Shown here: positions 1 to 62,404 of the stretch, piece after piece | Layout: each line of letters starts with the position of its first letter | Position numbering within the stretch: the stretch's first letter is position 1 | NCBI GenBank assembly: GCA_035277605.1 | Contig: DATEKE010000237.1 | Span: forward strand, 1-62,404 | From: Terriglobales bacterium | Lineage (GTDB): Bacteria > Acidobacteriota > Terriglobia > Terriglobales > Acidobacteriaceae | Direction: 5' to 3' | Length of the DNA: 62,404 nucleotides | Program-made: the position numbers and the translations under genes | Notes under the pieces: generated by a model | Databases searched by the model: none | Told to the model about the DNA's origin: nothing | The model's input: the letters and a program-made list of their open reading frames with translations, nothing else

Positions 1-612
1 CAGGATGCTCATGATCTCCACCGATGTGCGGCTGTCAAGATTGCCAGTCGGCTCGTCAGCCAGCAGGATCGACGGCTGATTCACCAAAGCGCGAGCGATA
101 GCGACGCGTTGTTGTTGTCCTCCCGACAACTGCGAAGGAAAGTGGTCGAGACGCTCGCCGAGTCCAACCATCTCCAATGCTCGACGCGCGCGCTTTTGCC
201 GCTCTTCGACGTCGAGGCGCGCGTAAAGCGTCGGCAATTCGACGTTCTCCAGCGCCGTAGTGCGGGACAGGAGATTGAATCCCTGGAAGACAAACCCGAG
301 CCGCCGGTTGCGAATCGCAGCAAGTTCCTTTTTGGGAAGCTGTGCGACGTTCACTCCGTCGAGAACGTAGTTTCCCGAGGTCGGGCGATCGAGGCAGCCG
401 AGGATATTCATCAGCGTCGACTTCCCACTGCCGCTCGAACCCATGATGGCCACGAACTCTCCGCGGCCAATCTCCAGATTGATGCCGCGCAGGGCGTGCA
501 CGCGGTTTTCGCCAAGCTGGTAGATCCGGTGCACGTCCTGGATGCTGATCACAGCATCGTGCTTTTCGTATGCCGTCTTTATCTGTTCAAGTTCTGCAAG
601 TATGGTTGCCAT
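1..612 (-). CDS. ABC transporter ATP-binding protein, MacB/LolD type (C-terminus runs off the window edge)
   Basis: Own minus-strand translation from ATG at 612 (MATILAELEQ...). Walker A GSSGSGKST, ABC signature LSGGQQQRVAIARAL, Walker B ILLADEPT. Starts 11 nt after the adaptor gene stop. Confidence 0.9.
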   Translation of the reverse strand, partial: MATILAELEQIKTAYEKHDAVISIQDVHRIYQLGENRVHALRGINLEIGRGEFVAIMGSSGSGKSTLMNILGCLDRPTSGNYVLDGVNVAQLPKKELAAIRNRRLGFVFQGFNLLSRTTALENVELPTLYARLDVEERQKRARRALEMVGLGERLDHFPSQLSGGQQQRVAIARALVNQPSILLADEPTGNLDSRTSVEIMSIL

Positions 613-622
613 CACAGACCTC

Positions 623-1930
623 CTACCGTCCCATCCTGCCGCCGCCGCCTACGCGAGGCGTAGCGGGCGAGCCGCTGGGGCGTGCTGCGGACACCGAACT
701 CTTGCCTGCGTCCGCTTTGCCGGTGACAAGTTGATCGCCGGTGTTCAACGTTCCCGCGACCACCTTCGTCACTGCAGTGTTCACGTGGTCCGTTAGGCCG
801 CCGGCGATCTGGACTGGAACGAGATTCTTTGCACCTTGCAGCTTCCAGACCACCGCCTGCTGCGACTGACGCCCCTTGCCGGAGGACTGTATGCCGTTGG
901 CTGCAAGAAGTTGTTGCAGCTTGTCGGCGCTCAGGTCGGGCTTGAAGCGCAGCGCAGCATTCGGGACCTCCAACGTGTTCTCCGCCTGTGCAACGGGTAT
1001 GGTCACGTATGCGGTCATGCCGGGGAAAAGCTTTTGGTCTGGATTGTCGAAGGCGATTACGGTGTCATAGGTCACCACGTTCTGCACTGTCGTGGGATTC
1101 ATGCGCACCTGCTCCACCGTCCCGCGGAATACCTGATTGGGAAATGCGTCCACGGTGAAGGTCGCGGGCTGCCCTGCATGGATCTGTCCCACATCGGACT
1201 CGTCAGTGTTTGCGTAGACCCGCATCTTGGTGAGGTCCTGCGCGATGGTGAACAGCGTTGGGGCTTGCAAAGATGCAGCCACAGTCTGGCCGACATCGAT
1301 GCTGCGCGCCGTCACGGTGCCGTCGATAGGCGAGCGGATGATCGTGTGATCAAGATTCGTTTGCGCGACTTTCAACGCTGCGAGCTTCTGCGCTACTTGC
1401 GCATTGGTTTCTTTCACCTGTGCAGCCGCAGACGACACCGCCGCTTGGTTGGATTCTGAAGTAGCTTTGTCGATGTCGAGCTGCTGCGCGGCGATGACGC
1501 CGTCTTTGGCGAGAGCATTGCTGCGCTCGTAGGCCTTTTGCGCCTGCGTCGCTGTCGCTTGTGCCTTCAACAATTCGGCTTTCGAAGCTGCGGCAGTTGC
1601 CTGCGCGTTCTGCAAGTCGGCCTGAGCCTGCAACAGCGCTCCCTGGAACAGGGCAGGATCGATCTCGGCGATTACCTGTTCTTTCTTCACGCGCGTATTG
1701 AAGTCGGCGTTGAGTTTCGAAACGGTGCCAGAGACTTGCGAACCTACCTGAACTGTGGTCACTGCATCGATGGTGCCGGTAGCCTGTACGAGCTGGCGAA
1801 TGTCACCCTGCTGCACAGCTTGCGTTGTGTACATCGGCTTGTCGCTGCCGCGCAGGGTAAATGCGGCCATCACGGCCACAGCAATTACGAGTGCGAAAAT
1901 CCCAATCCACTTCCGCTGAATGTGTTTCAT
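623..1930 (-). CDS. HlyD/MacA-family periplasmic adaptor (membrane fusion protein) of a tripartite efflux pump
   Basis: ORF 623..1963. N-terminal TM anchor (WIGIFALVIAVAVMAAF), long Ala/Gln-rich coiled-coil hairpin, beta-rich C-half. Start moved to ATG 1930 (MKHIQRKW), which has GGAGAGG about 8 nt upstream. Confidence 0.88.
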   Translation of the reverse strand: MKHIQRKWIGIFALVIAVAVMAAFTLRGSDKPMYTTQAVQQGDIRQLVQATGTIDAVTTVQVGSQVSGTVSKLNADFNTRVKKEQVIAEIDPALFQGALLQAQADLQNAQATAAASKAELLKAQATATQAQKAYERSNALAKDGVIAAQQLDIDKATSESNQAAVSSAAAQVKETNAQVAQKLAALKVAQTNLDHTIIRSPIDGTVTARSIDVGQTVAASLQAPTLFTIAQDLTKMRVYANTDESDVGQIHAGQPATFTVDAFPNQVFRGTVEQVRMNPTTVQNVVTYDTVIAFDNPDQKLFPGMTAYVTIPVAQAENTLEVPNAALRFKPDLSADKLQQLLAANGIQSSGKGRQSQQAVVWKLQGAKNLVPVQIAGGLTDHVNTAVTKVVAGTLNTGDQLVTGKADAGKSSVSAARPSGSPATPRVGGGGRMGR

Positions 1931-2002
1931 TGCCTTTTCCTCTCCCACGCTCTTTAGACCCACAGGGGAGAAGAACGACCGTTAAGACTGCGGCAAGTCT
2001 AT

Positions 2003-2019
2003 GTAAAGAACTCTAAAGA
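2003..2019. promoter_or_regulatory. Direct repeat TAAAGA-N4-TAAAGA (10-bp period), candidate OmpR-family response-regulator box
   Basis: gTAAAGAactcTAAAGAg lies in the divergent region between the efflux operon and the OmpR-type regulator gene. It resembles the GTAAA-N5-GTAAA type of site. Seen by eye only. Confidence 0.3.
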
Positions 2020-2107
2020 GCTGATTCCAAACGCCTAGAACTTGCCTCTAACAGGTGTGACTTGTTTAAACTCCGAAGCAGACCTTTTGGCCGAACAGGC
2101 CATCGCT

Positions 2108-2806
2108 ATGGAACGCATCCTCATCGTTGATGACGACGTAGATCTGTTTCAGCTCGTAAAGCAATTTCTGGAGCCTGAGGGATTCCAGATAGAAGGCGCA
2201 CACGATGGCCCCAAGGGCCTCGAACGCGCGCTCTCCGGCGACTACAGCCTTGTAGTTCTCGACATAATGCTTCCCGATATGGGAGGACTCGAGGTTCTTC
2301 GCCACCTGCGCCAAAAGTCGAGTGTTCCCGTTCTGATACTCACGGCGCGCGGTGAAGATGTGGACAGAATCATCGGCCTGGAAATCGGGGCCGATGACTA
2401 CCTGCCTAAGCCATTTAATCCACGCGAGCTGCTGGCTCGTGTGCGGGCCATACTGCGCAGGTCACGAGAGACCGCAGCGCGCGATGCGAACCACAAAATT
2501 GAAGTTGGAGACGTAGAGCTGGATCCAGGCACGCGTCGCGTACAGTCTTCCGGAAGGAAAGTCGAACTCACCGCGGTGGAATTTAATCTTCTCGAGCAGT
2601 TGCTGCGCTCTGCCGGCCGCGTGGTCGAGCGCGAACAACTCGCTCAGGACATACTCGGACGTAAGCTGTCCGCTCTCGACCGCAGCCTCGATGTACACGT
2701 GAGCAACCTCCGCAAGAAGCTTGGACCGCGATCTGACGGCGAAGAGCGTATTAAGACCATTCGCGGGGTCGGTTACATCTATCCAGTCGAGCCAGAGCAG
2801 GGCTAA
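2108..2806 (+). CDS. OmpR/PhoB-family response regulator (CpxR-like)
   Basis: REC domain (MERILIVDDDVDL..., VVLDIMLPDMGG). C-terminal winged helix (LTAVEFNLLEQLL..., VHVSNLRKKL, IKTIRGVGYIY). Start moved to ATG 2108 inside ORF 2042..2806. Confidence 0.92.
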   Translation: MERILIVDDDVDLFQLVKQFLEPEGFQIEGAHDGPKGLERALSGDYSLVVLDIMLPDMGGLEVLRHLRQKSSVPVLILTARGEDVDRIIGLEIGADDYLPKPFNPRELLARVRAILRRSRETAARDANHKIEVGDVELDPGTRRVQSSGRKVELTAVEFNLLEQLLRSAGRVVEREQLAQDILGRKLSALDRSLDVHVSNLRKKLGPRSDGEERIKTIRGVGYIYPVEPEQG

Positions 2807-2809
2807 GCG

Positions 2810-4189
2810 ATGAGAAGTATTTTTCTCAAAATCTTTCTCTGGTTCTGGCTCACGATGGTGCTCGTCGCGCTGGCGTTCGTGTTCGTTTGGAGCCTGGAGA
2901 ATGATGCTGCTCCGTCGCGGCAGTCGCTTACTGCTGATGCGGTCGGACTTTATGCCACGTCTGCGGCTCAAGCGTACGAGGCAAAAGGCGCAATTGCTGC
3001 CGATCAGTCTCTCCAGCAGTTGCAGCAGAGTTTCGGAATCCGAGTCGCTCTGCTCAGCGAGAACATGCAAACTCTCGCGGGCACTTTCAACAATGCGGAC
3101 CAACAGCTCGCCGCAAAGGCCACATCGAGCGGGCAAACGCAATTTGATATGCGCGGTAATTTTGCCGAAGTTGCCGCGATCACGCACGGACCTTCGGGCA
3201 AGAAGTACACCCTTGTCGCAGAGCTTCCGAGACGAACTTCAGGATTGTTTCGCGGCAGCGCAAGCCAACAGTTGTTGCGCTGGGCTATCGCAATCCTGAT
3301 CTCCGGTCTGGTCTGCTACACGCTCACTCTATATCTAATTCGACCTGTGCTGCGCATACGCTCAGCCGCGAGCAGCATCGCCGGCGGAGATTTTTCTGCG
3401 CGCGCGGCTCCCACACTGGCGCACCGGCGCGATGAACTCGGAGACCTCGTTCGTGATTTCAATCAAATGGCAGAAAGAATCGAACGCTTGATGGAAACGC
3501 AACAGCAGTTGCTGCGGGACATCTCCCACGAACTCCGTTCACCCCTTGCTCGACTGACCGTCGCCCTTGAGATTGCAAGGAAATGGGCAGGTAAAGAGGC
3601 GGCAGACGCGCTCAATCGCATCGAGCAGGAATCAGAGCGGTTGAACGAGATGATCGGCAGGCTGCTCACGCTTGCGCGCATCAATTCTCTAGTCGATCCG
3701 CCGCAGCACAGTACGGTTTCTCTGCGTCCTCTGCTGGATCAGATCGCGCAGGACGCAACCTTCGAAGCCACGGCCAAGAGCTGCACGGTAGAGGTGGCAG
3801 GCGAAAATGACTGCGAGATACATGGCTCGCATGAGCTTTTGCATAGCGCCATTGAAAACGTCGTGCGTAACGCCGTGCGCCACACGCCGCCGGGAAGCAC
3901 CGTGCGGGTTCACCTGGATTGCGACGCAAGACGTTCACGCATTTCCATCTCGGACGAGGGAGCCGGCGTGCCTGCTGCTGAACTAGGAAAGATATTTCGT
4001 CCTTTTTATCGGCTCAGTGATGCGCGTGAACATCGCACCGGAGGTACGGGGATCGGCCTCGCCATCACGCAGCAGGTTGCGCGCCTGCACGGCGGCAGCG
4101 TGACCGCACATAACGCAAATCCGCATGGGCTGGTGGTTGAGTTTGAGCTGCCTTGTCACGTAGGAAAGCAGGCGGCTTCGGTCTCATGA
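2810..4189 (+). CDS. Sensor histidine kinase (periplasmic sensor, HAMP, HisKA, HATPase_c; CpxA-like)
   Basis: Two TM segments. H-box ISHELRSPLARL, G-box GTGIGLAI. Starts 4 nt after the regulator stop. Confidence 0.92.
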   Translation: MRSIFLKIFLWFWLTMVLVALAFVFVWSLENDAAPSRQSLTADAVGLYATSAAQAYEAKGAIAADQSLQQLQQSFGIRVALLSENMQTLAGTFNNADQQLAAKATSSGQTQFDMRGNFAEVAAITHGPSGKKYTLVAELPRRTSGLFRGSASQQLLRWAIAILISGLVCYTLTLYLIRPVLRIRSAASSIAGGDFSARAAPTLAHRRDELGDLVRDFNQMAERIERLMETQQQLLRDISHELRSPLARLTVALEIARKWAGKEAADALNRIEQESERLNEMIGRLLTLARINSLVDPPQHSTVSLRPLLDQIAQDATFEATAKSCTVEVAGENDCEIHGSHELLHSAIENVVRNAVRHTPPGSTVRVHLDCDARRSRISISDEGAGVPAAELGKIFRPFYRLSDAREHRTGGTGIGLAITQQVARLHGGSVTAHNANPHGLVVEFELPCHVGKQAASVS

Positions 4190-4252
4190 GGCTGTAATTT
4201 AAGTCCCTTCTAAATCCTAACTGGGAAGTCGCGAAACATCCCTGAACTAGTT

Positions 4253-5392
4253 CTATCCGAACAGCGCGTGTAAGAACCGCTTGAAGAATCCCCGCTTCTG
4301 TCCTTCGGCGCCGGTTTTGGCCTTTTGCGGTGGCTCTGGAGTAACCGCTGGAGTCTGCGGCCAGGGGAGACGCTCGATATGAACACGAGCCAGCGTGGCG
4401 GTCACATCAGGCTGTGTATTCGAACCCTTGAAGACCATAGGCGCATCGACTTGCACCTGGAGGGGACCGCCAGGCTGTTGCGGCAGTCCTGCGGCTGCGC
4501 TGGCGGTGGCAGCGACGGCAGGTTCATTTCGGATTGCAGCTGCGACCTCGGCTCTTTGCTCCGGCGTAGCGACGGGCTGCTGCTGAGCCTGTGCGCTGGG
4601 TGAAGCGGACTGAAGTGCGGGTTCCGATTTGGGAACAACAATTGGCGCGTTTGTCGCGGGCTTGGCGGAAGCAACCTGGGCCGGTACGGCTGCCGGTTGC
4701 TGTGGAGCTATCTCGGCTCTCTGTAGGGGCGATGGAGCGGGACATCCACACAGCATCGTGCTGTTGTCGTCCGGGTCTTTTACGTGTCCTGCATGGAAGA
4801 CTACCTGCTCGTCCGGCTTCACGTGATAGAAATCGTCTCCTATAAGCTCAGAGACGACCACGTACGAGTTATCTCCCCGCGAACGCACGCAGGCATCGCC
4901 GTTCTTATTGGCGCTGATCGAGACACTCACATCCGCCGGTCCTGAAATGAGAATTCGATAGTCGGGAGTGAGAACAACATCCGCGAGAAACGGAATGCTG
5001 TAATCGGCTTCGAGCGAGCCCGCACTCATGGCAAACATGAGTTCCTGCCCTTGAGGGGAGGTATTTACCGTCAGGTTCGTTCCGGGACAGACGCGGACTT
5101 GCCCACCTCGCGCCAGACGCAGCGTGGCGGAATGCTCTCCTGCAGTAATCGCCACTCCATTGCTTACTTCGAGCCCGCCGGACGTTTCGCGCACGCTTCC
5201 TTTCACTGAGGCGTCCGAAGCATACACATCTCCGACGACCTGAGCGGTTGCTGGAATTGGAGCGATCATCGCGAGGCCCAAAACAAAAACCCCGCGCTTT
5301 TGGCGCAGGGTCTTTGCTTTGGGAGGGTGGTGCTTTGCTGAGGACGAAACTTTACGCGTCGGCTGTCTCCGGCACGAAATCATACTGCTCAA
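4253..5392 (-). CDS. Secreted hypothetical protein: beta-rich FecR-like N-half and Pro/Ala/Gln-rich C-half
   Basis: Signal peptide (KRGVFVLGLAMIAPIPATAQ). Low-complexity Pro/Ala region. Overlaps the 3' end of the upstream PilZ gene by about 41 nt, so co-transcription is likely. The FecR-like call is by eye. Confidence 0.7.
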   Translation of the reverse strand: MSSMISCRRQPTRKVSSSAKHHPPKAKTLRQKRGVFVLGLAMIAPIPATAQVVGDVYASDASVKGSVRETSGGLEVSNGVAITAGEHSATLRLARGGQVRVCPGTNLTVNTSPQGQELMFAMSAGSLEADYSIPFLADVVLTPDYRILISGPADVSVSISANKNGDACVRSRGDNSYVVVSELIGDDFYHVKPDEQVVFHAGHVKDPDDNSTMLCGCPAPSPLQRAEIAPQQPAAVPAQVASAKPATNAPIVVPKSEPALQSASPSAQAQQQPVATPEQRAEVAAAIRNEPAVAATASAAAGLPQQPGGPLQVQVDAPMVFKGSNTQPDVTATLARVHIERLPWPQTPAVTPEPPQKAKTGAEGQKRGFFKRFLHALFG

Positions 5393-5690
5393 TTATCGCA
5401 GCTACTCCCACGCGAGGCGCCTCGTCGTTGATGCGAACCACGCGGCCGCGGCAACGAACACGGATGCTTTCCGTAAGCGTGATCTCAGGCGGTAGCGTGA
5501 GCGTGAATTCAACCTTTGTTCCTTCAGTAAGATTCGAACCTGTGTAGAAAAATACGCCTTGAGCACTTACGTCGCGCGTTTCCGCTGAAACTTCCTCGAC
5601 GTGTCCGTTGTCGCAACGAACCGATACCGGCAGCTTGAGGGCAAAGCGGCGGCTGGTTCTCTGCTCAACTTTGGTTGCAAATGTCGCCAT
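5352..5690 (-). CDS. Stand-alone PilZ domain protein (putative c-di-GMP receptor)
   Basis: 112 aa. RTSRR (RxxxR) and DVSAQG (D/NxSxxG) motifs at the expected spacing. Confidence 0.8.
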   Translation of the reverse strand: MATFATKVEQRTSRRFALKLPVSVRCDNGHVEEVSAETRDVSAQGVFFYTGSNLTEGTKVEFTLTLPPEITLTESIRVRCRGRVVRINDEAPRVGVAAIIEQYDFVPETADA

Positions 5691-5781
5691 GGGGGTACCT
5701 CAATGTGGGGACGTTATGAGCATGACAAGGACCCGAAATCAAGTCAAGGCATTTCGAGCTATTCGGGCGATTTTCGAGATT

Positions 5782-7707
5782 CTACGCAGCTTCGGGCTGC
5801 GGTTCGTGGTGCTTTCTGTCCGTCACAGGTGCTGCTGGTTGGAAAGAGACAGCCTGGTTGTGCTTCTCAGGCAAAAACACCTGAAAACAGGTGTAGCTGC
5901 GGCCGGGACGCGAGTCGCTGTGGACGTGAATGGTGCCATGATGCCGCTCGACGATTCCGCTGCTCACCCACAACCCTACGCCGCTGCCCTTCTCTCCCTT
6001 CGTGCTGAAGAAAGGCTCAAAGATGCGCTTGCGGACGTCTTTGGGAATTCCCGTTCCGGTATCGAGCAGCGAGATAACCACGCCATCCCGGCCCATAGCA
6101 CCTGTTTGCCGAGTACGCCGGATGTGCACCCGCAAGCCGCCACCCGCGGGCATCGCTTCCACTGCATTCACGATCAGATTGGTGAAGACTTGCCGCAGCT
6201 CAGCAGGAAATCCAGGCAACTCTCCCAGCCAATCGTAGCGACGCTCCACACGGATTTTGCTGGCGCGAATCTTGTTCCCGTAGAGCAGCAACACACCATC
6301 GAGCAGCTTGGCAGGATTCACCGGCACCATCGACGAGGATTGGCGATGCATTGCGAGCGTCTGCTGCGTGACCTCGGTCATGCGATGCAATTCCTGATCA
6401 ATGAGCTCAAGCTGCTGGCGCTCGGCGTTGCCCAGGCGGGTGCTTTGTTTGAACACGTAGAGAAGCTGGATTACAGAATCGAGTGGATTGCGCAGTTCGT
6501 GGGAAATGGTTGCCGCGATACGTCCGGTTGCAGCCATTTTCTCGCTGGCTTGCAACGCTGCTTCCGCGCGCTTGCGCTCAGAAAGATCGCGAAACATCAT
6601 CACCGCGCCGAGGGCGATTCCGTCGCTGATCACCGGCGCGGCAGTGTACTCCGCCACCAGCTTTTCGCCCGATTTCGTGATGAGCGTTTCTTCTTCCACC
6701 CAGCAGGAATGGCCTGCGTGCGTGGCATTCAGCAGGCAGCAGCCGCCTTCCGCATCACACCCGATGTGGACGAGTTCATGAAGCTGCTTGCCTCGCACCT
6801 GCTCCGATTTGTAGCCCAGCATGCGCTCTGCGGCTGCGTTCAGATATTGAATTGCGCCTGAGGTGTCGATGTAGCACACACCTTCCGTCAGACTGCCCAG
6901 TACTGCGCGAAAGTGTGACCGGACTTCCTCAGCCTGCTTTTGCGCAGTGATTTCCGAGGCCATTCCCAACATCAGGTGCGTGCCGTTTTCTTCGAAGATC
7001 TTGCCTTTGCTTGAAAGCCAACGAATGGTGCCGTCACGTTCGACGACGCGGTACTCGAGTTCGAGGCGGTGATGACGCGCAGCAGCTTCAAACAATGAAG
7101 TCAGCACCCGTTCGCGATCCTCAGCGTGAACTCTGCGATTGATGTAATCATCGATTGCAATCTCGTAGCACTGACTTCGCTCAGCGTCAGTGGCCCGGTA
7201 CTCCCCTTCGCGAGACCAGCGCAGCAGATTTGACTCCAGATCCCACTCCCAGAACCAGATGCGGGCGGCACGCCGGGCGAGTCTGAGCCGCTGATCGTGT
7301 TCCAACAACTGCAATTGTTCGCGCTGCTGGCGACGGATCACCTCGATCAGGACAATACCGAGCCCAACGTATGCGCACCAAAGCACCAGTCCCGACCGGA
7401 AATCCGCTTGCGCTGTGCTGGATCCAGGAAGCAGAAGCCACAGTCCCCCAGCGGTGATGATCAGAGCAAGCCAACCGGCAGCGTATCCCCCCACCAGTGC
7501 GCTGATGAGCAGCGCAAAGAGGCAAATCAGCCCTGCAGGTTTCTGCGCTCCGACCGGTACGGCTGCGACAAAAACGGCTGCAAGTGCCAGAGCTGCAGCA
7601 AGCACATAGCTCCAGTAAGAGCGTCCGGTGCGGAGGCGAGGCGCACGCATAAATCTCGGCCTGGCCGTGGAAGCAGACATAAAGAGGCCCGGTCGTAGTA
7701 CTTGCAA
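5782..7707 (-). CDS. Membrane-anchored PAS-PAS sensor histidine kinase
   Basis: N-terminal multi-TM region, two PAS-like segments. H-box ISHELRNPLDSV, N-box NLIVNAVEAM, G-box GSGVGLWV. The exact start is uncertain because several in-frame Met codons exist. Confidence 0.9.
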   Translation of the reverse strand: MQVLRPGLFMSASTARPRFMRAPRLRTGRSYWSYVLAAALALAAVFVAAVPVGAQKPAGLICLFALLISALVGGYAAGWLALIITAGGLWLLLPGSSTAQADFRSGLVLWCAYVGLGIVLIEVIRRQQREQLQLLEHDQRLRLARRAARIWFWEWDLESNLLRWSREGEYRATDAERSQCYEIAIDDYINRRVHAEDRERVLTSLFEAAARHHRLELEYRVVERDGTIRWLSSKGKIFEENGTHLMLGMASEITAQKQAEEVRSHFRAVLGSLTEGVCYIDTSGAIQYLNAAAERMLGYKSEQVRGKQLHELVHIGCDAEGGCCLLNATHAGHSCWVEEETLITKSGEKLVAEYTAAPVISDGIALGAVMMFRDLSERKRAEAALQASEKMAATGRIAATISHELRNPLDSVIQLLYVFKQSTRLGNAERQQLELIDQELHRMTEVTQQTLAMHRQSSSMVPVNPAKLLDGVLLLYGNKIRASKIRVERRYDWLGELPGFPAELRQVFTNLIVNAVEAMPAGGGLRVHIRRTRQTGAMGRDGVVISLLDTGTGIPKDVRKRIFEPFFSTKGEKGSGVGLWVSSGIVERHHGTIHVHSDSRPGRSYTCFQVFLPEKHNQAVSFQPAAPVTDRKHHEPQPEAA

Positions 7708-7799
7708 AACGCGGGATAGATGTGGGATGACGTTGAAGTTATTGAGGTTGGCGCATAATGGCGCACTGCTGCTTGGCTTTAATTCTCCTCGGCTGACCG

Positions 7800-7832
7800 A
7801 AAAAAAACGGTCCTGAACCCGGCAGGGTCCGT
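7800..7832 (-). terminator. Rho-independent terminator read on the minus strand (imperfect GC stem followed by U8)
   Basis: Plus strand reads A8 then ACGGTCCTG-aacccgg-CAGGGTCCGT. On the minus strand this is a hairpin followed by TTTTTTTT. It lies between the UDG region and the kinase promoter. Confidence 0.6.
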
Positions 7833-7932
7833 TAAGAATTCTTTACCTGCTGAGTTGCTGACCGAGAGGAATTTGCATCAGATGTGGGTTGAGTACAGGT
7901 GAACACCGCTCTCGTACGGCGGATTCCAGAGG

Positions 7933-8136
7933 TTGAAGATGACGAAACTCGAAACCTTTTTCGCTCCGGAGAAGTTGCAAGGCGCCAACGCCGACTTCTA
8001 TCGTCGCGCGATCAGCGAGTTGCTCTGGTATCGCATGCTGCGCGATGGCGAGGACCAGATCGAAAGCCTTAGCAAAGATCATCCTCTTGATCCACTTGCG
8101 TTTGACGCGATTGGAATTCAGTTCGGACGAGCGTAA
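7933..8136 (+). CDS. Small hypothetical protein (67 aa)
   Basis: GAGG 6 nt upstream of the ATG, balanced amino-acid composition, GC-rich third codon positions. It conflicts with the codon-aligned antisense ORF 7843..8184 (see rejected). Confidence 0.45.
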   Translation: MKMTKLETFFAPEKLQGANADFYRRAISELLWYRMLRDGEDQIESLSKDHPLDPLAFDAIGIQFGRA

Positions 8137-8202
8137 CGATCGCGCGCACAATCCGCGGGCAGACGCACAAATGAGGCTTCCCAATGCCTTGCCAGCCGAA
8201 GT

Positions 8203-8976
8203 TCACAACTGTGCCAACACCCTCGCACGTTCGAACACCGCGCGAAACATTTCTTTCGTGAGTTTTCCCGTATTGGTGTTCTGAAGCGAGGGATGATAGG
8301 CCCCCATTAGAATCACGTTATTCGGCATTTGATACTCAACTCCGTGGCCAAAGATGTACGGAGCACGCGAAGTGATTATTCCTCCGCGACGAAGGTGATT
8401 GAGATAGGCATCGAAGCCGATCTTCCCCAACGCGACCACAACACTCACGCGCCGCAGCGCTGCCAGTTCGACATCGAGAAAATGCGAGCAGTTGGCGATC
8501 TCCTCCGGACTCGGCTTGTTCGCCGGGGGAGCGCAACGAACGGCTGCCGTGATGTATGCGTCAGTGAGTTTCAGCCCATCGTCGCAGTGCGTGGCAGTGG
8601 ATTGTGATGCGAATCCGGTCTCGTAGAGTACGGGATACATAAAGTAGCCGGACCCGTCGCCTGTAAACGGCCGACCTGTGCGATTGGAACCGTGCGCTCC
8701 TGGCGCGAGTCCCAAAATGAGAACACGCGCATTGGCATCGCCGAAACCAGGAACCGGCTTGGCCCAATACTCCCAGTCGACATAGGCCCGCCGCTTCACG
8801 CGCCCAATTTCCTCGCGATAGGCGACAAGTCTTGGGCACAGCCGGCAAGCAATGACTGCTTGATTCAGCTCGGGAAGAGACCGCACCTCAGGCGCATGCG
8901 AATTTGCTCGTGACTTTGCACCATTGCGGTTGGATTGCTTGGTCGATCTGGCGGCTTTTGCGGCTGGAGACGGCAA
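8203..8976 (-). CDS. Uracil-DNA glycosylase superfamily protein, family 5 (UDGb)-like, Fe-S type
   Basis: Motif GLAPGAHGSNRTGRPFTGD, N-terminal CRLCPRL cysteines, C-terminal HPSLQN motif. The family 5 versus family 4 assignment is from memory of the motifs. Confidence 0.85.
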   Translation of the reverse strand: MPSPAAKAARSTKQSNRNGAKSRANSHAPEVRSLPELNQAVIACRLCPRLVAYREEIGRVKRRAYVDWEYWAKPVPGFGDANARVLILGLAPGAHGSNRTGRPFTGDGSGYFMYPVLYETGFASQSTATHCDDGLKLTDAYITAAVRCAPPANKPSPEEIANCSHFLDVELAALRRVSVVVALGKIGFDAYLNHLRRGGIITSRAPYIFGHGVEYQMPNNVILMGAYHPSLQNTNTGKLTKEMFRAVFERARVLAQL

Positions 8977-9039
8977 TGCTTTGTGGGTTTTTGCTTGTCC
9001 TAATGAAGTGAGGGACGCTTCGAAGTGGGTGTTTGGAAG

Positions 9040-9279
9040 TTAGTGACTATCTCCCGCTGCCTGCTTCCCTGCTTCGAACGGCTCTGCTTGAAGCTTGCCA
9101 CCTTGCTTCATCAGGATCTCAACCTTTCCTTCGGCAGCCTCCAACTCCTGACGGCAGGAATTCGAAAGGCGCACGCCTTCCTCAAAGAGCTGAAGAGACT
9201 TCTCGAGCGGAAGGTCGCCTTTCTCAAGCTGTTCGACGATTTTCTCTAGCTGCTGCAAGCAGTCTTCAAATTTGGGCAA
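9040..9279 (-). CDS. xseB: Exodeoxyribonuclease VII small subunit
   Basis: 79 aa. FEDCLQQLEKIVEQLEKGDLPLEKSLQLFEEGVRL is the typical XseB helical hairpin. Confidence 0.88.
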   Translation of the reverse strand: MPKFEDCLQQLEKIVEQLEKGDLPLEKSLQLFEEGVRLSNSCRQELEAAEGKVEILMKQGGKLQAEPFEAGKQAAGDSH

Positions 9280-9446
9280 GATGAGGCTCCATCAACATTG
9301 TAAACGGAGGAACGAAGCAGAGAGGAGAGGCACCCTTGAGCTGCAAATCGAAATAGCGCGATCCGAAATTGCAAAGATCCAGCAACAACAATTGTCGCGG
9401 GGCTTGGACGCCCAGCGACACCCACCGGCTACCGCCGGCGGTTCTG

Positions 9447-10583
9447 TTACTTCTGAAACAGCAAAGGCGCAAACGCAGCCAGGTTGCGTCGCCAGACCAT
9501 CCACGTGTGCATACCGGGAGTATCGATGTCCGTGTGCTTCACGCCTTTGCTGGTGAGCCACTCGCGGAAGCGACGGTTCACATCAATCAGGCGATCTTCG
9601 GTACCACAAGCAATCCATAGCAGTTCGAGATTCGCAGCGTCTTTCGGATCCCAGCCGGCGAATTGCTGGTCGAAATTTTCGTTGAGTCCACCAGTGCTGA
9701 ATGCGCCGATCCAGCCGAAGCGATCGAGATTAGTCAAACCGACGAACAGCGATTCCGATCCTCCCATCGACAGGCCGGCGATTGCACGCGACTTGCGGTC
9801 GGTCAGCGTTCGATATTCGTGCTCAACTTGCGGCATCACTTCGGTGAGGAGCGCCTTGCGGTAGTTGTCGAGATTTCGCTGGCGTAGATCGTCATTGTTG
9901 AAAGCGCGGAAGCCGCGTTTCAGCATATCGAGATCGCCATATCCGAGCGTCATCACAACGATCATGGGCTTCGCTTTCTGCTGAGCAATGAGATTGTCGA
10001 GAATCACATTCGCGCGTCCGACTGCGGTCCAGCCGCTGGCATCGTCGCTATAGCCGTGCAGCAGGTACAGGACGGGATATTTCTTGTTTTTTGCAGGGTT
10101 GTAGTCCGGTGGCGTGTACACGTAATAATCGCGCTGATCGCCCACGACACCCGATTTGTAGAAGTGATGATGCACTACTCCATGCGGCACATCGTTCACT
10201 TCCCATGGCAGCGATGGTCCGGGGATGTGGACCATGTTCTGCGTATTCAGCAAATTTGGCTTCAGCAGCGGATTCGATGGATCGATCAGGATTACGCCGT
10301 CGGCCACGAAAGAGTAGCCATAGAAATCCGGCTCCAGCGGATCGGTTGTGACGCTCCACACACCCGAGTCGTCCTTTTGCATCGGAATGTGCGCGGTGCG
10401 ACCTTCAAGCGCCACTTCCACTTTCTGCGCATTCGGATCGCGAAAGCGGAAAGTTACGCGATTGTCCGACTGAACTTCCGGCGAAACTATCGGAGCCGGC
10501 GGCTGCTGTTGCTGCGCGAAAACTGAAATCGCACAGAAACTGAGAGTGGCGAGGGCTAGACTGCGCAGTCTTGTGTTGAGCAC
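9447..10583 (-). CDS. Secreted esterase of the 'putative esterase' family (esterase D / enterochelin esterase-like) with an N-terminal Ig-like (E-set/CBM48-like) domain
   Basis: Nucleophile elbow GLSMGG, N-terminal beta-sandwich (VTFRFRDPNAQKVEVALEG...). Start moved to GTG 10583, which gives signal peptide LNTRLRSLALATLSFCAISVFA. The longer ORF would overlap the divergent MFS gene. Confidence 0.82.
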   Translation of the reverse strand: MLNTRLRSLALATLSFCAISVFAQQQQPPAPIVSPEVQSDNRVTFRFRDPNAQKVEVALEGRTAHIPMQKDDSGVWSVTTDPLEPDFYGYSFVADGVILIDPSNPLLKPNLLNTQNMVHIPGPSLPWEVNDVPHGVVHHHFYKSGVVGDQRDYYVYTPPDYNPAKNKKYPVLYLLHGYSDDASGWTAVGRANVILDNLIAQQKAKPMIVVMTLGYGDLDMLKRGFRAFNNDDLRQRNLDNYRKALLTEVMPQVEHEYRTLTDRKSRAIAGLSMGGSESLFVGLTNLDRFGWIGAFSTGGLNENFDQQFAGWDPKDAANLELLWIACGTEDRLIDVNRRFREWLTSKGVKHTDIDTPGMHTWMVWRRNLAAFAPLLFQK

Positions 10584-10646
10584 GCGAGGATTATACGGAT
10601 TCGCTTTGAAGGCGCAAACCGGCGCGAGGATTTGCTCGTGTAACCT

Positions 10647-11933
10647 ATGAAGGTGCCCCCTGAGACAGAACCGGCTGTCCCACCGAGAGCCGCATTTCAA
10701 TATCGCGATTTCCGGCTGTTCCAGTTTGGGCGCGCACTTTCGATCGTCGGCACGGAGATGCAGTCGGTCGCGGTCGGCTGGCAGGTTTTCGAGATTACTC
10801 ACCGGCCGATCGACCTCGGATATGTAGGTCTCGTCCAATTCCTTCCCGGCGTTTTGCTCTCAATTCCTGCCGGGCACACGGCGGATCGTTTTGATCGTCG
10901 CGCGGTGTTACTGACCTGTTACATCTCTTACTCGATTTGCTCGGTCTTACTCTTTCTGCAAGCACATGCCAGCGCCAAGTCGGTGCTTCCGATTTTCGCA
11001 ACGCTGCTATTAATCGGCATCACCCGCGCGTTCAGCGGACCTGCCAGTCAATCTTTAGTCCCACAGCTTGTGCCGACCGAGCATTTTGGGAACGCAGTCA
11101 CCTGGGGAGCTACCGTTTTCCAGATTGCAACCGTGCTCGGTCCCGCACTGGGCGGCCTGATATATGGCTGGGCACACGGAGCAGCCAACGTTTACATCAC
11201 CGCTGCATGTTGTTATGCGGCGGGTTTCGTGTTCCTGCTGATGATGCGCGTGCGCACCGGCCGGATGGAGAAGAAAGATATCTCCATCGAGACCCTGCTT
11301 GCCGGCGTGCGCTATGTGTGGCGCGAAAAGATCATTTTGGGATCGATCTCGCTGGATTTGTTTGCTGTACTGCTGGGCGGCGCTGTTGCGCTGCTCCCTG
11401 TTTATGCAGAGGACGTGCTGCATGTTGGCCCAGGCGGCCTCGGCGTCTTGCGCAGCATGCCCGCCGCCGGGGCTGCGCTTATGGCAGTTGTGCTGGCATA
11501 TCGTCCGTTGCAACGCCGGTCCGGAGTAATGATGTTCATCGCCGTCGCTATCTTCGGAGTCTCGACCATCATCTTCGGCATTTCGCGTTCAATGACGATC
11601 TCGCTGATTTCGCTGTTCGTCGTAGGCGCCTCAGACATGATCAGCGTTGTCATCCGCAACACGCTCGTCCAGATCGCAACGCCTGCGGCGATGCGTGGCC
11701 GCGTGAGCGCCGTGAACCTGCTGTTCATTGGGGCATCAAACGAATTTGGTCAGTTCGAATCGGGAATTACTGCCCAGTGGCTTGGCGCCATGCCTGCAGT
11801 CATCCTCGGCGGAGTAGGCACGTTAGTGGTCGTTGGACTCTGGGCATGGATATTTCCGCAACTGCGGCAGATGGATCGGCTCATCCCAGTTCGGGAAATT
11901 GAGGCAGAGGCCAAGCAACAGGAGTTGGTGTGA
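10647..11933 (+). CDS. MFS transporter (EntS/MFS_3-like by memory)
   Basis: 428 aa with about 12 predicted TM helices. N-terminal FRLFQFGRALSIVGTEMQSVAVGW is typical of this MFS subgroup. Confidence 0.85.
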   Translation: MKVPPETEPAVPPRAAFQYRDFRLFQFGRALSIVGTEMQSVAVGWQVFEITHRPIDLGYVGLVQFLPGVLLSIPAGHTADRFDRRAVLLTCYISYSICSVLLFLQAHASAKSVLPIFATLLLIGITRAFSGPASQSLVPQLVPTEHFGNAVTWGATVFQIATVLGPALGGLIYGWAHGAANVYITAACCYAAGFVFLLMMRVRTGRMEKKDISIETLLAGVRYVWREKIILGSISLDLFAVLLGGAVALLPVYAEDVLHVGPGGLGVLRSMPAAGAALMAVVLAYRPLQRRSGVMMFIAVAIFGVSTIIFGISRSMTISLISLFVVGASDMISVVIRNTLVQIATPAAMRGRVSAVNLLFIGASNEFGQFESGITAQWLGAMPAVILGGVGTLVVVGLWAWIFPQLRQMDRLIPVREIEAEAKQQELV

Positions 11934-11947
11934 AGACGCGGGGCGCT

Positions 11948-12634
11948 TCACTGGTATGAAGTTGGATCCACGACTCCAGCTTCGGCGAAGCCTTTACGCC
12001 GCAGTTGACACGAGTCGCAATGGCCACATGCGCAACCTTCCGGCGAAGGGTCGTAACAGCTCGTCGTCATGGAATAATCCACTCCGAGCCTGGTTCCTTC
12101 GCGAATAATCTGGGCTTTCGTCATGTCAATCAATGGAGCGTGGATGGTGAATCTCCGCCCTTCGACACCGGCCTTGGTTGCGACGTTTGCCAGTGACTCA
12201 AAAGCTTTGATGAACTCGGAGCGACAGTCCGGGTACCCACTGTAATCGAGCGCGTTTACCCCGACAAAAATGTCGAAAGAACCTGTGGTCTCGGCCACGC
12301 CTAGTGCGAACGACAGGAAAATGGTGTTTCGGGCCGGAACATACGTTATCGGAATGCCCTCGGACATTTGATCGTGCGGTCGATTTTTGGGGACTTCGAT
12401 ATCTGCCGTCAGCGCCGAGCCGCCAAATTGGCGCAGGTCAAAAGAGATGATGGAATGCTTCGCTCCTAAGCTCTGCGCTATTCGTTGCGCGGCCTTGAGC
12501 TCGACGCGATGACGCTGGCCGTAGTCGAAGCTCAATGCATGCAGCTCAAATCCGCGCTCGCGTGCGATGGCGAGAACTGTGGCGGAATCGAGTCCGCCGC
12601 TCAAAAGCACGACTGCTTTCCTGGTAGCCGACAT
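11948..12634 (-). CDS. queC: 7-cyano-7-deazaguanine synthase
   Basis: SGGLDS PP-loop ([13 protein letters not shown]). C-terminal zinc cysteines [17 protein letters not shown]. Confidence 0.95.
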
Positions 12635-12642
12635 GGTCGCGA

Positions 12643-15297
12643 TCAGTAGCTGGTTTTATCGCCGACTCGGGCTGGATCGGCAGGATGACGCATTGGTCCG
12701 CGTCCCTTGAACCAGAGAGAACCGCCGTGCTCTCGGAAACTGCCTGGATGGACGGGATCATCTCCGCGCGTGAGGTCCTGCTTTTTCGCACCATAGCGAG
12801 CTTTGATCGCGGCGAGTACTCGGTCAGGAGTAAACGGGGCTTCACGTAAACGGATGCCTACAGCGTCATAGATCGCGTTTGCAATCGCGGGAATGCACGC
12901 GGCCAATGAACCTTCGCTGGCTTCTTTGGCTCCGAATGGACCTTCTGGATCGACGCTCTCGACGATGTAGCTGACAACCTCCGGTGACTCGGCAGCGGAG
13001 GGCGATTTGTATTCGAGCATGCCAGGATTCATCAGCAGTCCGTCTTTCCAGACCATTTCCTCCTGCATCGCTTGACCTAGTCCCATCCAGACGGACCCGA
13101 TCACTTGTCCTTCGACCGATGTAGGGTTCAACGCGCGTCCGCAGTCGTGGGCTGCCCAGACTTTGTGAACGGTGACTTCGCCCGTCTCTTCATCGACGCT
13201 TACTTCCGCTACCTGAGCCGAATAGGAGTACGCCGGAGATGGCCCAACGCCTGCGCCTTTGTGTTTGCCTCCGCGGGCTTCCGGAGGTGGCGCGTAGGAA
13301 CCAGTACCGGTGAGTGCGCCACTGAAGTCAATTGCAGCGACCACGGCCTCTTCGAAGGATATGTGTTCTTTTGGACCCTCCTCTTTGCGCTTCTGCTGAA
13401 CGGAGTTGCGCAGGATCTGTCCTTCGACTCGGCCTGATACGGTAGGTTCAGACGACACGCAGCCCGGGATAATTCCTTCGACCGGAGCAGACTGCTGCAC
13501 AGTCGCGTCTAAGCTTGCCGGACCTCTCGGCGTATCTTTACTGCCGAGTACCTCGGCGGCGCTTCTCTCTCCCGAAACGGAACTCACTCCTTGCTTGCTT
13601 ACATGGTCATCGCGCATGAGGACGTCTTCGGGGGCGCAGGCCATCTTCCGTGCGGCCGCGGCAACGATTCTTTTTTTCACCTCCGCTGCTGCGCGCATCG
13701 CAGCATTGCCGTTCATGAAAGTCACACGGCTGGAATAAGAACCGATGTCCACCGGAGTCAAATCCGTGTCGGCAGCAACGACTTTCACCCGCGAAAGCTT
13801 GCAGCCAAGCACTTCAGAAACAATCTGCGCGACCATCGTGTCGGAGCCCTGGCCAATATCCGAAGCGCCGGTGTAGATGATCACTCCGCCGTCGCGGTCG
13901 ATTTTGATGTTGACTGTCGAATGTGGCATATCAGAGCGAATGATGGAATTCGCGGCGCCGCTCACGTAATGGCTGCACCCGATGCCCAGTCCGCGACCGC
14001 GTTCAAGTTTGCCTTTGCGCTCAGCCCAGCGCGAACCCTCGAGAACTCTATCGATGCACTCCGGCAGGCCATAGCTCTGAACGCGCAATCCATTCACGGT
14101 GATGCATGGCGGCTTCAGAAGATTGATCCGACGTACCTGCGCCGGATCCATGCCGACTGCTGCGGCAAGTTCGTCGAGCTGCGACTCGAAGGCGAATCTG
14201 ACGTTTACCGTTCCATGCCCCCGCATCGCACCGCAGGCTGGCTTGTTCGTTAATACGCGATATCCATCGAAGCGGATGTTCGGAATGTCGTACAAAGCTC
14301 CGAGCAGGGCTCCCGAATAAAGAATCGTCACAACTCCATAGGAACAATACGCCCCGCCATCCTGGATCACTCGCGCGGCTACCGCGCTGACCTTACCGTC
14401 GCGTTTAATTCCCGTTTTGAGATCAACAATGGTGCGTGGGCGTCCGCGGTGGGCCCAGAATACTTCTTCACGGGTGTATGTGATCTTGACCGGAGCTTTT
14501 GCCTTGCGAGCCGCGACAGCGGCGATGATCTCCAGCGGAATAACCTCGCTCTTACCTCCAAAGCCGCCGCCGACCAGCGGTTTGATGACTCGAATCCGCG
14601 CCATGGGCATCTCCAGCACGATCGAGAGCTTGTGCTGGAGGTAATAAGGCACCTGGGTTGACGACCAGACTGTCAGCCGGCCGGCTTGCCCGGTTTGGGA
14701 ATCGAAATCGAAACTGGCCAGCGTCGAATGCGGTTCCATGGCTGCGTGAGTCACTTCATTGGCGAGATAGCGGCCCTCAATGATGTGGGCTGCTTCCCGA
14801 AAGCCCTGCTCAGGATCACCGAAGACATGGTGGTAATCCTTTTCAATGTTGTTGAGCTTCTCCGCGTGGATCAGATCGGAATTGGCCTTCATCGATTCTT
14901 CGGGATCGAAGTATGCAGGCAGGGACTGGTACTCGACATCGATCAACTCAAGCGCCTGCTCGGCTATCGACTCTGATTCGGCTACTACGCACGCGACGTT
15001 GTCACCGATGTATCGGACTTTATCCACGGCCAGCGCGGTCTCATCGTGTCCGACGGGAAGGATTCCGTACTTGTTCGGCGCATCCTCGCCAGTCACGACA
15101 GCAACCACTCCATCGAGTGCAAGAGCGCGTCGCGCATCAATCCGTTTGACACAGGCGTGAGGATGAGGCGAGTGCAGGATTTTGCCGATCAATATTCCCG
15201 GGAGCGATAGATCGTCAGCGTACTTCCCTGCTCCTGTCGTTTTCCCTGCGGAGTCGATCAGGGCAACCGGCTTCCCGATGACTGAGAACTCTGACAT
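12643..15297 (-). CDS. Xanthine dehydrogenase/aldehyde oxidase-family molybdopterin-binding large subunit
   Basis: 884 aa. a/b-hammerhead N-terminus, GGGFGGK signature ([13 protein letters not shown]), C-terminal dimerisation motifs. Carries an extra low-complexity segment (see findings). Confidence 0.93.
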
Positions 15298-15300
15298 GAT

Positions 15301-15813
15301 TTATTTCTTCTGCGCCGCCATTCCTTCCTGCTCTGCGCGGATGGCTGCCTTAATGGCCTGATACATTTGCGTGTATCCTGTGCATCGACACAAATTGCCG
15401 CTAAGCGCTTGGCGAATGTCATCATCACTCGGCTCGGGATTGCGTTCAAGTAGAGCTTTGACTGTCATGATGAATCCTGGTGTGCAATATCCGCATTGCG
15501 CTCCGCCCCACTCGCCGTATGCTTTCTGAATTGCCGCCATTGCCCCGTGCTCGGCAACGCCCTCGACGGTCGTAATCTCAGGAGCGATGTTTTCCTCGTC
15601 GGTGGCCAGCGACGCCGCAACAATGGTGCACGACAGCATCGGAACTCCATCGATCAGAACCGTACACGACCCGCAAGAAGAGTCGTCGCAGCCGCGCTTG
15701 GAGCCAGTAAGTTCAAGCTCTTGACGTAGGGTGTCAAGCAGAAGCTGTGAAGGCTCAATTGCCAGTTCACGCCGTCTGCCATTCACGCGCAGCTCGATCA
15801 ATTCCTTTTTCAT
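15301..15813 (-). CDS. (2Fe-2S)-binding small subunit of the molybdenum hydroxylase
   Basis: Two cluster motifs: CDDSSCGSCTV, and QCGYCTPGF...CRCTGY. Its stop lies 3 nt before the large-subunit start. Confidence 0.93.
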   Translation of the reverse strand: MKKELIELRVNGRRRELAIEPSQLLLDTLRQELELTGSKRGCDDSSCGSCTVLIDGVPMLSCTIVAASLATDEENIAPEITTVEGVAEHGAMAAIQKAYGEWGGAQCGYCTPGFIMTVKALLERNPEPSDDDIRQALSGNLCRCTGYTQMYQAIKAAIRAEQEGMAAQKK

Positions 15814-15869
15814 GAGTCAGCTCTAGGATAGCTGAGGGCGAGCCGGTGGAGGAATGATGGCGGGTGAAC

Positions 15870-16775
15870 CTAGCTCGCCTTGTGGTCAGAGCTTGACCGC
15901 AGCGACTGATGCGCTACTTCGACGAAGGCCATGGCAGCACGAGGGAGAGTGCGGTCTTTTCTATAGACCAGTCCCAGCTCGCGCTTTAGCTTGAGATCCT
16001 TGATTGGAATGAGTCGGAGCCGCCCTGCCTGGATATCATCCTGAGCAAAGGTGGTGCTGATGACCGAAGCGCCAAATCCTCCAGCGACAAATTGCTTGAT
16101 TAGAGTGATGCTGCCAAGCTCCATCGAAATGCGAAGGGTATCGCGATATGGATTGAACATCCGCTCAAGTGCCTGGCGTGTCGATCCTGTTTTGGGGAAA
16201 ATAAGAGGCACTTCGGCGATTTCGGAAAGGGTTACGACTTTCTTGCTTGCCAGCGGGTGGTTCGCCTGAATCACAAATTGCAACTCGTCGCGAAAAATCG
16301 GAATGACACGCAAGCAAGCGCTCTTGACCGGGAGGGTGACGATTCCGACATCGACGGCGCCGAGCTCGATCTTCTCGATGATCTTGCGGCTGAAATTGCG
16401 ATACACACTTATGCGAACCGACGAGTACTTATTGTGGAAGCGCTGGAAGACCTTCGGCAGAACGTAAAGAAATGTAGCCTCGTTAGCGCCGATGGAGAGT
16501 ACTCCGCGCGTCTCCTCGGATGCATGGGAGAGCGCATTGCGCGATTCGTCGTGGAGCCGAAGCAGGCTCTGCGCGTATTGCAGGAGAATCTCGCCTGCGG
16601 GCGTCAGCCGGACCGCCTTCCCCGATCGATCGAATAGGCGCTGCTGATAGTCTTCTTCGAGCTGGCGAATCTGCGCGCTGACTGCCGGCTGCGACCGAAA
16701 CACTTTTGCCGCTGCACGCGAGAAGTTCCCTTCCTTCGCCACTTCAACAAAAGTCTTTAGATGATCCAGGTCCAC
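15870..16775 (-). CDS. LysR-family transcriptional regulator
   Basis: N-terminal HTH (FVEVAKEGNFSRAAAKVFRSQPAVSAQIRQLEE) plus a LysR substrate-binding fold. Confidence 0.92.
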   Translation of the reverse strand: MDLDHLKTFVEVAKEGNFSRAAAKVFRSQPAVSAQIRQLEEDYQQRLFDRSGKAVRLTPAGEILLQYAQSLLRLHDESRNALSHASEETRGVLSIGANEATFLYVLPKVFQRFHNKYSSVRISVYRNFSRKIIEKIELGAVDVGIVTLPVKSACLRVIPIFRDELQFVIQANHPLASKKVVTLSEIAEVPLIFPKTGSTRQALERMFNPYRDTLRISMELGSITLIKQFVAGGFGASVISTTFAQDDIQAGRLRLIPIKDLKLKRELGLVYRKDRTLPRAAMAFVEVAHQSLRSSSDHKAS

Positions 16776-16848
16776 GCCGCACCAATGAAGCGCGAATTTG
16801 CTTCCATCCTGATTACATCGCGAGTGGAACAGCTTTACCTAATAAGAA

Positions 16849-16871
16849 AAATCAATCTACGGGATTGATTT
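16849..16871. promoter_or_regulatory. Interrupted dyad AAATCAAT-N7-ATTGATTT, candidate LysR-type operator
   Basis: Perfect 8-bp arms in the divergent region between the LysR gene (start 16775) and the small secreted-protein gene (start 16911). Confidence 0.4.
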
Positions 16872-16910
16872 CCCTGATGTTGCTACATTTGTAAAGCTCA
16901 AAGGTGAATC

Positions 16911-17225
16911 ATGACAAATCAACTTGCTTGCGTATGCGCGATTTTACTAAGCGCCACTGTCTCTCTTGCTCAATCCGGCCAGGAGCCAAATCCGAAAACA
17001 ACATCGACCGCCCAGCGAAGTGCACCCATCCAGCAGCCCGTAGATTTGAAGAGCGATCTGGAAAAAATGCGCGTTCTTATCGAGCAGATGCAGCGAAATG
17101 TAGCCTTCGTCTCCGCCGGAGACACGCCTTTGAAGCATCAGTTTCAGTTGGAGATCGAGATGTGGCAGCTTCTTCTGCGAGACATGGACCGGAAAATCGA
17201 CGAGAGAGGGATGGCAACACACTAG
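16911..17225 (+). CDS. Small secreted hypothetical protein (104 aa)
   Basis: Signal peptide MTNQLACVCAILLSATVSLAQS. Helical, Met/Gln/Glu-rich mature part. Confidence 0.65.
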   Translation: MTNQLACVCAILLSATVSLAQSGQEPNPKTTSTAQRSAPIQQPVDLKSDLEKMRVLIEQMQRNVAFVSAGDTPLKHQFQLEIEMWQLLLRDMDRKIDERGMATH

Positions 17226-17288
17226 ATGAGGCCACATTGCACCGCTTATGCAAGCCTGGCGGAACGATCCCATGGCACCACGGAATCT

Positions 17289-18038
17289 TTAGAGCCCTTC
17301 AGCCAGCTCCACCAAACTGCGGACATCCTGTTCACGAATGATGATTCGCTCAAATTCGCTACGTGCCTTTCCAAACGAGACGGTCTCATTTTGAAACAAC
17401 ATGGGACCGGGCACCGTGGTTCGGAGGCCGGCATGCACTTCTCTGACCCCTGTGTGCTGAACGATAGCTCTAACGTTTGCTGGGCGAACGCCGCCGGCAG
17501 CAATCAGGGAGATCCGCTCGCCAGCTTCCTTCACCAGCAACTGCAGAACCGAAATTCCGTCGCACGCGGAAGCTACGCCTCCAGAGGTAAGGACTCGATC
17601 TGCGCCGCAGGCGACTATGTCTTTCAGAGCAGCCGAAATATCCCTACACATGTCGATCGCGCGATGGAAGGTGACCGACATGGGGCGCGATGCCTCCACC
17701 AACGCCTGGGTGAGTTCCACATTGACACTTCCTTCGGGATTGAGGGCGCCTAATACCGCACCGTCAGCGCCAATCCGCTTCATGGCCGCAATGTCGCGCT
17801 GCATGACGTCCTGCTCCTCGTCGGAATAGCAAAAATCGCCGCCGCGGGGACGGATAATCACGTGCAATGGGATTTTCAGCCGATCTCGAACAACCGCGAC
17901 TAGTCCCTCACTCGGCGTTACCCCTCCTTCCAAGGGATCGCTGAACAACTCCACCCGATGTGCCCCGCCGGCCTGGGCTGCCAATGCGGACTGCACCGAG
18001 TGCGCCGCAATTTCCACTATGATTCGCTTCGCAGACAT
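17289..18038 (-). CDS. cutC: Copper homeostasis protein CutC family
   Basis: TIM-barrel CutC pattern (VEIAAHSVQSALAAQAGGAHRVELFSDPLEGGVTPS...). Confidence 0.88.
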   Translation of the reverse strand: MSAKRIIVEIAAHSVQSALAAQAGGAHRVELFSDPLEGGVTPSEGLVAVVRDRLKIPLHVIIRPRGGDFCYSDEEQDVMQRDIAAMKRIGADGAVLGALNPEGSVNVELTQALVEASRPMSVTFHRAIDMCRDISAALKDIVACGADRVLTSGGVASACDGISVLQLLVKEAGERISLIAAGGVRPANVRAIVQHTGVREVHAGLRTTVPGPMLFQNETVSFGKARSEFERIIIREQDVRSLVELAEGL

Positions 18039-18304
18039 AGAACCGGAATGGAACAGCGTAACTCAATGTTGCGCCGTCGTAACTTTTACTGGTTACCTTT
18101 CTCAATTAACCATAATGGGAACGAAGCACAGGAAAGAATTCTATTCACAATTTCAGAATTGCATGTAAACTCTGTGATTCGCTCGACGGATACACAAGCA
18201 TTCGGTATCTTGAGAATGAGAGGTTGTGCCACCTTGGTGGCGTGACCAGTTTATCTTTTCACTGTTAGAATCATCTTCCCAATTCGGGAGTTAAGGAGAT
18301 CGCG

Positions 18305-18520
18305 TTGGATACTGAACAGATTATTCAAGCATTGAAGGCCGAGCGCGAGCGGATCGATAAAGCGATCACGGCGCTCGGGGGCGGAGGAGGCGGCGGGTCC
18401 CGTGCTGGACGAGGCGGGGGGCGCCGTGGACCTCGGATGATGAGTGCGGAAGCGAGGAGGCGAATCTCCGAAGCTCAGAAGAGACGTTGGGCGGAACAGC
18501 GGAAGAAGAACAAATCCTAA
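18305..18520 (+). CDS. Small basic Gly/Arg-rich protein (71 aa), probable nucleic-acid binder
   Basis: TTG start with AAGGAG 7 nt upstream. N-terminal helix, G7 run plus RGG-like stretch, C-terminal SAEARRRISEAQKRRWAEQRKK basic helix. Confidence 0.6.
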   Translation: MDTEQIIQALKAERERIDKAITALGGGGGGGSRAGRGGGRRGPRMMSAEARRRISEAQKRRWAEQRKKNKS

Positions 18521-18538
18521 TATCGACGGAAGACAACT

Positions 18539-18739
18539 ATGCCTAAATCAACAAAGAAAAAAGGTTCAGCTTCGCGAGCCTCCGGCGGAGCTGGAAAAGT
18601 CGTTCCTTTAGCCGTCTTGGAAAAGCAGGCTATCCAGGGCGCCTTAAAAGCCACAAATGACGACAAGCTGAAAGCCGCGCGCATGCTTGGCATCGGCAAG
18701 ACAACACTGTATCGCAAACTGAAAGAGTACGGCTGGTAA
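18539..18739 (+). CDS. Stand-alone Fis-type (HTH_8) DNA-binding protein (66 aa)
   Basis: LEKQAIQGALKATNDDKLKAARMLGIGKTTLYRKLKEYG matches the Fis/NtrC C-terminal HTH. Starts 18 nt after the preceding small gene. Confidence 0.75.
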   Translation: MPKSTKKKGSASRASGGAGKVVPLAVLEKQAIQGALKATNDDKLKAARMLGIGKTTLYRKLKEYGW

Positions 18740-18808
18740 TCAAATCCTTGGGGAATGCGCTGCTGCAGGACTCCTGGAGCAGCGCCCATAGGATCGGTGC
18801 ATCCCGCA

Positions 18809-19660
18809 TCAACTTAGGTGAGATTTGGCGAACTCTGCTGTGCCAGGCAGAGGATCTACCCGGCCTTTCATGATGGCCTGCATCTCACTCATCAGTTCTG
18901 CGTGGATTACTCCATTCGTGGCGAGCACGTCGCGACTTGCAGAGACATCGAATCTGCTTCCATCAACATGCGTGAGTTTTCCGCCGGCCTCTTCGACTAG
19001 CAGCACTCCTGCCGATGTGTCCCACGCATTCAGATTGAATTCCCAATACCCGTCGTAACGTCCTGATGCTACGCATGCAAGGTCCAGCGCAGCAGACCCC
19101 GCACGACGCAATCCGTGAGACTTGAGCGTTAGCTGATGATAGAAGTGGATGTTGGGATTGAGATGGCGCTTTTTACTGGGAAAACCGGTTCCGAGCAAAC
19201 TCTCCCCCAGTGTCTTTATCTTCGAAACGCGAATCGCCTGACCATTCAAGTTCGCCCCGCCGCCTCGCTCCGCCGCGAAGAGCTCGTTCCGCGTAGGGTC
19301 GAACACCACGCCGGCGATCACTTCATTGTTGCGAGCCAATCCGAGCGAGACGCAGAATACGGGAAAACCGTGGGCGAAATTCGTTGTTCCGTCGAGCGGG
19401 TCCACGTACCAGAGACACTCGGCTGAGCCCTGAGCACGCGAGCCTTCCTCTCCTACAACTCCATGCTTGGGGAACGCTTCCCGAAGGCTGTCAACAATCA
19501 GCTTCTCAGAAGCCCGATCCGCCTCCGTAACCACGTCGACTGTTCCGACGCCTTTGTACTCTGTCTTAACGCCACGATGGAAGTACTCGAGCAGCAGCGC
19601 ACCGGCGCGGCGCGCGATTTCAGAAGCGGTAGTGATGTAGTCGGGATGTCGACTGGTCAC
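18809..19660 (-). CDS. suhB: Inositol monophosphatase family protein (SuhB-like)
   Basis: Motifs WYVDPLDGTTNFAHG and WDTSAG. GTG start overlaps the upstream gene stop (GTGA). Confidence 0.88.
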   Translation of the reverse strand: MTSRHPDYITTASEIARRAGALLLEYFHRGVKTEYKGVGTVDVVTEADRASEKLIVDSLREAFPKHGVVGEEGSRAQGSAECLWYVDPLDGTTNFAHGFPVFCVSLGLARNNEVIAGVVFDPTRNELFAAERGGGANLNGQAIRVSKIKTLGESLLGTGFPSKKRHLNPNIHFYHQLTLKSHGLRRAGSAALDLACVASGRYDGYWEFNLNAWDTSAGVLLVEEAGGKLTHVDGSRFDVSASRDVLATNGVIHAELMSEMQAIMKGRVDPLPGTAEFAKSHLS

Positions 19661-19938
19661 AGACGCCCTCGGCGTCCATTGTCTTCGGCGATGTAAACAA
19701 TCTCGTGCTTATAGATGAAGAGGTTTGGGGCGTGCTCGCGCGTCAGCCGGATCATGTTCGCGTCGTAGTACTCGATCCAGCCACGGACTGACTCGCCGCC
19801 GGCAAGCTTCACCGTTACAAGAGTCTGCTTCTCACCAAGAGCCTTCAGATACGAGGCCTCCATACCCGTTTCTTCGGGTGGAGCGGCTTTGGACTTTTTC
19901 TGGAGAGCAGGCGTGGCAGCTGTGGCGCGAAAACTCAT
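19657..19938 (-). CDS. hfq: Hfq-like Sm-fold RNA chaperone with an N-terminal extension
   Basis: YLKALGEKQTLVTVKLAGGESVRGWIEYYDANMIRL (Sm1-like) and FIYKHEIVYI (Sm2 YKHAI-like). About 25 aa of basic N-terminal extension. Confidence 0.7.
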   Translation of the reverse strand: MSFRATAATPALQKKSKAAPPEETGMEASYLKALGEKQTLVTVKLAGGESVRGWIEYYDANMIRLTREHAPNLFIYKHEIVYIAEDNGRRGRL

Positions 19939-20012
19939 GCGTGCATTCTAAATCAAGAGCGAATACGAAGGTCATTGCAGGACAAGAGGTCACCCGGATA
20001 TTCGTTCTCAGT

Positions 20013-20930
20013 TTATTCCAGCTTCGAGGTGTAGTATCCCCGACGTGCACGGACGACAAGCTGACCATTAAGGTCCACTTCATGGGGACGCGCCACCACA
20101 TCTATCTGGCGAAAGTCTGATGCGGCGCGACGCTCTACCGGGTAGTACGCGAGCAGGTATTGCGTACGCAATTCATCGCTAATCTGCTCGAAAGCTTTGT
20201 CCAACTCGAAGATGTTCGAAGCATAGTAATACTTTCCACCCGTATCGTGCGATATCTGGATGAGCGCGTGCTCGCCACCGGTGTTTCGGCCGGCACTAGC
20301 TTCGACGGGAACGTCAATCAAGCTGTAGACGAGGGCTTCCGATTGCTGCGCCGCGCGCAGGGCTTCCTTGTAATCGACGGTACTCGCGGTGTCGCCGCCA
20401 TCGGTGATCAACACCAGAACCTTCCTACCTTCCCGCTTCATCAAGGTCTTAGAGGCGAGATAAATGGCATCGTACAGCGAGGTAGCTCCGCCAACTTGGA
20501 CCTGATTGATCGCTGAATCGATTTGGTGGAGCTTCGACGTGAACGACACCATTTCATTTACATCAGTCGCAAACGCGTATAGCGAAATTGCATCCTGCGG
20601 TCTGATAATCGAGTGAATGAATTTTCGTGCCGCTTCTAACTCCAGGCGAATGTCCTTGCGCGTGCTCGAGCTCGTGTCAACGGCTAAAACAATGGAAAGC
20701 GGTAACTGCGATTCCTTGCTGAAGACGGATATCTTTTGCGGCACCCCGTCCTCGGTCAAGCTGAAGTCGCTTTTCGTGAGGTCTCCAATCGGCGCGCCCT
20801 GCTGGTCGGTGACAGTGACATAGACGTTCACCAGCTTCACATCGACTTTAAAGGTTGGCTCAGAACTGTCCTGCGCGAAGATCGGTAGAAGTAAAGAGGC
20901 AATCGCGAACGCAGAGGCAACAGCTCTCAT
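20013..20930 (-). CDS. Secreted VWA-domain protein of the Acidobacteria-abundant 'VWFA-related' type
   Basis: Signal peptide. MIDAS VDTSSS...T...ITDGGD. N-terminal beta domain FKVDVKLVNVYVTV. The family name is from memory (TIGR03436-like). Confidence 0.82.
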   Translation of the reverse strand: MRAVASAFAIASLLLPIFAQDSSEPTFKVDVKLVNVYVTVTDQQGAPIGDLTKSDFSLTEDGVPQKISVFSKESQLPLSIVLAVDTSSSTRKDIRLELEAARKFIHSIIRPQDAISLYAFATDVNEMVSFTSKLHQIDSAINQVQVGGATSLYDAIYLASKTLMKREGRKVLVLITDGGDTASTVDYKEALRAAQQSEALVYSLIDVPVEASAGRNTGGEHALIQISHDTGGKYYYASNIFELDKAFEQISDELRTQYLLAYYPVERRAASDFRQIDVVARPHEVDLNGQLVVRARRGYYTSKLE

Positions 20931-21661
20931 TACAAACGCTCCTTCGGAGCATCTGGAGCAACGCGCAGTTCTTCTGGAAAAGGCTCTCCATCGGCCCAGA
21001 CCACCCCGTCGGTGAAGTGCTCTCTTTTCCAGATGGGAACCGTACGTTTCAGCGTATCGATGGCAAAGCGACAGGCGTCGAATGCCGCCGCCCGATGGGC
21101 AGAGGCAACCACGATCAGAACGCTGGTTTCGCCAATCTCGAGCCGACCCACGCGATGGACGATCACAATCTTGCGAATTTTGTAGTTCGCAAGCACTTTC
21201 TCAGCCAGCGCATTCAACTGGCTGAGAGCCATAGGTTCATAGGCTTCATAGTCGAGGAAAAGCGTCTGCCGGTTACGTGTATGGTTCCGAACAATGCCTT
21301 CGAAAACCACCGCCGCCCCGTCTTGTCCAAGCTTAATTCCTTCGAGAATCTGCTCCGTGGGGATACGCTCCCGGACAATGTCGCACTTGTAGCTTTCGGG
21401 CCTCGCTGCCGTTTCCACACCACCACTGACTGGCGGTAGTAGTGCTACCTCATCACCGTCTTTTAAGCGCTGAGCCGGAGCTGCGTACTCTTGATTCACC
21501 GCCAAGGCAAGGGAATGGAAGATGCCGGCACTTTCGGGAGCAAGTCCACGATAGTGTTCCAACAAGTCGGAAACCGTGGCTCCAGACACCAATTCCAGCG
21601 AGTCGTTACTGCGTTTGAGGATGTCTTTAAGCACTCCGAACAAAAGGACACGCACGCGCAT
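20930..21661 (-). CDS. moaDE: Fused molybdopterin synthase MoaD-MoaE (MoaX-like)
   Basis: N-terminal MoaD (MRVRVLLFGVLK...ALLPPVSGG) joined to MoaE (VVFEGIVRNHT...SAHRAAAFDACRFAIDTLKRTVPIWKRE). Start moved to ATG 21661 because the upstream 36 codons have poor third-position GC. Confidence 0.85.
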   Translation of the reverse strand: MRVRVLLFGVLKDILKRSNDSLELVSGATVSDLLEHYRGLAPESAGIFHSLALAVNQEYAAPAQRLKDGDEVALLPPVSGGVETAARPESYKCDIVRERIPTEQILEGIKLGQDGAAVVFEGIVRNHTRNRQTLFLDYEAYEPMALSQLNALAEKVLANYKIRKIVIVHRVGRLEIGETSVLIVVASAHRAAAFDACRFAIDTLKRTVPIWKREHFTDGVVWADGEPFPEELRVAPDAPKERL

Positions 21662-21938
21662 GGCTTGTTTAAGGATACGTGAGAGTAGTCGAAAAAGACT
21701 TAACGGCGCCTGGACTAGGTTGAACTCACTCGAGGGGTCGGCAGGAGCGCGATTTTCGCCGGATTTCACTGGGAGAAATCTGCCATTCCTTCTCTGGGAA
21801 GCGCCGTTGCCAGGCTAACGCCTTGATAAACGAAAGTAATGTCGTATTTCCTTTCTAGTACTGCCCAATTTGCGATACATTATTTCGGCCCCCGGACAGC
21901 AGTCCCCACTTTCATGACCACGCAGGAGTTCCCTTACC

Positions 21939-24806
21939 ATGGGCGTTAAGCCCAAGCCTGCGCGTGTGACCAACACGCCCGAAAATCGTCTTCCCGCGCG
22001 CGGGAAAGCGCCGAAATCCGTCGGCTTGCGCGAGACGCAACAGGCGCTGCGTGACACGGAAAACCGCTTCCGGGCATTCGTCGAGCAATCGTCGGACATG
22101 TTGTCGCTGCTCGATGAGCGCGGCACCGTCATTCACCAGAGCAAGTCGATCATCCAGCACCTCGGATATCAACCCGAAGAGACCATTGGTGTTTCTTGCT
22201 TTGATTTCGTTCATCCCGAGGACTTGGAGACGGCCATCGCCGGCTTCCGCCAAGGTCTCGAAGACCCATCTGAAGGGGAAGCAATCACCGTAAGGCTGCG
22301 ACATAAGTCCGGTTGCTGGAAGTCGTTTGAGGCCGTCAGCAGCCCTTATGTTTACCAAGGACGCAAAGCCGGACTGCTGGCCAGCTTTCGTTGTGTAAGC
22401 GACCGATTTGAAGCCGAATTGGAACTGCGACGTTCAGAGGAACGATACCGACGGCTGTTCGAGCGCAACCTTGCAGGCGTATTTAGCAGCCGATCGGGTC
22501 GCCTGCTCGACTGCAACGATTCTTTTGCTCACATCTTCGGGTATGAATCGCGCGAGCAGATGATCGCTGCCGGTGACTTCAATCCTTATTACAACCCACA
22601 ACAGCGCGCTGACTACATAGAGAAATTGAAGAAAGAACGCGCCCTTGCCAACGTTGAATTCCGTTTCCGTAAGCGCGATGGCTCGGAAGTATGGGTACTC
22701 GAAAACGTGATGCTCGAGGATGAAGGCGACGAATCCATCCTCGGCACACTGATTGACATTACCGAGCGCAAGCGTTCAGAACGCCTGCAGAGCGCGTTGT
22801 ATTCCATTAGTGATTGCGTCAATTCTGTGGTCGACCTGGAACAGCTTTATCCGGCGTTACACAAAATTGTCGGCGAGTTGATGTACGCAAATAATCTTTA
22901 CATCGCATTGCTCGATAAAAGTGGCGAGCGGCTGCATTTTCCCTACTTCGTCGATGAAGGCGATCCCCCGCCGGTGAGCCGGAGATTAGGAAACGGCCTT
23001 ACCGAGTACGTGCTCCGGAGCGGGAAACCTCTGCTCGCCGACTTCGCGAAAATCCGTCACCTTGAAACTCAGTGTGAAATCGAAGCCATCGGGCGTGATT
23101 GCGTCGACTGGCTAGGAGTTCCTCTGCGGCATGGCAACAAAGTATTCGGCGTAATTGCCCTGCAGAGCTACGATCCGAAGATCCGGCACAGCGACCACGA
23201 CCGCGACATCCTCACTTACGCCTCGCAACACATCTCGGTTGCACTCGTGCGGAAGCAGCAGGAAGAGGCACTGCGCGCCTCCGAGGCTCGGCATCGTTCG
23301 CTCGTCGAGAGCGCAGTCTATGGAATGTATCGCTCCAGCATAGATGGCAAGTTCCTCGACGTGAATCCCGCGCTTGTGAAAATGCTGGGCTATTCCTCTG
23401 CGGAGGAGCTGATGAGTGTCGACATGGCTCGCGACATCTATCTAGATTCCGATCAGAGAGCAGCGGTGATTCACGCCTACCGCGAGTCTGGTTGCCTGGA
23501 AAGCTGCGAGCTGCGCTGGAAACGTAAAGATGGGAGGTCCATCACAGTCCGGCTAAGCGGAAACGTCTTCAAGAATGAACACGGCGAGCCGCTCGGCTTC
23601 GAGATGATCGCAGAAGACGTGAGCGAGCGTCGCGCGCTGGAGGAGCAGCTTCGCCAGTCGCAGAAGATGGAGGCAATTGGACGACTCGCCGGCGGCATTG
23701 CGCACGACTTCAATAACCTGCTTACCGTTATGAAAGGCTACAGCGAGCTGATGCTCGACGAGCTCGACACGGCCGATCCTTTGCGCACCGAAGTGGACGA
23801 AATCAAGAAAGCCGCCGATCGCGCGGCTGCGCTAACCCGGCAACTTCTCGCCTTCAGCCGCCAACAGGTGCTCGCGCCAAAGGTTCTCGATTTGAACTCC
23901 GTAGTCGGGAACATGGATAAGCTCCTTCGCCGTCTGCTCGGCGAGGATATTGACCTGTTTACGGTGCTCGAGCCAGGGCTGGCCCGGGTAAAAGCTGATC
24001 CCGGACAAGTCGAGCAGGTCATCATGAACCTGGCTGTCAATGCGCGTGATGCCATGCCGAATGGCGGCAAGCTCACCATTGAGACCGCGAATGTCGATTT
24101 GGACGAAAACTACATACGCGATCACGCTTCCGTGAAGCCGGGTACCTACGTAATGGTTGCCGTGACCGACACCGGAACGGGAATGACCGACAAAGTGCAG
24201 TCGCGTATCTTTGAGCCGTTCTTCACGACAAAAGAGATCGGCAAGGGCACGGGCCTTGGACTGTCAACTGTGTACGGCATCATCAAGCAGAGCGGCGGCT
24301 ACATCTGGGTTTATTCCGAACTGGGAATCGGTTCGACATTCAAAGTCTACTTGCCCGCACTAGACGCCCCAGCGGAACTTCCTGCTTGCACCACCCTACC
24401 GCCAGCCCGCCGAGGCAGCGAAACCGTTCTGCTGGTTGAAGACGAGGATGGCGTCCGCGCTCTCATGCGGCAGGTTCTGCATAAGCATGGATACAACGTT
24501 CTTGAATCCCGTCATGGCGGCGAAGCATTGCTGATGTGCGAGCGCCATTCCGGGAAAATCGATCTGCTACTTACCGATGTCGTGCTGGAGCAGATGAGCG
24601 GACGCGAACTGGCCGAGCGCTTGATCAAGGTACGTCCGGAGATGAAGGTCTTATACGTCTCCGGCTACGCCGATGACGCCATAGTCCACCATGGGGTCCT
24701 GAATGCCGGGGTCGCGTTCCTGCAAAAGCCATTCACAACCGAGGCGTTGGCTCGGAAGATCAGATACGTTCTGGATGGCGTAGCCCGCGCGGCCTCCCAA
24801 AGCTGA
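21939..24806 (+). CDS. Hybrid sensor histidine kinase (PAS-PAS-GAF-PAS-HisKA-HATPase_c-REC)
   Basis: 955 aa, no TM segment seen. H-box IAHDFNNLLTVM, N-box NLAVNARDAMPNGG, G-box GTGLGLSTVYG. C-terminal receiver VLLVEDEDGVR...LLLTDVVL. Confidence 0.92.
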   Translation: MGVKPKPARVTNTPENRLPARGKAPKSVGLRETQQALRDTENRFRAFVEQSSDMLSLLDERGTVIHQSKSIIQHLGYQPEETIGVSCFDFVHPEDLETAIAGFRQGLEDPSEGEAITVRLRHKSGCWKSFEAVSSPYVYQGRKAGLLASFRCVSDRFEAELELRRSEERYRRLFERNLAGVFSSRSGRLLDCNDSFAHIFGYESREQMIAAGDFNPYYNPQQRADYIEKLKKERALANVEFRFRKRDGSEVWVLENVMLEDEGDESILGTLIDITERKRSERLQSALYSISDCVNSVVDLEQLYPALHKIVGELMYANNLYIALLDKSGERLHFPYFVDEGDPPPVSRRLGNGLTEYVLRSGKPLLADFAKIRHLETQCEIEAIGRDCVDWLGVPLRHGNKVFGVIALQSYDPKIRHSDHDRDILTYASQHISVALVRKQQEEALRASEARHRSLVESAVYGMYRSSIDGKFLDVNPALVKMLGYSSAEELMSVDMARDIYLDSDQRAAVIHAYRESGCLESCELRWKRKDGRSITVRLSGNVFKNEHGEPLGFEMIAEDVSERRALEEQLRQSQKMEAIGRLAGGIAHDFNNLLTVMKGYSELMLDELDTADPLRTEVDEIKKAADRAAALTRQLLAFSRQQVLAPKVLDLNSVVGNMDKLLRRLLGEDIDLFTVLEPGLARVKADPGQVEQVIMNLAVNARDAMPNGGKLTIETANVDLDENYIRDHASVKPGTYVMVAVTDTGTGMTDKVQSRIFEPFFTTKEIGKGTGLGLSTVYGIIKQSGGYIWVYSELGIGSTFKVYLPALDAPAELPACTTLPPARRGSETVLLVEDEDGVRALMRQVLHKHGYNVLESRHGGEALLMCERHSGKIDLLLTDVVLEQMSGRELAERLIKVRPEMKVLYVSGYADDAIVHHGVLNAGVAFLQKPFTTEALARKIRYVLDGVARAASQS

Positions 24807-25042
24807 CTGTTCGCTTTTGCCTTCTTTCATTTCAGATTCGAACACCTGACCTACTTTGTTTCATCTGTAAATTCTTGTAACCTCTTCAATCATTGAGAGA
24901 TATTGCCGGACGTTCCGATGCGACTCGACTCCGAACGATGGAATTGGGCTTGCTCATTGCAGAGAGAGGACCGCTCGCAATATCGAACTTCCGGTTCCTT
25001 CGGATACGTCCATTGTCTTCCCTGCTCAAATCGGAGATTGCA

Positions 25043-26221
25043 GTGACCGATAGCTCTTATCCCTCATCTTTTGGCGCCGGAGTTGGCGTCGCGGCGCGGC
25101 CCAAGCGCGTGCTCGTGGCCGACGATCAGGCCGACGTCTTGCACGCCATTGCTCTTCTCTTAAAACTCGAGGGATTTGAGTCGCAAACGGTCAGTCATCC
25201 TGCGGCCGTGATGGAAGCACTCAACTCCGGCGAGTTCGATTTGCTCATCACCGATTTGAACTACACACTGGATACCACTTCAGGAACCGAGGGTCTCGAT
25301 CTGATATCGAGCATTCGCAAGATCAACGCGAACGTTCCCGTTTTGGTCATTACCGCCTGGGGCACGATCGAACTGGCCGTGGAAGCATTGCAGCGCGGAG
25401 CGTCGGATTTCATCCAGAAGCCCTGGACCAATTCTCAGCTCATTCAAAAATCGCGCGATCTCATTGAGCGTGCCGAGCAGGCTCGCCGCCTGAGCGCCGA
25501 AGCCGAGGAAGAACAACAAGTTTCGGCTGAAATTCAGCGCAAGCTTCTCTCGCTGCGTTTACCGGAGCAGCACGGCATCACCGTGAGCGGCGACTCGCGT
25601 TCAATGCGCTACGTTGGCGGAGATTATTGCCATCTTACGCCGCTTACGTCTTCGAAGTTCTCTGTGTCTATTGCCGATGTCGCAGGTAAGGGAGTTCCGG
25701 GCGCCCTGCTCACAGCCAGCTTGCGCGGACTCGAGAAAAGCATTGTCACACACGATGTTCATCCGCAGCAGCTCTGCAGCTCGCTAAACGAAGCGCTGAG
25801 CGAGATCATGCCAATTGGCAAGTTTGTATCGTTCTTCTTCGGAATCATCGACACGGAAACGCGCACTCTCTGCTACAGCAACGCTGGACACAATCCTCCA
25901 ATTCTCGTGCACGCAGATGGAACCGCTCAGGAGCTTCGCGTTGGAGGAGGCGTTCTCGGCCTGTTTTCCGAATGGACGTACGAGCAGACGCAGCTAAAGC
26001 TTGAAAGAGGCGATCGATTGATCCTTTATACCGACGGCATCACGGAAGTGGAGAGCCGTCACGACGAAGAATTCGGCATGCAACGCGTGAAAGACATCGT
26101 CGTGAGAAATCGCACGGCTTCCGCCGAAGAGATTCAGCGTGCCGTAATGAAGGCCGTAAGCGCTCATTGTGAAGAACGCTTCCACGACGACGCAACGGTC
26201 GTTGTGATTGCGGTACAGTAG
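25043..26221 (+). CDS. Response regulator with a PP2C/SpoIIE phosphatase output (RsbU-like)
   Basis: REC (RVLVADDQADVL...LLITDLNY) followed by a SpoIIE-type domain (GGDYCHL..., ADVAGKGVPGAL, YSNAGHNPP, LYTDGITE). Start moved to GTG 25043 with GGAG 7 nt upstream. Confidence 0.88.
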   Translation: MTDSSYPSSFGAGVGVAARPKRVLVADDQADVLHAIALLLKLEGFESQTVSHPAAVMEALNSGEFDLLITDLNYTLDTTSGTEGLDLISSIRKINANVPVLVITAWGTIELAVEALQRGASDFIQKPWTNSQLIQKSRDLIERAEQARRLSAEAEEEQQVSAEIQRKLLSLRLPEQHGITVSGDSRSMRYVGGDYCHLTPLTSSKFSVSIADVAGKGVPGALLTASLRGLEKSIVTHDVHPQQLCSSLNEALSEIMPIGKFVSFFFGIIDTETRTLCYSNAGHNPPILVHADGTAQELRVGGGVLGLFSEWTYEQTQLKLERGDRLILYTDGITEVESRHDEEFGMQRVKDIVVRNRTASAEEIQRAVMKAVSAHCEERFHDDATVVVIAVQ

Positions 26222-26227
26222 TGCAAA

Positions 26228-27106
26228 TCAGCGTTGATTCCGGTCGTTCTCGGAGGAGCGTGCGGTAGGAGTGCCAATTCCGGCCGCGCTCATTTCTCCA
26301 GGCTCCTTTGCTTGAAGCATTCGCCTCATCGCAAATTCAACAATCGCAGGGAACATTTCATAAAGATGAGCAACGACGCCTGCGTGCCAGGGCACGAATA
26401 CCTCACGTAAACCGTGTAGGTAGCCGCGCAGGATTGCGCGAGCGCAGCGCTCGGCTGAAATCCCTTTTTGGAAGCTCTCGCCTAAGCGCTTGCCTTCAAG
26501 TCCTCTGACAGTATTCGTACCGAAGTGGGTCTGAATACGTCCCGGACAGACGCTTATCACGCGAATACCATCTGGTTCGAGTTCCAGACGAGCCGCTTCG
26601 CTAATCGCATTCAGGGCGTGCTTGGTGGCAGAGTAGGCGCCTAAGTGAGGAACAGGCAAATGTCCCACAAGACTTGAGATGTTGATGATCGCGCCTCTTC
26701 CCCGCTCCTTCATGACTGGAATCACCGCCTGCATGCACTCGATCGCGCCAAAGAGGTTCGTGTCGAAGATCCGTCTGCATTCATCCATGGACATCGATGC
26801 AACCGAATCCAGCAGACCGTAACCCGCATTATTCACCCAAGCATCGATCTTCCCGAATTGGTCGCGTGTTTGAGAAACAAGTGAAAGAATCTGATTGCGA
26901 TCGCGAACGTCGCATGCAATTGTTCTGGTTCTGTCCAGGAATCCCACCTTGATCCGCGCTTGTTCGACTGCCGACGAATTCCGTGAACTCATTACAACGT
27001 GAGCACCTTCGCCGGCGAAAGCACGTGCTAAGGCCTCGCCAATTCCCATGGAGGCGCCGGTAATGACTACGACCTGATCGCGGCAATGCATGGTTGCATT
27101 ATTCAC
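26228..27106 (-). CDS. Short-chain dehydrogenase/reductase (SDR)
   Basis: TGASMGIG cofactor motif and YSATKHA catalytic motif. Start is either GTG 27106 or ATG 27091. Confidence 0.88.
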   Translation of the reverse strand: MNNATMHCRDQVVVITGASMGIGEALARAFAGEGAHVVMSSRNSSAVEQARIKVGFLDRTRTIACDVRDRNQILSLVSQTRDQFGKIDAWVNNAGYGLLDSVASMSMDECRRIFDTNLFGAIECMQAVIPVMKERGRGAIINISSLVGHLPVPHLGAYSATKHALNAISEAARLELEPDGIRVISVCPGRIQTHFGTNTVRGLEGKRLGESFQKGISAERCARAILRGYLHGLREVFVPWHAGVVAHLYEMFPAIVEFAMRRMLQAKEPGEMSAAGIGTPTARSSENDRNQR

Positions 27107-27184
27107 AAGGGCTACATACTAAAAGATCGCTCTTGCCGTACGGTGATGAATCTCGCGCGAACGGCGCTCGTTTAGAATCGGGTA

Positions 27185-27796
27185 GTGAGTGAACTTCTAC
27201 CTCTCTTCCCGCTCGACGTGGTGCTCTTTCCCGGCATGGCTCTGCCGCTGCATATATTCGAACCGCGCTATAAAGAGCTGATCGGCGAATGTCTGGAGCA
27301 TGATGCGCCTTTCGGTGTGGTACGGGCTGTGGAGGATGGGCTTGCCCAGATCGGCTGCTCAGCTGAAGTGGTGACAGTCGTAAAGAAATACGATGATGGA
27401 AGAATGGACATCGTTACCCGGGGCTTGCAACGCTTCGAGATCGTCGAATTGAATCAGGACCGCTCATTTCTCCAGGCCGACGTAACTTTTCTGACACAAG
27501 GCCCTGATGCCGATTCAAGCGAAAAGAAAAAAGCATTCGATCTTCACCACACCCTGCTACTGATGGCAGCCAGCGGACAGACGATCCCCACACTGGATCC
27601 TCCCGACGAATTTCTCTCCTTCTACCTGATCTCACAACTTCCTGTCGATCTCGACTTCAAACAAACGATTCTGGCGATGCCCACGGAGACAAAGCGCCTA
27701 TCTACACTGATCGAATATTACGAGACGATCATTCCCAAATTGCAAAAGATGATGCAGGCGAAAAAGAAGAGCGGATCGAACGGACATGTGATGTAG
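27185..27796 (+). CDS. Stand-alone LON substrate-binding (Lon N-terminal) domain protein
   Basis: LLPLFPLDVVLFPGMALPLHIFEPRYKELI is the characteristic Lon-N start. 203 aa with no ATPase or protease domain. Confidence 0.85.
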   Translation: MSELLPLFPLDVVLFPGMALPLHIFEPRYKELIGECLEHDAPFGVVRAVEDGLAQIGCSAEVVTVVKKYDDGRMDIVTRGLQRFEIVELNQDRSFLQADVTFLTQGPDADSSEKKKAFDLHHTLLLMAASGQTIPTLDPPDEFLSFYLISQLPVDLDFKQTILAMPTETKRLSTLIEYYETIIPKLQKMMQAKKKSGSNGHVM

Positions 27797-27900
27797 AGGC
27801 AGTAAGCAATGGGATCGTTCGCGTTCGTCCAGCGGTTTCAGCCCAGTGTCTAGCCTATTGCTGATCGGCACTTTTTCCCCGCGTATAATTTTCATTTGAG

Positions 27901-29400
27901 GTGATCCCATCGGTAATGACCCTCCCCACCAGTCTTGGCGAACTTCGGAAAAGTGAATTCAATGAGCAGCGGTTGAAGACTCGCCGCGTAAAGGATGAGC
28001 TGCGCGACAACCTTATCCGGAAGATAAAGACCGGAGAGACGATTTTTCCCGGTATCGTTGGATACGACGACACCGTCGTACCGCAGTTAATCAATGCCGT
28101 ACTGTCGCGGCATAACTTCATCCTTCTTGGGCTGCGCGGGCAAGCCAAGAGCCGCATGCTGCGCGCGCTGACCGGCCTACTCGATCCACAGTTGCCTTAC
28201 GTAATGGGTTGCGAGATTCACGATGATCCCTACGATCCTTTGTGCCGGCGCTGCAACAACCTGATCGCCGAAAAAGGCGAGGCCACGCCGATCGCATATC
28301 TCACGCCGCCGCAGCGATACGTCGAAAAACTCGCGACTCCAGACGTGACCGTGGCCGATCTCATCGGGGACATCGATCCGATCAAAGCCGCGCGCGGAGG
28401 GCTGGATCTGGCGAGCGAACTCACGGTCCACTATGGACTGCTGCCACGAGCAAATCGCGGCATCTTCGCCGTCAACGAACTTCCGGACCTGGCGGGGAAA
28501 ATTCAGGTTGCGCTCTTCAACATCATGCAAGAGGGCGACGTACAGATTAAGGGCTATCCAGTCCGATTGAACCTGGACGTGGCGCTGGTGTTTAGCGCGA
28601 ATCCTGAAGACTACACCGCTCGCGGAAAGATCGTCACGCCACTGAAAGATCGCATTGGCTCGGAGATTCGCACGCACTACGCCGGAACGGTCGATGAGGG
28701 CGTTGCCATCACCCAGCAGGAAGCCTGGACCGAACGCCACGGCCATCCGCTGTATGTCCCGCAGTACATTCGCGAAATTGTGGAACAGATCGCCTTCGCC
28801 GCGAGGGAAGATAAGCGCGTCGATAAGCGCTCTGGCGTGAGCCAGCGCCTTCCGATTTCAACGATGGAGAACGTAATCTCCAACGCGGAGCGCCGCGCTT
28901 TTCGAAACGGCGAGGGCACCGTTGTTCCCCGCGTAAGTGATATCTATGGCGCGATGCCTGCGATCACAGGCAAGCTGGAACTGGAGTACGAAGGCGAACT
29001 GCGTGGAGCCGACACAGTTGTCCGCGATCTCATCCGTCTCGCGGTCGCTCGCACCTTCGACACCTACTTCAAGGACGGCAACATGCAGCAGATCATTCAA
29101 TGGTTCGATCTGGGAGGCCAGCTCAAGTTCAGTGACACCGCTCCTTCGGCCGAGCTGATGGATGGTCTCAAGCACATTCAAGGTCTCTCGGAAAAGCTAA
29201 GCGCAGTCGGTGTGAAGCCGAAGGACAAAGCCGAGATCGTCGTCTCCGGCGCAGAGTTCCTGCTCGAAGGACTCTACGCACACAAGCGCATAGGCCGCAG
29301 CGAGGAGCGCGTATTCATGGCGCCCGATAAGCAGCGCCACGCGGAGAAGGCTCCGAGTCGGGAAGAGGTCCCCGTTCGGAACAGGCGACCGTATAACTAG
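27901..29400 (+). CDS. ChlI/Mg-chelatase-like AAA+ ATPase of unknown function
   Basis: P-loop-like GLRGQAKS, Walker B-like IFAVNELPD, FNIMQEGDVQIKG segment as in ChlI/MoxR proteins. Start is GTG 27901 or ATG 27916 (GAGGTGAT upstream). Confidence 0.85.
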   Translation: MIPSVMTLPTSLGELRKSEFNEQRLKTRRVKDELRDNLIRKIKTGETIFPGIVGYDDTVVPQLINAVLSRHNFILLGLRGQAKSRMLRALTGLLDPQLPYVMGCEIHDDPYDPLCRRCNNLIAEKGEATPIAYLTPPQRYVEKLATPDVTVADLIGDIDPIKAARGGLDLASELTVHYGLLPRANRGIFAVNELPDLAGKIQVALFNIMQEGDVQIKGYPVRLNLDVALVFSANPEDYTARGKIVTPLKDRIGSEIRTHYAGTVDEGVAITQQEAWTERHGHPLYVPQYIREIVEQIAFAAREDKRVDKRSGVSQRLPISTMENVISNAERRAFRNGEGTVVPRVSDIYGAMPAITGKLELEYEGELRGADTVVRDLIRLAVARTFDTYFKDGNMQQIIQWFDLGGQLKFSDTAPSAELMDGLKHIQGLSEKLSAVGVKPKDKAEIVVSGAEFLLEGLYAHKRIGRSEERVFMAPDKQRHAEKAPSREEVPVRNRRPYN

Positions 29401-29411
29401 GCTCGCATTAA

Positions 29412-30656
29412 ATGAAGTTTATTAAATACACAAAGTACGTTCCCGATCCTGCCTCCGAGATGAGCATGGATGACCTGCTCAGCGCTCTCTCCGATTATCT
29501 GCTGCAGAGTGGCTTTCAGGATTCCTGGTACTCCTACGAATTCAATGATGGCGAGCAGACACTCGATGAGCTGCGGCAGGCGATTCAGCAGGCGCTCGAA
29601 GCCGGCGAGTTGCTTGATGAGAACATGCGCGAGCGCCTGGAGCAAATGCGTGCCGAAGGTCAGTTCGATGAGCTCATCGAGAAGCTGATCGAACGCATGG
29701 AGCAGGAAGACTACATCAGCATCGATCAGCCCTTTGACCAAGCACGGCAATCGAGCGTTCCGGGCCAAACCGACGAACAGCAGCAGGCGCAGGTAAAGTT
29801 CGAAGTCACCGACAAAGGACTCGACTTCCTCGGCTACCGCACCCTGCGCGATCTTCTAGGCTCACTAGGGAAATCCAGTTTCGGACGGCACGACACTCGT
29901 GACATGGCGACCGGCGTCGAGTCGAGCGGTGCGTCGCGAGCTTACGAGTTCGGCGACACCTTGAACCTCGACATTACTGCCACCTTGTCGAACGCCATTC
30001 AGCGCGACGGCCTCAAAGTGCCCGTCGAACTCGAGTACTCAGATCTTCAGGTGTATCAGTGCGAGTATCAGTCGTCATGTGCAACTGTGCTCATGCTCGA
30101 CTGCTCGCATTCGATGATCCTCTACGGAGAAGATCGCTTCACGCCAGCGAAGAAAGTGGCGATGGCCCTGTCGCAGCTCATCCGCACGCAATATCCCGGC
30201 GATTCACTTTCCCTCGTGCTCTTTCACGATTCGGCCGAGGAGCTGCCGTTATCGCAACTGGCGCGCGTAAAGGTTGGGCCGTATTACACGAATACACGCG
30301 AAGGTCTGCGAATGGCGCAGCGCATCCTCGAGCGCCAGCGCAAGGACATGAAGCAGATCATCATGATCACTGACGGCAAGCCTTCGGCGCTCACGCTTGA
30401 AGATGGACGCATTTACAAAAATGCTTTCGGACTGGATCCTCTCGTCGTCAGCCAGACGCTTGAAGAGGTTTCGCGCTGCAAGCGGGCAGGCGTGATGATC
30501 AACACCTTCATGCTTGCCTCGGATTTCGGGCTGATTCAGTTCGTTCAGAAGGTGACGGAAATGTGCCGCGGAAAAGCGTATTTCACTACTCCGCATACGC
30601 TCGGTCAGTACCTGCTCATGGATTACATGTCGCGCAAGACGCGCACGATTCACTAA
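29412..30656 (+). CDS. VWA-domain protein with an acidic helical N-terminal region (CoxE/ChlD-C-terminal-like)
   Basis: MIDAS DCSHS ... NT ... ITDGKPS. N-terminal ~110 aa rich in Asp/Glu/Gln. Starts 11 nt after the ATPase stop. Confidence 0.85.
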
Positions 30657-30665
30657 GACAAAAGG

Positions 30666-30704
30666 CGATAGGCATTACTCGTGGGCCTACCGCTTTGCCT
30701 ATCG
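30666..30704. terminator. Possible stem-loop between convergent genes (9-bp stem CGATAGGCA/TGCCTATCG, 21-nt loop)
   Basis: Seen by eye. The loop is large and there is no clear U-tract. Confidence 0.25.
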
Positions 30705-30715
30705 TCTACTGCTTC

Positions 30716-31147
30716 TTAGATCTTCGTTTTTCCGCTCGCCGAGATCAGCAGCTCGCGCAAACGGGTGGCCTGACTTTGCTCCTCATCCGTCTCGACGAGA
30801 AATTCGATCCCATAAGAGTAGCCGCGGCGATTACGCACTTCGGCTTTCACCCGCATGGGCTGGCCGGAGTATGCAGGCGTGAACTCCACTTCGACAATGT
30901 CGCCGATGCGCAGTTCGACTCCAGCGAACACGGCCATGCCGCCTTCGCTCATGTCGCGTCCGCGGGCTTCGACGATCTTGGCGGTATGCAGCGAGTTCCA
31001 GAAGATCAGGCGAATGGGCACGTCGATGCCGCTGCGTTCCCAACGGCGCTTGCGTGCGAAACCTGTGGAGGATTGGGCGGAGGTTGCCGTCGCCATGCTG
31101 CTGATAATATCGGCGCTCCTCCGTTCGCCGAAGATTACGAAAGACAT
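30716..31147 (-). CDS. PilZ domain protein (143 aa)
   Basis: RRWER (RxxxR) and DMSEGG (D/NxSxxG) motifs. Confidence 0.78.
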   Translation of the reverse strand: MSFVIFGERRSADIISSMATATSAQSSTGFARKRRWERSGIDVPIRLIFWNSLHTAKIVEARGRDMSEGGMAVFAGVELRIGDIVEVEFTPAYSGQPMRVKAEVRNRRGYSYGIEFLVETDEEQSQATRLRELLISASGKTKI

Positions 31148-31397
31148 ATTGACGCTATAACCTGCACTGAACTCGTTGCCAGCTCCTCAACTAATACAAA
31201 ACAGACAGGTTCGCAGTCACGCGTTGCGAGCGCCGTGTGCAAACTGTAGGCAATGTCCCGCCGAGAAGCCATGCTGAATTGGAACTAGCGCACGTCGGCA
31301 ATGTACGTGCTCACGCTGATGAACTTACGCGAGACGTTTCTCGTAACTCTGGGGTAACCTTGGACGGCCTCCAGTCTGCAAGTACCGGCACCTGCAA

Positions 31398-32924
31398 ATG
31401 GCAACTCCGAACGTAGCTCGAAAGATCACTTTTTCAGATTCATATACACCGCGCGCCACTGCTGTTGTGGCTTTCATTGCTTTGGCGATCGCCGCTGTTC
31501 ATTTGCTCACGAACCAGCGCTACGGCTTTCATCGCGACGAACTTCAGACGCTCTCCGATGCTCTTCACCTGGATTGGGGATTCGTTCCCTATCCTCCCTT
31601 AACGCCCTTCCTCGAGCGGATTGGGCTTCACTTCTTCGGACTCTCCCTGGTTGGATTGCGCATTTTTTCCGTGATAGCGCAGAGCACTGCGATCTTCGTC
31701 ACCGGTTTAATGGCATGGGAACTCGGCGGGGGACACTTAGCTCAAGCAACGGCGGCGCTGGCAGTTGCGGTTGCTCCACTGGCGTTGTTCGAGGGAACGG
31801 AATTTCAGTACACCTCCTTCGACTATTTATGGTGGGTACTGGTCGCTTATTTCGTCATCCGTCTGCTCAAGACGGAGAATCCGCGCTGGTGTCTGGCGAT
31901 CGGCGCGGTCGTTGGAATTGGTTTGCAGACGAAATACACCATGTTCTTCTATCTCGTCGGCGTGTTGCTCGGATTGCTCCTGACACCTGCACGCCGCTTT
32001 CTGCTGACTCGCTGGTTCTGGGCTGGAGCCGGCATTGCCCTGCTCATCTTTCTTCCTAATTTCATTTGGCAGATACGCCACGATTTCATCTCATTGCAGT
32101 TCCTGCGCCACATTCACACACGCGATGTTGGTGAGGGCCGTGCCGAAGGTTATTGGAGTTCTCAGTTCCTCAATGCAAATCCGCTCTCGGTGCCTCTTTG
32201 GATCGCCGGCCTCATCGGTTTTTTCCGCAATGCTCGTTTCAGAGTGCTGGCATGGATGGCGGTGGTTCCCGTTTTGATACTCTGGATTTCTAAAGGGCGG
32301 GGCTACTATCCAGGAGCCATCTATCCGATGCTGTTAGCCATGGGCGCGGTATTAATGGAGGCGTGGATTCATCGCTCCAACCGGCGCTGGTTAAAACCCG
32401 CTGTCATGGTGTATTTGATCACTCTCATCGGCGGAGGAGCATACGCGAGCACCATCCTGGTCCCCTCGACATCAATCGGTCCACTGCATGATCGGGCGCT
32501 GAAGAACAACGGAGACTTGCGGGAGGAGATCGGCTGGAACGAACTGGTAAAGAATGTCGCGAGTATCCGCGATTCGCTGCCTCCGGACCAACGCGCAAAC
32601 GTCGGCATTCTGGCCGGCAATTATGGTGAGCAGGGTGCGATCGAACTCCTTGGACGTGCGTACAAGTTGCCGGCACCCATCTCGATGACGAACTCGGCGT
32701 GGTTGCGCGGATACCCAACACCACCGCCATCCACACTGATCGTGGTGGGAAACTCAGCCGAGTGGGTGAATAAGAACTTCACCTCGTGCCGTCTCGCTGG
32801 TCATAACACCAATTCGGAAGGAGTCGACAACGAAGAGAGCCATGACCATCCAGACATTTTCGTCTGTGGCCCTCCTCGCCTGCCTTGGGCAGAGTTCTGG
32901 CAAACGCATCAACGATTCGGATAA
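31398..32924 (+). CDS. Glycosyltransferase family 39 (ArnT/PMT-like) integral membrane protein
   Basis: 508 aa with about 10 or more TM helices. N-terminal HRDEL...PYPPLTPF loop typical of GT-C/PMT_2 enzymes, plus a soluble C-terminal domain. Confidence 0.8.
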   Translation: MATPNVARKITFSDSYTPRATAVVAFIALAIAAVHLLTNQRYGFHRDELQTLSDALHLDWGFVPYPPLTPFLERIGLHFFGLSLVGLRIFSVIAQSTAIFVTGLMAWELGGGHLAQATAALAVAVAPLALFEGTEFQYTSFDYLWWVLVAYFVIRLLKTENPRWCLAIGAVVGIGLQTKYTMFFYLVGVLLGLLLTPARRFLLTRWFWAGAGIALLIFLPNFIWQIRHDFISLQFLRHIHTRDVGEGRAEGYWSSQFLNANPLSVPLWIAGLIGFFRNARFRVLAWMAVVPVLILWISKGRGYYPGAIYPMLLAMGAVLMEAWIHRSNRRWLKPAVMVYLITLIGGGAYASTILVPSTSIGPLHDRALKNNGDLREEIGWNELVKNVASIRDSLPPDQRANVGILAGNYGEQGAIELLGRAYKLPAPISMTNSAWLRGYPTPPPSTLIVVGNSAEWVNKNFTSCRLAGHNTNSEGVDNEESHDHPDIFVCGPPRLPWAEFWQTHQRFG

Positions 32925-33085
32925 TCGGGCGAATAAAGCTGAGTCAAGGATCCCATGCTGGAGAGACTCTCCACCTTCAATCCTGATCTGCTATGTCAAC
33001 CTGCCGGTCGTTCTGATCCTCCAAAGCAAGCATAGGTCTGCGAAAAACGTAGGCCTTACAAAAGCCATAACAGGAGTTCTGAAAC

Positions 33086-33652
33086 ATGGCAGAGGATCTC
33101 GCAGGTGTACGCGTTGCCGTATTGCTCACCGACGGAGTAGAAGAACCAGAGTTCGTAAAACCTAAAGAAGCTCTGGAGCAAGCCGGAGCACAGGTCACAG
33201 TGATCTCGCCGAAGGGCGGCGAGATTCAGGCATTTCAACATCACGACAAATCCAAGAAGTACAAAGCCGACAAAAGTCTTGACGAAGTTGATGCATCGCA
33301 ATTCGACGCTCTCCTGCTTCCAGGAGGAGCACTCAATGCAGACGCACTCCGAGTTGTCCCAAAAGCGCAGCAGTTCGCAAGAGCCATCGACAGTGCAGCC
33401 AAACCCATCGCGGTGATCTGCCATGGGCCATGGCTGCTGGTCTCAACCGGCCTGGTGCGCGGCCGCAACGTCACCAGTTACCACACAATTCAGGACGACC
33501 TGCACAACGCCGGCGCTAACTGGCAAGATGCCGAGGTGCTGGTCGATCGCAACTGGGTCAGCAGCCGCAAGCCGGATGACATCCCGGCCTTCAATCGCGA
33601 GATGCTCAAGCTGTTTGCTGAAGCCGCAGCACGCAACCGCAAAGCCGCCTAA
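33086..33652 (+). CDS. DJ-1/PfpI family protein (type 1 glutamine amidotransferase-like)
   Basis: Nucleophile elbow AVICHGPWLL. AGGAG RBS 9 nt upstream. Confidence 0.9.
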   Translation: MAEDLAGVRVAVLLTDGVEEPEFVKPKEALEQAGAQVTVISPKGGEIQAFQHHDKSKKYKADKSLDEVDASQFDALLLPGGALNADALRVVPKAQQFARAIDSAAKPIAVICHGPWLLVSTGLVRGRNVTSYHTIQDDLHNAGANWQDAEVLVDRNWVSSRKPDDIPAFNREMLKLFAEAAARNRKAA

Positions 33653-33679
33653 TCATCTTCCGAGCAGAAAGGAGCTCTC

Positions 33680-34906
33680 ATGAAAGCAGTCGTATTCCGC
33701 GGAGTCGGCGACATCCGGCTCGAAAACGTGCCGGAACCGGAAATTCAGAAACCAAATGATGCCATCGTTCGCCTTACCGCAAGTGCCATTTGTGGAACCG
33801 ATCTTCACATGGTCCGCGGCACTATGGCCGGCATGAAGCCTGGAACCATTTTGGGACACGAAGGAGTGGGCATCGTGGAAGAAGTCGGTAGCGCTGTTCG
33901 CAACTTCAAGCCGGGGGATCGCGTCGTGATCCCTTCGACCATCGCTTGCGGAAATTGCTCATACTGCCGTGAGGGCTATTACTCCCAGTGCGATAAAGCC
34001 AATCCCAACGGACCCAACGCCGGAACCGCCTTCTTCGGTGGACCGCAATCGACCGGGCCCTTCGACGGACTTCAAGCCGAGTACGCTCGTGTTCCGTTTG
34101 CGAACGTAGGACTCGTGAAGGTTCCTGAGGAAGTCTCCGACGATCAGGCAATCCTCATCTCCGATATCGTGCCCACCGCCTGGATGGCTGCAGAGTTGGC
34201 TGAGATCTGCTCCGGCAGTACGGTGGCCGTCTTTGGATGCGGGCCCGTCGGGCAGTTCGTGATTGCCTGCGCCAAGCTGATGAATGCAGGTCGCATCTTT
34301 GCCATCGATGCCATTCAGTCGCGCCTGGAAATGGCGCAGGAGCAAGGTGCGGAGATTATCAACTACGACCAGGAAGATCCCGTTGAGGCGTTGAAGGGCT
34401 TTACTGGAGGCATCGGCGCAGATCGCGTCATCGATGCGGTCGGAGTTGATGCCAATCGTCCTCACCATGGTTCTGGCGCGATGAAAAGCTTAATGAAGGC
34501 GCCGAAGAATGCAGTCGAGCGCCGCATGGTTGCTCCGAAACGAGGCACCAGCAACGGGAATTGGCATCCGGGAGACGCCCCATCTCAGGTGCTGAGCTGG
34601 GCCACGGAAGCGATTGCCAAAGCGGGAACGCTGTCGATTATCGGTGTTTATCCCGAAACGGTGCAGAGCTTTCCGATCGGCGCGGCGATGGAGAAGAATC
34701 TCACTCTCAAAATGGGAAATTGCAACCATCGCAAATACATTTCCATGTTGCTCGACAAGGTCTTGACAGGCGTGCTCAATCCCGAAAAGGTCCTCACGCA
34801 AACCGAGCCGATGACCGGCGCGCTTGATGCCTACAAGGCTTTCGACACACGCCAGCCGGGCTGGATCAAAGTGGAATTAAAGCCCGCCGCCAGCATTGCG
34901 GCTTAG
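33680..34906 (+). CDS. Zinc-dependent alcohol dehydrogenase family (glutathione-independent formaldehyde dehydrogenase-like)
   Basis: GHEGVGIVEEVG zinc motif, structural Zn cysteines CGNCSYC, Rossmann GCGPVGQ. AAGGAG RBS. Confidence 0.9.
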   Translation: MKAVVFRGVGDIRLENVPEPEIQKPNDAIVRLTASAICGTDLHMVRGTMAGMKPGTILGHEGVGIVEEVGSAVRNFKPGDRVVIPSTIACGNCSYCREGYYSQCDKANPNGPNAGTAFFGGPQSTGPFDGLQAEYARVPFANVGLVKVPEEVSDDQAILISDIVPTAWMAAELAEICSGSTVAVFGCGPVGQFVIACAKLMNAGRIFAIDAIQSRLEMAQEQGAEIINYDQEDPVEALKGFTGGIGADRVIDAVGVDANRPHHGSGAMKSLMKAPKNAVERRMVAPKRGTSNGNWHPGDAPSQVLSWATEAIAKAGTLSIIGVYPETVQSFPIGAAMEKNLTLKMGNCNHRKYISMLLDKVLTGVLNPEKVLTQTEPMTGALDAYKAFDTRQPGWIKVELKPAASIAA

Positions 34907-34916
34907 GCAAACACAA

Positions 34917-35684
34917 TTATCCTTCGAGCAGACATCGTTGCAGCTCCGCCTTCCGCTCCGGGAGGCGGAGTTCTTTCAGCAGTTCGTAGATTACGGGCCG
35001 GGGGAGCGTTCGCGCGACTTGCATGACGATCGCTTCGGGAGCCTCCGGCCGGCGTAGAACAGCGAGCTGAATCTCTCGTCGCAGTGACCACTTGGTGTGC
35101 TCGACAACAATTTCGATCAGCGTACCCGCGCTCTCTGCAGCGCTGACGGCTTTCACAATGCCAGCTTCAGTCATACGCGGATTCTGCAGCGCGGCTTCGA
35201 TCACCGTGCGCTCACTCTGAAGCAGCAATGCGCTTGCTATGCCTGCCGACGCACGACGCGCCATGTTGATGCGTTCGCCGAGAGAAATGGCTTCGAGCTT
35301 GTCGATCAGCAGTTGCTCAGCCACGAGCTTCAGATCGGCCGCTGCGGTTGGAGACAAAGCGACGTCCATCAGCTCGAATGCAAATAGGCGGCGCAGCACT
35401 GGAAGAGCGACATGACGAGGAACCCGCACATGCTGCACGAGCTTCAGCAACGTTTTTCGGCTCTTAATCGCAACCGGGTTGCGAGCTAATGCTTCGAACG
35501 CCGTGGGAGGAAGGTCGTTGCGGTGCAGCAAGCCTAAAGCCTGGTCCTCCTCAAGGCCTGCATGGCTGGCGGCCACCAGCAAATCCTCTGGGAAGACGCT
35601 CGCAATCAGTTCCGCCAGCGCAGCCGATGGGCGCGACACCGACAGCGGTTGTGCTTTGCCCTGAGCTGTGCCGAATCCGGTCAT
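34917..35684 (-). CDS. Hypothetical all-helical repeat protein (255 aa)
   Basis: Coding-like composition. Repeated about 30-aa helical segments (..ALARNPVAIKS.., ..AALQNPRMTEAGIV.., ..LRRPEAPEAIV..). No family recognised. Confidence 0.6.
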   Translation of the reverse strand: MTGFGTAQGKAQPLSVSRPSAALAELIASVFPEDLLVAASHAGLEEDQALGLLHRNDLPPTAFEALARNPVAIKSRKTLLKLVQHVRVPRHVALPVLRRLFAFELMDVALSPTAAADLKLVAEQLLIDKLEAISLGERINMARRASAGIASALLLQSERTVIEAALQNPRMTEAGIVKAVSAAESAGTLIEIVVEHTKWSLRREIQLAVLRRPEAPEAIVMQVARTLPRPVIYELLKELRLPERKAELQRCLLEG

Positions 35685-35728
35685 GTAGACGCATTCTATC
35701 GACCGGGGAACGGGAAGTCTCTACGGTA

Positions 35729-36631
35729 TTACGCTTGGCTGCGCGCCATTGCCAGCGCTCCCATAACGGGATGCACCGGCTCAAGATTCACTTCGATACC
35801 GCGGCGCTCGGCGCGAATGGCGTTCGAAAACATCTGCCGTATCTGTGCGGAATGCGCAAAGACGCCTCCGGTAAGCGCAATCGGAATTTTCCCGTCTTCG
35901 TTCCACAATTTCCGGACCACGATGCGAGCAAGCTGTGCCAATTCGTTGGCAGCCGATGACAGAATCTCCCGCGCGAGCGCATCACCGGCGTCGGCGCATT
36001 GGAGAACCGCAGGAAGAAGCGCGGCAAAATCGGGTGGAGGATTGGAATTTGCCATCGCCACCACCTCTTCCCTGCCGCTCAACCGCCAAGCCTGCATGAT
36101 CGCAGACAGCAGTTCGGTTGAGCGTCCCGCATCGTGCGCTCTCATCGATTGCGCGACCGCCGTCCTACCAATCCAGAACCCGGAACCTTCGTCAGAAATG
36201 ATCGGACCCCATCCTCCGGCTCGCGCGCTCTCTCCCCGCTCGTTGATCCCCAAAACGTTCGAACCGGTTCCGGCAATCACCAGCACTCCAGGTCCGCCAT
36301 TAAAGGCAGCATGATGCGCGATCGTGGTGTCGTTCACCAGGATCAGTTCCCCACCCACGAGTTGCGTCAGTGTGGCGCGAGTCCACTGGGTCACTTCGGG
36401 AATACTGGAGCCGGCCAACCCGATGCATGTGCGGGAAAATTGGTCAGGCCTGATATTGGCCTGCCTGCATGCGACATTAATTGCGGACTGCAGAGCCTCA
36501 GCGGCAGCTTTGTTTCCGACCTTCTTGATTTTGATGGTGCTGCCGACCGCCGACGCGAGCACACTGCGCTCGTCGCCGATTACGCATTCAGTTTTTGTAC
36601 CGCCACCGTCAATCGCGAGAAAGTAGGACAC
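35729..36631 (-). CDS. BadF/BadG/BcrA/BcrD-type ATPase (N-acetylglucosamine kinase-like)
   Basis: LAIDGGGTKTE phosphate-1 motif, VLVIAGTGSN, ISDEGSGFWIG. Confidence 0.85.
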   Translation of the reverse strand: MSYFLAIDGGGTKTECVIGDERSVLASAVGSTIKIKKVGNKAAAEALQSAINVACRQANIRPDQFSRTCIGLAGSSIPEVTQWTRATLTQLVGGELILVNDTTIAHHAAFNGGPGVLVIAGTGSNVLGINERGESARAGGWGPIISDEGSGFWIGRTAVAQSMRAHDAGRSTELLSAIMQAWRLSGREEVVAMANSNPPPDFAALLPAVLQCADAGDALAREILSSAANELAQLARIVVRKLWNEDGKIPIALTGGVFAHSAQIRQMFSNAIRAERRGIEVNLEPVHPVMGALAMARSQA

Positions 36632-36939
36632 GAATTAGTTGTATCACAAGTGCTCTATAGCTCTTACCGACCGATTCCACGGCTGAAGGCCGAAGGTACA
36701 AGCAGTGTCGATCCATTGCGGCATTGTCCAGCATCTGCCAGAGTTTGGCGGAGTAATATGTCAGCGGCAGAGTAATCCACGTCATAGTTACAGAGATGGA
36801 GTTTTCTCCTCAATTTGCGCCTAAGTTCGCCTGCCCGACCCAAGCGTTGTGATTTCCTATTGATTTCCATCCCAGACTGGGTGATGATGCGCTTACCTAC
36901 CCCCACCCAGATCTTAACTACTCGATTACGAGAGCGAGC

Positions 36940-37167
36940 ATGAAAGATATCTATGAAGTAATCCGTCAAAAAGAGGCTGATCTGCAGCGCATCCAGCATG
37001 AGATTGAAGCTCTGCGGATCAGTGCCAAGCTGCTGGAAGAGGTCGGACGCCCCGTTTCTGCCACGCCGGTGCAGGTATTCAGCGCCGCGGCAGGGGCCAA
37101 ACCGCAAACTTCCACGCAGCCGGCGCCCTCTGCCAATGCGTGGGCAACAGCCAAGCAATTTCCGTAG
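36940..37167 (+). CDS. Small hypothetical protein (75 aa): coiled-coil N-half, Pro/Ala/Gln-rich C-half
   Basis: Coding-like codon usage. Ends 15 nt before the next gene. No family recognised. Confidence 0.5.
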   Translation: MKDIYEVIRQKEADLQRIQHEIEALRISAKLLEEVGRPVSATPVQVFSAAAGAKPQTSTQPAPSANAWATAKQFP

Positions 37168-37182
37168 ACCGCGAGACGTTGA

Positions 37183-39060
37183 ATGGCCACATCTGCCGAA
37201 GCAGCACATCTTCCCGATCTCAAGAACGAACGTCGCAGCGCCTGGCGAAAGGCTGTGCCGGCGCGCAGCCGTATTGAGCTCTCTCCGGGCCACGGCGCCT
37301 CGGCTCGCGACATCAGCGAAGGCGGCGTAAGCCTGTTTGGAAGGGCAGATCTGGATGTCGGCAGCGAGACCCAACTGCGCTTTATCCTGCCCGGTTCCGA
37401 CACGCAGATCGAAGCCTCAGGCGTAGTCGCCTGGAGTGACGAGCTGGCAACCGGCATCCGTTTCATACACATCAACATCGACTCGCTCACCGCACTTCAG
37501 AGCTGGCTCGAGAGCTCGCCTGAGCACGAGGACGACTCCGCGAACCTGCGCGCCGACGCGGTACTGGCAGCCAAAGTCGCCTGCCTGCGTGAGATCGCCG
37601 ATCTTCAGGCGCAGATCTCCTCCAACGATCTCGATTCCGATGCCGCTCTCGCGCTGATCGTGCGCCGTCTCGCCGAACTCACACGCGCGACTGGGTCTGC
37701 CATCGCCTTGCGCGATGGGCAACAAGTAGTCTGCCGTGCGTCATACGGCAATGCGCCCGATGTGGGCGTGCAGCTCTCGCAATCATCGCTCTCCGGCGAG
37801 TGCTTGCGCACTGCCAACGTCGTCTTGTTGCGCGATTCAGAAACCGATCCGCGAGTAGATGCCGCTATCTGTCGTCAGCTGAATTTCCGTTCGCTGCTCA
37901 TTGTTCCGGTGCTCTCCAATGGAAAGCCGGCCGGAATCGCCGAAGTGCTCTCTGCCAATCCGGGAAATTTCGAAGGCACCGACATTCTCGTAGTCAGCTT
38001 CATCGCCGACCTTATCGCCGGCGTCGCGGTGCCTGCAGAGCAGAGCGAAGCTGCGCCTGTTGAGCGCCGTACCAGCTTCGATCCATTGGTTGAGCCCGAT
38101 CTGCCGACTCCGCAAATCGCGATGGAGGTCCCGATTCCCGCGGCTCCCGTCGCAACTCCGGTCCCAGTAGTGAGAGAAGTTCAGCCCGCGATTGCGCATG
38201 CGCGAGAGGTCTCGATTCCTGCGCCGATGTCGATGCCGGTTCGATCCATACCGGCATCTTCGACCGCATCCGCTCCGCAACCCGCGCGCCCTACGGTGCC
38301 GGCCCATGCGCCCGAATTTCACGAGGAAACACATCCGATCACCCCTGCTACGGATCAGCAGCGGCGGGTATATTTCGCCATAGCTCTGGTCGCGATTCTG
38401 CTGATTGTGATTGCGACATTCACGATCATGCGCCTCCGCAAGCCTGCGCAAAGCCCGCGGCTTGCGCCCAGCACAACTGCCACGACAACTTTAGGCCCTG
38501 CGACATCAGCAATCACGCAACCCACGTCAACTGTGGTGGTGGAAGCTCCTAAGAGCGAGCCGAAGAAACCCAGCCCTGCTCCAACCCACTCAGCCAAGAT
38601 CTCCTCAGATTCCCATAATGAACCAGCAACACAGGAGGTCGCCGTTCGCGAGACCACGCAGACACCCTCCCCCAGCGATGCTCCACCCCCCGCGCCTTCT
38701 CTCGGCCAACTCTCAGCCGCATCGTCTGCGAATCTGGCCGCCGCGATCGTCGCCACCAACACCCCAACGCCTGGGCTGACACTGCCCCAATCGCGCGGCG
38801 TAATTGAAGGAAAACTGATCCGGAAGGTACTGCCACAGTATCCCGAAATGGCACGACGTGCCGGCGTAGGCGGCGATATTGTCCTGAGCGCCACGATCGG
38901 CACCGACGGAAAGCTGAAGAACATTCGCGTCGTCAGTGGCAGCCCATTGCTACGGGAAGCAGCCGTCTCGGCAGCTAAGCAATGGCGCTATTCCCCATAT
39001 CTGCTGGGTGGAAAGCCCGTCGAAACCGATACCCATATCACCATCAGTTTCAAGCATTAA
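37183..39060 (+). CDS. PilZ-GAF-TM-(Pro-rich spacer)-TonB_C multidomain protein
   Basis: PilZ motifs RRSAWR and DISEGG. GAF-like segment (ATGSAIALRDGQQVVCRASYG...LIVPVLSNGKPAGIAEVLS). TM helix VYFAIALVAILLIVIATFTIM. C-terminal TonB_C (LPQYPEMARRAGVGGDIVLSATIGTDGKLKNIRVVSG...AKQWRYSPY). Confidence 0.85.
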   Translation: MATSAEAAHLPDLKNERRSAWRKAVPARSRIELSPGHGASARDISEGGVSLFGRADLDVGSETQLRFILPGSDTQIEASGVVAWSDELATGIRFIHINIDSLTALQSWLESSPEHEDDSANLRADAVLAAKVACLREIADLQAQISSNDLDSDAALALIVRRLAELTRATGSAIALRDGQQVVCRASYGNAPDVGVQLSQSSLSGECLRTANVVLLRDSETDPRVDAAICRQLNFRSLLIVPVLSNGKPAGIAEVLSANPGNFEGTDILVVSFIADLIAGVAVPAEQSEAAPVERRTSFDPLVEPDLPTPQIAMEVPIPAAPVATPVPVVREVQPAIAHAREVSIPAPMSMPVRSIPASSTASAPQPARPTVPAHAPEFHEETHPITPATDQQRRVYFAIALVAILLIVIATFTIMRLRKPAQSPRLAPSTTATTTLGPATSAITQPTSTVVVEAPKSEPKKPSPAPTHSAKISSDSHNEPATQEVAVRETTQTPSPSDAPPPAPSLGQLSAASSANLAAAIVATNTPTPGLTLPQSRGVIEGKLIRKVLPQYPEMARRAGVGGDIVLSATIGTDGKLKNIRVVSGSPLLREAAVSAAKQWRYSPYLLGGKPVETDTHITISFKH

Positions 39061-39161
39061 TCGTAGCTTGTCGCAAGCTGTACAGCACAGATACGAAGCT
39101 CCTTAAAGAGACGGCGCATCAAGCCTGAGTTAATCCAGACTGGCTCCTTCGCCGCTGCCAT

Positions 39162-39698
39162 CTAAAGCTTCATTTCCATAAACACGTTGGCGCGAGCATA
39201 CGGCGATGGGATTACCTGGTCGGGCGAAACGTGCTCGAAGCCGACGGACTCATAGAGGTGAATCGCATTTGCCAGCTTACGATTGGTTTCCAGATATAAG
39301 CGCGAGGCACCCAATCTTCTGGCTTCGCTAATTGCATACTGGAGCAGTTTGCGACCAATTCCCTTCCCACGCAGATGTTCGGAAACTGCCATTTTGGCGA
39401 GCTCAAATCCCTCCGGCTCCATCGGTAGCAGGGCGCCGCAACCCACCGCCACTTCACCGGCCATCGCCATCAATAGCTGCCCGCCAAGTCGGAGGACGTT
39501 GTGCACGGGATCGTTCAAAACCTTACGATCCGCTTCCTCGATGATGAAGTATTTGGCAATCCACGCCTCGTTTAATTCCCGGAATGCAACTTCATCCCCG
39601 GCCTGAAATGGGCGGATCACCACCTCGGAAAATCCGGCGATCTGATCGGTATTCGTTACACCTGAACCCGAATGGCTATCTTGTACTGACGTTTCCAT
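39162..39698 (-). CDS. GNAT family N-acetyltransferase
   Basis: Acetyl-CoA motif RGKGIGRKLLQYAISEARRLG. Start moved to ATG 39698 to leave a promoter region for the divergent LysR gene. Confidence 0.82.
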   Translation of the reverse strand: METSVQDSHSGSGVTNTDQIAGFSEVVIRPFQAGDEVAFRELNEAWIAKYFIIEEADRKVLNDPVHNVLRLGGQLLMAMAGEVAVGCGALLPMEPEGFELAKMAVSEHLRGKGIGRKLLQYAISEARRLGASRLYLETNRKLANAIHLYESVGFEHVSPDQVIPSPYARANVFMEMKL

Positions 39699-39804
39699 AT
39701 CATGAAATCTACTGTTCGCTGATCCATATGTCCAATATCTTGTTGGTTGCGATTGATATATATTTCGTATTATTGAGCAGGGCAATCAGCCTCACTGGAT
39801 CTCC

Positions 39805-40725
39805 GTGTCCGATATCGAACTTCGACATCTTCGTTATTTCGTGGCGGTGGCCGAGGAGCTGCATTTTGGCCGTGCAGCGGAGCGTCTGCATTTGGCTCAA
39901 CCACCTTTGTCGCAACAGATTCGCAAGCTAGAAGAGATCGTTGGACATCCTCTGCTCACAAGGACCTCTCGCGCGGTAAAGCTCACGAGCGCAGGTGAGA
40001 GCTTCCTCAATCACGCACGCCGCACTCTCCGCAAAGTTGAAGACGATCTGGAAGAAGCTCGCAGCATAGGCCGCGGCGAAGTTGGATTTCTCAAAGTCGG
40101 CTTCATCGGATCGAGCATGCTCACCCGGTTACCGGCTGTGCTTGGTCGCTATCGCGCGCAGTTTCCCAAAGTGAACCTGCAGTTACGCGAGTTCCACACT
40201 TCGGGTGTGATCGACGGATTGCTCGAAAGTACGCTCGATGTCGGTTTTCTCCGCGACAGCGGACCCGTCGAAGGCCTCAAGGTTGAACTACTGTTTTCCG
40301 AACCATTCATCGCGGTAGTTCCCAGCAGGCATCTGCTGGCGCGCCGCAAGACGCTATCTGGCGCCGAGTTGCGCGATGAGCCTTTTGTTTTCTTCAGCCC
40401 GCTGGCAAGTCAGCGCGCCTACGAAAAAACCGTTTCTATCTGCGAAGCGCACGGGTACCACCCGCAGGTTGTTCAGGAAGCGCCACAATGGCTGACGATT
40501 CTGCGCCTGGTCGGCGCGGGGCTCGGAGTGACCATCGCCCCAGCTTGCGTCCAGCGCATCGCCACACCCGACGTCTCATGCAAGAGGCTGACGTTCTCGC
40601 CGGCCGGAAATCGCGTGTCCAGCGACATCGAACTCGCCGTTCGAGTCGACGAGAGCCGAGCCATCCTTAAGACTTTTTGCACTCTGGTGCGAAGCAATCT
40701 CGCGCAGCGCATGTTTCAACCTTAG
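39805..40725 (+). CDS. LysR-family transcriptional regulator
   Basis: GTG start. HTH LRYFVAVAEELHFGRAAERLHLAQPPLSQQIRKLEE. Confidence 0.92.
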   Translation: MSDIELRHLRYFVAVAEELHFGRAAERLHLAQPPLSQQIRKLEEIVGHPLLTRTSRAVKLTSAGESFLNHARRTLRKVEDDLEEARSIGRGEVGFLKVGFIGSSMLTRLPAVLGRYRAQFPKVNLQLREFHTSGVIDGLLESTLDVGFLRDSGPVEGLKVELLFSEPFIAVVPSRHLLARRKTLSGAELRDEPFVFFSPLASQRAYEKTVSICEAHGYHPQVVQEAPQWLTILRLVGAGLGVTIAPACVQRIATPDVSCKRLTFSPAGNRVSSDIELAVRVDESRAILKTFCTLVRSNLAQRMFQP

Positions 40726-40872
40726 GCGGCTCGCTTCAAGCAAGGCATGGGGCGAGCAAAGCAGGATCGCTGATTTGGGAATCGTCAAATATAAGACCGA
40801 GTGCTGAATGCGCTTTTTGCTGTTTCCATTGATTTGTTTTTTAGCCGGGTGCCCGGGACCGGAAACCAGTAG

Positions 40873-41883
40873 CTATTGCCGCGCCGTTAAGCTTCGAGGC
40901 TTCGCGGCTTCAGACCTGCGCAGCTTCTGTTCCGAATCCCTCAACTGCCCGTCCAGCTTGAACGCGAACTCGGCGATCGAGTGTCCCGTAATGGGATTCC
41001 ACGTTGGGAACAGGTTGTACCTGATCTGCCGAATCGTTGGCGACCTCCGTCGCGGAGGAACGAACAGACTCACAATGGACCGGAGAAAGGCCAGAATCTC
41101 TCCGCGCTCAAAGATGCGGTCGATATCGAGCTGCTGGACATTCACTTCGCGAACACTCTTCCGTACGCTGTAAAAGCCGGTTACCGGCGAGGGATCGATG
41201 GCGTACACCTTCTCAACCCGCGGCACCGCGTAGGTGATCGGCAGAGAGTAAGCAAATTCCTGCGCCAGACCTCCGCCGAGCGAGTGTCCAGTGGAGAACA
41301 GGTGGACGTGCTCCACCGGCGGCCATCCCGCCTCGTGCACCTTCTCCGCATACTCTTGCTCGAATGCCCGGCCAAATGTCTTCACGATCACCGTGTACTC
41401 ATCGTCCTGGTGAGGGAAAAACCAGCGCAGATTCGCTTTCCAGTCCTTGATATTGGTAAAGACAGTTCCACCGAAAGCGACGGCAATCTTCTTCTCCTCG
41501 ACATGCCACCAAACCTCGGCACGCAGATGCACTTTCTGGATTTGAGCATGCAGCGCGGAGCCGCCGAAATCCGGCCATCTCGCCCAGCCGCGCTGCTGGA
41601 GAGCAGAGTCCGGATCAAGCGACACGCCGGCTTTCACTTGCTTCGCATCCGGCTTGCGCTCATAAGCGGCCTGACTGAGCAAAGCAAACGGCAGGTCCTC
41701 GCGACCGATCCTCTCGAGCGGCTCCGGCGCCCCAAACATGCGCTGACCAGGACCACGAACCACAACCTCATCAGGCCTCTGCCGAAATGCCGGCCGCATC
41801 GCCACCCGCAGAAAGGCCAATACACCGATGACAGCGAGGATCGTAAGCACGGTTAAAAGCAAGCTCACGGCGAGATCCCCCAC
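40873..41883 (-). CDS. Membrane-anchored alpha/beta hydrolase, class 3 lipase-like
   Basis: N-terminal TM helix (LAVSLLLTVLTILAVIGVLAFL) and nucleophile elbow GHSLGGGLA. Confidence 0.75.
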   Translation of the reverse strand: MGDLAVSLLLTVLTILAVIGVLAFLRVAMRPAFRQRPDEVVVRGPGQRMFGAPEPLERIGREDLPFALLSQAAYERKPDAKQVKAGVSLDPDSALQQRGWARWPDFGGSALHAQIQKVHLRAEVWWHVEEKKIAVAFGGTVFTNIKDWKANLRWFFPHQDDEYTVIVKTFGRAFEQEYAEKVHEAGWPPVEHVHLFSTGHSLGGGLAQEFAYSLPITYAVPRVEKVYAIDPSPVTGFYSVRKSVREVNVQQLDIDRIFERGEILAFLRSIVSLFVPPRRRSPTIRQIRYNLFPTWNPITGHSIAEFAFKLDGQLRDSEQKLRRSEAAKPRSLTARQ

Positions 41884-41988
41884 AAAGCTGCGAAGCTTCT
41901 AAGTTGCTGAGCAAGACTAGCACGCAAGAAAGGAACCAGAAAAAGGAGTCTGACCGGCGGAGAGAGGTTTCTGTCATAATCTCAACGC

Positions 41989-42162
41989 ATGTGGGATTCG
42001 ATCACTCACGTCCTTTCGCGTGTCCTCACGATCGCCTGGTTCGCAGGTGCGGTGCTGATGATCCTCACGATTCCAGCTTGCGCCGTGAAGATCTTTTCGG
42101 CGCTGTGGGAAGGTAATGACGAAGAGGATCAGGCGGTGTACGAGGGCGTGCGCAAGAAGTGA
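41989..42162 (+). CDS. Tiny membrane protein (57 aa), below the ORF-track cutoff
   Basis: Own translation MWDSITHVLSRVLTIAWFAGAVLMILTIPACAVKIFSALWEGNDEEDQAVYEGVRKK. Strong third-position GC and one TM helix. No clear RBS. Confidence 0.4.
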   Translation: MWDSITHVLSRVLTIAWFAGAVLMILTIPACAVKIFSALWEGNDEEDQAVYEGVRKK

Positions 42163-42168
42163 TTCTGC

Positions 42169-42444
42169 TTATCGGATCCAGTGGTGCTGCAGCGATGCGC
42201 GGATCGCGTTGCCGATAAAGATGAAACATCCGAGCGCGGCGCCAAGTGCCCAGAGAGATCCGATGATCTTCCCCAAGGCTAGTGTCAGGCGATGGTACGG
42301 CTTGAGGTACGGATTGAACTGATCCCAAAAACCGGCCGGATTGCGAAAGATACACACGCCTGTCAGCAGAACGGTGAAACAGATCGCGCTAAAGACCACG
42401 TTCATCAGCGCTCCCGCTCGAAAAAGCTCATCGAAGCTCACCAC
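42169..42444 (-). CDS. Small two-TM membrane protein
   Basis: Two hydrophobic helices and coding-like codon usage. The likely true start is ATG 42405 (GGGAG 5 nt upstream), giving 78 aa. Confidence 0.55.
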   Translation of the reverse strand: MVSFDELFRAGALMNVVFSAICFTVLLTGVCIFRNPAGFWDQFNPYLKPYHRLTLALGKIIGSLWALGAALGCFIFIGNAIRASLQHHWIR

Positions 42445-42643
42445 TCCAGTTCAATCCGAGCGCAATAAGTGTTTGATCAGCGCAAGATAAAGAATTCGTA
42501 AAGGACGAGCTGAGAGTGGCCAGAGCGCCAGGCAGCGCGGGAATATTGCTGCCGTGCTTAGAAGCTCAGAAATAAAAAGGGGCCAGCCCGAATTTGCATT
42601 CAGGATGGCCCTTCCGGGGCTTCCTCGGGGTGTCGAGGAAGAC

Positions 42644-43372
42644 TTACCGGCTGTTGGGGGCAGCCGGGGTAACGTTTTGCGCCGAGGTGTCGCCCTGCAC
42701 GTTAGTCATGAGCTGGACATCGACACGGCGATTCTTCGCGCGTCCTTCTGACGATTTGTTGCTGGCAACTTCTTTGTCCTCGCCAAGCCCTGCGACGTAG
42801 ATCTTGTAGGCCGGAACGTTGTACTGCGTCGCGAGATACTGCACCACTGCTGCGGCGCGCATCTGGCTGAGCTTGTAGTTGTACTGTGCACTGCCTACGG
42901 AATCGGTTCCACCGTACAGCTGGACCACGTATCCCTTAGTATTTGGAATGTCATTACCAAGCTGATCGAGCGCTTCCTTGGCTTTCTTGCTGAGCACTGC
43001 GCTGTTAAAGGCAAAGTGAACTGACGTTTCTGCGACCGGACGATAATTGTCGAGGTTGGCAACAGTGTTGGTGAGCACATCGACTCTGCCTGCGGTCTGA
43101 TTCGCTGCTTGCTGCGCTTGGTCGGCAGCCTGTCCGGCAGCCTGAGCTTTCTGATCGACGGCGGCGGTTTTCGCGTTTACGCCAGCGATTCCCTGCTGCG
43201 CACGGGTGTCGACATCTCGGATGTCGCGTGAGTTCTTCGCGGTGAGGTCATCGAGTTCGTTGGTTTTGTTGATGATGGGCGCAGTCTCGTTGCGCACATA
43301 CTTCTTGGTGGAGCAGCCTGCGCTTAGCAGCATGGCCGCGCCCGTGATTCCGACAATGAATAAGCGGTTCAT
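42644..43372 (-). CDS. OmpA-family lipoprotein with a coiled-coil spacer
   Basis: Lipobox LLSAGC. Gln/Ala-rich coiled coil. OmpA_C peptidoglycan-binding domain (GGTDSVGSAQYNYKLSQMRAAAV...NRRVDV). Confidence 0.9.
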   Translation of the reverse strand: MNRLFIVGITGAAMLLSAGCSTKKYVRNETAPIINKTNELDDLTAKNSRDIRDVDTRAQQGIAGVNAKTAAVDQKAQAAGQAADQAQQAANQTAGRVDVLTNTVANLDNYRPVAETSVHFAFNSAVLSKKAKEALDQLGNDIPNTKGYVVQLYGGTDSVGSAQYNYKLSQMRAAAVVQYLATQYNVPAYKIYVAGLGEDKEVASNKSSEGRAKNRRVDVQLMTNVQGDTSAQNVTPAAPNSR

Positions 43373-43557
43373 TTCTCTTTCAATCTCCTTAACCCCTGCA
43401 GCCCCGGACCTTCAGCTTTGGGGGGACGAAATGGTTCGTCAACGCACGCTGACAAACTTCTCGCATTGTCCAAGAGCAACGGTGCTGCCAATCATGAGTA
43501 AGCTGTGCGGGAGTGCGGACTGCGTGTTTTCAGCAGGTTAGCGCGAGGAAATCAGCA

Positions 43558-43577
43558 GCAACTCTGGGCAACTCTGG
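43558..43577. repeat. Perfect tandem direct repeat GCAACTCTGG x2
   Basis: Read directly in the 427-bp non-coding region between the divergent OmpA-like and BON genes. The 10-bp period is one helical turn. Confidence 0.9.
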
Positions 43578-43799
43578 TGCGAGCAGCGCGGAAATGCTTC
43601 AGCCATAGAATTTTTACTCGGCACATGTTGGCGTGTTTCGAGCGGCAGCTCTGGCTCGACCGACTCGCCAGTGTGGCCTCAGCCCTCCCGCCGCTTGGCT
43701 TCGGCATCTTTTGTGGTTGCTCCACTTTGTCCAAAGATCCAGGCCGGCTGAGCCGCACTGGATGAATCTACAACAGAACTTCTTGGGAGGAGAGACCCT

Positions 43800-44366
43800 A
43801 TGCGCATTACCCGCGCTTTCGCATTACTCGCAATTCTTGCGGCGGTGTTCACCATCGCCTGCTCGCAACAAAAGGCCAATGCCCCGGATGTGAGCGATCA
43901 AATTAAAGACTCGCTCAAAGCCAATAACCTGAGCGACGTGAAGGTCAACGAAGATCGCGACAAGGGCGTGATCACCCTCTCCGGCGACGTGAAAGATGAG
44001 CAGGCCAAGGCACAAGCGGAAGACATCGCCAAGCAGAACGCCGGCGGTCTGATCGTAGCCAATGAAATCGGTGTCCGTCCTGCTGGAGCCGAGGGGGAAG
44101 CGAATAAAGTCGACAATAACCTGGATAAAGGAATTGAAGATAACCTTCGCGCCGCGATTACAGCAAAGGGCATGGACAACCAGCACATCCGCTTCGACTC
44201 GAAGAATGGCGTCGTCACTTTGAAGGGCGACGTGGATAGTGCCGGTCAGCGGCAGGCTGCGGAAAAGATGGCTGCCGGAATTCCCAACGTGTCGCAGGTC
44301 GTCAACGAACTGCAAGTTAAAGGAGCGAAAAAGAACCGCCGTCAGGCAGCTTCTTCGGGCGAATAA
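43800..44366 (+). CDS. BON-domain lipoprotein (two BON domains, OsmY-like)
   Basis: Lipobox FTIAC. Two repeats of the pattern ...V..GVITLSGDV.... GGAGG RBS. Confidence 0.85.
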   Translation: MRITRAFALLAILAAVFTIACSQQKANAPDVSDQIKDSLKANNLSDVKVNEDRDKGVITLSGDVKDEQAKAQAEDIAKQNAGGLIVANEIGVRPAGAEGEANKVDNNLDKGIEDNLRAAITAKGMDNQHIRFDSKNGVVTLKGDVDSAGQRQAAEKMAAGIPNVSQVVNELQVKGAKKNRRQAASSGE

Positions 44367-44392
44367 GTCGCACAAACTCAGGCTCGGATACG

Positions 44393-44427
44393 AATGCCGT
44401 TCTGGAAATTCCCAGAACGGCATTTAT
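44393..44427 (+). terminator. Strong hairpin terminator (13-bp perfect stem AATGCCGTTCTGG / CCAGAACGGCATT, 6-nt loop) between convergent genes
   Basis: Read directly. Followed by TTAT on the plus strand. May act on both strands. Confidence 0.7.
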
Positions 44428-44437
44428 CAGTGTTGAA

Positions 44438-45190
44438 TTACCGAAGTCCGCCAGCGATTACAAGCGTTTCTCCCGTGATCCAGGACGCGTCACTCGACGC
44501 GAAGAATACCGCTGCAGGAGCAATGTCCTCTACCTCGCCGACTCGGCCAAGCGGAGTTTGAGCTTCGACCTGCTTGCGGAAGTCGCCGTTGGAAAATCCC
44601 GCAGCATGAACGCCCTCGGTCAGCACCATTCCAGGATTGATCGCGTTCACCCGAATCTTTCGAGGCCCCAGTTCTTTGGCGAGCGTTCTGGTGACAGCGT
44701 CCACCGCACCTTTTGTGCCCGTATACACCGCCGAGTTGGGTGGAGTGAACGTGCTCACAGCTGAACTGATGTTGATGATGCTGCCGCCTTCGGAACCAAA
44801 ATAACTTGCGGCTTCTTTCGATGCGAGAACTAGTCCGAGGACGTTGAGGTCGAATTGCTTATGAAACTGCTCCTCGGTCACTCCTTCGAGGGGCGCAAGT
44901 TCATAAACGCCGGCATTATTCACGAGAATGTCGACGCGTCCGAATGCCTTCTTCGCTTCCGCAAACAGCCGTTCGATCTCCTTCTGCCTCGAAACATTCG
45001 CCTGTACGGCGACCGCCTGCCCGCCGGCCGCTTTAATTTCGCTGACTACGCGGTCAGCACCTTCTTTACTGCTGGAATAATTCACCGCCACCGCGGCTCC
45101 CTCGGCAGCCAGGCTCTTTGCTATCGCGGCGCCAATTCCCTTTGACGCTCCGGTGACGATCGCAACTTTCCCTGCTAGCTTCTTTGCCAT
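44438..45190 (-). CDS. SDR family oxidoreductase (3-oxoacyl-ACP reductase-like)
   Basis: TGASKGIG and YTGTKGA motifs. Start moved to ATG 45190, preceded by AAGGAGGAAATT. Confidence 0.9.
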   Translation of the reverse strand: MAKKLAGKVAIVTGASKGIGAAIAKSLAAEGAAVAVNYSSSKEGADRVVSEIKAAGGQAVAVQANVSRQKEIERLFAEAKKAFGRVDILVNNAGVYELAPLEGVTEEQFHKQFDLNVLGLVLASKEAASYFGSEGGSIINISSAVSTFTPPNSAVYTGTKGAVDAVTRTLAKELGPRKIRVNAINPGMVLTEGVHAAGFSNGDFRKQVEAQTPLGRVGEVEDIAPAAVFFASSDASWITGETLVIAGGLR

Positions 45191-45218
45191 AATTTCCTCC
45201 TTTGCTCTTGCGAGCCGT

Positions 45219-45238
45219 TCTGTACTTCGCAGTACAGA
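45219..45238. promoter_or_regulatory. Palindrome TCTGTACT-tcgc-AGTACAGA, candidate TetR operator
   Basis: Perfect 8-bp arms in the divergent SDR/TetR intergenic region. Confidence 0.45.
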
Positions 45239-45295
45239 TGTAGCCACCCTGTGGAAAGCTTCACTTTCTGACTGATCGGTACAAAACTGATTAGA

Positions 45296-45925
45296 ATGAG
45301 TAATGTGGTGAAGAAACACAAAACGGCAGAGCTGGGCCGTCCGCGGTCGTTTGATCTGGACACGGCGCTCGATCGCGCGCTGCGGGTTTTTTGGAGAAAA
45401 GGGTATGAGGGAACTTCCCTTTCGGACCTGACGCGTGCCATGCGCATCAATCGTCCTAGCCTCTATGCGGCCTTCGGCGATAAGGAGTCTCTCTTTCGGA
45501 AGGCTTTGGACCGCTACATGGTTCGGGAGACGCGTTATTGGCAGAAGGCGATCGACGCGCCGACCGTCCGGGAATTTGTAGAGAAGTTGCTGCGGGGTGC
45601 TGCCGAGGCCATGTCACGCGCGGGCAGTCCGCGTGGATGCCTCCTGGTGCAGGGCGCACTCACCTGCAGCGCCGAAGCCGAGTCAGTTCGTAGAGAACTG
45701 AGCGCTCGACGGCAGGCGGGCGAAGCCGCCATCCGCGGTCGTTTGAAACTTGCAAAGAAGGAAGGCGATCTGCCCGCGGGAGCCGATCCAGGCACTCTCG
45801 CACGATACCTCACGACGGTTATGCAAGGAATGGCGGTACAGGCCGCGGGAGGCGCCAATCGGACAGAACTGCGGCGCGTTGCAGACACCGCGCTGAAATC
45901 CTGGTTTGGTCTAATCTCCTCGTAA
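45296..45925 (+). CDS. TetR/AcrR-family transcriptional regulator
   Basis: N-terminal HTH (ALRVFWRKGYEGTSLSDLTRAMRINRPSLYAAFGDKESLF). Confidence 0.9.
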   Translation: MSNVVKKHKTAELGRPRSFDLDTALDRALRVFWRKGYEGTSLSDLTRAMRINRPSLYAAFGDKESLFRKALDRYMVRETRYWQKAIDAPTVREFVEKLLRGAAEAMSRAGSPRGCLLVQGALTCSAEAESVRRELSARRQAGEAAIRGRLKLAKKEGDLPAGADPGTLARYLTTVMQGMAVQAAGGANRTELRRVADTALKSWFGLISS

Positions 45926-45985
45926 TTCCAAACACCGCCAGATCCGCCAAAACCGTCAAAGTGAATAGTGACCAGTTGATCAATA

Positions 45986-46040
45986 TTGACCTGCAGTCAT
46001 TTTCGTACTATTCTCTGGTTGAAAATTGACCGTTGGTCAT
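45986..46040. promoter_or_regulatory. Two copies of a 15-bp dyad, TTGACCtgcAGTCAT (45986-46000) and TTGACCgttGGTCAT (46026-46040), candidate operators of the second TetR
   Basis: Read directly. The copies are spaced 40 bp apart. The second overlaps the TTG start candidate and ends 1 nt before the ATG candidate (46042) of the TetR gene. Confidence 0.5.
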
Positions 46041-46716
46041 TATGCTGCAACATCACACGAATCACTCTGAAAACAACGGCCGCCGCGAACGGCGGCGGCA
46101 GGAGACCCACGCCCGCATTTTCGAGAGTGCTATGCGATTGTTTGCAGAGCGTGGATTCGCAAACACTCCTGTCGAGGACATCACCGAAGCTGCCGACGTC
46201 GCCAAAGGAACGTTCTTCAACTACTTCCCTACCAAGGAAGCGATTCTCGAGGCTCTGGCCGAACGGCAGCTTGGGGTGGTGAAAGCCGCTGAGGAGCGGG
46301 CATGCACGGCTGCGAGCGTCCGACCCATACTTCTCGAAATGATTCACGGCCTTGCGGAAAGGCCGTCGCGGAGCCAGCTTCTTCTGCGCAGCTTGATGGG
46401 CGTTGCCATGACGCACAATTCCTTGTCGAGTTTTCTCGCGCGCGTTCTGGAGGGGGGACGCGGACACGTCTCCGGGATCATGCGTCGCGGACAAGAGCTT
46501 CGAGAATTGCGCAGCGATCTTGAGCCTATTGAACTGGCGCGCGTACTGCAGCACTGCATCTTTGGGACTCTCATGATTTGGTCTTTGAGCAAGCCGAAAG
46601 ACCTGGATAAGTGGCTCGATCTCACCTTTGAAACCTTCTGGCGCGGAGTCGCAGCCGAATCGGGATCGATTTCGGCATCCGCGCCTCGCTCTGCACGCAA
46701 GGAGAAGTCGCTATGA
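46033..46716 (+). CDS. TetR-family transcriptional regulator (first gene of the exporter operon)
   Basis: HTH ARIFESAMRLFAERGFANTPVEDITEAADVAKGTFFNYFPTKEAIL. Start is TTG 46033 or, more likely, ATG 46042. Confidence 0.88.
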   Translation: MVIMLQHHTNHSENNGRRERRRQETHARIFESAMRLFAERGFANTPVEDITEAADVAKGTFFNYFPTKEAILEALAERQLGVVKAAEERACTAASVRPILLEMIHGLAERPSRSQLLLRSLMGVAMTHNSLSSFLARVLEGGRGHVSGIMRRGQELRELRSDLEPIELARVLQHCIFGTLMIWSLSKPKDLDKWLDLTFETFWRGVAAESGSISASAPRSARKEKSL

Positions 46717-47771
46717 AACGCTGGGCAGCCATTGCAATTGTTGTGGGAATCGCGCTGGCGAGCATCGGCATGCGTTCGTGGTTCTCGCGCGATAGCAGCA
46801 TCACTGCCTCGGGCACGCTCGAAGCTCGCAACGTGAATGTCGGCTCCAAAGTGGGAGGACGCGTCGCCAAGGTGAATGTTCTCGAAGGCGATCACGTCAA
46901 GCCGGGACAGGTGCTGCTCGCGTTTGAAGATTCCGAATTAAATGCGCGTTTGCTCTCGGCGCGCGGCAAGTACGAAGAAGCCAAAGCCAATTACCAGAAG
47001 ATGCTGCACGGCTCGCGTCCGGAGGACATCGCCGAGGCGCGCGCGAATTCGCAGTACCAAGAGCATCTTGCTGACACCCATCGCGCCGATGTCGAGCGAG
47101 CGCAGTCGGACTTGGGCAACGCTGAAGTGAACTATCGCCGCGCACAGGAGTTGGCGCGCAGCGGAGTAGTTTCGAAACAGTTTCTCGACGATGCCGAAAA
47201 TCGTTACCGCTCTGCGCAAGCGATCCTGGCATCGGCACAGCAGGCAGTCGCCGCCTCGCAGGGCAGCATCGGCGCTTCGGAAGCTGCAAAGAAACGCGCC
47301 GAGCGCGGGTTCCGTCCGGAAGAGATCGCAGCGGCCAAGGCACTGATGCTAGCTGCCGAAGGGGATCTGAGAGAAGCCGAGTCGCAATGGAACGAGCGCG
47401 AAGTGAAGTCGCCGACCAGCGCCGTAGTCGAAGCCATGGACATTCGTCCCGGCGATCTGCTCCCGGCCAGCAGCACGGTCGCGAAGCTGCTCGAGAGTGA
47501 CCAGCTCTTTGTTGTCGTTTATGTTCCACAAAACCTCATTGGCCGCGTCCATCTCGGCCAGGAGGCTGAAGTCCGAGTCGATGCTTTCGACAAGCCCTTC
47601 GGTGCCAAAGTGGAACAGATCCGTCAGCAGGCGGAGTTTCTTCCTCGCAATGTTCAGACGAAGGATGAGCGCGAGCATCAGGTGGTCGGCGTGAAGCTGC
47701 GCGTCGAAAATCCTGAATCGCGCTTGCGCGCCGGAATCAACGCTGATGTGAAGTTTCTGGAGACGAAGTGA
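46713..47771 (+). CDS. HlyD-family secretion/adaptor protein
   Basis: N-terminal TM anchor, lipoyl-like VKPGQVLLAFED, long coiled coil. 4-nt overlaps with both neighbours. Confidence 0.88.
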   Translation: MKRWAAIAIVVGIALASIGMRSWFSRDSSITASGTLEARNVNVGSKVGGRVAKVNVLEGDHVKPGQVLLAFEDSELNARLLSARGKYEEAKANYQKMLHGSRPEDIAEARANSQYQEHLADTHRADVERAQSDLGNAEVNYRRAQELARSGVVSKQFLDDAENRYRSAQAILASAQQAVAASQGSIGASEAAKKRAERGFRPEEIAAAKALMLAAEGDLREAESQWNEREVKSPTSAVVEAMDIRPGDLLPASSTVAKLLESDQLFVVVYVPQNLIGRVHLGQEAEVRVDAFDKPFGAKVEQIRQQAEFLPRNVQTKDEREHQVVGVKLRVENPESRLRAGINADVKFLETK

Positions 47772-48739
47772 TGCCGGCGATCATCGCGGAAAATCTCGTT
47801 CGCAGGTTCGGAGAATTTACGGCTGTCGATGGCATTAGCTTCGAGGTGCAGCAAGGTGAAGTTTTCGGTTTTCTCGGTCCCAACGGCAGCGGCAAGACCA
47901 CGGTCATCAAGATGCTCACCGGGATTCTCCCGCTCACCTCAGGACGCGGTGTAGTGGATGGTATCGACGTCTCTGTCGATCCCGATGGGGTCAAGCAGCG
48001 CATTGGCTACATGAGCCAGAAGTTTTCTTTATATGACGACCTCACTGTGATCGAAAACTTGCGCTTCTATGCACAGATTTATGGCCTCAAAGGCAAAGAA
48101 GCAGAGCAGAAGATCGAGCAGACCATGCACCAGAATGCCATTGAGCCATACCAGGATCGATCCGCAGGAAAGCTTTCCGGAGGATGGAAGCAGCGGCTCG
48201 CGTTGAGCTGCGCCATGATGCACGGGCCGAAGATTCTTTATCTCGACGAGCCCACGGCCGGTATCGATCCGGTTGCACGACGCAAGCTTTGGGATTTGCT
48301 CTTCGAACTCAGTGGGCAGGGCATCACGTTCTTTGTGACGACGCATTACATGGACGAAGCCGAGCGATGCTCGCATCTCGCTTACATCTACTACGGCAAG
48401 CTCATCGCCGATGGCACGCCGGATACGCTGCGTGAGATTCCCGAGGTCTCGCCTGCCGGCACGCAACGTTTTGAAATCACTACGAAAGACGTGACCACTG
48501 CTCTTCGCCGAGCCCGCACCTTGCCTTTCATGCGCAGTGCGACGATCTTCGGGCGCTCGATTCACGCATTGATGCAGGACACGATTACGCAAACTGAACT
48601 GCTGCGAGAACTCGAGAACGTGGGCGTTCATGCCGATGAGATTCGGCCCCTGCTGCCGGACTTGGAAGACGTGTTTGTTGAGCTGACCTATCGCAAGCAG
48701 GCAGAGATGGAGGACGGCAGCAAATTCGCAACTGGGTAG
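47768..48739 (+). CDS. ABC transporter ATP-binding protein (ABC-2/DrrA-like)
   Basis: Walker A GPNGSGKTT, signature LSGGWKQRLAL, Walker B LYLDEPTAG. Confidence 0.93.
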   Translation: MMPAIIAENLVRRFGEFTAVDGISFEVQQGEVFGFLGPNGSGKTTVIKMLTGILPLTSGRGVVDGIDVSVDPDGVKQRIGYMSQKFSLYDDLTVIENLRFYAQIYGLKGKEAEQKIEQTMHQNAIEPYQDRSAGKLSGGWKQRLALSCAMMHGPKILYLDEPTAGIDPVARRKLWDLLFELSGQGITFFVTTHYMDEAERCSHLAYIYYGKLIADGTPDTLREIPEVSPAGTQRFEITTKDVTTALRRARTLPFMRSATIFGRSIHALMQDTITQTELLRELENVGVHADEIRPLLPDLEDVFVELTYRKQAEMEDGSKFATG

Positions 48740-48746
48740 AGAGGGC

Positions 48747-50000
48747 ATGCCCGCTGCTACCGATGTTCAACTACGCTGTACAGAGAGCCTTCTTATGAGT
48801 TCCGCACTAGAAGCAACAATGCAAATTCCCGAAACAGAAACCCACGTCGCATGGAGCAATAATCCCTTTCGCGGATTTCGCGCCATCTTCTACAAGGAAT
48901 CGCTGCATCTGCGCCGAGACTCCATGGCAATCATGTTTGCGTTGCTCATTCCCATTGTGGAAATGATCATTCTGGGTGCAGCCATCGACACCAACGTCCG
49001 ACAGGTGAAAACCGTTGTCTTCGATCAGAGCGGACTCATGGAGCATGCCAGCGACGTCGAAGGCAGTCAGAGCAGCCGGGCCCTGCTTGATCGCTTCCGC
49101 AGCTCTGACACATTCAATATTTACAAGTATGCGTATTCCGACGCTGAACTCAATCATGAGATGGTCGCCGGTCGCGCCAAAGTGGGAATCAAGATTCCTT
49201 ACGACTTTGACCGTCAACTGCTGCGCGGTGGTACCGCACAAGTAATGGTCCTGGTCGATGGCTCGGATTCGTCAGTCGCTGGTCAAACTCTGAACGTGGC
49301 ATCCGCGATTGGTTTGGATGAATCCCTGCGACGCATGCTGCCGGCAGGCAAACAGCCGGCTATCGATATTCGCCCGAAAATCATGTTCAACCCGGATTCG
49401 CGCTCTCCGAATTTTTTCCTTCCCGGATTGATGACTGTTTTGCTGCTCTTTGTTACGACAATGCTCACGGCGTTCTCGATCGTGCGGGAAAAAGAGCGCG
49501 GCACGCTGGAGCAGCTCTTCGTAACACCGGTTCGTCCGCTTGGGCTGATGATGGGCAAGATCATGCCTTACTTCGGCCTGGCCATGATTGAAATGCTGAT
49601 GATCCTTGCCTTTATGCGCATAGCCTTCCGCGTGCCGATTCACGGCAATGTGCTCCTGCTGCTCGTACTCGGGACGTGCTACATGTTTACCCACCTGTCG
49701 CTTGGCATGCTGATCTCGTCGAAAGCCAATTCCCAAAATGACGCCATGCAGCGCTCGATGGGAATCATGTTGCCGAGCATCTTTCTCTCCGGCTACATCT
49801 TCCCTCTCGACAATATGCCGTGGATTTTCTATCTGATGAGCTTCTTCGTTCCCGCGACGTACATGATGAACATCTCGCGCGGCATCATCCTGCGTGGAGC
49901 TGGCTTTGCTGACCTGTGGGTGAATGCGGCAGCTCTTCTGCTGATGGGAGTTGTTGCCCTCGCGATCGCCGCGAGAAACTTCAAGAAGATGATTGTGTGA
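48747..50000 (+). CDS. ABC-2 type transporter permease
   Basis: N-terminal TM helix, large extracytoplasmic loop, then 5 TM helices, typical of ABC-2 permeases. An alternative start is ATG 48795. Confidence 0.85.
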   Translation: MPAATDVQLRCTESLLMSSALEATMQIPETETHVAWSNNPFRGFRAIFYKESLHLRRDSMAIMFALLIPIVEMIILGAAIDTNVRQVKTVVFDQSGLMEHASDVEGSQSSRALLDRFRSSDTFNIYKYAYSDAELNHEMVAGRAKVGIKIPYDFDRQLLRGGTAQVMVLVDGSDSSVAGQTLNVASAIGLDESLRRMLPAGKQPAIDIRPKIMFNPDSRSPNFFLPGLMTVLLLFVTTMLTAFSIVREKERGTLEQLFVTPVRPLGLMMGKIMPYFGLAMIEMLMILAFMRIAFRVPIHGNVLLLLVLGTCYMFTHLSLGMLISSKANSQNDAMQRSMGIMLPSIFLSGYIFPLDNMPWIFYLMSFFVPATYMMNISRGIILRGAGFADLWVNAAALLLMGVVALAIAARNFKKMIV

Positions 50001-50014
50001 AGAACAGCTACGGA

Positions 50015-50040
50015 GCTACGGAGCTGCGAAGCCTCGTAGC
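50015..50040. terminator. Imperfect hairpin (GCTACGGAGCT-gcga-AGCCTCGTAGC) between convergent genes
   Basis: Seen by eye. Two central mismatches and no U-tract. Embedded in a short CTACGGAG tandem. Confidence 0.25.
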
Positions 50041-50087
50041 CTCGAAGCTGAACTGTCGACTATCTGACCACGCGTACGAGGTCCAAC

Positions 50088-51233
50088 TCAGTGCGGAAGG
50101 GGCGGAGGAGCGCTGGACATCTGCGGTGCGAGAAGCTCATCTGCTCTTTCATCGGCCCGCTTGTGGATGGACACGACCGTCGCGAACTCCTTATCGGCTT
50201 CGGCTTTCTTTCCAGTCGCTTGAAAGATTCGCCCCAGGCGGTAGTGCGCATCCGGCTGCGACGGATCGAGCTGAACTGCACGCTTGAGTGCTGCGATCGC
50301 CTCGTCGTATTTCTTCTGCTCGTTGTACACGACACCAAGATCGATGTAGGCAAACCGAATGTCGTTCTTCAGAGCGACGGCTTTCTTGAGCAACTCGATT
50401 GCCGCGTCAGGATTTTTGTTCTTCATCTCAATGTCGCCGAGGTAGGCAATCGCCTGTGCGTTCTTCGGATCGACGTCCAGTTCATTTTGGAACTCGGCTT
50501 TGGCTTCCTCATACTTGTGCGATTTCCAATAGAGATAGCCCAGCCCAAAATGGACATTGGGCTCGCGCGGTGAAACGCGCGCTGCCGTTTTAAATTCTGC
50601 GAGCGCGTCGGGCGTGCGACTCAGACCATCAAGCGCTTCGCCCATCAGCATGTGCGCAGCAGCGGAGTCAGGCTGCGTCTGGAGGATGCGTCTGAAACCA
50701 TCGAGGGCGCACGAATATCTCTTAGCCCAAAGGCAACTCTGGGCCAGCATCTGCTGAAGTTCAGGGTTGTCGGGATCGGCCTTCGCTGCGATCTGAAGAT
50801 GGTCTGCGGCCTTAGCGAAGTCCTTCGCGCCGTAATAGCTCAATCCCAGCAAAATTCGCGCTTGCTCGTTGTTTGAGTCTGCCTCAAGGGCTGTGGTTAG
50901 AGGCGAAACAGCGGCACGAAAGTTCCCAAGCTTAAACTCCGCCAACCCCAGGTTCATTTGAATGCCGGGGAGTTTCGGATTCAGTTTCAGTGCCCGCCGA
51001 TATGCCGATGCCGCCTCGGAGTACTTCTGCTCGCGCGCAAGATCCACACCCATACTGGCGAATGCAGCCGCGTCCGCCGGATTCCTCTCGGTTACGGATT
51101 GCCACACCTGAACCGCCTCGCCCCATTTTCCCTGCTGCTCAAAGGCAATCGCGTCACTCGGACTGGCATTCTGGGCATAGGCTGCCGCGCAAAGGACCAA
51201 TCCTGGAAAGAACTTGAGAAAAGGTGAGCGCAT
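50088..51233 (-). CDS. Secreted tetratricopeptide-repeat (TPR) protein
   Basis: Signal peptide (FPGLVLCAAAYAQ) and about 9 TPR-like 34-aa repeats (...A...Y..AL.L.P...). Confidence 0.85.
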   Translation of the reverse strand: MRSPFLKFFPGLVLCAAAYAQNASPSDAIAFEQQGKWGEAVQVWQSVTERNPADAAAFASMGVDLAREQKYSEAASAYRRALKLNPKLPGIQMNLGLAEFKLGNFRAAVSPLTTALEADSNNEQARILLGLSYYGAKDFAKAADHLQIAAKADPDNPELQQMLAQSCLWAKRYSCALDGFRRILQTQPDSAAAHMLMGEALDGLSRTPDALAEFKTAARVSPREPNVHFGLGYLYWKSHKYEEAKAEFQNELDVDPKNAQAIAYLGDIEMKNKNPDAAIELLKKAVALKNDIRFAYIDLGVVYNEQKKYDEAIAALKRAVQLDPSQPDAHYRLGRIFQATGKKAEADKEFATVVSIHKRADERADELLAPQMSSAPPPLPH

Positions 51234-51303
51234 CTAGGACTTCACAGTAATCGTACACGGACAGTGCTCGACGGACTGTGTTTGCCGTTGGAGATGTTCA
51301 CGC

Positions 51304-51344
51304 AAAAAAATTCCCCGCTCGCCGAGTGCTTCTTGCGAGCGGGG
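51304..51344 (-). terminator. Rho-independent terminator of the TonB-dependent receptor gene
   Basis: Minus strand reads CCCCGCTCGC-12 nt-GCGAGCGGGG followed by AATTTTTTT. Lies 26 nt after the stop. Confidence 0.8.
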
Positions 51345-51369
51345 TTGCGTGCGTGTCAAAAATCGACTT

Positions 51370-54300
51370 CTAAAAGACTAGCTTCGCTCCAAGTTGGAAT
51401 ACTCTCGGATCGAACGTTGACGTGACCTGGCCAAACGTACTCGAAGTGGTGCTGGAATCGACGTTTCTAAACTGCGTGTGATTCCAGACGTTGAAGGCAT
51501 CGGCTCGGAACTGGAACATGCTCCCGCGTGACTCGCTGAACACAAAGTTCTTGAAGAAGGAGAGATTCCAGTTGTCGCGTCCCGGACCCCTGAGGGCATC
51601 GAAACCGAGATTGCCCCATGTGCCTGCCGCAGGAGTGCCGAACGCATTGGTAGTGAACCACTGCGTCGCGGTTTGCGGATAGCTAACCGTGCCGGTAAGG
51701 TTCGGGCGATTGGTGCAGGTCCCCAATGGAATATTGCAAACGCTGTTGCTTCCGCCGACCGTGACGTTCAGCGGCAGTCCAGATTCCATTGTGACAATCC
51801 CGGACAGCTCCCACCCTCCAAGAGCAGTCTTGAGAAGTCCCTTATCGCTGTTCTTCAGGAATGGAAGCTGGTAATCGAAGTTAAAGAAAACTACGTGAGT
51901 TCTGTCCAGGATCGAAGGCCCTAAATCGTACTTCCATCCAAGGTATGGGTTCGATACGTTTGCCAGATCACCGCCGCTGCCGCCGGTGGTCGGATCGACG
52001 GAGCGCGCAAGCGTATAGCCGACCTGAAGCATCAAATCACTCCTCACGTTCCCGTGTACATCAACTTGGAGCGAGTTGTAGTGACCATTTGCCTCGTTTT
52101 CCGAAAGCTTCAGGTTACGGAAACCCTGGAAGGGCAGCAACGTGTTATACGCGTTATTGTTCGCCTGCAAACTGGGAAGCAGGCTTATGTTCGGCAAATT
52201 GATGTCCCGGTAGTCGTTCTGATGACGTGACTGGCTGCCCACATACGAAGCAGCCAAGACCGCTTTGCTGCCCAACGCATGCTGCATTCCGAAACTGTAC
52301 TGATACGTCACCGGAGCTTTGTAGTCGTCTTTGGCGATACCTGTAATGCTGGGTACCACAATCGGTAGCCCCGCGATAGCGTTTCCAGATTGGATATTCG
52401 TCTTTGGATTGGAGAGGAATACGTTGTTCAAACCGGCGCTGGCACTGAACGGGACGTTTGTACCGCCGTTGTACATGTCGTTGCCTTGTACGCGCTCATA
52501 CATCGCTCCGAAGCCGCCGCGCAGCACCGTAGTTCCCTTGCCGGTTAGATCGTAGGCGAATCCAACGCGAGGACCGAACTCAGCCCAGTGATCAGCCACC
52601 ATTCCTTTCGGAACACCAGCCTGACCGGCAATTCCAATGCCGTTCAGATAGAACTGAACGCCCTGCAGGATCGGATTCGGACTGGTTCCCAAACCGGGAC
52701 TTGCTGCAGCACAGCCCGTGGGATTGCCCGGCCCGGCACAAATCTGCGTCCCATTCGCATTGGCAAACAAGGGCGCCTTTGACGGGTCGTAGAGATTGGG
52801 ATAGAAGTTCGACATGCGATTGTTGGCTTCATACGTGTGCGGAGCACCATCCCAACGAAGTCCCAAGTTCAGGGTCAGGCGACTCGTCGTCCTCCAGTTG
52901 TCCTGAACGTAAGCAGCCCAGGAGACGTTGTTCCAATAGCCATTGTCGTGTACCGCATCTTCCGAGTAGGAGTTCGAGTACCCCAGCAGGAAATCGGCAA
53001 AGTCATTTCCCGTGTAGGAGCCGTTGAACTGAAAATTACCCTGCGTTGACGCAAATACATCCTGAATCTTCTTGTAAAGCGCCCAACTCCCGCCATACTT
53101 CACAGAGTGTTTGCCGGACGACCAGGAGACATCATCGCGAATCTGATAGTCATCGGCCTTATTTACCCATGGCTCCCAAGAGACCGTGGCGTTAGTTCCG
53201 GTCGAGCCACTCAACTGAATTGATGGAATTCGGTTAAGCGCGTTCGGACCTGGAAAGACGCGGTTGAAAACAAACCCTGACGGGGCCGTAAAAGCCCCCT
53301 TAGGAGTGATGTTGATGCGATTGCCGTTGTAGTTAAACGCGATTTCGTTCAGCAGATGCGGATTGATCATATGCGTCGCGTGAACGACAGCGCTGTACGA
53401 AGGATTGTTAAAAGTGTTGCTGATTGTCGGAACGTTGTCACCGCTCCATTGTGTGGTGCCGAATCCTTGCGAAATCTGCTCTGCGACAAAGTGGCCAAAG
53501 ATCTGGAACTTGTCACTGAAATTGTGATCAACGCGGGTAATTTCTTCCCTCACGTTCGTCGGGACGTTGTTACCTCCGATGAACTGATTACCGCTGGTCG
53601 GAGCCGGGAAAATTCCAGCTTTCAGCAGAAGCTGCGCGTTCGCATCGAGTAATGCGGCCGGAATGGTGTTCTGAGGAAACGGTTGTCCCGGTGTTAGTCC
53701 GAGCGACGCATACTTCGCCTGCAGTGCCGGTGAGAGTTGGCTGGCGGAGGGCACGTTGATCGTGGTTGGGAACACGCCCCCATACGTACTCGTCAAAGGT
53801 ACCGTCTGCTTCAAGGTTTGACCTTGAATCAGGCTGCGCCATTCCATGTTATAGAAGAAAAATGTCTTATTGTGATCGCTGTTGTACAGCTTGCCGAGAG
53901 TTACGGGACCGCCAACATTAAAACCGTAGGTGTTGAAGCGTAGCTTGGCAACAGGACTAGGCTGCCTGTTGAAGTAGGTGCGGGCATCCAGGGCGTCGTT
54001 GCGGTCGTACTCCCAAGCCGAGGCGTGCAGTTTCTTGGTTCCGGATTTAAGAACCGTAGTCATCGTTGCGGCCGATGACAAGCCATACTCGGCGCTATAG
54101 TTCGAAGTCAGAATGCGGAACTCAGACATGGACTCCAGAGAGGGCATCACGCTGAAGTTGCCTGAGCCTCCGCGATCAAGATCTTCGCCGCCGTCCATTA
54201 GATAAATGTTGTGGCCCATGCGCTGACCGTTGAAGCTGACGTTCGCATCGCCGCCGACTGGAGTTGGCGTTTGGAAGTCTCCCTGGTTTCCGGAAGCTCC

Positions 54301-54822
54301 TGGCGTGAGATTGATTAGCGTGTAGATGCTGCGGCCGTTGGTCGCGAGCTGCGAAATCTGCCGACCGGTTATGACATCGCTGACCTCACTCGATTCTGAC
54401 TGTACCTGCACCGCGGTAGCTTCCACAGTAACTTTTTCCTGCGCGGCGCCAACCTGGAGTTGGAAGTCGAGACGAGCACGGTCGTTCACATTCAGAACGA
54501 TGTTCTTTGAAAGCTGTTTGAATCCGCCCGACTCGACCTGCACGGTGTAGCTCCCGATCGGCAGAGCCGGAGCCACATATTGACCATCGTTATTGCTGCT
54601 GAAGCGGCGGCTTTGTCCTGTATCCGTTTTGGTGACGGTGATAGTTGCGTTTGGAACCGCAGCTCCGGTGGGATCCGTTACACTTCCCACAATGGTCGCG
54701 TCCTGCGCAAATACTGGTGTGGCGAATATTCCAACAAGGACGAAAAGCATGGCAGCGAGGCGGATGCTATTTCGTCTCACGCACTGGGCTAACCTCTCTA
54801 TGTTTCTTGGCGAAAGCTTCAT
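51370..54822 (-). CDS. TonB-dependent outer-membrane receptor with an N-terminal carboxypeptidase-regulatory-like domain
   Basis: 1150 aa. Signal peptide, CarboxypepD_reg segment (TIVGSVTDPTGAAVPNATITVTKTDTGQ...YTVQVESGGF), plug and long beta-barrel ending in the aromatic residue ...GAKLVF. Confidence 0.92.
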   Translation of the reverse strand: MKLSPRNIERLAQCVRRNSIRLAAMLFVLVGIFATPVFAQDATIVGSVTDPTGAAVPNATITVTKTDTGQSRRFSSNNDGQYVAPALPIGSYTVQVESGGFKQLSKNIVLNVNDRARLDFQLQVGAAQEKVTVEATAVQVQSESSEVSDVITGRQISQLATNGRSIYTLINLTPGASGNQGDFQTPTPVGGDANVSFNGQRMGHNIYLMDGGEDLDRGGSGNFSVMPSLESMSEFRILTSNYSAEYGLSSAATMTTVLKSGTKKLHASAWEYDRNDALDARTYFNRQPSPVAKLRFNTYGFNVGGPVTLGKLYNSDHNKTFFFYNMEWRSLIQGQTLKQTVPLTSTYGGVFPTTINVPSASQLSPALQAKYASLGLTPGQPFPQNTIPAALLDANAQLLLKAGIFPAPTSGNQFIGGNNVPTNVREEITRVDHNFSDKFQIFGHFVAEQISQGFGTTQWSGDNVPTISNTFNNPSYSAVVHATHMINPHLLNEIAFNYNGNRINITPKGAFTAPSGFVFNRVFPGPNALNRIPSIQLSGSTGTNATVSWEPWVNKADDYQIRDDVSWSSGKHSVKYGGSWALYKKIQDVFASTQGNFQFNGSYTGNDFADFLLGYSNSYSEDAVHDNGYWNNVSWAAYVQDNWRTTSRLTLNLGLRWDGAPHTYEANNRMSNFYPNLYDPSKAPLFANANGTQICAGPGNPTGCAAASPGLGTSPNPILQGVQFYLNGIGIAGQAGVPKGMVADHWAEFGPRVGFAYDLTGKGTTVLRGGFGAMYERVQGNDMYNGGTNVPFSASAGLNNVFLSNPKTNIQSGNAIAGLPIVVPSITGIAKDDYKAPVTYQYSFGMQHALGSKAVLAASYVGSQSRHQNDYRDINLPNISLLPSLQANNNAYNTLLPFQGFRNLKLSENEANGHYNSLQVDVHGNVRSDLMLQVGYTLARSVDPTTGGSGGDLANVSNPYLGWKYDLGPSILDRTHVVFFNFDYQLPFLKNSDKGLLKTALGGWELSGIVTMESGLPLNVTVGGSNSVCNIPLGTCTNRPNLTGTVSYPQTATQWFTTNAFGTPAAGTWGNLGFDALRGPGRDNWNLSFFKNFVFSESRGSMFQFRADAFNVWNHTQFRNVDSSTTSSTFGQVTSTFDPRVFQLGAKLVF

Positions 54823-54879
54823 GGCCGGCCTCCGAGAGTTAATTTGTACATCTCCCTAAAACCTTTCAGTAATCCAACT

Positions 54880-54889
54880 AAATCGATTT
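54880..54889. promoter_or_regulatory. Palindrome AAATCGATTT, 58 bp upstream of the receptor start (candidate LacI-type half-operator)
   Basis: Read directly. The core TAAATCGATT recurs at 56512-56521, upstream of the first LacI gene. Confidence 0.35.
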
Positions 54890-55086
54890 GGGAATGTTGG
54901 GGCAAGACTCTGTCACGGGTCCTAGAACGTTGTCAATACTTTTTCGCCTGCGCGCGTCAAAGGCTTCCTTCACTCACAACGTCTGGCACGCACGTTCTAT
55001 CAAGAGGCTCGACCAACGCTCACACAGATCACATTCAACAGCACCATCGCCTGCTCGGCTTCCAAGAGCACAGATGATCTGTATAT

Positions 55087-55100
55087 CTAAAACGTTTTAG
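55087..55100. promoter_or_regulatory. Perfect 14-bp palindrome CTAAAACGTTTTAG with a central CG, candidate LacI-family operator
   Basis: Read directly. Lies in the 472-bp non-coding region upstream of the receptor gene. LacI/GalR operators are typically 14-20 bp palindromes with a central CG. Confidence 0.45.
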
Positions 55101-55294
55101 GTCACGGCGTGAAACTCTGGCACGAGAGAAGACGGGTTGTCAAGGTCTTTTGCATGCACGCCCTCTCAATTTTCATTCCCGCCCGAGGCCCAGCGGTCCA
55201 GCGACGGAATGTAACGTGCAGTTTTGAAAAGCATTTCCAGGACTCCCGATGGCGAGAAGGAACTGATCGATGCAGACGCTCTTTGAGGGGACGA

Positions 55295-56395
55295 TCAGGA
55301 ACGAGGTCTTCGCGGTTCCGGAGCTGGGGGTGCTGTCGATTCCCTCACGACTAGCTTCGGCTCGACCAGCACTTCGCGCGACTTTTCTGCAGGTTGCTCG
55401 ATTCTCTTGATGAGCGAGCGCGCCGCAAGTTCGCCCATATTCAGCAACGGCTGGCGAATTGTGGTGAGGCGCGGAATATTGAACGCAGCTTGCTCGATAT
55501 CATCAAAGCCCACCACAGAAATATCTTCGGGCACACCGAGACCCGCATCGCGGAAAGCGCGAATCGCGCCGATGGCAGAACCGTCGTTGAACGCAATCAG
55601 ACCAGTAAATTCCTGTGACACTTCGAGTAATTCTTTCGCAGCATGGTATCCGAGATCCGACATCGTAGTGTTGTTGCATTCCGGATACTTCCCGAGCTCG
55701 CGTGTCAGTTTGGGCGCGAGAACGATATTAAGCTCGGCGGCAGCCTTCTGCAGGCTTAGCCAGCGGTCCTCCGAGTCACCGTTGCCGCGAGGGCCACGCA
55801 ATACGGCGATGCTCTTGTGCCCCAATTTGAGAAGGTGTTTCAGAGCCAAACTGGCCGCGCGCGCATTGTCAATGACGATGCTGCTTACGTCCGGCGCCTC
55901 CGTGATATCGGATACAGCAACAACAGGCACCGACAACGATCGTTTCAGAGGGGTATTAATGAAGATCATACCTTCCACACCACGATCGAGCAGCGTGTCA
56001 GGAGAGGTTTCGATAAGCTCGGGAGCGCCTCGGTGGCTCACAACGAAGTAGAAGTAGCCGCGTTTAGCCAACTCTTTTTCGATGCCGCTGATGAGCGACG
56101 CCGAAAATTCGTCACCAATGTCGGGGACGAGCACAGCGACGCAATATGTTCGCTTGCCGTGCAGATATCGAGCAAAGACGTTTGGACGATAATTAAATTC
56201 GCGAACGGCTTCCCAGATGCGGTCTTTGGTTTTCTGAGCGATCGTCGCTGCCAGAGGCGAGTCACTGATCACCACGGAGATCGTCGTTGGCGAAAGCTCA
56301 AGGTGATTGGCGAGGAATTTGAGCGTCACACGCGCGCCATTGTTGCCATTGGCGGTGCCCCGTCCATTCGCGCTACTTGCAATTCGTTTTGCCAT
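55295..56395 (-). CDS. LacI-family transcriptional regulator
   Basis: N-terminal HTH (VTLKFLANHLELSPTTISVVISDS) plus a periplasmic-binding-protein-like sugar-binding fold. Confidence 0.9.
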   Translation of the reverse strand: MAKRIASSANGRGTANGNNGARVTLKFLANHLELSPTTISVVISDSPLAATIAQKTKDRIWEAVREFNYRPNVFARYLHGKRTYCVAVLVPDIGDEFSASLISGIEKELAKRGYFYFVVSHRGAPELIETSPDTLLDRGVEGMIFINTPLKRSLSVPVVAVSDITEAPDVSSIVIDNARAASLALKHLLKLGHKSIAVLRGPRGNGDSEDRWLSLQKAAAELNIVLAPKLTRELGKYPECNNTTMSDLGYHAAKELLEVSQEFTGLIAFNDGSAIGAIRAFRDAGLGVPEDISVVGFDDIEQAAFNIPRLTTIRQPLLNMGELAARSLIKRIEQPAEKSREVLVEPKLVVRESTAPPAPEPRRPRS

Positions 56396-56511
56396 TGAGG
56401 GTTGCGTAATTTGCCGCTAATTGAGCCTTACATAGACAAACCCGCCAATCAAGCCGAAAACGGGCCTTCCCTGCCGAACGCGGCTAAGCCGGGCAATGTA
56501 GAGACACTATA

Positions 56512-56521
56512 GTAAATCGAT
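56512..56521. promoter_or_regulatory. TAAATCGATT motif upstream of the LacI gene (second copy of the 54880 core)
   Basis: Read directly. Short, so chance occurrence is possible. Confidence 0.3.
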
Positions 56522-56646
56522 TCAGTCGCGTTCACAGCGCCGTTTAGTTTCCAACAAAGTTCGTCCTCCGCCGAGTTGCTTCGGAATAGACGAGCTCCAT
56601 CCCGCAGTCAAACACAGCTTAGCCGGCCCAGACAAGATCCTCTGCT

Positions 56647-57708
56647 TCAGCTGGAATTCGCTTCACGAAACAGGTTTAGATTTGCCCGCAAGATGATACT
56701 TGGATTCAGATACTGCGTGGGATTGAATTCCCCAGCGTGCAATAGATGCTCTGCCAGCGCGCGCACTGCCAATTGGCCTTGCACATATGGTTGCTGATGG
56801 ATAGAGGCGGCAATGGCTCCGGACTGAATCGCTGGAATCATCTGGCGGAAGAGATCGGTGGCAATTACACGCACCTTGCCGACGCGACCCTCGCGCGCAA
56901 GTGCACGACAGACCGGCAGGCAGTTGACCGTGTTTACATAGATGCCGGCCAAATCCGATACTCGCCGGAGCAAAGCGCGCGTCTTGCGAAAACTTTCGAA
57001 AGGATGCTCGTGAGCTTCAACCACCTCGACCACGTCGCCACCCCTCGAGAGCTCGCGAAAGCTGGCAGCAAACCCTTCGGCTTTTTCGCGGTGGTCGATC
57101 GTGTTTAGCATTCCGGTGACGATGGCGACCTTACTGCCGTGAGGTACAAAATCGGCCATAAGCTCGCCAGCAATCAGTCCATTGAGGCGCGGCTCAACGC
57201 ACACGACTGACGAGCGTTGGCTCATCGGGGCATCGGTCGAGACGCAGACAACACGAATGCCTTGCGTTTCGGCTGCATCGATCAACGGCGTCATCGTTTG
57301 AGGATTGCCTGGCGTGAGAAGAATCCCATCGACCTTCGACCCGCGCAGCTTGCGGAAAGCGGAACGTTCTCCCTTTCCCAATTCAGGAACTGCCCCGAAG
57401 ACCAACTCGACGCCTCGTGACTCATAGCGTGCGGCTTCATCGCGGATGCCGGCCCACATCTCATCGTAGAAGTAGGCCAGCTCTTTGGGGACACACACAC
57501 CAATGCGCACGCGCTTGCCCGTCGACAAAGCGCGGGCAGCGACATTTGGTGTATATCCGATCTCTCGCGCTACTTTAAGGACTCGCTTCAGCGTGCGGGG
57601 ATTGATGCCGGCTCGCCCATGCAGCGCTCGATCCACTGTCCCGATGGAAACACCGGCGAGCTCAGCGATGAGCGGAATGCCGCTCTTCCTGCGTACTTCC
57701 CTCGGCAT
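56647..57708 (-). CDS. LacI-family transcriptional regulator (second copy)
   Basis: HTH IAELAGVSIGTVDRALHGR. Its ATG directly abuts the TAG stop of the upstream GH3 gene. Confidence 0.9.
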   Translation of the reverse strand: MPREVRRKSGIPLIAELAGVSIGTVDRALHGRAGINPRTLKRVLKVAREIGYTPNVAARALSTGKRVRIGVCVPKELAYFYDEMWAGIRDEAARYESRGVELVFGAVPELGKGERSAFRKLRGSKVDGILLTPGNPQTMTPLIDAAETQGIRVVCVSTDAPMSQRSSVVCVEPRLNGLIAGELMADFVPHGSKVAIVTGMLNTIDHREKAEGFAASFRELSRGGDVVEVVEAHEHPFESFRKTRALLRRVSDLAGIYVNTVNCLPVCRALAREGRVGKVRVIATDLFRQMIPAIQSGAIAASIHQQPYVQGQLAVRALAEHLLHAGEFNPTQYLNPSIILRANLNLFREANSS

Positions 57709-60045
57709 CTAGCGGACATCCAGCGAGACGGACGTAAGGTCGACCGAGTTTGGCCCGACCATGATTTTGAAGGCCCCCGGCTCGACGACACGCTTCATCT
57801 CGCGGTTGTAGAACTGGAGTTCTTGAGGACCAATGGAGAAGCTCACGCTGCGAGTCTCACCGGGCTTGATGCTGACGCGCTGAAAGCCCTTTAGTTCCTT
57901 AATGGGACGCGTGACCGAGCTGATCTCATCGCGAATGTAGAGCTGTACAACTTCATCTCCGGCGCGATCTCCAGTGTTGGTCACATCGACTGAAACTTTT
58001 GTCGTGCCATTCACGCGAATCGTTGCTGGTTCCAGACGCAGGTTGTTGTAGCGAAATTTGCTGTAGCTCAGCCCGTATCCGAATGGGAACAGGGGAGTCG
58101 AGTCGGAGAACAAATATGGTCGATGCGCGGAAGGCTTCTGATTGTAGAAATCCGGAAGCTGCCCAACTGAGCGCGGAACCGTAATGGGAAGCCTGCCTGC
58201 GGGATTGTAGTCGCCAAAGATCACATCTGCCATCGCCGTTCCACCTTCCTGACCCAGATACCAGCCGTCGAGAATGGCGGGAACGTGCTCGGCGATGAAG
58301 TTAATCGAGTTTGGTCGTCCATGCAGAAGCACGACGACGATGGGCTTGCCCGTGGCAAGCAGGCGGGCGACAAGCTCATCCTGCCGTCCGACGAGATCGA
58401 GACTGTCGCGATCGCCGAGATGAGTCGGCGACCAGGCTTCACGAGATGTTTGCTCGTTGTCGCCGACAACTACGATCCCAAGATTAACCTTACTGAGTAC
58501 ATCTACCGCCTCAGCCATGCGCTTCTCATCGAGCGCTGGATCGGGCGGAATTACCTTATCTTCTTCCCAAACTGGTTTGCTTTCAGTGATGCGACAGCCC
58601 TCAGCATAGAGCACTTCAACTTTGCTGCCGACCTTGTTCTTAATTCCATCGAGAATGCTGATCGCGTGCTTCGGGGTTCCGCTGTATCCCCCCAGATGCG
58701 CTTCCGCCGCATCGGGCCCAATAACGGCAATGCTCTTGAGCTTCGAGATATCCAGCGGTAGCAGATTGTTCTGATTCTTCAGCAACGCGATGGTTTCATG
58801 CGCGGCCTGAAGAGCAAGGTCTTCATCAGCCTTCGTGCCGGCGCTCTGAACTGCCTTCTGCGGATCGACAAACGGATGATCGAAAAGGCCAAGCTCGAAT
58901 TTTGAATGCAGGACGCGGGCAACAGCTTCGTCGATCAGCGACTCAGGGATTTGATGACTGCGAACCAGTGCAGGCAGGGATCGATAACATTTGGCAAACG
59001 GCAGCTCGATATCGACTCCCGCAGTAATCGCCATTTTTGCCGCTTCGTCGCAATTAGCGGCAACATGATGAATGTCGATGAGCTGATCAATGGCAAAATA
59101 GTCGGAAACGGTGAGGTATTTGTAGCCCCACTCGTTACGAAGAATGTTGCGCAGCAGCCACACATTGCTGTGGTTGGGAATGCCGTCAAGCTCGTTATAC
59201 GAGGGCATGACGGCGCGAACATTTCCTTCCTGAATGCCTGCCTCAAACGGTGGAAGAAAATACTCGCGCACCGTGCGCTCACCGTAGTCTGCCGGCCCGA
59301 CGTTTGTTCCGGCCTGCGGCTGGCTGTGCACCGCGAAATGCTTCAGCGTGGCAAAAACATGGTTGCCGTCGATCGTTGGTCCATCGCCCTGCAATCCTCG
59401 CACCGCGGCCACCCCCATGCGACCTGCAAGATATGGGTCTTCCCCATACGTCTCTTCCGTACGTCCCCAGCGGGGATCGCGGGCCACGTCGACCACCGGC
59501 ATCAGGCATTCATCGGCACCACGTGATCGTGCTTCGAACGCAACCGCGTTGAAAATGCGTTTCAGCAGAGCGTCGTCCCACGTTGCCGCAAGCCCGATCG
59601 CCTGCGGATAAGAAGTTGCACCAATAGCGACGAATCCATGCAGACACTCCTCGTGGAACATAAGCGGAATGCCGAGCCGCGAATTCTCAATCGCAATGTG
59701 CTGCAGCCGATTCGTGAACTCCGCCATCTCGGCCGGTCCTCGGCCCTCGCTTGGACGCGACACCTGGCCCAATCCGTTCTTCAGCAACTGTTTGGCTTTG
59801 GCTTCGTCGAGCACGCCTTTTTCATCGACGAAATAATCTTCGGAAGCCAAGTTCTGGCCGTGGTTTTGCCAGGTTGATTCGAGCTGCGCAACCTTCTCTT
59901 CCAGCGTCATCCGCTTCAGCAGATCTTTTACCCGAGCATCGATGGGCAGAGCCGGATTTTTGTATGGCGCCGACTGCTGGGCCAGGCACGGGAGAACGGC
60001 GATCAAGATGCTGAAAAACAGCACCGCAAAACGGCGAGGACTCAT
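57709..60045 (-). CDS. Glycoside hydrolase family 3 (beta-glucosidase/beta-xylosidase), secreted
   Basis: Signal peptide (FAVLFFSILIAVLPCLAQQ). GH3 N- and C-domains, SDY nucleophile region (YLTVSDYFAI), C-terminal fibronectin-like domain. Start moved to ATG 60045. Confidence 0.9.
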   Translation of the reverse strand: MSPRRFAVLFFSILIAVLPCLAQQSAPYKNPALPIDARVKDLLKRMTLEEKVAQLESTWQNHGQNLASEDYFVDEKGVLDEAKAKQLLKNGLGQVSRPSEGRGPAEMAEFTNRLQHIAIENSRLGIPLMFHEECLHGFVAIGATSYPQAIGLAATWDDALLKRIFNAVAFEARSRGADECLMPVVDVARDPRWGRTEETYGEDPYLAGRMGVAAVRGLQGDGPTIDGNHVFATLKHFAVHSQPQAGTNVGPADYGERTVREYFLPPFEAGIQEGNVRAVMPSYNELDGIPNHSNVWLLRNILRNEWGYKYLTVSDYFAIDQLIDIHHVAANCDEAAKMAITAGVDIELPFAKCYRSLPALVRSHQIPESLIDEAVARVLHSKFELGLFDHPFVDPQKAVQSAGTKADEDLALQAAHETIALLKNQNNLLPLDISKLKSIAVIGPDAAEAHLGGYSGTPKHAISILDGIKNKVGSKVEVLYAEGCRITESKPVWEEDKVIPPDPALDEKRMAEAVDVLSKVNLGIVVVGDNEQTSREAWSPTHLGDRDSLDLVGRQDELVARLLATGKPIVVVLLHGRPNSINFIAEHVPAILDGWYLGQEGGTAMADVIFGDYNPAGRLPITVPRSVGQLPDFYNQKPSAHRPYLFSDSTPLFPFGYGLSYSKFRYNNLRLEPATIRVNGTTKVSVDVTNTGDRAGDEVVQLYIRDEISSVTRPIKELKGFQRVSIKPGETRSVSFSIGPQELQFYNREMKRVVEPGAFKIMVGPNSVDLTSVSLDVR

Positions 60046-60100
60046 CTGGTTTTCGCTCCGGAAGAATTTGCACTCGACAGAATGGGATATCAATCTATAC

Positions 60101-60108
60101 CGTTAACG
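60101..60108. promoter_or_regulatory. Palindrome CGTTAACG in the divergent GH3/xylB promoter region
   Basis: Read directly. Only 8 bp, so weak. Confidence 0.2.
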
Positions 60109-60180
60109 TACACGATTACACTTTTTCTTATTTTGAAGTTCAGTCATAATGCCTCCGCTGCTCCCTAACAAAACCACGCA

Positions 60181-61710
60181 ATGAATTCCTCAGCCAAACT
60201 GTTGGGTATTGATGTCGGCACCGGCGGCACTCGGGCGCTGCTCATCGATGAGGCTGGAAAGGTACTGGCGTCGAAGACTGCCGAGCATCAGCCGTTCTCT
60301 TCGCCACAAACCGGATGGGCCGAACAAGAGCCGCTCGATTGGTGGAGAGCCTGCCGCGAAGCTGTTCGCGCATTGCTCTCTTCCGCGGGAGTTTCGGGCG
60401 CAAGCATCGCAGCAGTTGGGTTTTCCGGCCAGATGCACGGTGCAGTGTTGATGGATGCCGCCGGAAATGCGCTGCGTCCTTCCTTGATCTGGTGTGATCA
60501 GCGCACAGCCGAAGAAGCCCGCGAATTAACCGAGCAGATTGGCGAAACCCAGCTTATCGCCTGGACATGCAATCCTGCTCTTACAAACTTCACAGTTACC
60601 AAGCTCCTTTGGGTTCGGAAACACGAGCCTCGCGTCTTCGAAAAATTTCGCATGCTGCAGCTTCCCAAAGACTACGTGCGCTTCCGTCTCACTGGCGAAT
60701 ACGGGATGGATATGGCTGACGCATCCGGCACGCTCCTGCTCGATGTCGGCCATCGTCGCTGGTCGGCAGAGATGGCGAAAGCCGCGCGGATCGATGACTC
60801 TGCCCTGCCGCCGTTATTTGAATCGTGTCAGGTATGCGGAAGGGTTTCGCAGGAAGGCGCCGACGCAACCGGCCTTGCGATTGGAACGCCAGTTGTCGCA
60901 GGAGCGGGAGATCAAGCTGCAGGCGCAGTAGGACTAGGCGTAGTCGCGCCCGGCGCGGTGCACGCGACCATTGGGACATCCGGCGTCGTGTTCGCCTCCA
61001 CCGATCGTCCTGCGATGGATCCTCTTGGACGACTCCACACCTTCTGCCACGCCGTTCCTAATCGCTGGCACGTGATGGGGGTGACCCAGGCAGCAGGACT
61101 CTCGCTGCGCTGGTTCCGAGATCAATTTGGAGCAGCATCGACAAGCGGCGACGATCCATATGACGCGCTCACGAAGGAAGCTGCGTCAGTCCCGCCTGGC
61201 TCCGATGGCGTCATGTGGGCGCCGTATCTCATGGGAGAACGCACGCCGCATGTAGATCCCGATGCTCGCGCAGCTCTCATCGGATTAGCGGCGAACCACC
61301 GTCGCGCGCACGTAGTCCGCGCCATCCTCGAAGGCGTAACATTTAGCCTCCGCGATTCGTTTTCGATTTTTGAAGAGATGAAAGTGCCGGTGAACAACAT
61401 TCGCCTGGGCGGAGGCGGCGCGCGTTCGCCGCTCTGGCGTCAGATTCAGGCCGACGTTTATGCTCATCCGGTCGAGATCGTCGCTGCAGAAGAAGGAGCA
61501 GCCTATGGAGCCGCCCTACTGGCCGGAGTCGGCGCCGGTGTTTGGAAGACAGTGGATGATGCGTGTCGTCAAGCTGTGCGCGTAGCCTCGACGGTTGAAC
61601 CGATTCGGGAATCGTCCGGCCTTATGCAACAACAATATATAAAGTACCGTCGCATTTACCCTGCGCTGCGGTCCATGCGCGAAGAATCATCCGCATCTCA
61701 TACTGCCTAA
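60181..61710 (+). CDS. xylB: Xylulokinase (FGGY family)
   Basis: [15 protein letters not shown]-terminal motif and GGGARS C-terminal motif. Directly followed by xylA. Confidence 0.9.
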
Positions 61711-61724
61711 TACCTGGAGGATTC

Positions 61725-62404
61725 ATGCCGAGCGGCTCGTACGATCCAAAGCCGGAACACAAATTTTCGTTTGGACTGTGGACTGTAGGAAATCGCGGGC
61801 GCGATCCGTTCGGCGAGGCTGTTCGTCCAACGATTCCCCCGAATGACATCGTTGCACTCTTAGCCGAAGTCGGCGCCTGGGGAGTGAACCTCCACGACAA
61901 TGATCTTGTACCAATTGACACTACGCCGGCCGAGCGCGACCGCATCGTTCGTGAATTCAAGAAAGCCTGCAAAGAGCACGGCATCGTCGTGCCCATGGCT
62001 ACCGTAAATCTGTTTTTCGATCCTGTCTTCCGTGACGGCGCATTTACTGCCAACGATCGAGAAGTGCGTACGTATGCAGTACAGAAGACCATGCGCGCCA
62101 TGGACCTGGGCGCGGAACTCGGTGCAAAGATCTTCGTGCTTTGGGGAGGACGTGAAGGAACGGAAACCGATGCCTGCCGTCGTCCCGATCACGCGCTCAA
62201 GAACCTGCGCGAGTCGATCAACTACCTCTGCGAGTACAACATCGACAGGAAGTACGGATACAAGTTCGCGCTCGAAGCTAAACCGAACGAGCCACGCGGC
62301 GATATCTACATGCCGACTACGGCCGCCTATCTCGGCCTGATTCCCACCTTGGCTCATTCCGACATGGTTGGGGTAAATCCCGAAGTGGCACACGAGCACA
62401 TGGC
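61725..62404 (+). CDS. xylA: Xylose isomerase, class I (actinobacterial type), 3'-truncated by the window edge
   Basis: Own translation from ATG 61725 (GGAGG 5 nt upstream): [30 protein letters not shown]...[13 protein letters not shown]...[11 protein letters not shown]. Confidence 0.9.

Follow-up and report, generated by a model that had tools for sequence, protein, structure and literature searches.

AAA+ ATPases paired with VWA-domain proteins operate according to a motor-adaptor-effector principle (PMC7159879; bioRxiv 10.64898/2026.07.21.739949). CbbQ/CbbO, NorQ/NorD, CoxD/CoxE, RavA/ViaA and CobS/CobT all follow a two-gene logic in which a motor is associated with a VWA adaptor, and the gene pair described here follows the same logic. 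M. smegmatis MSMEG_5512, given as the orthologue of Rv0958, is found in the high-confidence list of an AP-MS study targeted at RNA polymerase, and its FLAG-tagged form showed no association with DNA (PMC7092591). A literature search retrieved no work characterising Rv0958/Rv0959-type pairs.

The AAA-VWA pair analysed here is a real, strongly conserved two-gene unit of a widespread, mislabelled bacterial family. By analogy to the systems listed above, it probably encodes a motor-adaptor pair of the Rv0958/Rv0959 type, most likely remodelling a protein client.

Layout of the locus

The window, i.e. the whole stretch of DNA analysed, spans 62,404 nucleotides from a Terriglobales bacterium. The features of interest are the following.

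27185..27796, plus strand: Lon-N gene, encoding a stand-alone Lon N-terminal substrate-binding, PUA-like domain of 203 aa (PF02190 match)
27881..27889, plus strand: GCGTATAAT, -10 promoter element of the AAA-VWA unit, read in the sequence and conserved in the subclade
27898..27904, plus strand: Shine-Dalgarno GAGGTGA, 11 nt ahead of ATG 27916
27916..29400, plus strand: ChlI-like AAA+ ATPase of the chelatase subclade, 494 aa; the mechanical ORF starts from GTG 27901
28129..28152, plus strand: Walker A, reading GLRGQAKS (residues 72-79 in the numbering of the 494-aa protein), from the ChlI alignment
28210..28254, plus strand: C99-x2-H102-x7-C110-x2-C113 knuckle in the insertion following Walker A, a putative Zn site by its pattern
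28462..28488, plus strand: Walker B IFAVNELPD, Asn187-Glu188 replacing Asp-Glu, from the ChlI alignment
29380..29397, plus strand: ATPase C-terminal tail NRRPYN, with a basic cluster, a penultimate aromatic and a terminal Asn
29412..30656, plus strand: VWA/MIDAS adaptor protein, 414 aa, a short form of the Rv0959 architecture
29460..29741, plus strand: acidic part of the VWA protein near its N-terminus (residues 17-110), with a net charge of -19 and predicted helical
29793..30056, plus strand: highly conserved middle domain of the VWA protein, FEVTDKxLDFLG…GxH…YEFGD…R, about residues 128-215
30099..30374, plus strand: MIDAS, formed by D230-C-S232-H-S234 (30099-30113), T293 (30288-30290) and D321 (30372-30374)
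30716-31147, minus strand: PilZ gene, converging on the 3' end of the AAA-VWA pair

ORF and profile searches recovered the four genes, and the convergent orientation of PilZ, as given in a preliminary description of the locus. In the window sequence only 11 nt separate the AAA stop from the VWA start. The AAA+ gene had been placed at 27901..29400; the ORF is there, but translation probably starts at ATG 27916, yielding 494 rather than 499 aa, because most close homologues are 494 aa long and the GAGGTGA Shine-Dalgarno precedes this codon. The VWA start at 29412 is supported by the N-terminal MKxxRYSKY motif, kept across phyla.

The TATAAT at 27884-27889, in the 104-nt gap between the Lon-N and AAA genes, was already pointed out in the preliminary description. 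No -35 sequence paired with it in a generic promoter scan. At each locus of the subclade to which the window belongs, the nonamer GCGTATAAT is kept 22-42 nt 5' of the ATG, and TATAAT occurs at most 150 nt upstream in 23 of 83 loci, against 0.73% of background windows. By its conservation the TATAAT is the -10 box of the AAA-VWA unit. In the window, the conserved promoter lies between Lon-N and the pair.

A profile scan of 34 window ORFs, that is nearly all non-nested ORFs of at least 250 aa plus PilZ and Lon-N, detected neither CobN/ChlH nor tetrapyrrole genes, in agreement with the earlier reading of the region. The sole ORF exceeding 1000 aa encodes an outer-membrane barrel. The window also carries a molybdenum enzyme of the xanthine-dehydrogenase family (12643-15297) and a MoaD-MoaE fusion (20930-21769), alongside which a separate VWA protein is encoded (20013-20930). 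These genes bear on the hypothesis that the pair is a metal-centre maturation factor, comparable to CoxD/CoxE for CO dehydrogenase and NorQ/NorD for nitric oxide reductase, acting on a metalloenzyme encoded elsewhere. Such a role would be one particular form of the motor-adaptor model, and several characterised AAA+/VWA pairs do act in metal insertion (PMC7159879; bioRxiv 10.64898/2026.07.21.739949). Yet the molybdenum genes are 6-12 kb away from the pair, are separated from it by signalling genes, have their own VWA protein, and do not recur beside the pair in the other 85 loci. Nor is the ATPase of the MoxR/CoxD type, as AAA_3 is not matched and AAA_5 scores under cutoff. We regard the hypothesis as unlikely.

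Sequence features of the ATPase and of its partner

The nearest solved relatives of the ATPase are ChlI (E=4e-16), the AAA+ module of LonB (8e-13) and BchI; all Pfam and NCBIfam matches score under their curated cutoffs. The structure model is mediocre (pLDDT 68.5, core poorly modelled), and a fold search with it retrieved generic AAA+ matches alone, at TM about 0.3, the best being the LonB AAA+ module.

Several identities were tried and rejected. Scores were 43.9 bits against 466.95 for TIGR02030 and 16.5 against 20.3 for PF01078 (Mg-chelatase ChlI/BchI), and 46 and 33 bits against 779 for chelatases of the TIGR02442 type. A chelatase made with ChlD and ChlH/CobN was discarded on the 414-aa partner, which has VWA matches only, and on the missing CobN/ChlH among the 34 window ORFs. 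As to sigma-54 activators, PF00158 scores 20.0 against 20.2 and aligns at positions 85-143 of 168 only; the translated ATPase has neither a HTH_8 match nor GAFTGA. MoxR proteins proper (RavA, CbbQ, NorQ, CoxD) were set aside on the missing AAA_3 match, the AAA_5 score (19.7 against 22) and the weak fold match to structure 2r44 (TM 0.18-0.25). The Lon protease models of NCBIfam reach 17-22 bits, their cutoffs being 608-891, and none of the three genes encodes a peptidase domain.

In databases the ATPase is labelled as 'magnesium chelatase (subunit I)' or 'sigma 54-interacting transcriptional regulator', and its VWA partner as "Ca-activated chloride channel homolog". That the names are right, and the genes encode a Mg/Co chelatase ChlI/ChlD pair or a sigma-54-dependent activator, is suggested by the source annotations and by weak matches to TIGR02030, TIGR02442 and PF00158. 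All these matches are under cutoff, however; GAFTGA and HTH motifs are missing, the partner lacks the AAA module of ChlD, and CobN/ChlH is found neither in the window nor among recurrent neighbours. That MSMEG_5512 showed no DNA association (PMC7092591) also speaks against the database names. These names are almost certainly wrong: the pair is neither a tetrapyrrole chelatase nor a sigma-54 activator. The domain logic of ChlI plus the acidic/VWA half of ChlD, proposed at the outset, is nonetheless right; in the ChlI/ChlD-type fusion model TIGR02442 the AAA protein matches the N-terminal half and the VWA protein the C-terminal one.

HMMER places GLRGQAKS under ChlI GDRGTGKS and IFAVNELPD under ILYVDEV, and a conserved segment ahead of Walker B also aligns with ChlI; the two Walker motifs had been read correctly, and the mis-assignment considered in the preliminary description is not borne out. 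In an alignment of 20 ATPase homologues, 39-60% identical, K78, E188, D191, N229 (sensor 1), R236, D245-R246, SGVSxR311 and R327 are conserved, at positions that agree with the ChlI alignment, E188 and D191 of Walker B being invariant. All generic AAA+ features (Walker A Lys, Walker B catalytic Glu, sensor 1, arginine finger, sensor 2) can be recognised, R311 in SGVSxR being presumably sensor 2. About 450 sequences were compared, and >99% of them have Asn in Walker B (82/82 loci, 125/126 representatives, 120/120 Micromonospora, 120/120 close homologues). The importance initially given to the P-loop Ala was overstated. The position is occupied by A in Acidobacteriota and by G in all 120 Micromonospora sequences, and is a neutral A/G polymorphism within the ATPase family, with nothing special about it.

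The Cys/His knuckle pattern is found in 31 of 87 locus copies, 29 of 75 representatives and no Micromonospora sequence; C99, H102, C110 and C113 may form a Zn site. The C-terminal tail is predicted to be disordered by the structure model. Its penultimate residue is F, Y or W in 57 of 71 full-length copies, against 5.7% in the background, and the terminal one is N in 54 of 71. This conserved basic/aromatic tail (…RRPYN), as delineated by sequence comparison, appears to be new.

The VWA partner matches VWA_2 with 38.5 bits (cutoff 27); NorD matches the VWA profile marginally at best (E=0.1-0.4). The MIDAS of the partner had been described as intact, and the five ligands D230, S232, S234, T293 and D321 indeed do not vary among 29 diverse partners, drawn from five phylum-level groups. 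In the same 29 proteins L140, L145, G158, H160, E170, G181, D182, T191, A195 and R198 of the middle domain are invariant. PF27098 (PF27098.1, Rv0959_3rd) and PF13519 are precomputed for the VWA protein of the window (P0390), PF27098 being given without domain coordinates; the middle domain plausibly corresponds to Rv0959_3rd. By composition, residues 17-110 carry the net charge of -19, and the region is acidic at all loci (-9 to -21), which upholds the acidic N-terminus reported earlier. The helix prediction for this region has moderate local confidence, but the model as a whole is poor and unusable (pLDDT 38.9).

Family spread, gene order and the Lon-N gene

The ATPase family comprises 732 clusters at 50% identity (E<1e-30), distributed in Acidobacteriota, Gemmatimonadota, Deinococcota, Actinomycetota and Thermomicrobiota. 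Identity is about 75% across Terriglobales, and long stretches are invariant across phyla. The AAA->VWA order is near-universal and co-directional, and the two genes are almost always adjacent: VWA directly follows AAA, except where unrelated genes intervene, and is present at 70 of 83 loci, most of the others being truncated contigs. The co-occurrence check proposed in the preliminary description thus gave a near-universal association, and the similar pairs mentioned there from other phyla, lacking an assigned function, do exist as a large multi-phylum family. The label 'orphan' is, in turn, misleading, as the pair is an ordinary member of the very large, database-visible Rv0958/Rv0959-type family and not a unique locus. 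CobN/ChlH, to which homologues might have been linked, is not among the recurrent neighbours at the 83 loci. No client or effector gene adjoining the pair is conserved in any lineage in the neighbourhoods compared, and no peptidase gene recurs there.

The pair is found also in Micromonospora, Thermomicrobium and Tsukamurella. ATPase homology is full-length: identity is 44% with Micromonospora P0156, 42.5% with Tsukamurella (94% of the length) and 39.5% with Nocardia (100%). Partners with PF27098 and VWA lie directly downstream in the window and in loci L001, L002 and L083. The Tsukamurella (Mycobacteriales) locus is organised as purN-purH…AAA-VWA, an order matching Rv0956-0959 of M. tuberculosis, in which we take Rv0956/Rv0957 to be purN/purH. 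From Pfam names, Tsukamurella synteny and this identity of Rv0956/Rv0957, we infer that the pair is of the M. tuberculosis Rv0958/Rv0959 type.

None of the four proteins falls in a PADLOC family, which led to rejection of catalogued defence systems. A search of 50,697 phage records yielded no homologue, and just four plasmid/chromid records, all non-mobilizable, host one. In multicellular prokaryotes, MoxR-vWA modules form the core of conflict systems (PMC7159879), and the pair might similarly serve an anti-phage or conflict system of this type, with effectors encoded elsewhere. The missing PADLOC, phage and mobile-element links, the lack of effector domains, and a very high conservation and stable chromosomal synteny (purN-purH in Tsukamurella), unexpected for rapidly diversifying defence genes, make this very improbable.

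The Lon-N protein matches PF02190 with 102.6 bits (cutoff 28.7), and its PDB matches are the Lon-like domain of cereblon and Lon N domains. It is linked to the pair at 30 of 83 loci, restricted to some Acidobacteriota and one Gemmatimonadota locus. Lon-N lies 5' of the AAA gene in some Terriglobia and immediately 3' of VWA in Vicinamibacterales. The genes may be tightly packed, as in locus L030 (TPR-LonN-AAA-VWA), or abut with a VWA->LonN gap of 0 nt, as in L082. No Lon-N was found within 7 kb in Bryobacterales, Pyrinomonadaceae, Trueperaceae, Micromonospora, Tsukamurella and Thermomicrobium. The association initially proposed therefore holds in two gene orders, but is missing in most phyla, and in the window the pair has its own promoter, which splits it from Lon-N. 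Its occurrence on either side of the pair, upstream in Terriglobia but following VWA in Vicinamibacterales, suggests that Lon-N is a real but accessory, lineage-specific component.

Lon-N and the tail could also fit a degradation machine, in which Lon-N is the substrate receptor, the LonB-like AAA+ ring the unfoldase, and the …PYN tail docks on a separate peptidase ring in HbYX-like fashion. In its favour, the LonB AAA+ module ranks second among the sequence matches (E=8e-13) and first among the fold matches, Lon-N linkage occurs in two gene orders, and the penultimate aromatic is strongly conserved. No peptidase gene recurs near the pair, however, and the residue ahead of the tail Tyr/Phe is in many sequences Pro, Gln or Gly, whereas classical HbYX motifs have a hydrophobic one. 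Among bacteria, 20S proteasomes are found in actinobacteria, and actinobacterial ATPases lack the tail extension. The model, moreover, leaves the VWA partner without a role, and we hold it improbable.

Mode of action and comparison with known systems

In the favoured motor-adaptor reading, the ATPase would form a ring, as in ChlI/ChlD, CobS/CobT, CbbQ/CbbO and NorQ/NorD. The VWA protein would bind the ring, its MIDAS metal gripping a carboxylate on the client, and ATP-driven movements would pass through the adaptor, so that the client is remodelled or opened for cofactor insertion. The stand-alone Lon-N of Acidobacteriota probably has an accessory role, as a receptor for substrates or as a regulator. 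Since no client or effector gene is conserved beside the pair, we infer rather than observe the remodelling of a specific client. Asp->Asn changes in Walker B usually cripple hydrolysis in P-loop ATPases, and the protein could for this reason work as a switch that binds ATP, and not as a motor. It is probably a slow or regulated hydrolyser and not a dead one, because the catalytic Glu, the sensor residues and the arginine fingers are under strong selection.

A bolder and rather unlikely proposal is that the pair is the bacterial counterpart of the midasin/Rea1 principle, a housekeeping remodeller of a strongly conserved cellular machine, RNA polymerase or the ribosome for instance. AAA+ ring, acidic linker and MIDAS would be the common logic, by which a factor is stripped or loaded; the Walker B Asn would make a slow, checkpoint-like ATPase, the basic/aromatic tail would be a new docking element, and Lon-N the client receptor in Acidobacteriota. 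The one experimental hint in this direction is the presence of MSMEG_5512 in the RNA-polymerase-targeted AP-MS (PMC7092591).

Rv0958/Rv0959-type pairs are a "known unknown", and not a new kind of system. It is a large and very strongly conserved family that M. tuberculosis shares with dominant soil phyla, and its annotation is systematically wrong. Identification of the client would define a new functional class of AAA+/VWA motor-adaptor machines and put thousands of annotations right. With its near-invariant Asn-Glu Walker B, the family offers a natural experiment on how far an AAA+ motor needs the canonical Asp, and the conserved tail and the two-way Lon-N linkage are concrete handles for pull-downs.

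The ATPase shares the AAA+ subclade with ChlI/BchI plus ChlD/BchD, and with the fused TIGR02442 'putative cobaltochelatase'; the partner, as ChlD/BchD, couples an acidic region with a MIDAS-VWA domain. Unlike ChlI, the pair scores about 10-fold under family cutoffs, and the ATPase has Asn-Glu in Walker B and, towards its C-terminus, an additional domain of about 200 aa as well as the basic/aromatic tail. Unlike ChlD, the partner lacks the N-terminal AAA-like module and has a different middle domain (Rv0959_3rd). In contrast to Mg-chelatase, the pair is devoid of ChlH/CobN, and the hosts are non-phototrophs. In MoxR-class pairs the VWA/MIDAS engages the effector while the AAA+ ring provides force, a mechanism probably common, by analogy, to the pair; these adjoin their clients (Rubisco, NOR, CODH, CobN), whereas the pair has no conserved client gene. 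The AAA+ core resembles that of the archaeal LonB/LonC module (LonB E=8e-13), and a Lon-N protein is encoded beside it, but the S16 peptidase is missing, and Lon-N is a separate 203-aa protein, linked in a lineage-specific manner. Actinobacterial Rv0958/Rv0959-type members belong to the same ATPase family (40-45% identity, full length), with the same gene order, the Walker B Asn, and partners featuring Rv0959_3rd and VWA with an invariant MIDAS. They differ for the P-loop Gly and the lack of tail extension, Cys knuckle and nearby Lon-N; their partners, as those of Thermomicrobium, are 650-700 aa long and include an extra helical domain (PF27532, Mb0984_helical), against 414 aa in the window.

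Gene organization at the ATPase/VWA locus

Checking the ORFs of the window found three co-directional genes and a convergent PilZ gene at the positions given in the preliminary description, and confirmed both the TATAAT box and the 11-nt gap separating the ATPase stop from the VWA start.

Features of the locus
27185-27796, plus strand: stand-alone LON substrate-binding-domain gene (Lon-N); Pfam LON_substr_bdg, 102.6 bits
27881-27889: GCGTATAAT, comparative -10 signal in Terriglobales, with TATAAT at 27884-27889
27901-29400, plus strand: ChlI-like AAA+ ATPase, 499-aa ORF; Pfam matches all sub-threshold (Sigma54_activat 20.0 vs 20.2, AAA_5 19.7 vs 22, Mg_chelatase 16.5 vs 20.3)
29380-29397: tail NRRPYN, C-terminus of the ATPase
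29412-30656, plus strand: VWA gene; Pfam VWA_2, 38.5 bits
30716-31147, minus strand: PilZ gene; Pfam PilZ match

The 499-aa ATPase ORF is present as described, but translation likely starts at ATG 27916, giving 494 aa, because most close homologues have this length and a GAGGTGA Shine-Dalgarno sequence is found 11 nt upstream. The VWA start at 29412 is confirmed by the conserved N-terminal nonapeptide MKxxRYSKY.

All ORFs of 83 loci hosting the ATPase gene were clustered. A VWA partner is found in 70 of them, and most of the others are on contigs that end early. The VWA gene is located directly downstream of the ATPase gene, save in Gemmatimonadota and in one Terriglobales locus. In the former (e.g. 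L057, L066, L075) a CMK-like (cytidylate kinase) gene and an opposite-strand gene for an MFS transporter, both recurrent neighbours restricted to this lineage, are interposed, and L075 (8608-11421), the sole Gemmatimonadota locus scanned for domains, features also a SPFH/Band-7 gene in the insertion. In the latter, DUF1501/DUF1800 genes separate the two.

Lon-N had been proposed as a possible substrate adaptor for the pair. Its gene lies within 7 kb in 30 of the 83 loci. In Terriglobia it is directly upstream of the ATPase gene; in six loci of Vicinamibacterales type it directly follows the VWA gene, at gaps of 0-119 nt (0 nt in L082). It is found about 3 kb downstream in two more loci, and about 6 kb upstream in one Gemmatimonadales locus. 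No Lon-N gene was found nearby in Bryobacterales, Pyrinomonadaceae, Trueperaceae, Micromonospora, Thermomicrobium and Tsukamurella. That Lon-N has stayed linked to the pair under two distinct gene orders speaks for a functional tie, but the patchiness of this linkage marks Lon-N as an accessory, rather than core, component.

Other recurrent neighbours are lineage-local; in Terriglobia they are a small TPR protein, a 4HBT thioesterase, an SDR and ParA. The co-directional gene for the small TPR protein (about 105-130 aa) is found just upstream of Lon-N in L030 (5859-6248), L002 (3890-4264) and 21 other Terriglobia loci, and may be a fourth gene of the module. In L030 the TPR, Lon-N, ATPase and VWA genes are packed at 5859-9775, the first two at a gap of 0 nt. 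Terriglobales loci lacking Lon-N host a 900-aa mechanosensitive channel of the MscS family between the TPR and ATPase genes (L013, 4065-6761; L015, 4047-6782). In the subclade of the window a divergent SDR gene precedes Lon-N, and no homologue of the TPR protein was found anywhere in the window. The Terriglobales MAG locus L003 is 96% identical to the window at the protein level and syntenic for SpoIIE phosphatase, SDR, Lon-N, AAA, VWA, PilZ and PMT_2 glycosyltransferase genes. Across lineages, no gene beyond those for ATPase, VWA protein and Lon-N recurs in the 83 loci, so that no client is indicated by synteny. Micromonospora, Thermomicrobium and Tsukamurella have mutually unrelated genes directly before the ATPase gene. 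N-terminally extended ATPase representatives join neither Lon-N nor a client-like domain to the ATPase; the sole case retrieved was a MASE10 fusion or chimera.

A generic sigma-70 scan of 26900-31400 found nothing. The window and all 15 related loci of its subclade (L001-L011, L014, L028, L034, L035) carry GCGTATAAT, or a near-identical context, at a distance of 22-42 nt before the ATPase ATG, in spacers that are otherwise unconserved; in a second subclade CTATAAT is found at -52 to -63. Overall, TATAAT occurs in the 150 nt before the ATPase gene in 23 of the 83 loci, vs 0.73% of background 150-nt windows. Judged from this conservation, far above background and within unconserved spacers, the box is a real -10 element, and the ATPase-VWA unit can plausibly be transcribed independently of Lon-N. 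The 104-nt gap in which the box lies matches no Rfam family and has no unusually stable fold (z-score 0.09).

Other genes of the window deserve mention. An apparent PAS-rich hybrid histidine kinase of 955 aa, judged from sequence, precedes a response-regulator/SpoIIE (PP2C) phosphatase (21939-26221, plus strand). A 625-aa protein (37183-39060, plus strand) unusually combines PilZ, GAF and TonB C-terminal domains. A second, unrelated VWA protein (20013-20930, minus strand) abuts a MoaD(ThiS)-MoaE fusion gene (20930-21769, minus strand), and 5 kb beyond lies the gene for the large subunit of a xanthine-dehydrogenase-family molybdoenzyme (12643-15297, minus strand). These could form a separate context of molybdoenzyme maturation. 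A tie of the pair to these genes, located 6-12 kb upstream, was considered and rejected, as they have a VWA protein of their own and are no recurrent feature of other loci.

Sequence features of the ATPase and of the VWA protein

The Walker motifs had been correctly assigned, since pairwise HMMER alignment to cyanobacterial ChlI superposes both, GLRGQAKS falling under GDRGTGKS and IFAVNEL under ILYVDEV. Residues are numbered in the 494-aa form. In 20 aligned full-length sequences (39-60% identity), K78, N187 (at least 90%), E188, P190 and D191 are invariant or nearly so, as are the sensor-1 segment ANPEDYT (N229), R236, D245-R246, the SGVSxR311 segment, a putative sensor 2, and R327.

The P-loop alanine is present as described, but is no special feature. 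Alanine is found in Acidobacteriota, glycine in all the 120 Micromonospora sequences (119 matches plus the query, P0156), and representatives are mixed (63 A, 12 G). MCM proteins also carry AKS in Walker A. On both grounds the exchange is best taken as a neutral polymorphism. The Walker B asparagine is found in 82/82 locus copies, 125/126 representatives (one has Gln), 120/120 Micromonospora sequences and 120/120 close homologues; one further aligned representative, P0189, has Asp. Because Asp alone is replaced, while the catalytic Glu, the sensors and the arginine fingers are still under strong selection, we infer that the ATPase is slow or regulated, not dead.

A C-x2-H-x7-C-x2-C knuckle is found at ATPase residues 99-113 (28210-28254), in an insertion that follows Walker A. 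About a third of family members carry this knuckle (31/87 locus copies, 29/75 representatives), but no Micromonospora sequence does; it may serve as an optional zinc site.

The C-terminus of the ATPase is a flexible extension whose last residues are a basic cluster, then an aromatic or hydrophobic residue, then a single final one. Variants of the tail include RRQFN, KKYYN, RRRWN (Trueperaceae), GRYS (Pyrinomonadaceae) and PNLFT (Gemmatimonadales). In 71 full-length copies, the penultimate residue is F, Y or W in 57 (vs 5.7% for other ORFs) and hydrophobic in 67, and the last is Asn in 54. The pattern is kept in Acidobacteriota and Trueperaceae and, in variant form, in Gemmatimonadota; the extension is absent from the actinobacterial and Thermomicrobium members, which have a long partner of 650-700 aa. 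The tail may be a docking element reminiscent of HbYX tails, candidate targets being the VWA N-domain, Lon-N or another ring. Its charge (+1 to +7) co-varies with that of the VWA N-domain (-9 to -21) in a consistent manner across loci, which provide almost no contrast class.

The VWA protein was aligned in 29 partners from five phylum-level groups. As described, its MIDAS metal site is intact: the ligands D230, S232, S234, T293 and D321 are invariant in all, and embedded in long invariant stretches, one of 19 residues. The N-terminal region is strongly acidic, as had been noted (net charge -19 for residues 17-110), and its acidity is kept in every locus examined. Between this region and the VWA domain lies a conserved middle domain, at about residues 128-215.

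Among solved proteins, those closest to the ATPase in profile comparison are ChlI (4e-16), the ATPase domain of Thermococcus LonB (8e-13) and BchI (1e-12). The AF2 model of the ATPase is mediocre (pLDDT 68.5, pTM 0.61), being confident in the C-terminal half (260-470), poor (<50) in the core 136-253 and disordered in the tail 473-494. Foldseek against PDB retrieved LonB, LonC, HslU, MoxR and MCM at TM about 0.3, a result read as generic AAA+. No solved structure is significantly similar to the VWA protein by sequence profile, NorD and BatB-type VWA proteins being marginal (E=0.1-0.4), and its AF2 model is unusable (pLDDT 38.9) because the alignment rows were near-identical sequences only.

The ATPase matches the N-terminal third, and the VWA protein the linker-plus-VWA part, of the fused 'putative cobaltochelatase' TIGR02442. 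These separate matches fit the split ChlI/ChlD logic first proposed. They might also suggest a tetrapyrrole chelatase, but NCBIfam scores against BchI-ChlI, BchD-ChlD and TIGR02442 are about ten times under cutoffs, the partner lacks the AAA module of ChlD and the hosts are non-phototrophs. As had been stated, no CobN/ChlH or tetrapyrrole gene is found among 34 ORFs scanned in the window (nearly all non-nested ORFs of at least 250 aa, plus PilZ and Lon-N), and the sole ORF exceeding 1000 aa encodes an outer-membrane barrel. The chelatase identity was therefore rejected.

Distribution, identity and proposed function of the pair

Word-sharing homologues of the ATPase exceed 8000, at 74-99% identity. 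Exhaustive search of 50%-identity representatives retrieved 3789 matches at E<1e-3 and 732 at E<1e-30. Scanning one genome per species identified at least 599 matching stretches, the best 80 of which are from several Acidobacteriota orders, Gemmatimonadota and Trueperaceae. The family is found also in Thermomicrobium and in cultured Actinomycetota (Micromonospora, Tsukamurella, Nocardia, Nonomuraea), in accordance with the preliminary mention of similar pairs in other phyla. Contigs or proteins of loci L001, L002, L045 and L047 carry the labels Actinomycetota, Verrucomicrobiae, Alphaproteobacteria and Bifidobacterium breve. These MAG bins are probably contaminated, because the synteny of the loci is of acidobacterial type and they are 61-76% identical to the protein of the window.

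VWA partners are named 'VWA domain-containing protein' or 'Ca-activated chloride channel homolog' in the sources, and the ATPase 'magnesium chelatase (subunit I)' or 'sigma 54-interacting transcriptional regulator'. An identity as sigma-54 activator, which the latter name and the Pfam match would suggest, was rejected, as the match is partial as well as sub-threshold and both GAFTGA and HTH are missing. A catalogued defence system was also rejected, and with it a mobile element: PADLOC detected nothing, phage homologues were not found, and the genes feature stable chromosomal synteny and very high conservation.

Precomputed Pfam assignments place PF27098 'Rv0959_3rd' on the VWA partner of the window and of related loci; the 650-aa Micromonospora partner combines PF27532 'Mb0984_helical', PF27098 and VWA_2. 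In Tsukamurella (Mycobacteriales) purN, purH and four genes precede the ATPase and VWA genes. As this synteny matches M. tuberculosis Rv0956 and Rv0957, which we take to be purN and purH, and in line with the Pfam family names, the pair appears to correspond to Rv0958/Rv0959. The sole experimental mention of the ATPase family found in the literature searched concerns M. smegmatis MSMEG_5512, listed there as Rv0958 orthologue, which is among the high-confidence proteins of an AP-MS study targeting RNA polymerase and, FLAG-tagged, pulled down no DNA (PMC7092591). The window pair is an ordinary member of a large, conserved and misannotated family, for which no functional study was found in that literature.

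In AAA+/VWA pairs a VWA/MIDAS adaptor holds the client, and the AAA+ ring gives force (PMC7159879). Because of this shared principle, the most likely reading, which we hold with moderate confidence, is that the ATPase, as a ring, and the VWA protein together make up a machine that remodels a protein client encoded elsewhere. Sequence comparison documents homology, motif conservation, gene linkage and a promoter for the pair; by analogy, the ATPase would form a ring, the VWA protein would bind it as adaptor and capture the client through its MIDAS, and hydrolysis would be slow. The role of Lon-N in Acidobacteriota would be an accessory one, as receptor or regulator. The preliminary description was accurate in its observation of the pair and largely right, though incomplete, in its interpretation. 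ChlI/D, NorQ/D, CoxD/E, CbbQ/O and RavA/ViaA have been compared as motor-adaptor-effector assemblies in a preprint on CobSTN (bioRxiv 10.64898/2026.07.21.739949). Compared with these known systems, the pair is a distinct, uncharacterised variant of the AAA+/VWA motor-adaptor kind.

Follow-up and report, generated by a model that had tools for sequence, protein, structure and literature searches.

The window analyzed here, the whole 62-kb stretch of DNA (62,404 nucleotides) from a soil acidobacterium, contains two adjacent genes on the forward strand that are separated by 15 nt. The first encodes a protein of 75 amino acids (aa), and the second encodes a protein carrying, in order, a PilZ domain, a GAF domain, a Pro-rich stretch, one transmembrane (TM) helix, a spacer, and a C-terminal TonB_C domain (Table 1). 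This domain order had been proposed in a preliminary description made from the letters of the sequence, and the Pfam search bore it out, with all three domains scoring above their gathering thresholds.

Table 1. The gene pair and the features of its products; positions are those of the window.
Feature	Residues	Position	Strand	Basis or detail
Promoter-like motif		36860..36889	+	TTGATT (36860-36865), 16 nt, TGATGA (36882-36887), then conserved TGCGC
Small partner gene	75 aa	36940..37167	+	Homologous ORF 5' of the large gene in 8/8 family loci examined
PilZ-GAF-TM-TonB_C gene	625 aa	37183..39060 (stop codon included)	+	ORF, Pfam, NCBIfam, AF2
PilZ domain	16-110	37228..37512	+	Pfam PF07238, AF2, family alignment
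PilZ RxxxR	18-22	37234-37248	+	Within RRSAWR, aa 17-22
PilZ DxSxxG	43-48	37309-37326	+	DISEGG in the window protein
Long helix joining PilZ to GAF	119-147	37537..37623	+	AF2 secondary structure
GAF domain (C184, C207, C230)	150-282	37630..38028	+	Pfam GAF_2, Foldseek
Cytoplasmic disordered linker	~287-388	38041..38346	+	Pro 21%, Ala 16%; pLDDT <50 (AF2)
Single TM helix	396-416	38368..38430	+	Hydropathy 2.93; AF2 helix 389-418
Periplasmic disordered linker	421-540	38443..38802	+	Pro 17%, Ala 16%, Thr 15%, Ser 14%; pLDDT <50 (AF2)
TonB_C domain (PQYP motif)	541-625	38803..39057	+	Pfam, PDB match, AF2 pLDDT ~95

A conserved gene pair in Terriglobales

The 75-aa open reading frame (ORF) is a real gene, since it has 289 homologous clusters, a predicted N-terminal heptad helix (aa 4 to 36; AF2 pLDDT 87 to 97), and a conserved C terminus, WA(S/T)AKQFP, of which KQFP forms the very end in 117 of 120 homologues. 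Between the helix and this end lies a disordered Pro/Ala/Ser tail. The small product is a predicted cytoplasmic protein made of a single helix and a flexible tail that closes with KQFP. The position of this ORF had been described correctly, but what had been called a coiled-coil, Pro/Ala-rich protein is one helix followed by disorder, and the importance of the gene had been understated: it is the sole neighbor conserved in all eight PilZ-GAF-TonB_C loci examined. Searches of Pfam and NCBIfam assigned the protein to no family, the PDB gave no significant sequence match, and none of the three revealed a recognizable effector or DNA-binding domain. The gene is absent from loci encoding PilZ-GAF-Sel1 proteins (n = 3) and GAF-TonB_C proteins (n = 3), which may simply reflect phylogeny. 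The 75-aa and 625-aa genes form a conserved module of two genes that is particular to Terriglobales.

The small gene is probably cotranscribed with the large one, and a scan of the window sequence found no terminator-like site between them. Alignment of upstream regions revealed a block 5' of the small ORF, TTG(A/C)TT-N16-T(A/G)ATGATGCGC, that is kept in the window and in the homologous loci L001, L003, and L005 and is a putative promoter. A scan around the gene pair for terminators and a strict sigma-70 consensus yielded nothing meaningful and did not call this motif. Rfam gave no match anywhere in the window, indicating that it holds no c-di-GMP riboswitch or other known RNA.

Two further neighbors were considered as obligatory partners and rejected. 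A BadF/BadG-type ATPase (35729..36631) and a 255-aa unknown protein (34917..35684) are both syntenic only in the window and in L001 to L005, and both are absent from L006, L088, and L089; this comparison leaves out L011, which is unannotated. Elsewhere, the window encodes a large TonB-dependent-type barrel (for example, 51370..54822).

The family of the large protein comprises about 100 clusters at 50% identity, of which about 70 share the same Pfam architecture. It has 130 representatives at an E value of ≤1e-30, and TonB_C was found in 87 of 136 new representatives. All named members come from metagenome-assembled genomes (MAGs) of Terriglobales (Acidobacteriota). Literature searches on combinations of PilZ and TonB, including those in Acidobacteria and those involving c-di-GMP, found no paper on the PilZ-GAF-TonB_C architecture. 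Together with its small gene, it constitutes a conserved but unstudied family. Related arrangements occur as well. A TM helix also connects the PilZ-GAF module to Sel1 repeats, which are another nonenzymatic protein-binding output; other Terriglobia TonB_C proteins have long cytoplasmic N termini, some of them receiver-like; and TonB_C is also found on BlaR1/M56-type sensor proteins in Acidobacteriota (P0095).

The PilZ and GAF domains

The PilZ domain matched PF07238 with an E value of 4e-12 and 46.8 bits (gathering threshold, 22.5 bits) over profile positions 1 to 101 of 102. In the AF2 model, it forms a beta-barrel of seven strands (aa 22 to 97) followed by a C-terminal helix (aa 99 to 110), with a pLDDT of 84 to 95. 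The preliminary description had called both of its motifs intact; RRSAWR and DISEGG do line up with the motifs through which the PilZ domain of Alg44 binds c-di-GMP (PDB 4xrn/4rt0; E values of 4e-4 to 7e-4). In an alignment of 71 family members, R18 and R22 of RxxxR are invariant (71/71). Within DxSxxG, members have D or E at position 43 and S or G at position 45, whereas G48 never varies. The PilZ domain carries intact predicted c-di-GMP-binding motifs by these comparisons, and its RxxxR arginines are shared by the whole family. With Gly at position 45 in part of the family, binding of c-di-GMP by all members is not certain.

The helix joining PilZ to GAF has a possible role in dimerization or signaling, the former being suggested by analogy with other GAF proteins. 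The GAF domain itself was recognized both by GAF_2 (PF13185; aa 150 to 279, E value of 4.8e-14, 53.2 bits against a threshold of 28.6) and by GAF (PF01590; 41.5 bits against 22.4). Foldseek returned 433 PDB matches at an E value of ≤1e-3, all of them GAF-type, and the best domain-level matches were the PtsP GAF domain (3ci6) and a type II fRMsr (4mmn), at TM scores of 0.79 to 0.81. A search with the full-length model gave generic GAF matches only and carried no information on how PilZ and GAF pack together.

Three cysteines stand out in the GAF part of the family alignment: C184 is present in 71 of 71 members, C207 in 70, and C230 in 66. In phmmer alignments against the PDB, C230 falls on the catalytic Cys of the free methionine-(R)-sulfoxide reductase fRMsr, whose RS-x-(I/L)-VP motif is aligned as well, at E values that are marginal (0.017 for 3mmh and 0.2 for 4mmn). 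The domain shares the GAF fold with fRMsr/MsrC and PtsP-type GAF_2 proteins, and the marginal alignment makes C230 a candidate counterpart of the catalytic Cys. Unlike fRMsr, however, the window protein has replaced the Glu of SEIVVP and the second Asp of DxDS (the corresponding segments read SLLIVP and EVLS), and the window GAF domain sits in a membrane protein. BLASTP against an approximate E. coli fRMsr sequence gave no significant match.

The membrane helix, the linkers, and the TonB_C domain

The cytoplasmic part of the protein amounts to about 395 aa, of which 285 aa form the folded sensor and about 105 aa a Pro/Ala-rich disordered linker; about 300 residues had been estimated before. 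The spacer between the TM helix and TonB_C, put earlier at about 170 aa, is likewise corrected, to about 120 to 130 aa (aa 421 to 540). Across the family, the cytoplasmic linker ranges from 72 to 181 aa and the periplasmic linker from 118 to 274 aa. Since both linkers are disordered and vary in length as well as in sequence, they are unlikely to couple conformations rigidly across the membrane.

The TM helix, VYFAIALVAILLIVIATFTIM, has no His and no S/T-xxx-Q/E/H/N pattern, in agreement with the earlier account of a single helix lacking SxxxH. The pattern [ST]xxx[QEHN] was found in the TM helix of 0 of 71 family members. The place of the helix is conserved in the family while its sequence is not (26% mean identity). 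Because the positive-inside rule is uninformative here (K/R, 2.6 versus 2.5 on the two sides of the helix), the assignment of topology rests on domain logic, by which the 625-aa product is predicted to be a bitopic inner-membrane protein with PilZ-GAF in the cytoplasm and TonB_C in the periplasm.

The TonB_C domain was identified by Pfam (PF03544; aa 551 to 624, E value of 1.4e-19, 70.7 bits against a threshold of 24.6), by NCBIfam tonB_Cterm (TIGR01352; E value of 2.1e-11, 44 bits), and by a PDB match to TonB2 (2k9k; E value of 3.7e-10). No other part of the family protein is as well conserved (64% mean identity), which implies a conserved binding partner. With 45 to 53% identity to the C-terminal domain of canonical Terriglobia TonB and the PQYP motif kept, it is, on sequence comparison, a close paralogue of the housekeeping TonB domain. 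The full-length TonB model of NCBIfam (NF008082) reached 37.1 bits against a 265-bit cutoff, aligning weakly over aa 392 to 604.

The canonical loci used for comparison came from a scan of genome contigs with the family alignment; the pattern chosen lay inside TonB_C, and the scan therefore yielded mostly other TonB_C proteins, along with one further true family locus (L011). Canonical Terriglobia TonB is 245 aa long, with 64% identity in its TM helix versus 79% in TonB_C, and in 43 canonical tonB loci, exbB-exbD-exbD lies directly downstream. A TM SxxxQ/E motif is present in 26 of 32 canonical Terriglobia TonB proteins versus 0 of 71 members of the PilZ-GAF-TonB_C family. Since canonical TonB in this phylum uses SxxxQ/E, the missing SxxxH alone is a weak argument.

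No exbB, exbD, tolQ, or tolR gene was found in the window, as had been noted for exbB/exbD, or within 8 to 10 kb in nine homologous loci. The search combined phmmer with E. coli seeds, which found 127 ORFs in other loci, and Pfam analysis of all large ORFs of the window. The family protein thus has neither the short cytoplasmic N terminus and conserved SxxxH (SxxxQ/E) TM helix of a TonB energy transducer nor a genomic association with exbB/exbD, although use of ExbBD in trans is compatible with these data. In other bacteria, TonB paralogues without adjacent exbBD genes are common and work with ExbBD in trans. The poor conservation of the TM helix is likewise no proof that coupling is absent, because the TM-helix requirements for ExbB docking are poorly defined outside E. 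coli.

A possible envelope adaptor under c-di-GMP control

The window protein shares with canonical TonB, of both the E. coli and the Terriglobia type, a TM helix, a Pro-containing periplasmic arm, and TonB_C. It differs in the size of its cytoplasmic region (about 395 residues, versus about 20 in TonB), in its weakly conserved TM helix without SxxxH or SxxxQ/E, and in having neither a poly-Pro rod nor adjacent exbBD. A second comparison is with Alg44, the alginate copolymerase of Pseudomonas and a c-di-GMP receptor, in which PilZ, a TM helix, and a periplasmic domain provide inside-out control of the envelope. Both proteins have an N-terminal cytoplasmic PilZ domain with aligning motifs, a single TM helix, and a periplasmic protein interaction domain. 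The periplasmic domain of Alg44, however, has a membrane fusion protein fold rather than a TonB_C fold; Alg44 also lacks both GAF and long disordered linkers, and its gene belongs to the alg operon.

The layout of the window protein is closer to that of GltJ (AgmX) and GltG than to that of a classical energy transducer. From the cytoplasm outward, these bitopic inner-membrane proteins of the Myxococcus xanthus Agl-Glt gliding machinery likewise have an extended regulatory region, one membrane-spanning helix, a long disordered stretch in the periplasm, and, at the C terminus, a TonB_C or TonB_C-like domain that docks a periplasmic or outer membrane partner; in both, cytoplasmic signaling governs how an envelope-spanning complex is assembled (PMC11135422, PMC11761067). 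No relationship exists between the cytoplasmic domains (GltJ has ZnR-GYF and GltG has FHA, versus PilZ-GAF here), the input to GltJ/GltG is MglA-GTP/AglZ and not c-di-GMP, and the phyla differ (Myxococcus versus Acidobacteriota). Pfam detected no ZnR, GYF, or FHA domain in the 625-aa protein, and the NCBIfam GltJ model (NF033761) gave an insignificant 13.5 bits against a 450-bit cutoff (E value of 0.029), arising from the low-complexity linker. Searches of the window by phmmer and of the neighboring genes by Pfam found no agl/glt or TolQ/TolR-like motor genes. The TM helix of GltG is reported to contact the AglR motor (PMC11135422/PMC11761067); even the closest analogue may therefore be motor coupled.

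The preliminary description had left two functions side by side, an energized TonB gated by c-di-GMP and a GAF ligand and an envelope tether controlled by c-di-GMP. The evidence leans to the second: conservation of the TM helix is weak and the motif kept in the clade's own TonB is missing from it, the disorder of both linkers argues against rigid allosteric gating, and no exbBD genes lie nearby in any of the nine loci. Our best reading, held with somewhat less than even confidence, is that the protein is an envelope-spanning adaptor that responds to c-di-GMP and to redox or a ligand and works from the inside out, not an ExbBD-energized transducer. In the cytoplasm, the PilZ-GAF module, which probably dimerizes by way of the helix preceding GAF, would bind c-di-GMP together with another cue, perhaps a small ligand or the redox state of its thiols. 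We infer that the 75-aa protein acts together with the large one; with this partner, cue binding would alter the oligomeric state, location, or partner binding of the large protein. The flexible periplasmic arm would bring TonB_C to a TonB-box-like strand of an outer membrane protein, either a TonB-dependent-type barrel or part of another outer membrane complex, and that partner would be tethered, clustered, occupied, or released according to the level of c-di-GMP.

The other function, a genuine specialized TonB paralogue that energizes a subset of TonB-dependent receptors with ExbB-ExbD encoded elsewhere, c-di-GMP and the GAF cue switching how active or abundant it is, is possible, if unlikely. 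The close identity of its TonB_C to that of the housekeeping TonB with PQYP kept, a TM-linker-TonB_C geometry and arm length like those of TonB, the weak alignment to the full-length TonB model, and the large TonB-dependent-type barrels encoded by the organism, such as that at 51370..54822, are all consistent with it. Against these stand the poorly conserved TM helix without SxxxQ/E, the lack of exbBD in the window and near nine loci, and the linker of about 105 aa between sensor and membrane, which makes direct gating of a motor contact hard to picture.

A signal running the opposite way seems improbable. Here, TonB_C would detect peptidoglycan or TonB boxes exposed on ligand-loaded outer membrane receptors, and PilZ-GAF would integrate this information with c-di-GMP and release or sequester the small helical protein as the real output of a partner switch. 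The strict coupling of the small protein, with its conserved docking-like C-terminal peptide KQFP, would suit such a role, as would the occurrence of TonB_C on BlaR1/M56-type sensors in the phylum (P0095), but with a TM helix that is not conserved and disorder in the linkers on both sides of it, the protein offers no obvious transmembrane signal path, and the small protein has no recognizable effector or DNA-binding domain. Least probable is a decoy in which, at a given c-di-GMP level, nonenergized TonB_C occupies TonB boxes and lowers TonB-dependent uptake: a close paralogue of TonB_C that lacks what motor coupling requires would fit, but there is no evidence of regulated abundance or accessibility, and for simple competition, so conserved a family, equipped with an elaborate sensor and accompanied by a partner gene, would seem excessive.

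A more specific proposal, which we regard as doubtful, is that c-di-GMP and a thiol redox or small-ligand cue, the latter through the Cys-bearing GAF domain, directly control a TonB-type contact with Terriglobales outer membrane receptors. This would amount to a second-messenger switch on TonB-dependent uptake or another outer membrane machine, with a TonB paralogue devoted to this task and the partner ending in KQFP as its working parts. If c-di-GMP control of a TonB-type contact is true, the family would be a class of PilZ effector that is new, and c-di-GMP would for the first time be tied directly to a TonB system.

Few bacteria in soil are as abundant as Acidobacteria such as Terriglobales, and to our knowledge, their signaling is almost unstudied. 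The 75-aa gene represents a conserved, unannotated small-protein family. Although the known carriers are all uncultured MAGs, the two-gene module is compact and hence amenable to expression and binding assays. PilZ proteins are the main receptors of c-di-GMP, with flagellar brakes, polysaccharide synthases, pili, and transcription as their known outputs. A TonB_C output would extend this range to docking or transport at the outer membrane, and the family may connect the "settle or swim" signal, c-di-GMP, to that membrane. Considered with GltJ/GltG and the receiver-like-TM-TonB_C proteins, it would make TonB_C a general periplasmic "hand" of cytoplasmic signaling domains, one that reaches the outer membrane and is not solely an energy transduction module.

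Architecture and distribution of the family

The large protein had been described as a PilZ-GAF-TM-TonB_C fusion, and this was borne out: all three domains passed their curated Pfam thresholds, and an AlphaFold2 model built from an 81-sequence family alignment agreed. NCBIfam also recognized the TonB C-terminal domain, and the protein fell far short of the full-length TonB, TolA, and GltJ equivalogs. The lengths first given need correction, since the periplasmic spacer measures ~120-130 aa (not ~170) and the cytoplasmic part ~395 aa (not ~300). Across the family, the cytoplasmic linker varies from 72 to 181 aa and the periplasmic linker from 118 to 274 aa.

Features of the window and of the large protein, with comparison proteins from other contigs
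Feature	Location	Details
Large-protein ORF	37183..39060 (+)	625 aa; ATG start; TGA stop codon immediately before start codon
Small ORF	36940..37167 (+)	75 aa; 3' end 15 nt upstream of large-protein ORF
PilZ	residues 16-110	Pfam E 4e-12
GAF_2/GAF	residues 150-279	Pfam E 5e-14
TonB_C	residues 551-624	Pfam E 1.4e-19
PilZ barrel	residues 20-110	AlphaFold2, confident
Long helix	residues 119-147	AlphaFold2
GAF domain	residues 150-282	AlphaFold2
Cytoplasmic low-confidence segment	residues 287-387	pLDDT <50; Pro 21%, Ala 16%
TM helix	residues 389-418	AlphaFold2; hydrophobic core 396-416
Periplasmic low-confidence segment	residues 425-537	pLDDT <50; Pro/Ala/Thr/Ser 14-17% each
TonB_C domain	residues 540-625	AlphaFold2, pLDDT ~95
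Stand-alone PilZ	5352..5690 (-)	112 aa; E 1.1e-12
PAS histidine kinase	5782..7707	adjoins PilZ gene 5352..5690
Stand-alone PilZ	30716..31147 (-)	143 aa; E 8.6e-14
255-aa ORF	34917..35684 (-)	no Pfam family
BadF/BadG-type ATPase	35729..36631 (-)	
TPR protein	50088..51233 (-)	adjoins barrel gene
Outer-membrane barrel	51370..54822 (-)	1150 aa; CarboxypepD_reg + OMP_b-brl_4; E 6e-200
Long-N-terminus TonB_C proteins	L021:1276-3138, L022:10382-12271, L042:8861-10831, L066:8654-10417	
Further long-N-terminus TonB_C proteins	L015:8225-10420, L031:2166-4037, L052:7436-10276	

A search of 5.8 billion proteins with the window protein matched 95 clusters. The count of this architecture called for in the preliminary description is ~70 clusters annotated PilZ+GAF+TonB_C (100% down to 27% identity). 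All came from metagenomes or MAGs, and such names as they had were "TonB family protein" or "hypothetical," from Terriglobales/Acidobacteria. With residues 1-290 as the query, exhaustive HMMER against 1.84 billion 50%-identity representatives returned 130 proteins at E<=1e-30. Among the matches listed, 87 of 136 new representatives end in TonB_C; the others are mostly fragments, with a few PilZ-GAF-TM-Sel1 proteins. Named members of the distant clusters were again Terriglobales. PilZ-GAF-TonB_C proteins form a conserved family, and the window protein is no isolated fusion.

Conservation was scored over 71 full-length members. Both arginines of the PilZ RxxxR motif are invariant, as is G48 of DxSxxG, in which position 43 is D or E and position 45 is S or G; the two motifs align to those that bind c-di-GMP in the structurally solved PilZ domain of Alg44. 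The GAF domain ranks second in conservation among the regions and retains the cysteines C184 (71/71), C207 (70/71), and C230 (66/71). The domain-level structures nearest to its model are the PtsP GAF domain and type II free methionine-R-sulfoxide reductase (fRMsr) (TM score, 0.79 to 0.81). C230 aligns with the fRMsr catalytic cysteine in marginal alignments (E 0.017 and 0.2), and the fRMsr substrate-binding acidic residues are not retained. The cysteines are a lead, rather than a finding, toward candidate thiol-redox or small-ligand sensing.

Comparison with energy-transducing TonB

A profile scan of genome contigs biased to TonB_C supplied canonical tonB loci as a control. In 43 Terriglobia loci (L014..L087, e.g., L016:9539-12317), a TonB of ~245 aa is followed at once by exbB-exbD-exbD. 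This housekeeping TonB has a highly conserved N terminus (MFEDSLIESGG...), a TM segment that is 64% identical versus 79% for the C-domain, and, in 26 of 32 sequences, S-x3-Q/E in the TM helix, the counterpart of E. coli SxxxH. It also has a run of 10-12 prolines.

The TonB_C domain of the window protein is 45-53% identical to the housekeeping C-domain and retains PQYP. At 64% mean pairwise identity, this domain is better conserved than any other part of the PilZ-GAF family, implying a conserved binding partner. Unlike that of housekeeping TonB, the family TM helix is only 26% identical, though its position is conserved. SxxxH had been reported missing from this helix, and S/T-x3-Q/E/H/N is absent from all 71 members, one of which has a His there. 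The reported lack of exbB/exbD also held: phmmer searches and Pfam scans of all large ORFs found no ExbB, ExbD, TolQ, or TolR homologues in the 62-kb window, and none lay within 8-10 kb in nine homologous loci. The phmmer seeds, E. coli sequences, detected 127 ORFs elsewhere. The window protein thus has a bona fide TonB_C domain but fails two defining features of an energy transducer, since its TM helix lacks the motif and no exbBD is nearby.

The small partner gene and its surroundings

Eight independent family loci were compared (window, L001/L002, L003/L004, L005, L006, L011, L088, and L089). Full-length identity of their large proteins to the window protein, where measured, is 31-55%; for L088 and L089, identity over the PilZ-GAF region is 37-38%. 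Each of the eight has a homologous ORF of 60-78 aa on the same strand, 19-60 nt upstream of the large-protein gene, and all other neighbors differ in L006, L088, and L089, where neighbors were annotated. Among the neighbors, only the small gene is retained in all eight loci. Its family comprises 289 clusters and matches no Pfam family. The protein has a heptad-patterned helix (residues 4-36, pLDDT 87-97) and then a disordered Pro/Ala/Ser tail, with KQFP at the C terminus in 117/120 homologues. No small-gene homologue was found in three PilZ-less GAF-TonB_C loci (L007, L008, and L024) or three PilZ-GAF-Sel1 loci (L090-L092).

In the window (G+C, ~57%), the two ORFs share a reading frame with two stop codons between them. 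Because of these stops, and because ORF coordinates show that the frame relation is not preserved in homologous loci, read-through is not implied. A block, TTG(A/C)TT-N16-T(A/G)ATGATGCGC, is conserved 5' of the small ORF (window 36860-36889), and a scan of the window found no terminator-like site between the ORFs, consistent with a two-gene operon. Co-transcription had been called probable; the lack of a terminator-like site agrees with it, and the operon itself we infer from sequence.

Closer relatives share three more genes: a divergent one for a BadF/BadG-type ATPase, one of 255 aa and unknown function, and, a few kilobases off, one for a stand-alone PilZ protein. This synteny is gone in distant members. 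The 255-aa ORF adjoins the ATPase gene, as do its 249-259-aa counterparts in L001, L003, and L005. In these three loci, 3-4 kb separate the family gene from a single-domain PilZ gene (126-143 aa). Directly upstream of the ATPase gene, a ~19-nt block, G-A(A/C)TTAGTT(C/G)TA(T/C)CAC (window 36632..36650 and equivalent positions in the same loci), may be its 5' leader or ribosome-binding region. The 62-kb window holds three PilZ genes, counting the PilZ-GAF-TonB_C gene, and no GGDEF/EAL genes.

CarboxypepD_reg + OMP_b-brl_4 barrels are a TonB-dependent-type receptor class typical of Acidobacteria. The barrel gene in the window is followed by genes for LacI-type regulators (55295, 56647), a GH3 glycosidase (57709), and an FGGY sugar kinase (60181). 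This region looks like a polysaccharide-utilization-like cluster, and barrels of this type may be clients of TonB_C domains. At 21939..26221 (+), a 955-aa PAS-PAS-GAF-HisKA-HATPase-REC hybrid kinase and then a 442-aa REC-SpoIIE (PP2C) phosphatase look like a partner-switch-type signaling pair.

Proposed function and precedents

The variable disordered linkers, unconstrained TM helix, constrained TonB_C domain, and strictly coupled cytoplasmic partner gene argue against a rigid through-membrane allosteric switch and lead us to favor, tentatively and at somewhat less than an even chance, a tether or adaptor. The cytoplasmic PilZ-GAF module would read c-di-GMP plus a second cue and, by likeness to other GAF proteins, would probably be dimeric via the helix before GAF. 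Together with the small protein, it would change self-association, location, or partner binding, and the flexible periplasmic arm would bring TonB_C within reach of a TonB-box-like strand on an outer-membrane protein.

Three other arrangements support the adaptor model. The PilZ-GAF module is also joined, past a TM helix, to Sel1 repeats, a pure protein-binding output (P0090, P0302, and P0345; loci L090-L092); in P0091, AMIN and Amidase_3 (N-acetylmuramoyl-L-alanine amidase) are the fusion partners of a related GAF domain; and other Terriglobia TonB_C proteins have long cytoplasmic N termini, several weakly receiver-like. The last group suggests a broader acidobacterial class of cytoplasmic signaling domain-TM-TonB_C proteins. 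The long-N-terminus proteins are 590-950 aa, with the TM helix 260-680 residues from the N terminus; four have weak receiver-like (Response_reg) N termini below the Pfam threshold, the rest have no recognizable N-terminal domain, and their genes are partly in tandem pairs (L022, L026, and L035). A radical-SAM gene follows the PilZ-GAF-Sel1 gene in L091 and L092.

The preliminary description offered both a tether and a gated TonB. The structural basis of these options stands, and their function is what we infer. A true c-di-GMP-regulated TonB using ExbBD in trans would resemble housekeeping TonB in its TonB_C domain and depart from it in the TM helix, and we consider it less likely than the adaptor. 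Outside-in signaling, with the small protein as the output, is improbable, and a decoy or competitor is more improbable still.

The best-characterized analogues of the proposed tether or adaptor are Myxococcus GltJ and GltG, in which ZnR-GYF and FHA, respectively, are followed by a TM helix, a disordered arm, and TonB_C; here PilZ-GAF replaces those domains. GltJ and GltG belong to an envelope-spanning complex under the control of cytoplasmic regulators (PMC11135422, PMC11761067). Alg44 (PilZ, TM helix, periplasmic domain) is the input-side analogue. Full-text literature searches found no account of a PilZ-TonB_C or PilZ-GAF-TonB_C protein, and the Galperin and Chou survey of PilZ-related domains mentions neither TonB nor GAF. 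The domains are each known, and cytoplasmic-domain-TM-TonB_C proteins have precedents. The PilZ-GAF-TonB_C proteins appear to be an uncharacterized lineage-specific effector family with a newly recognized small partner protein. Should the c-di-GMP-TonB link prove real, it would add notably to the biology of both c-di-GMP and TonB, and the idea is testable.
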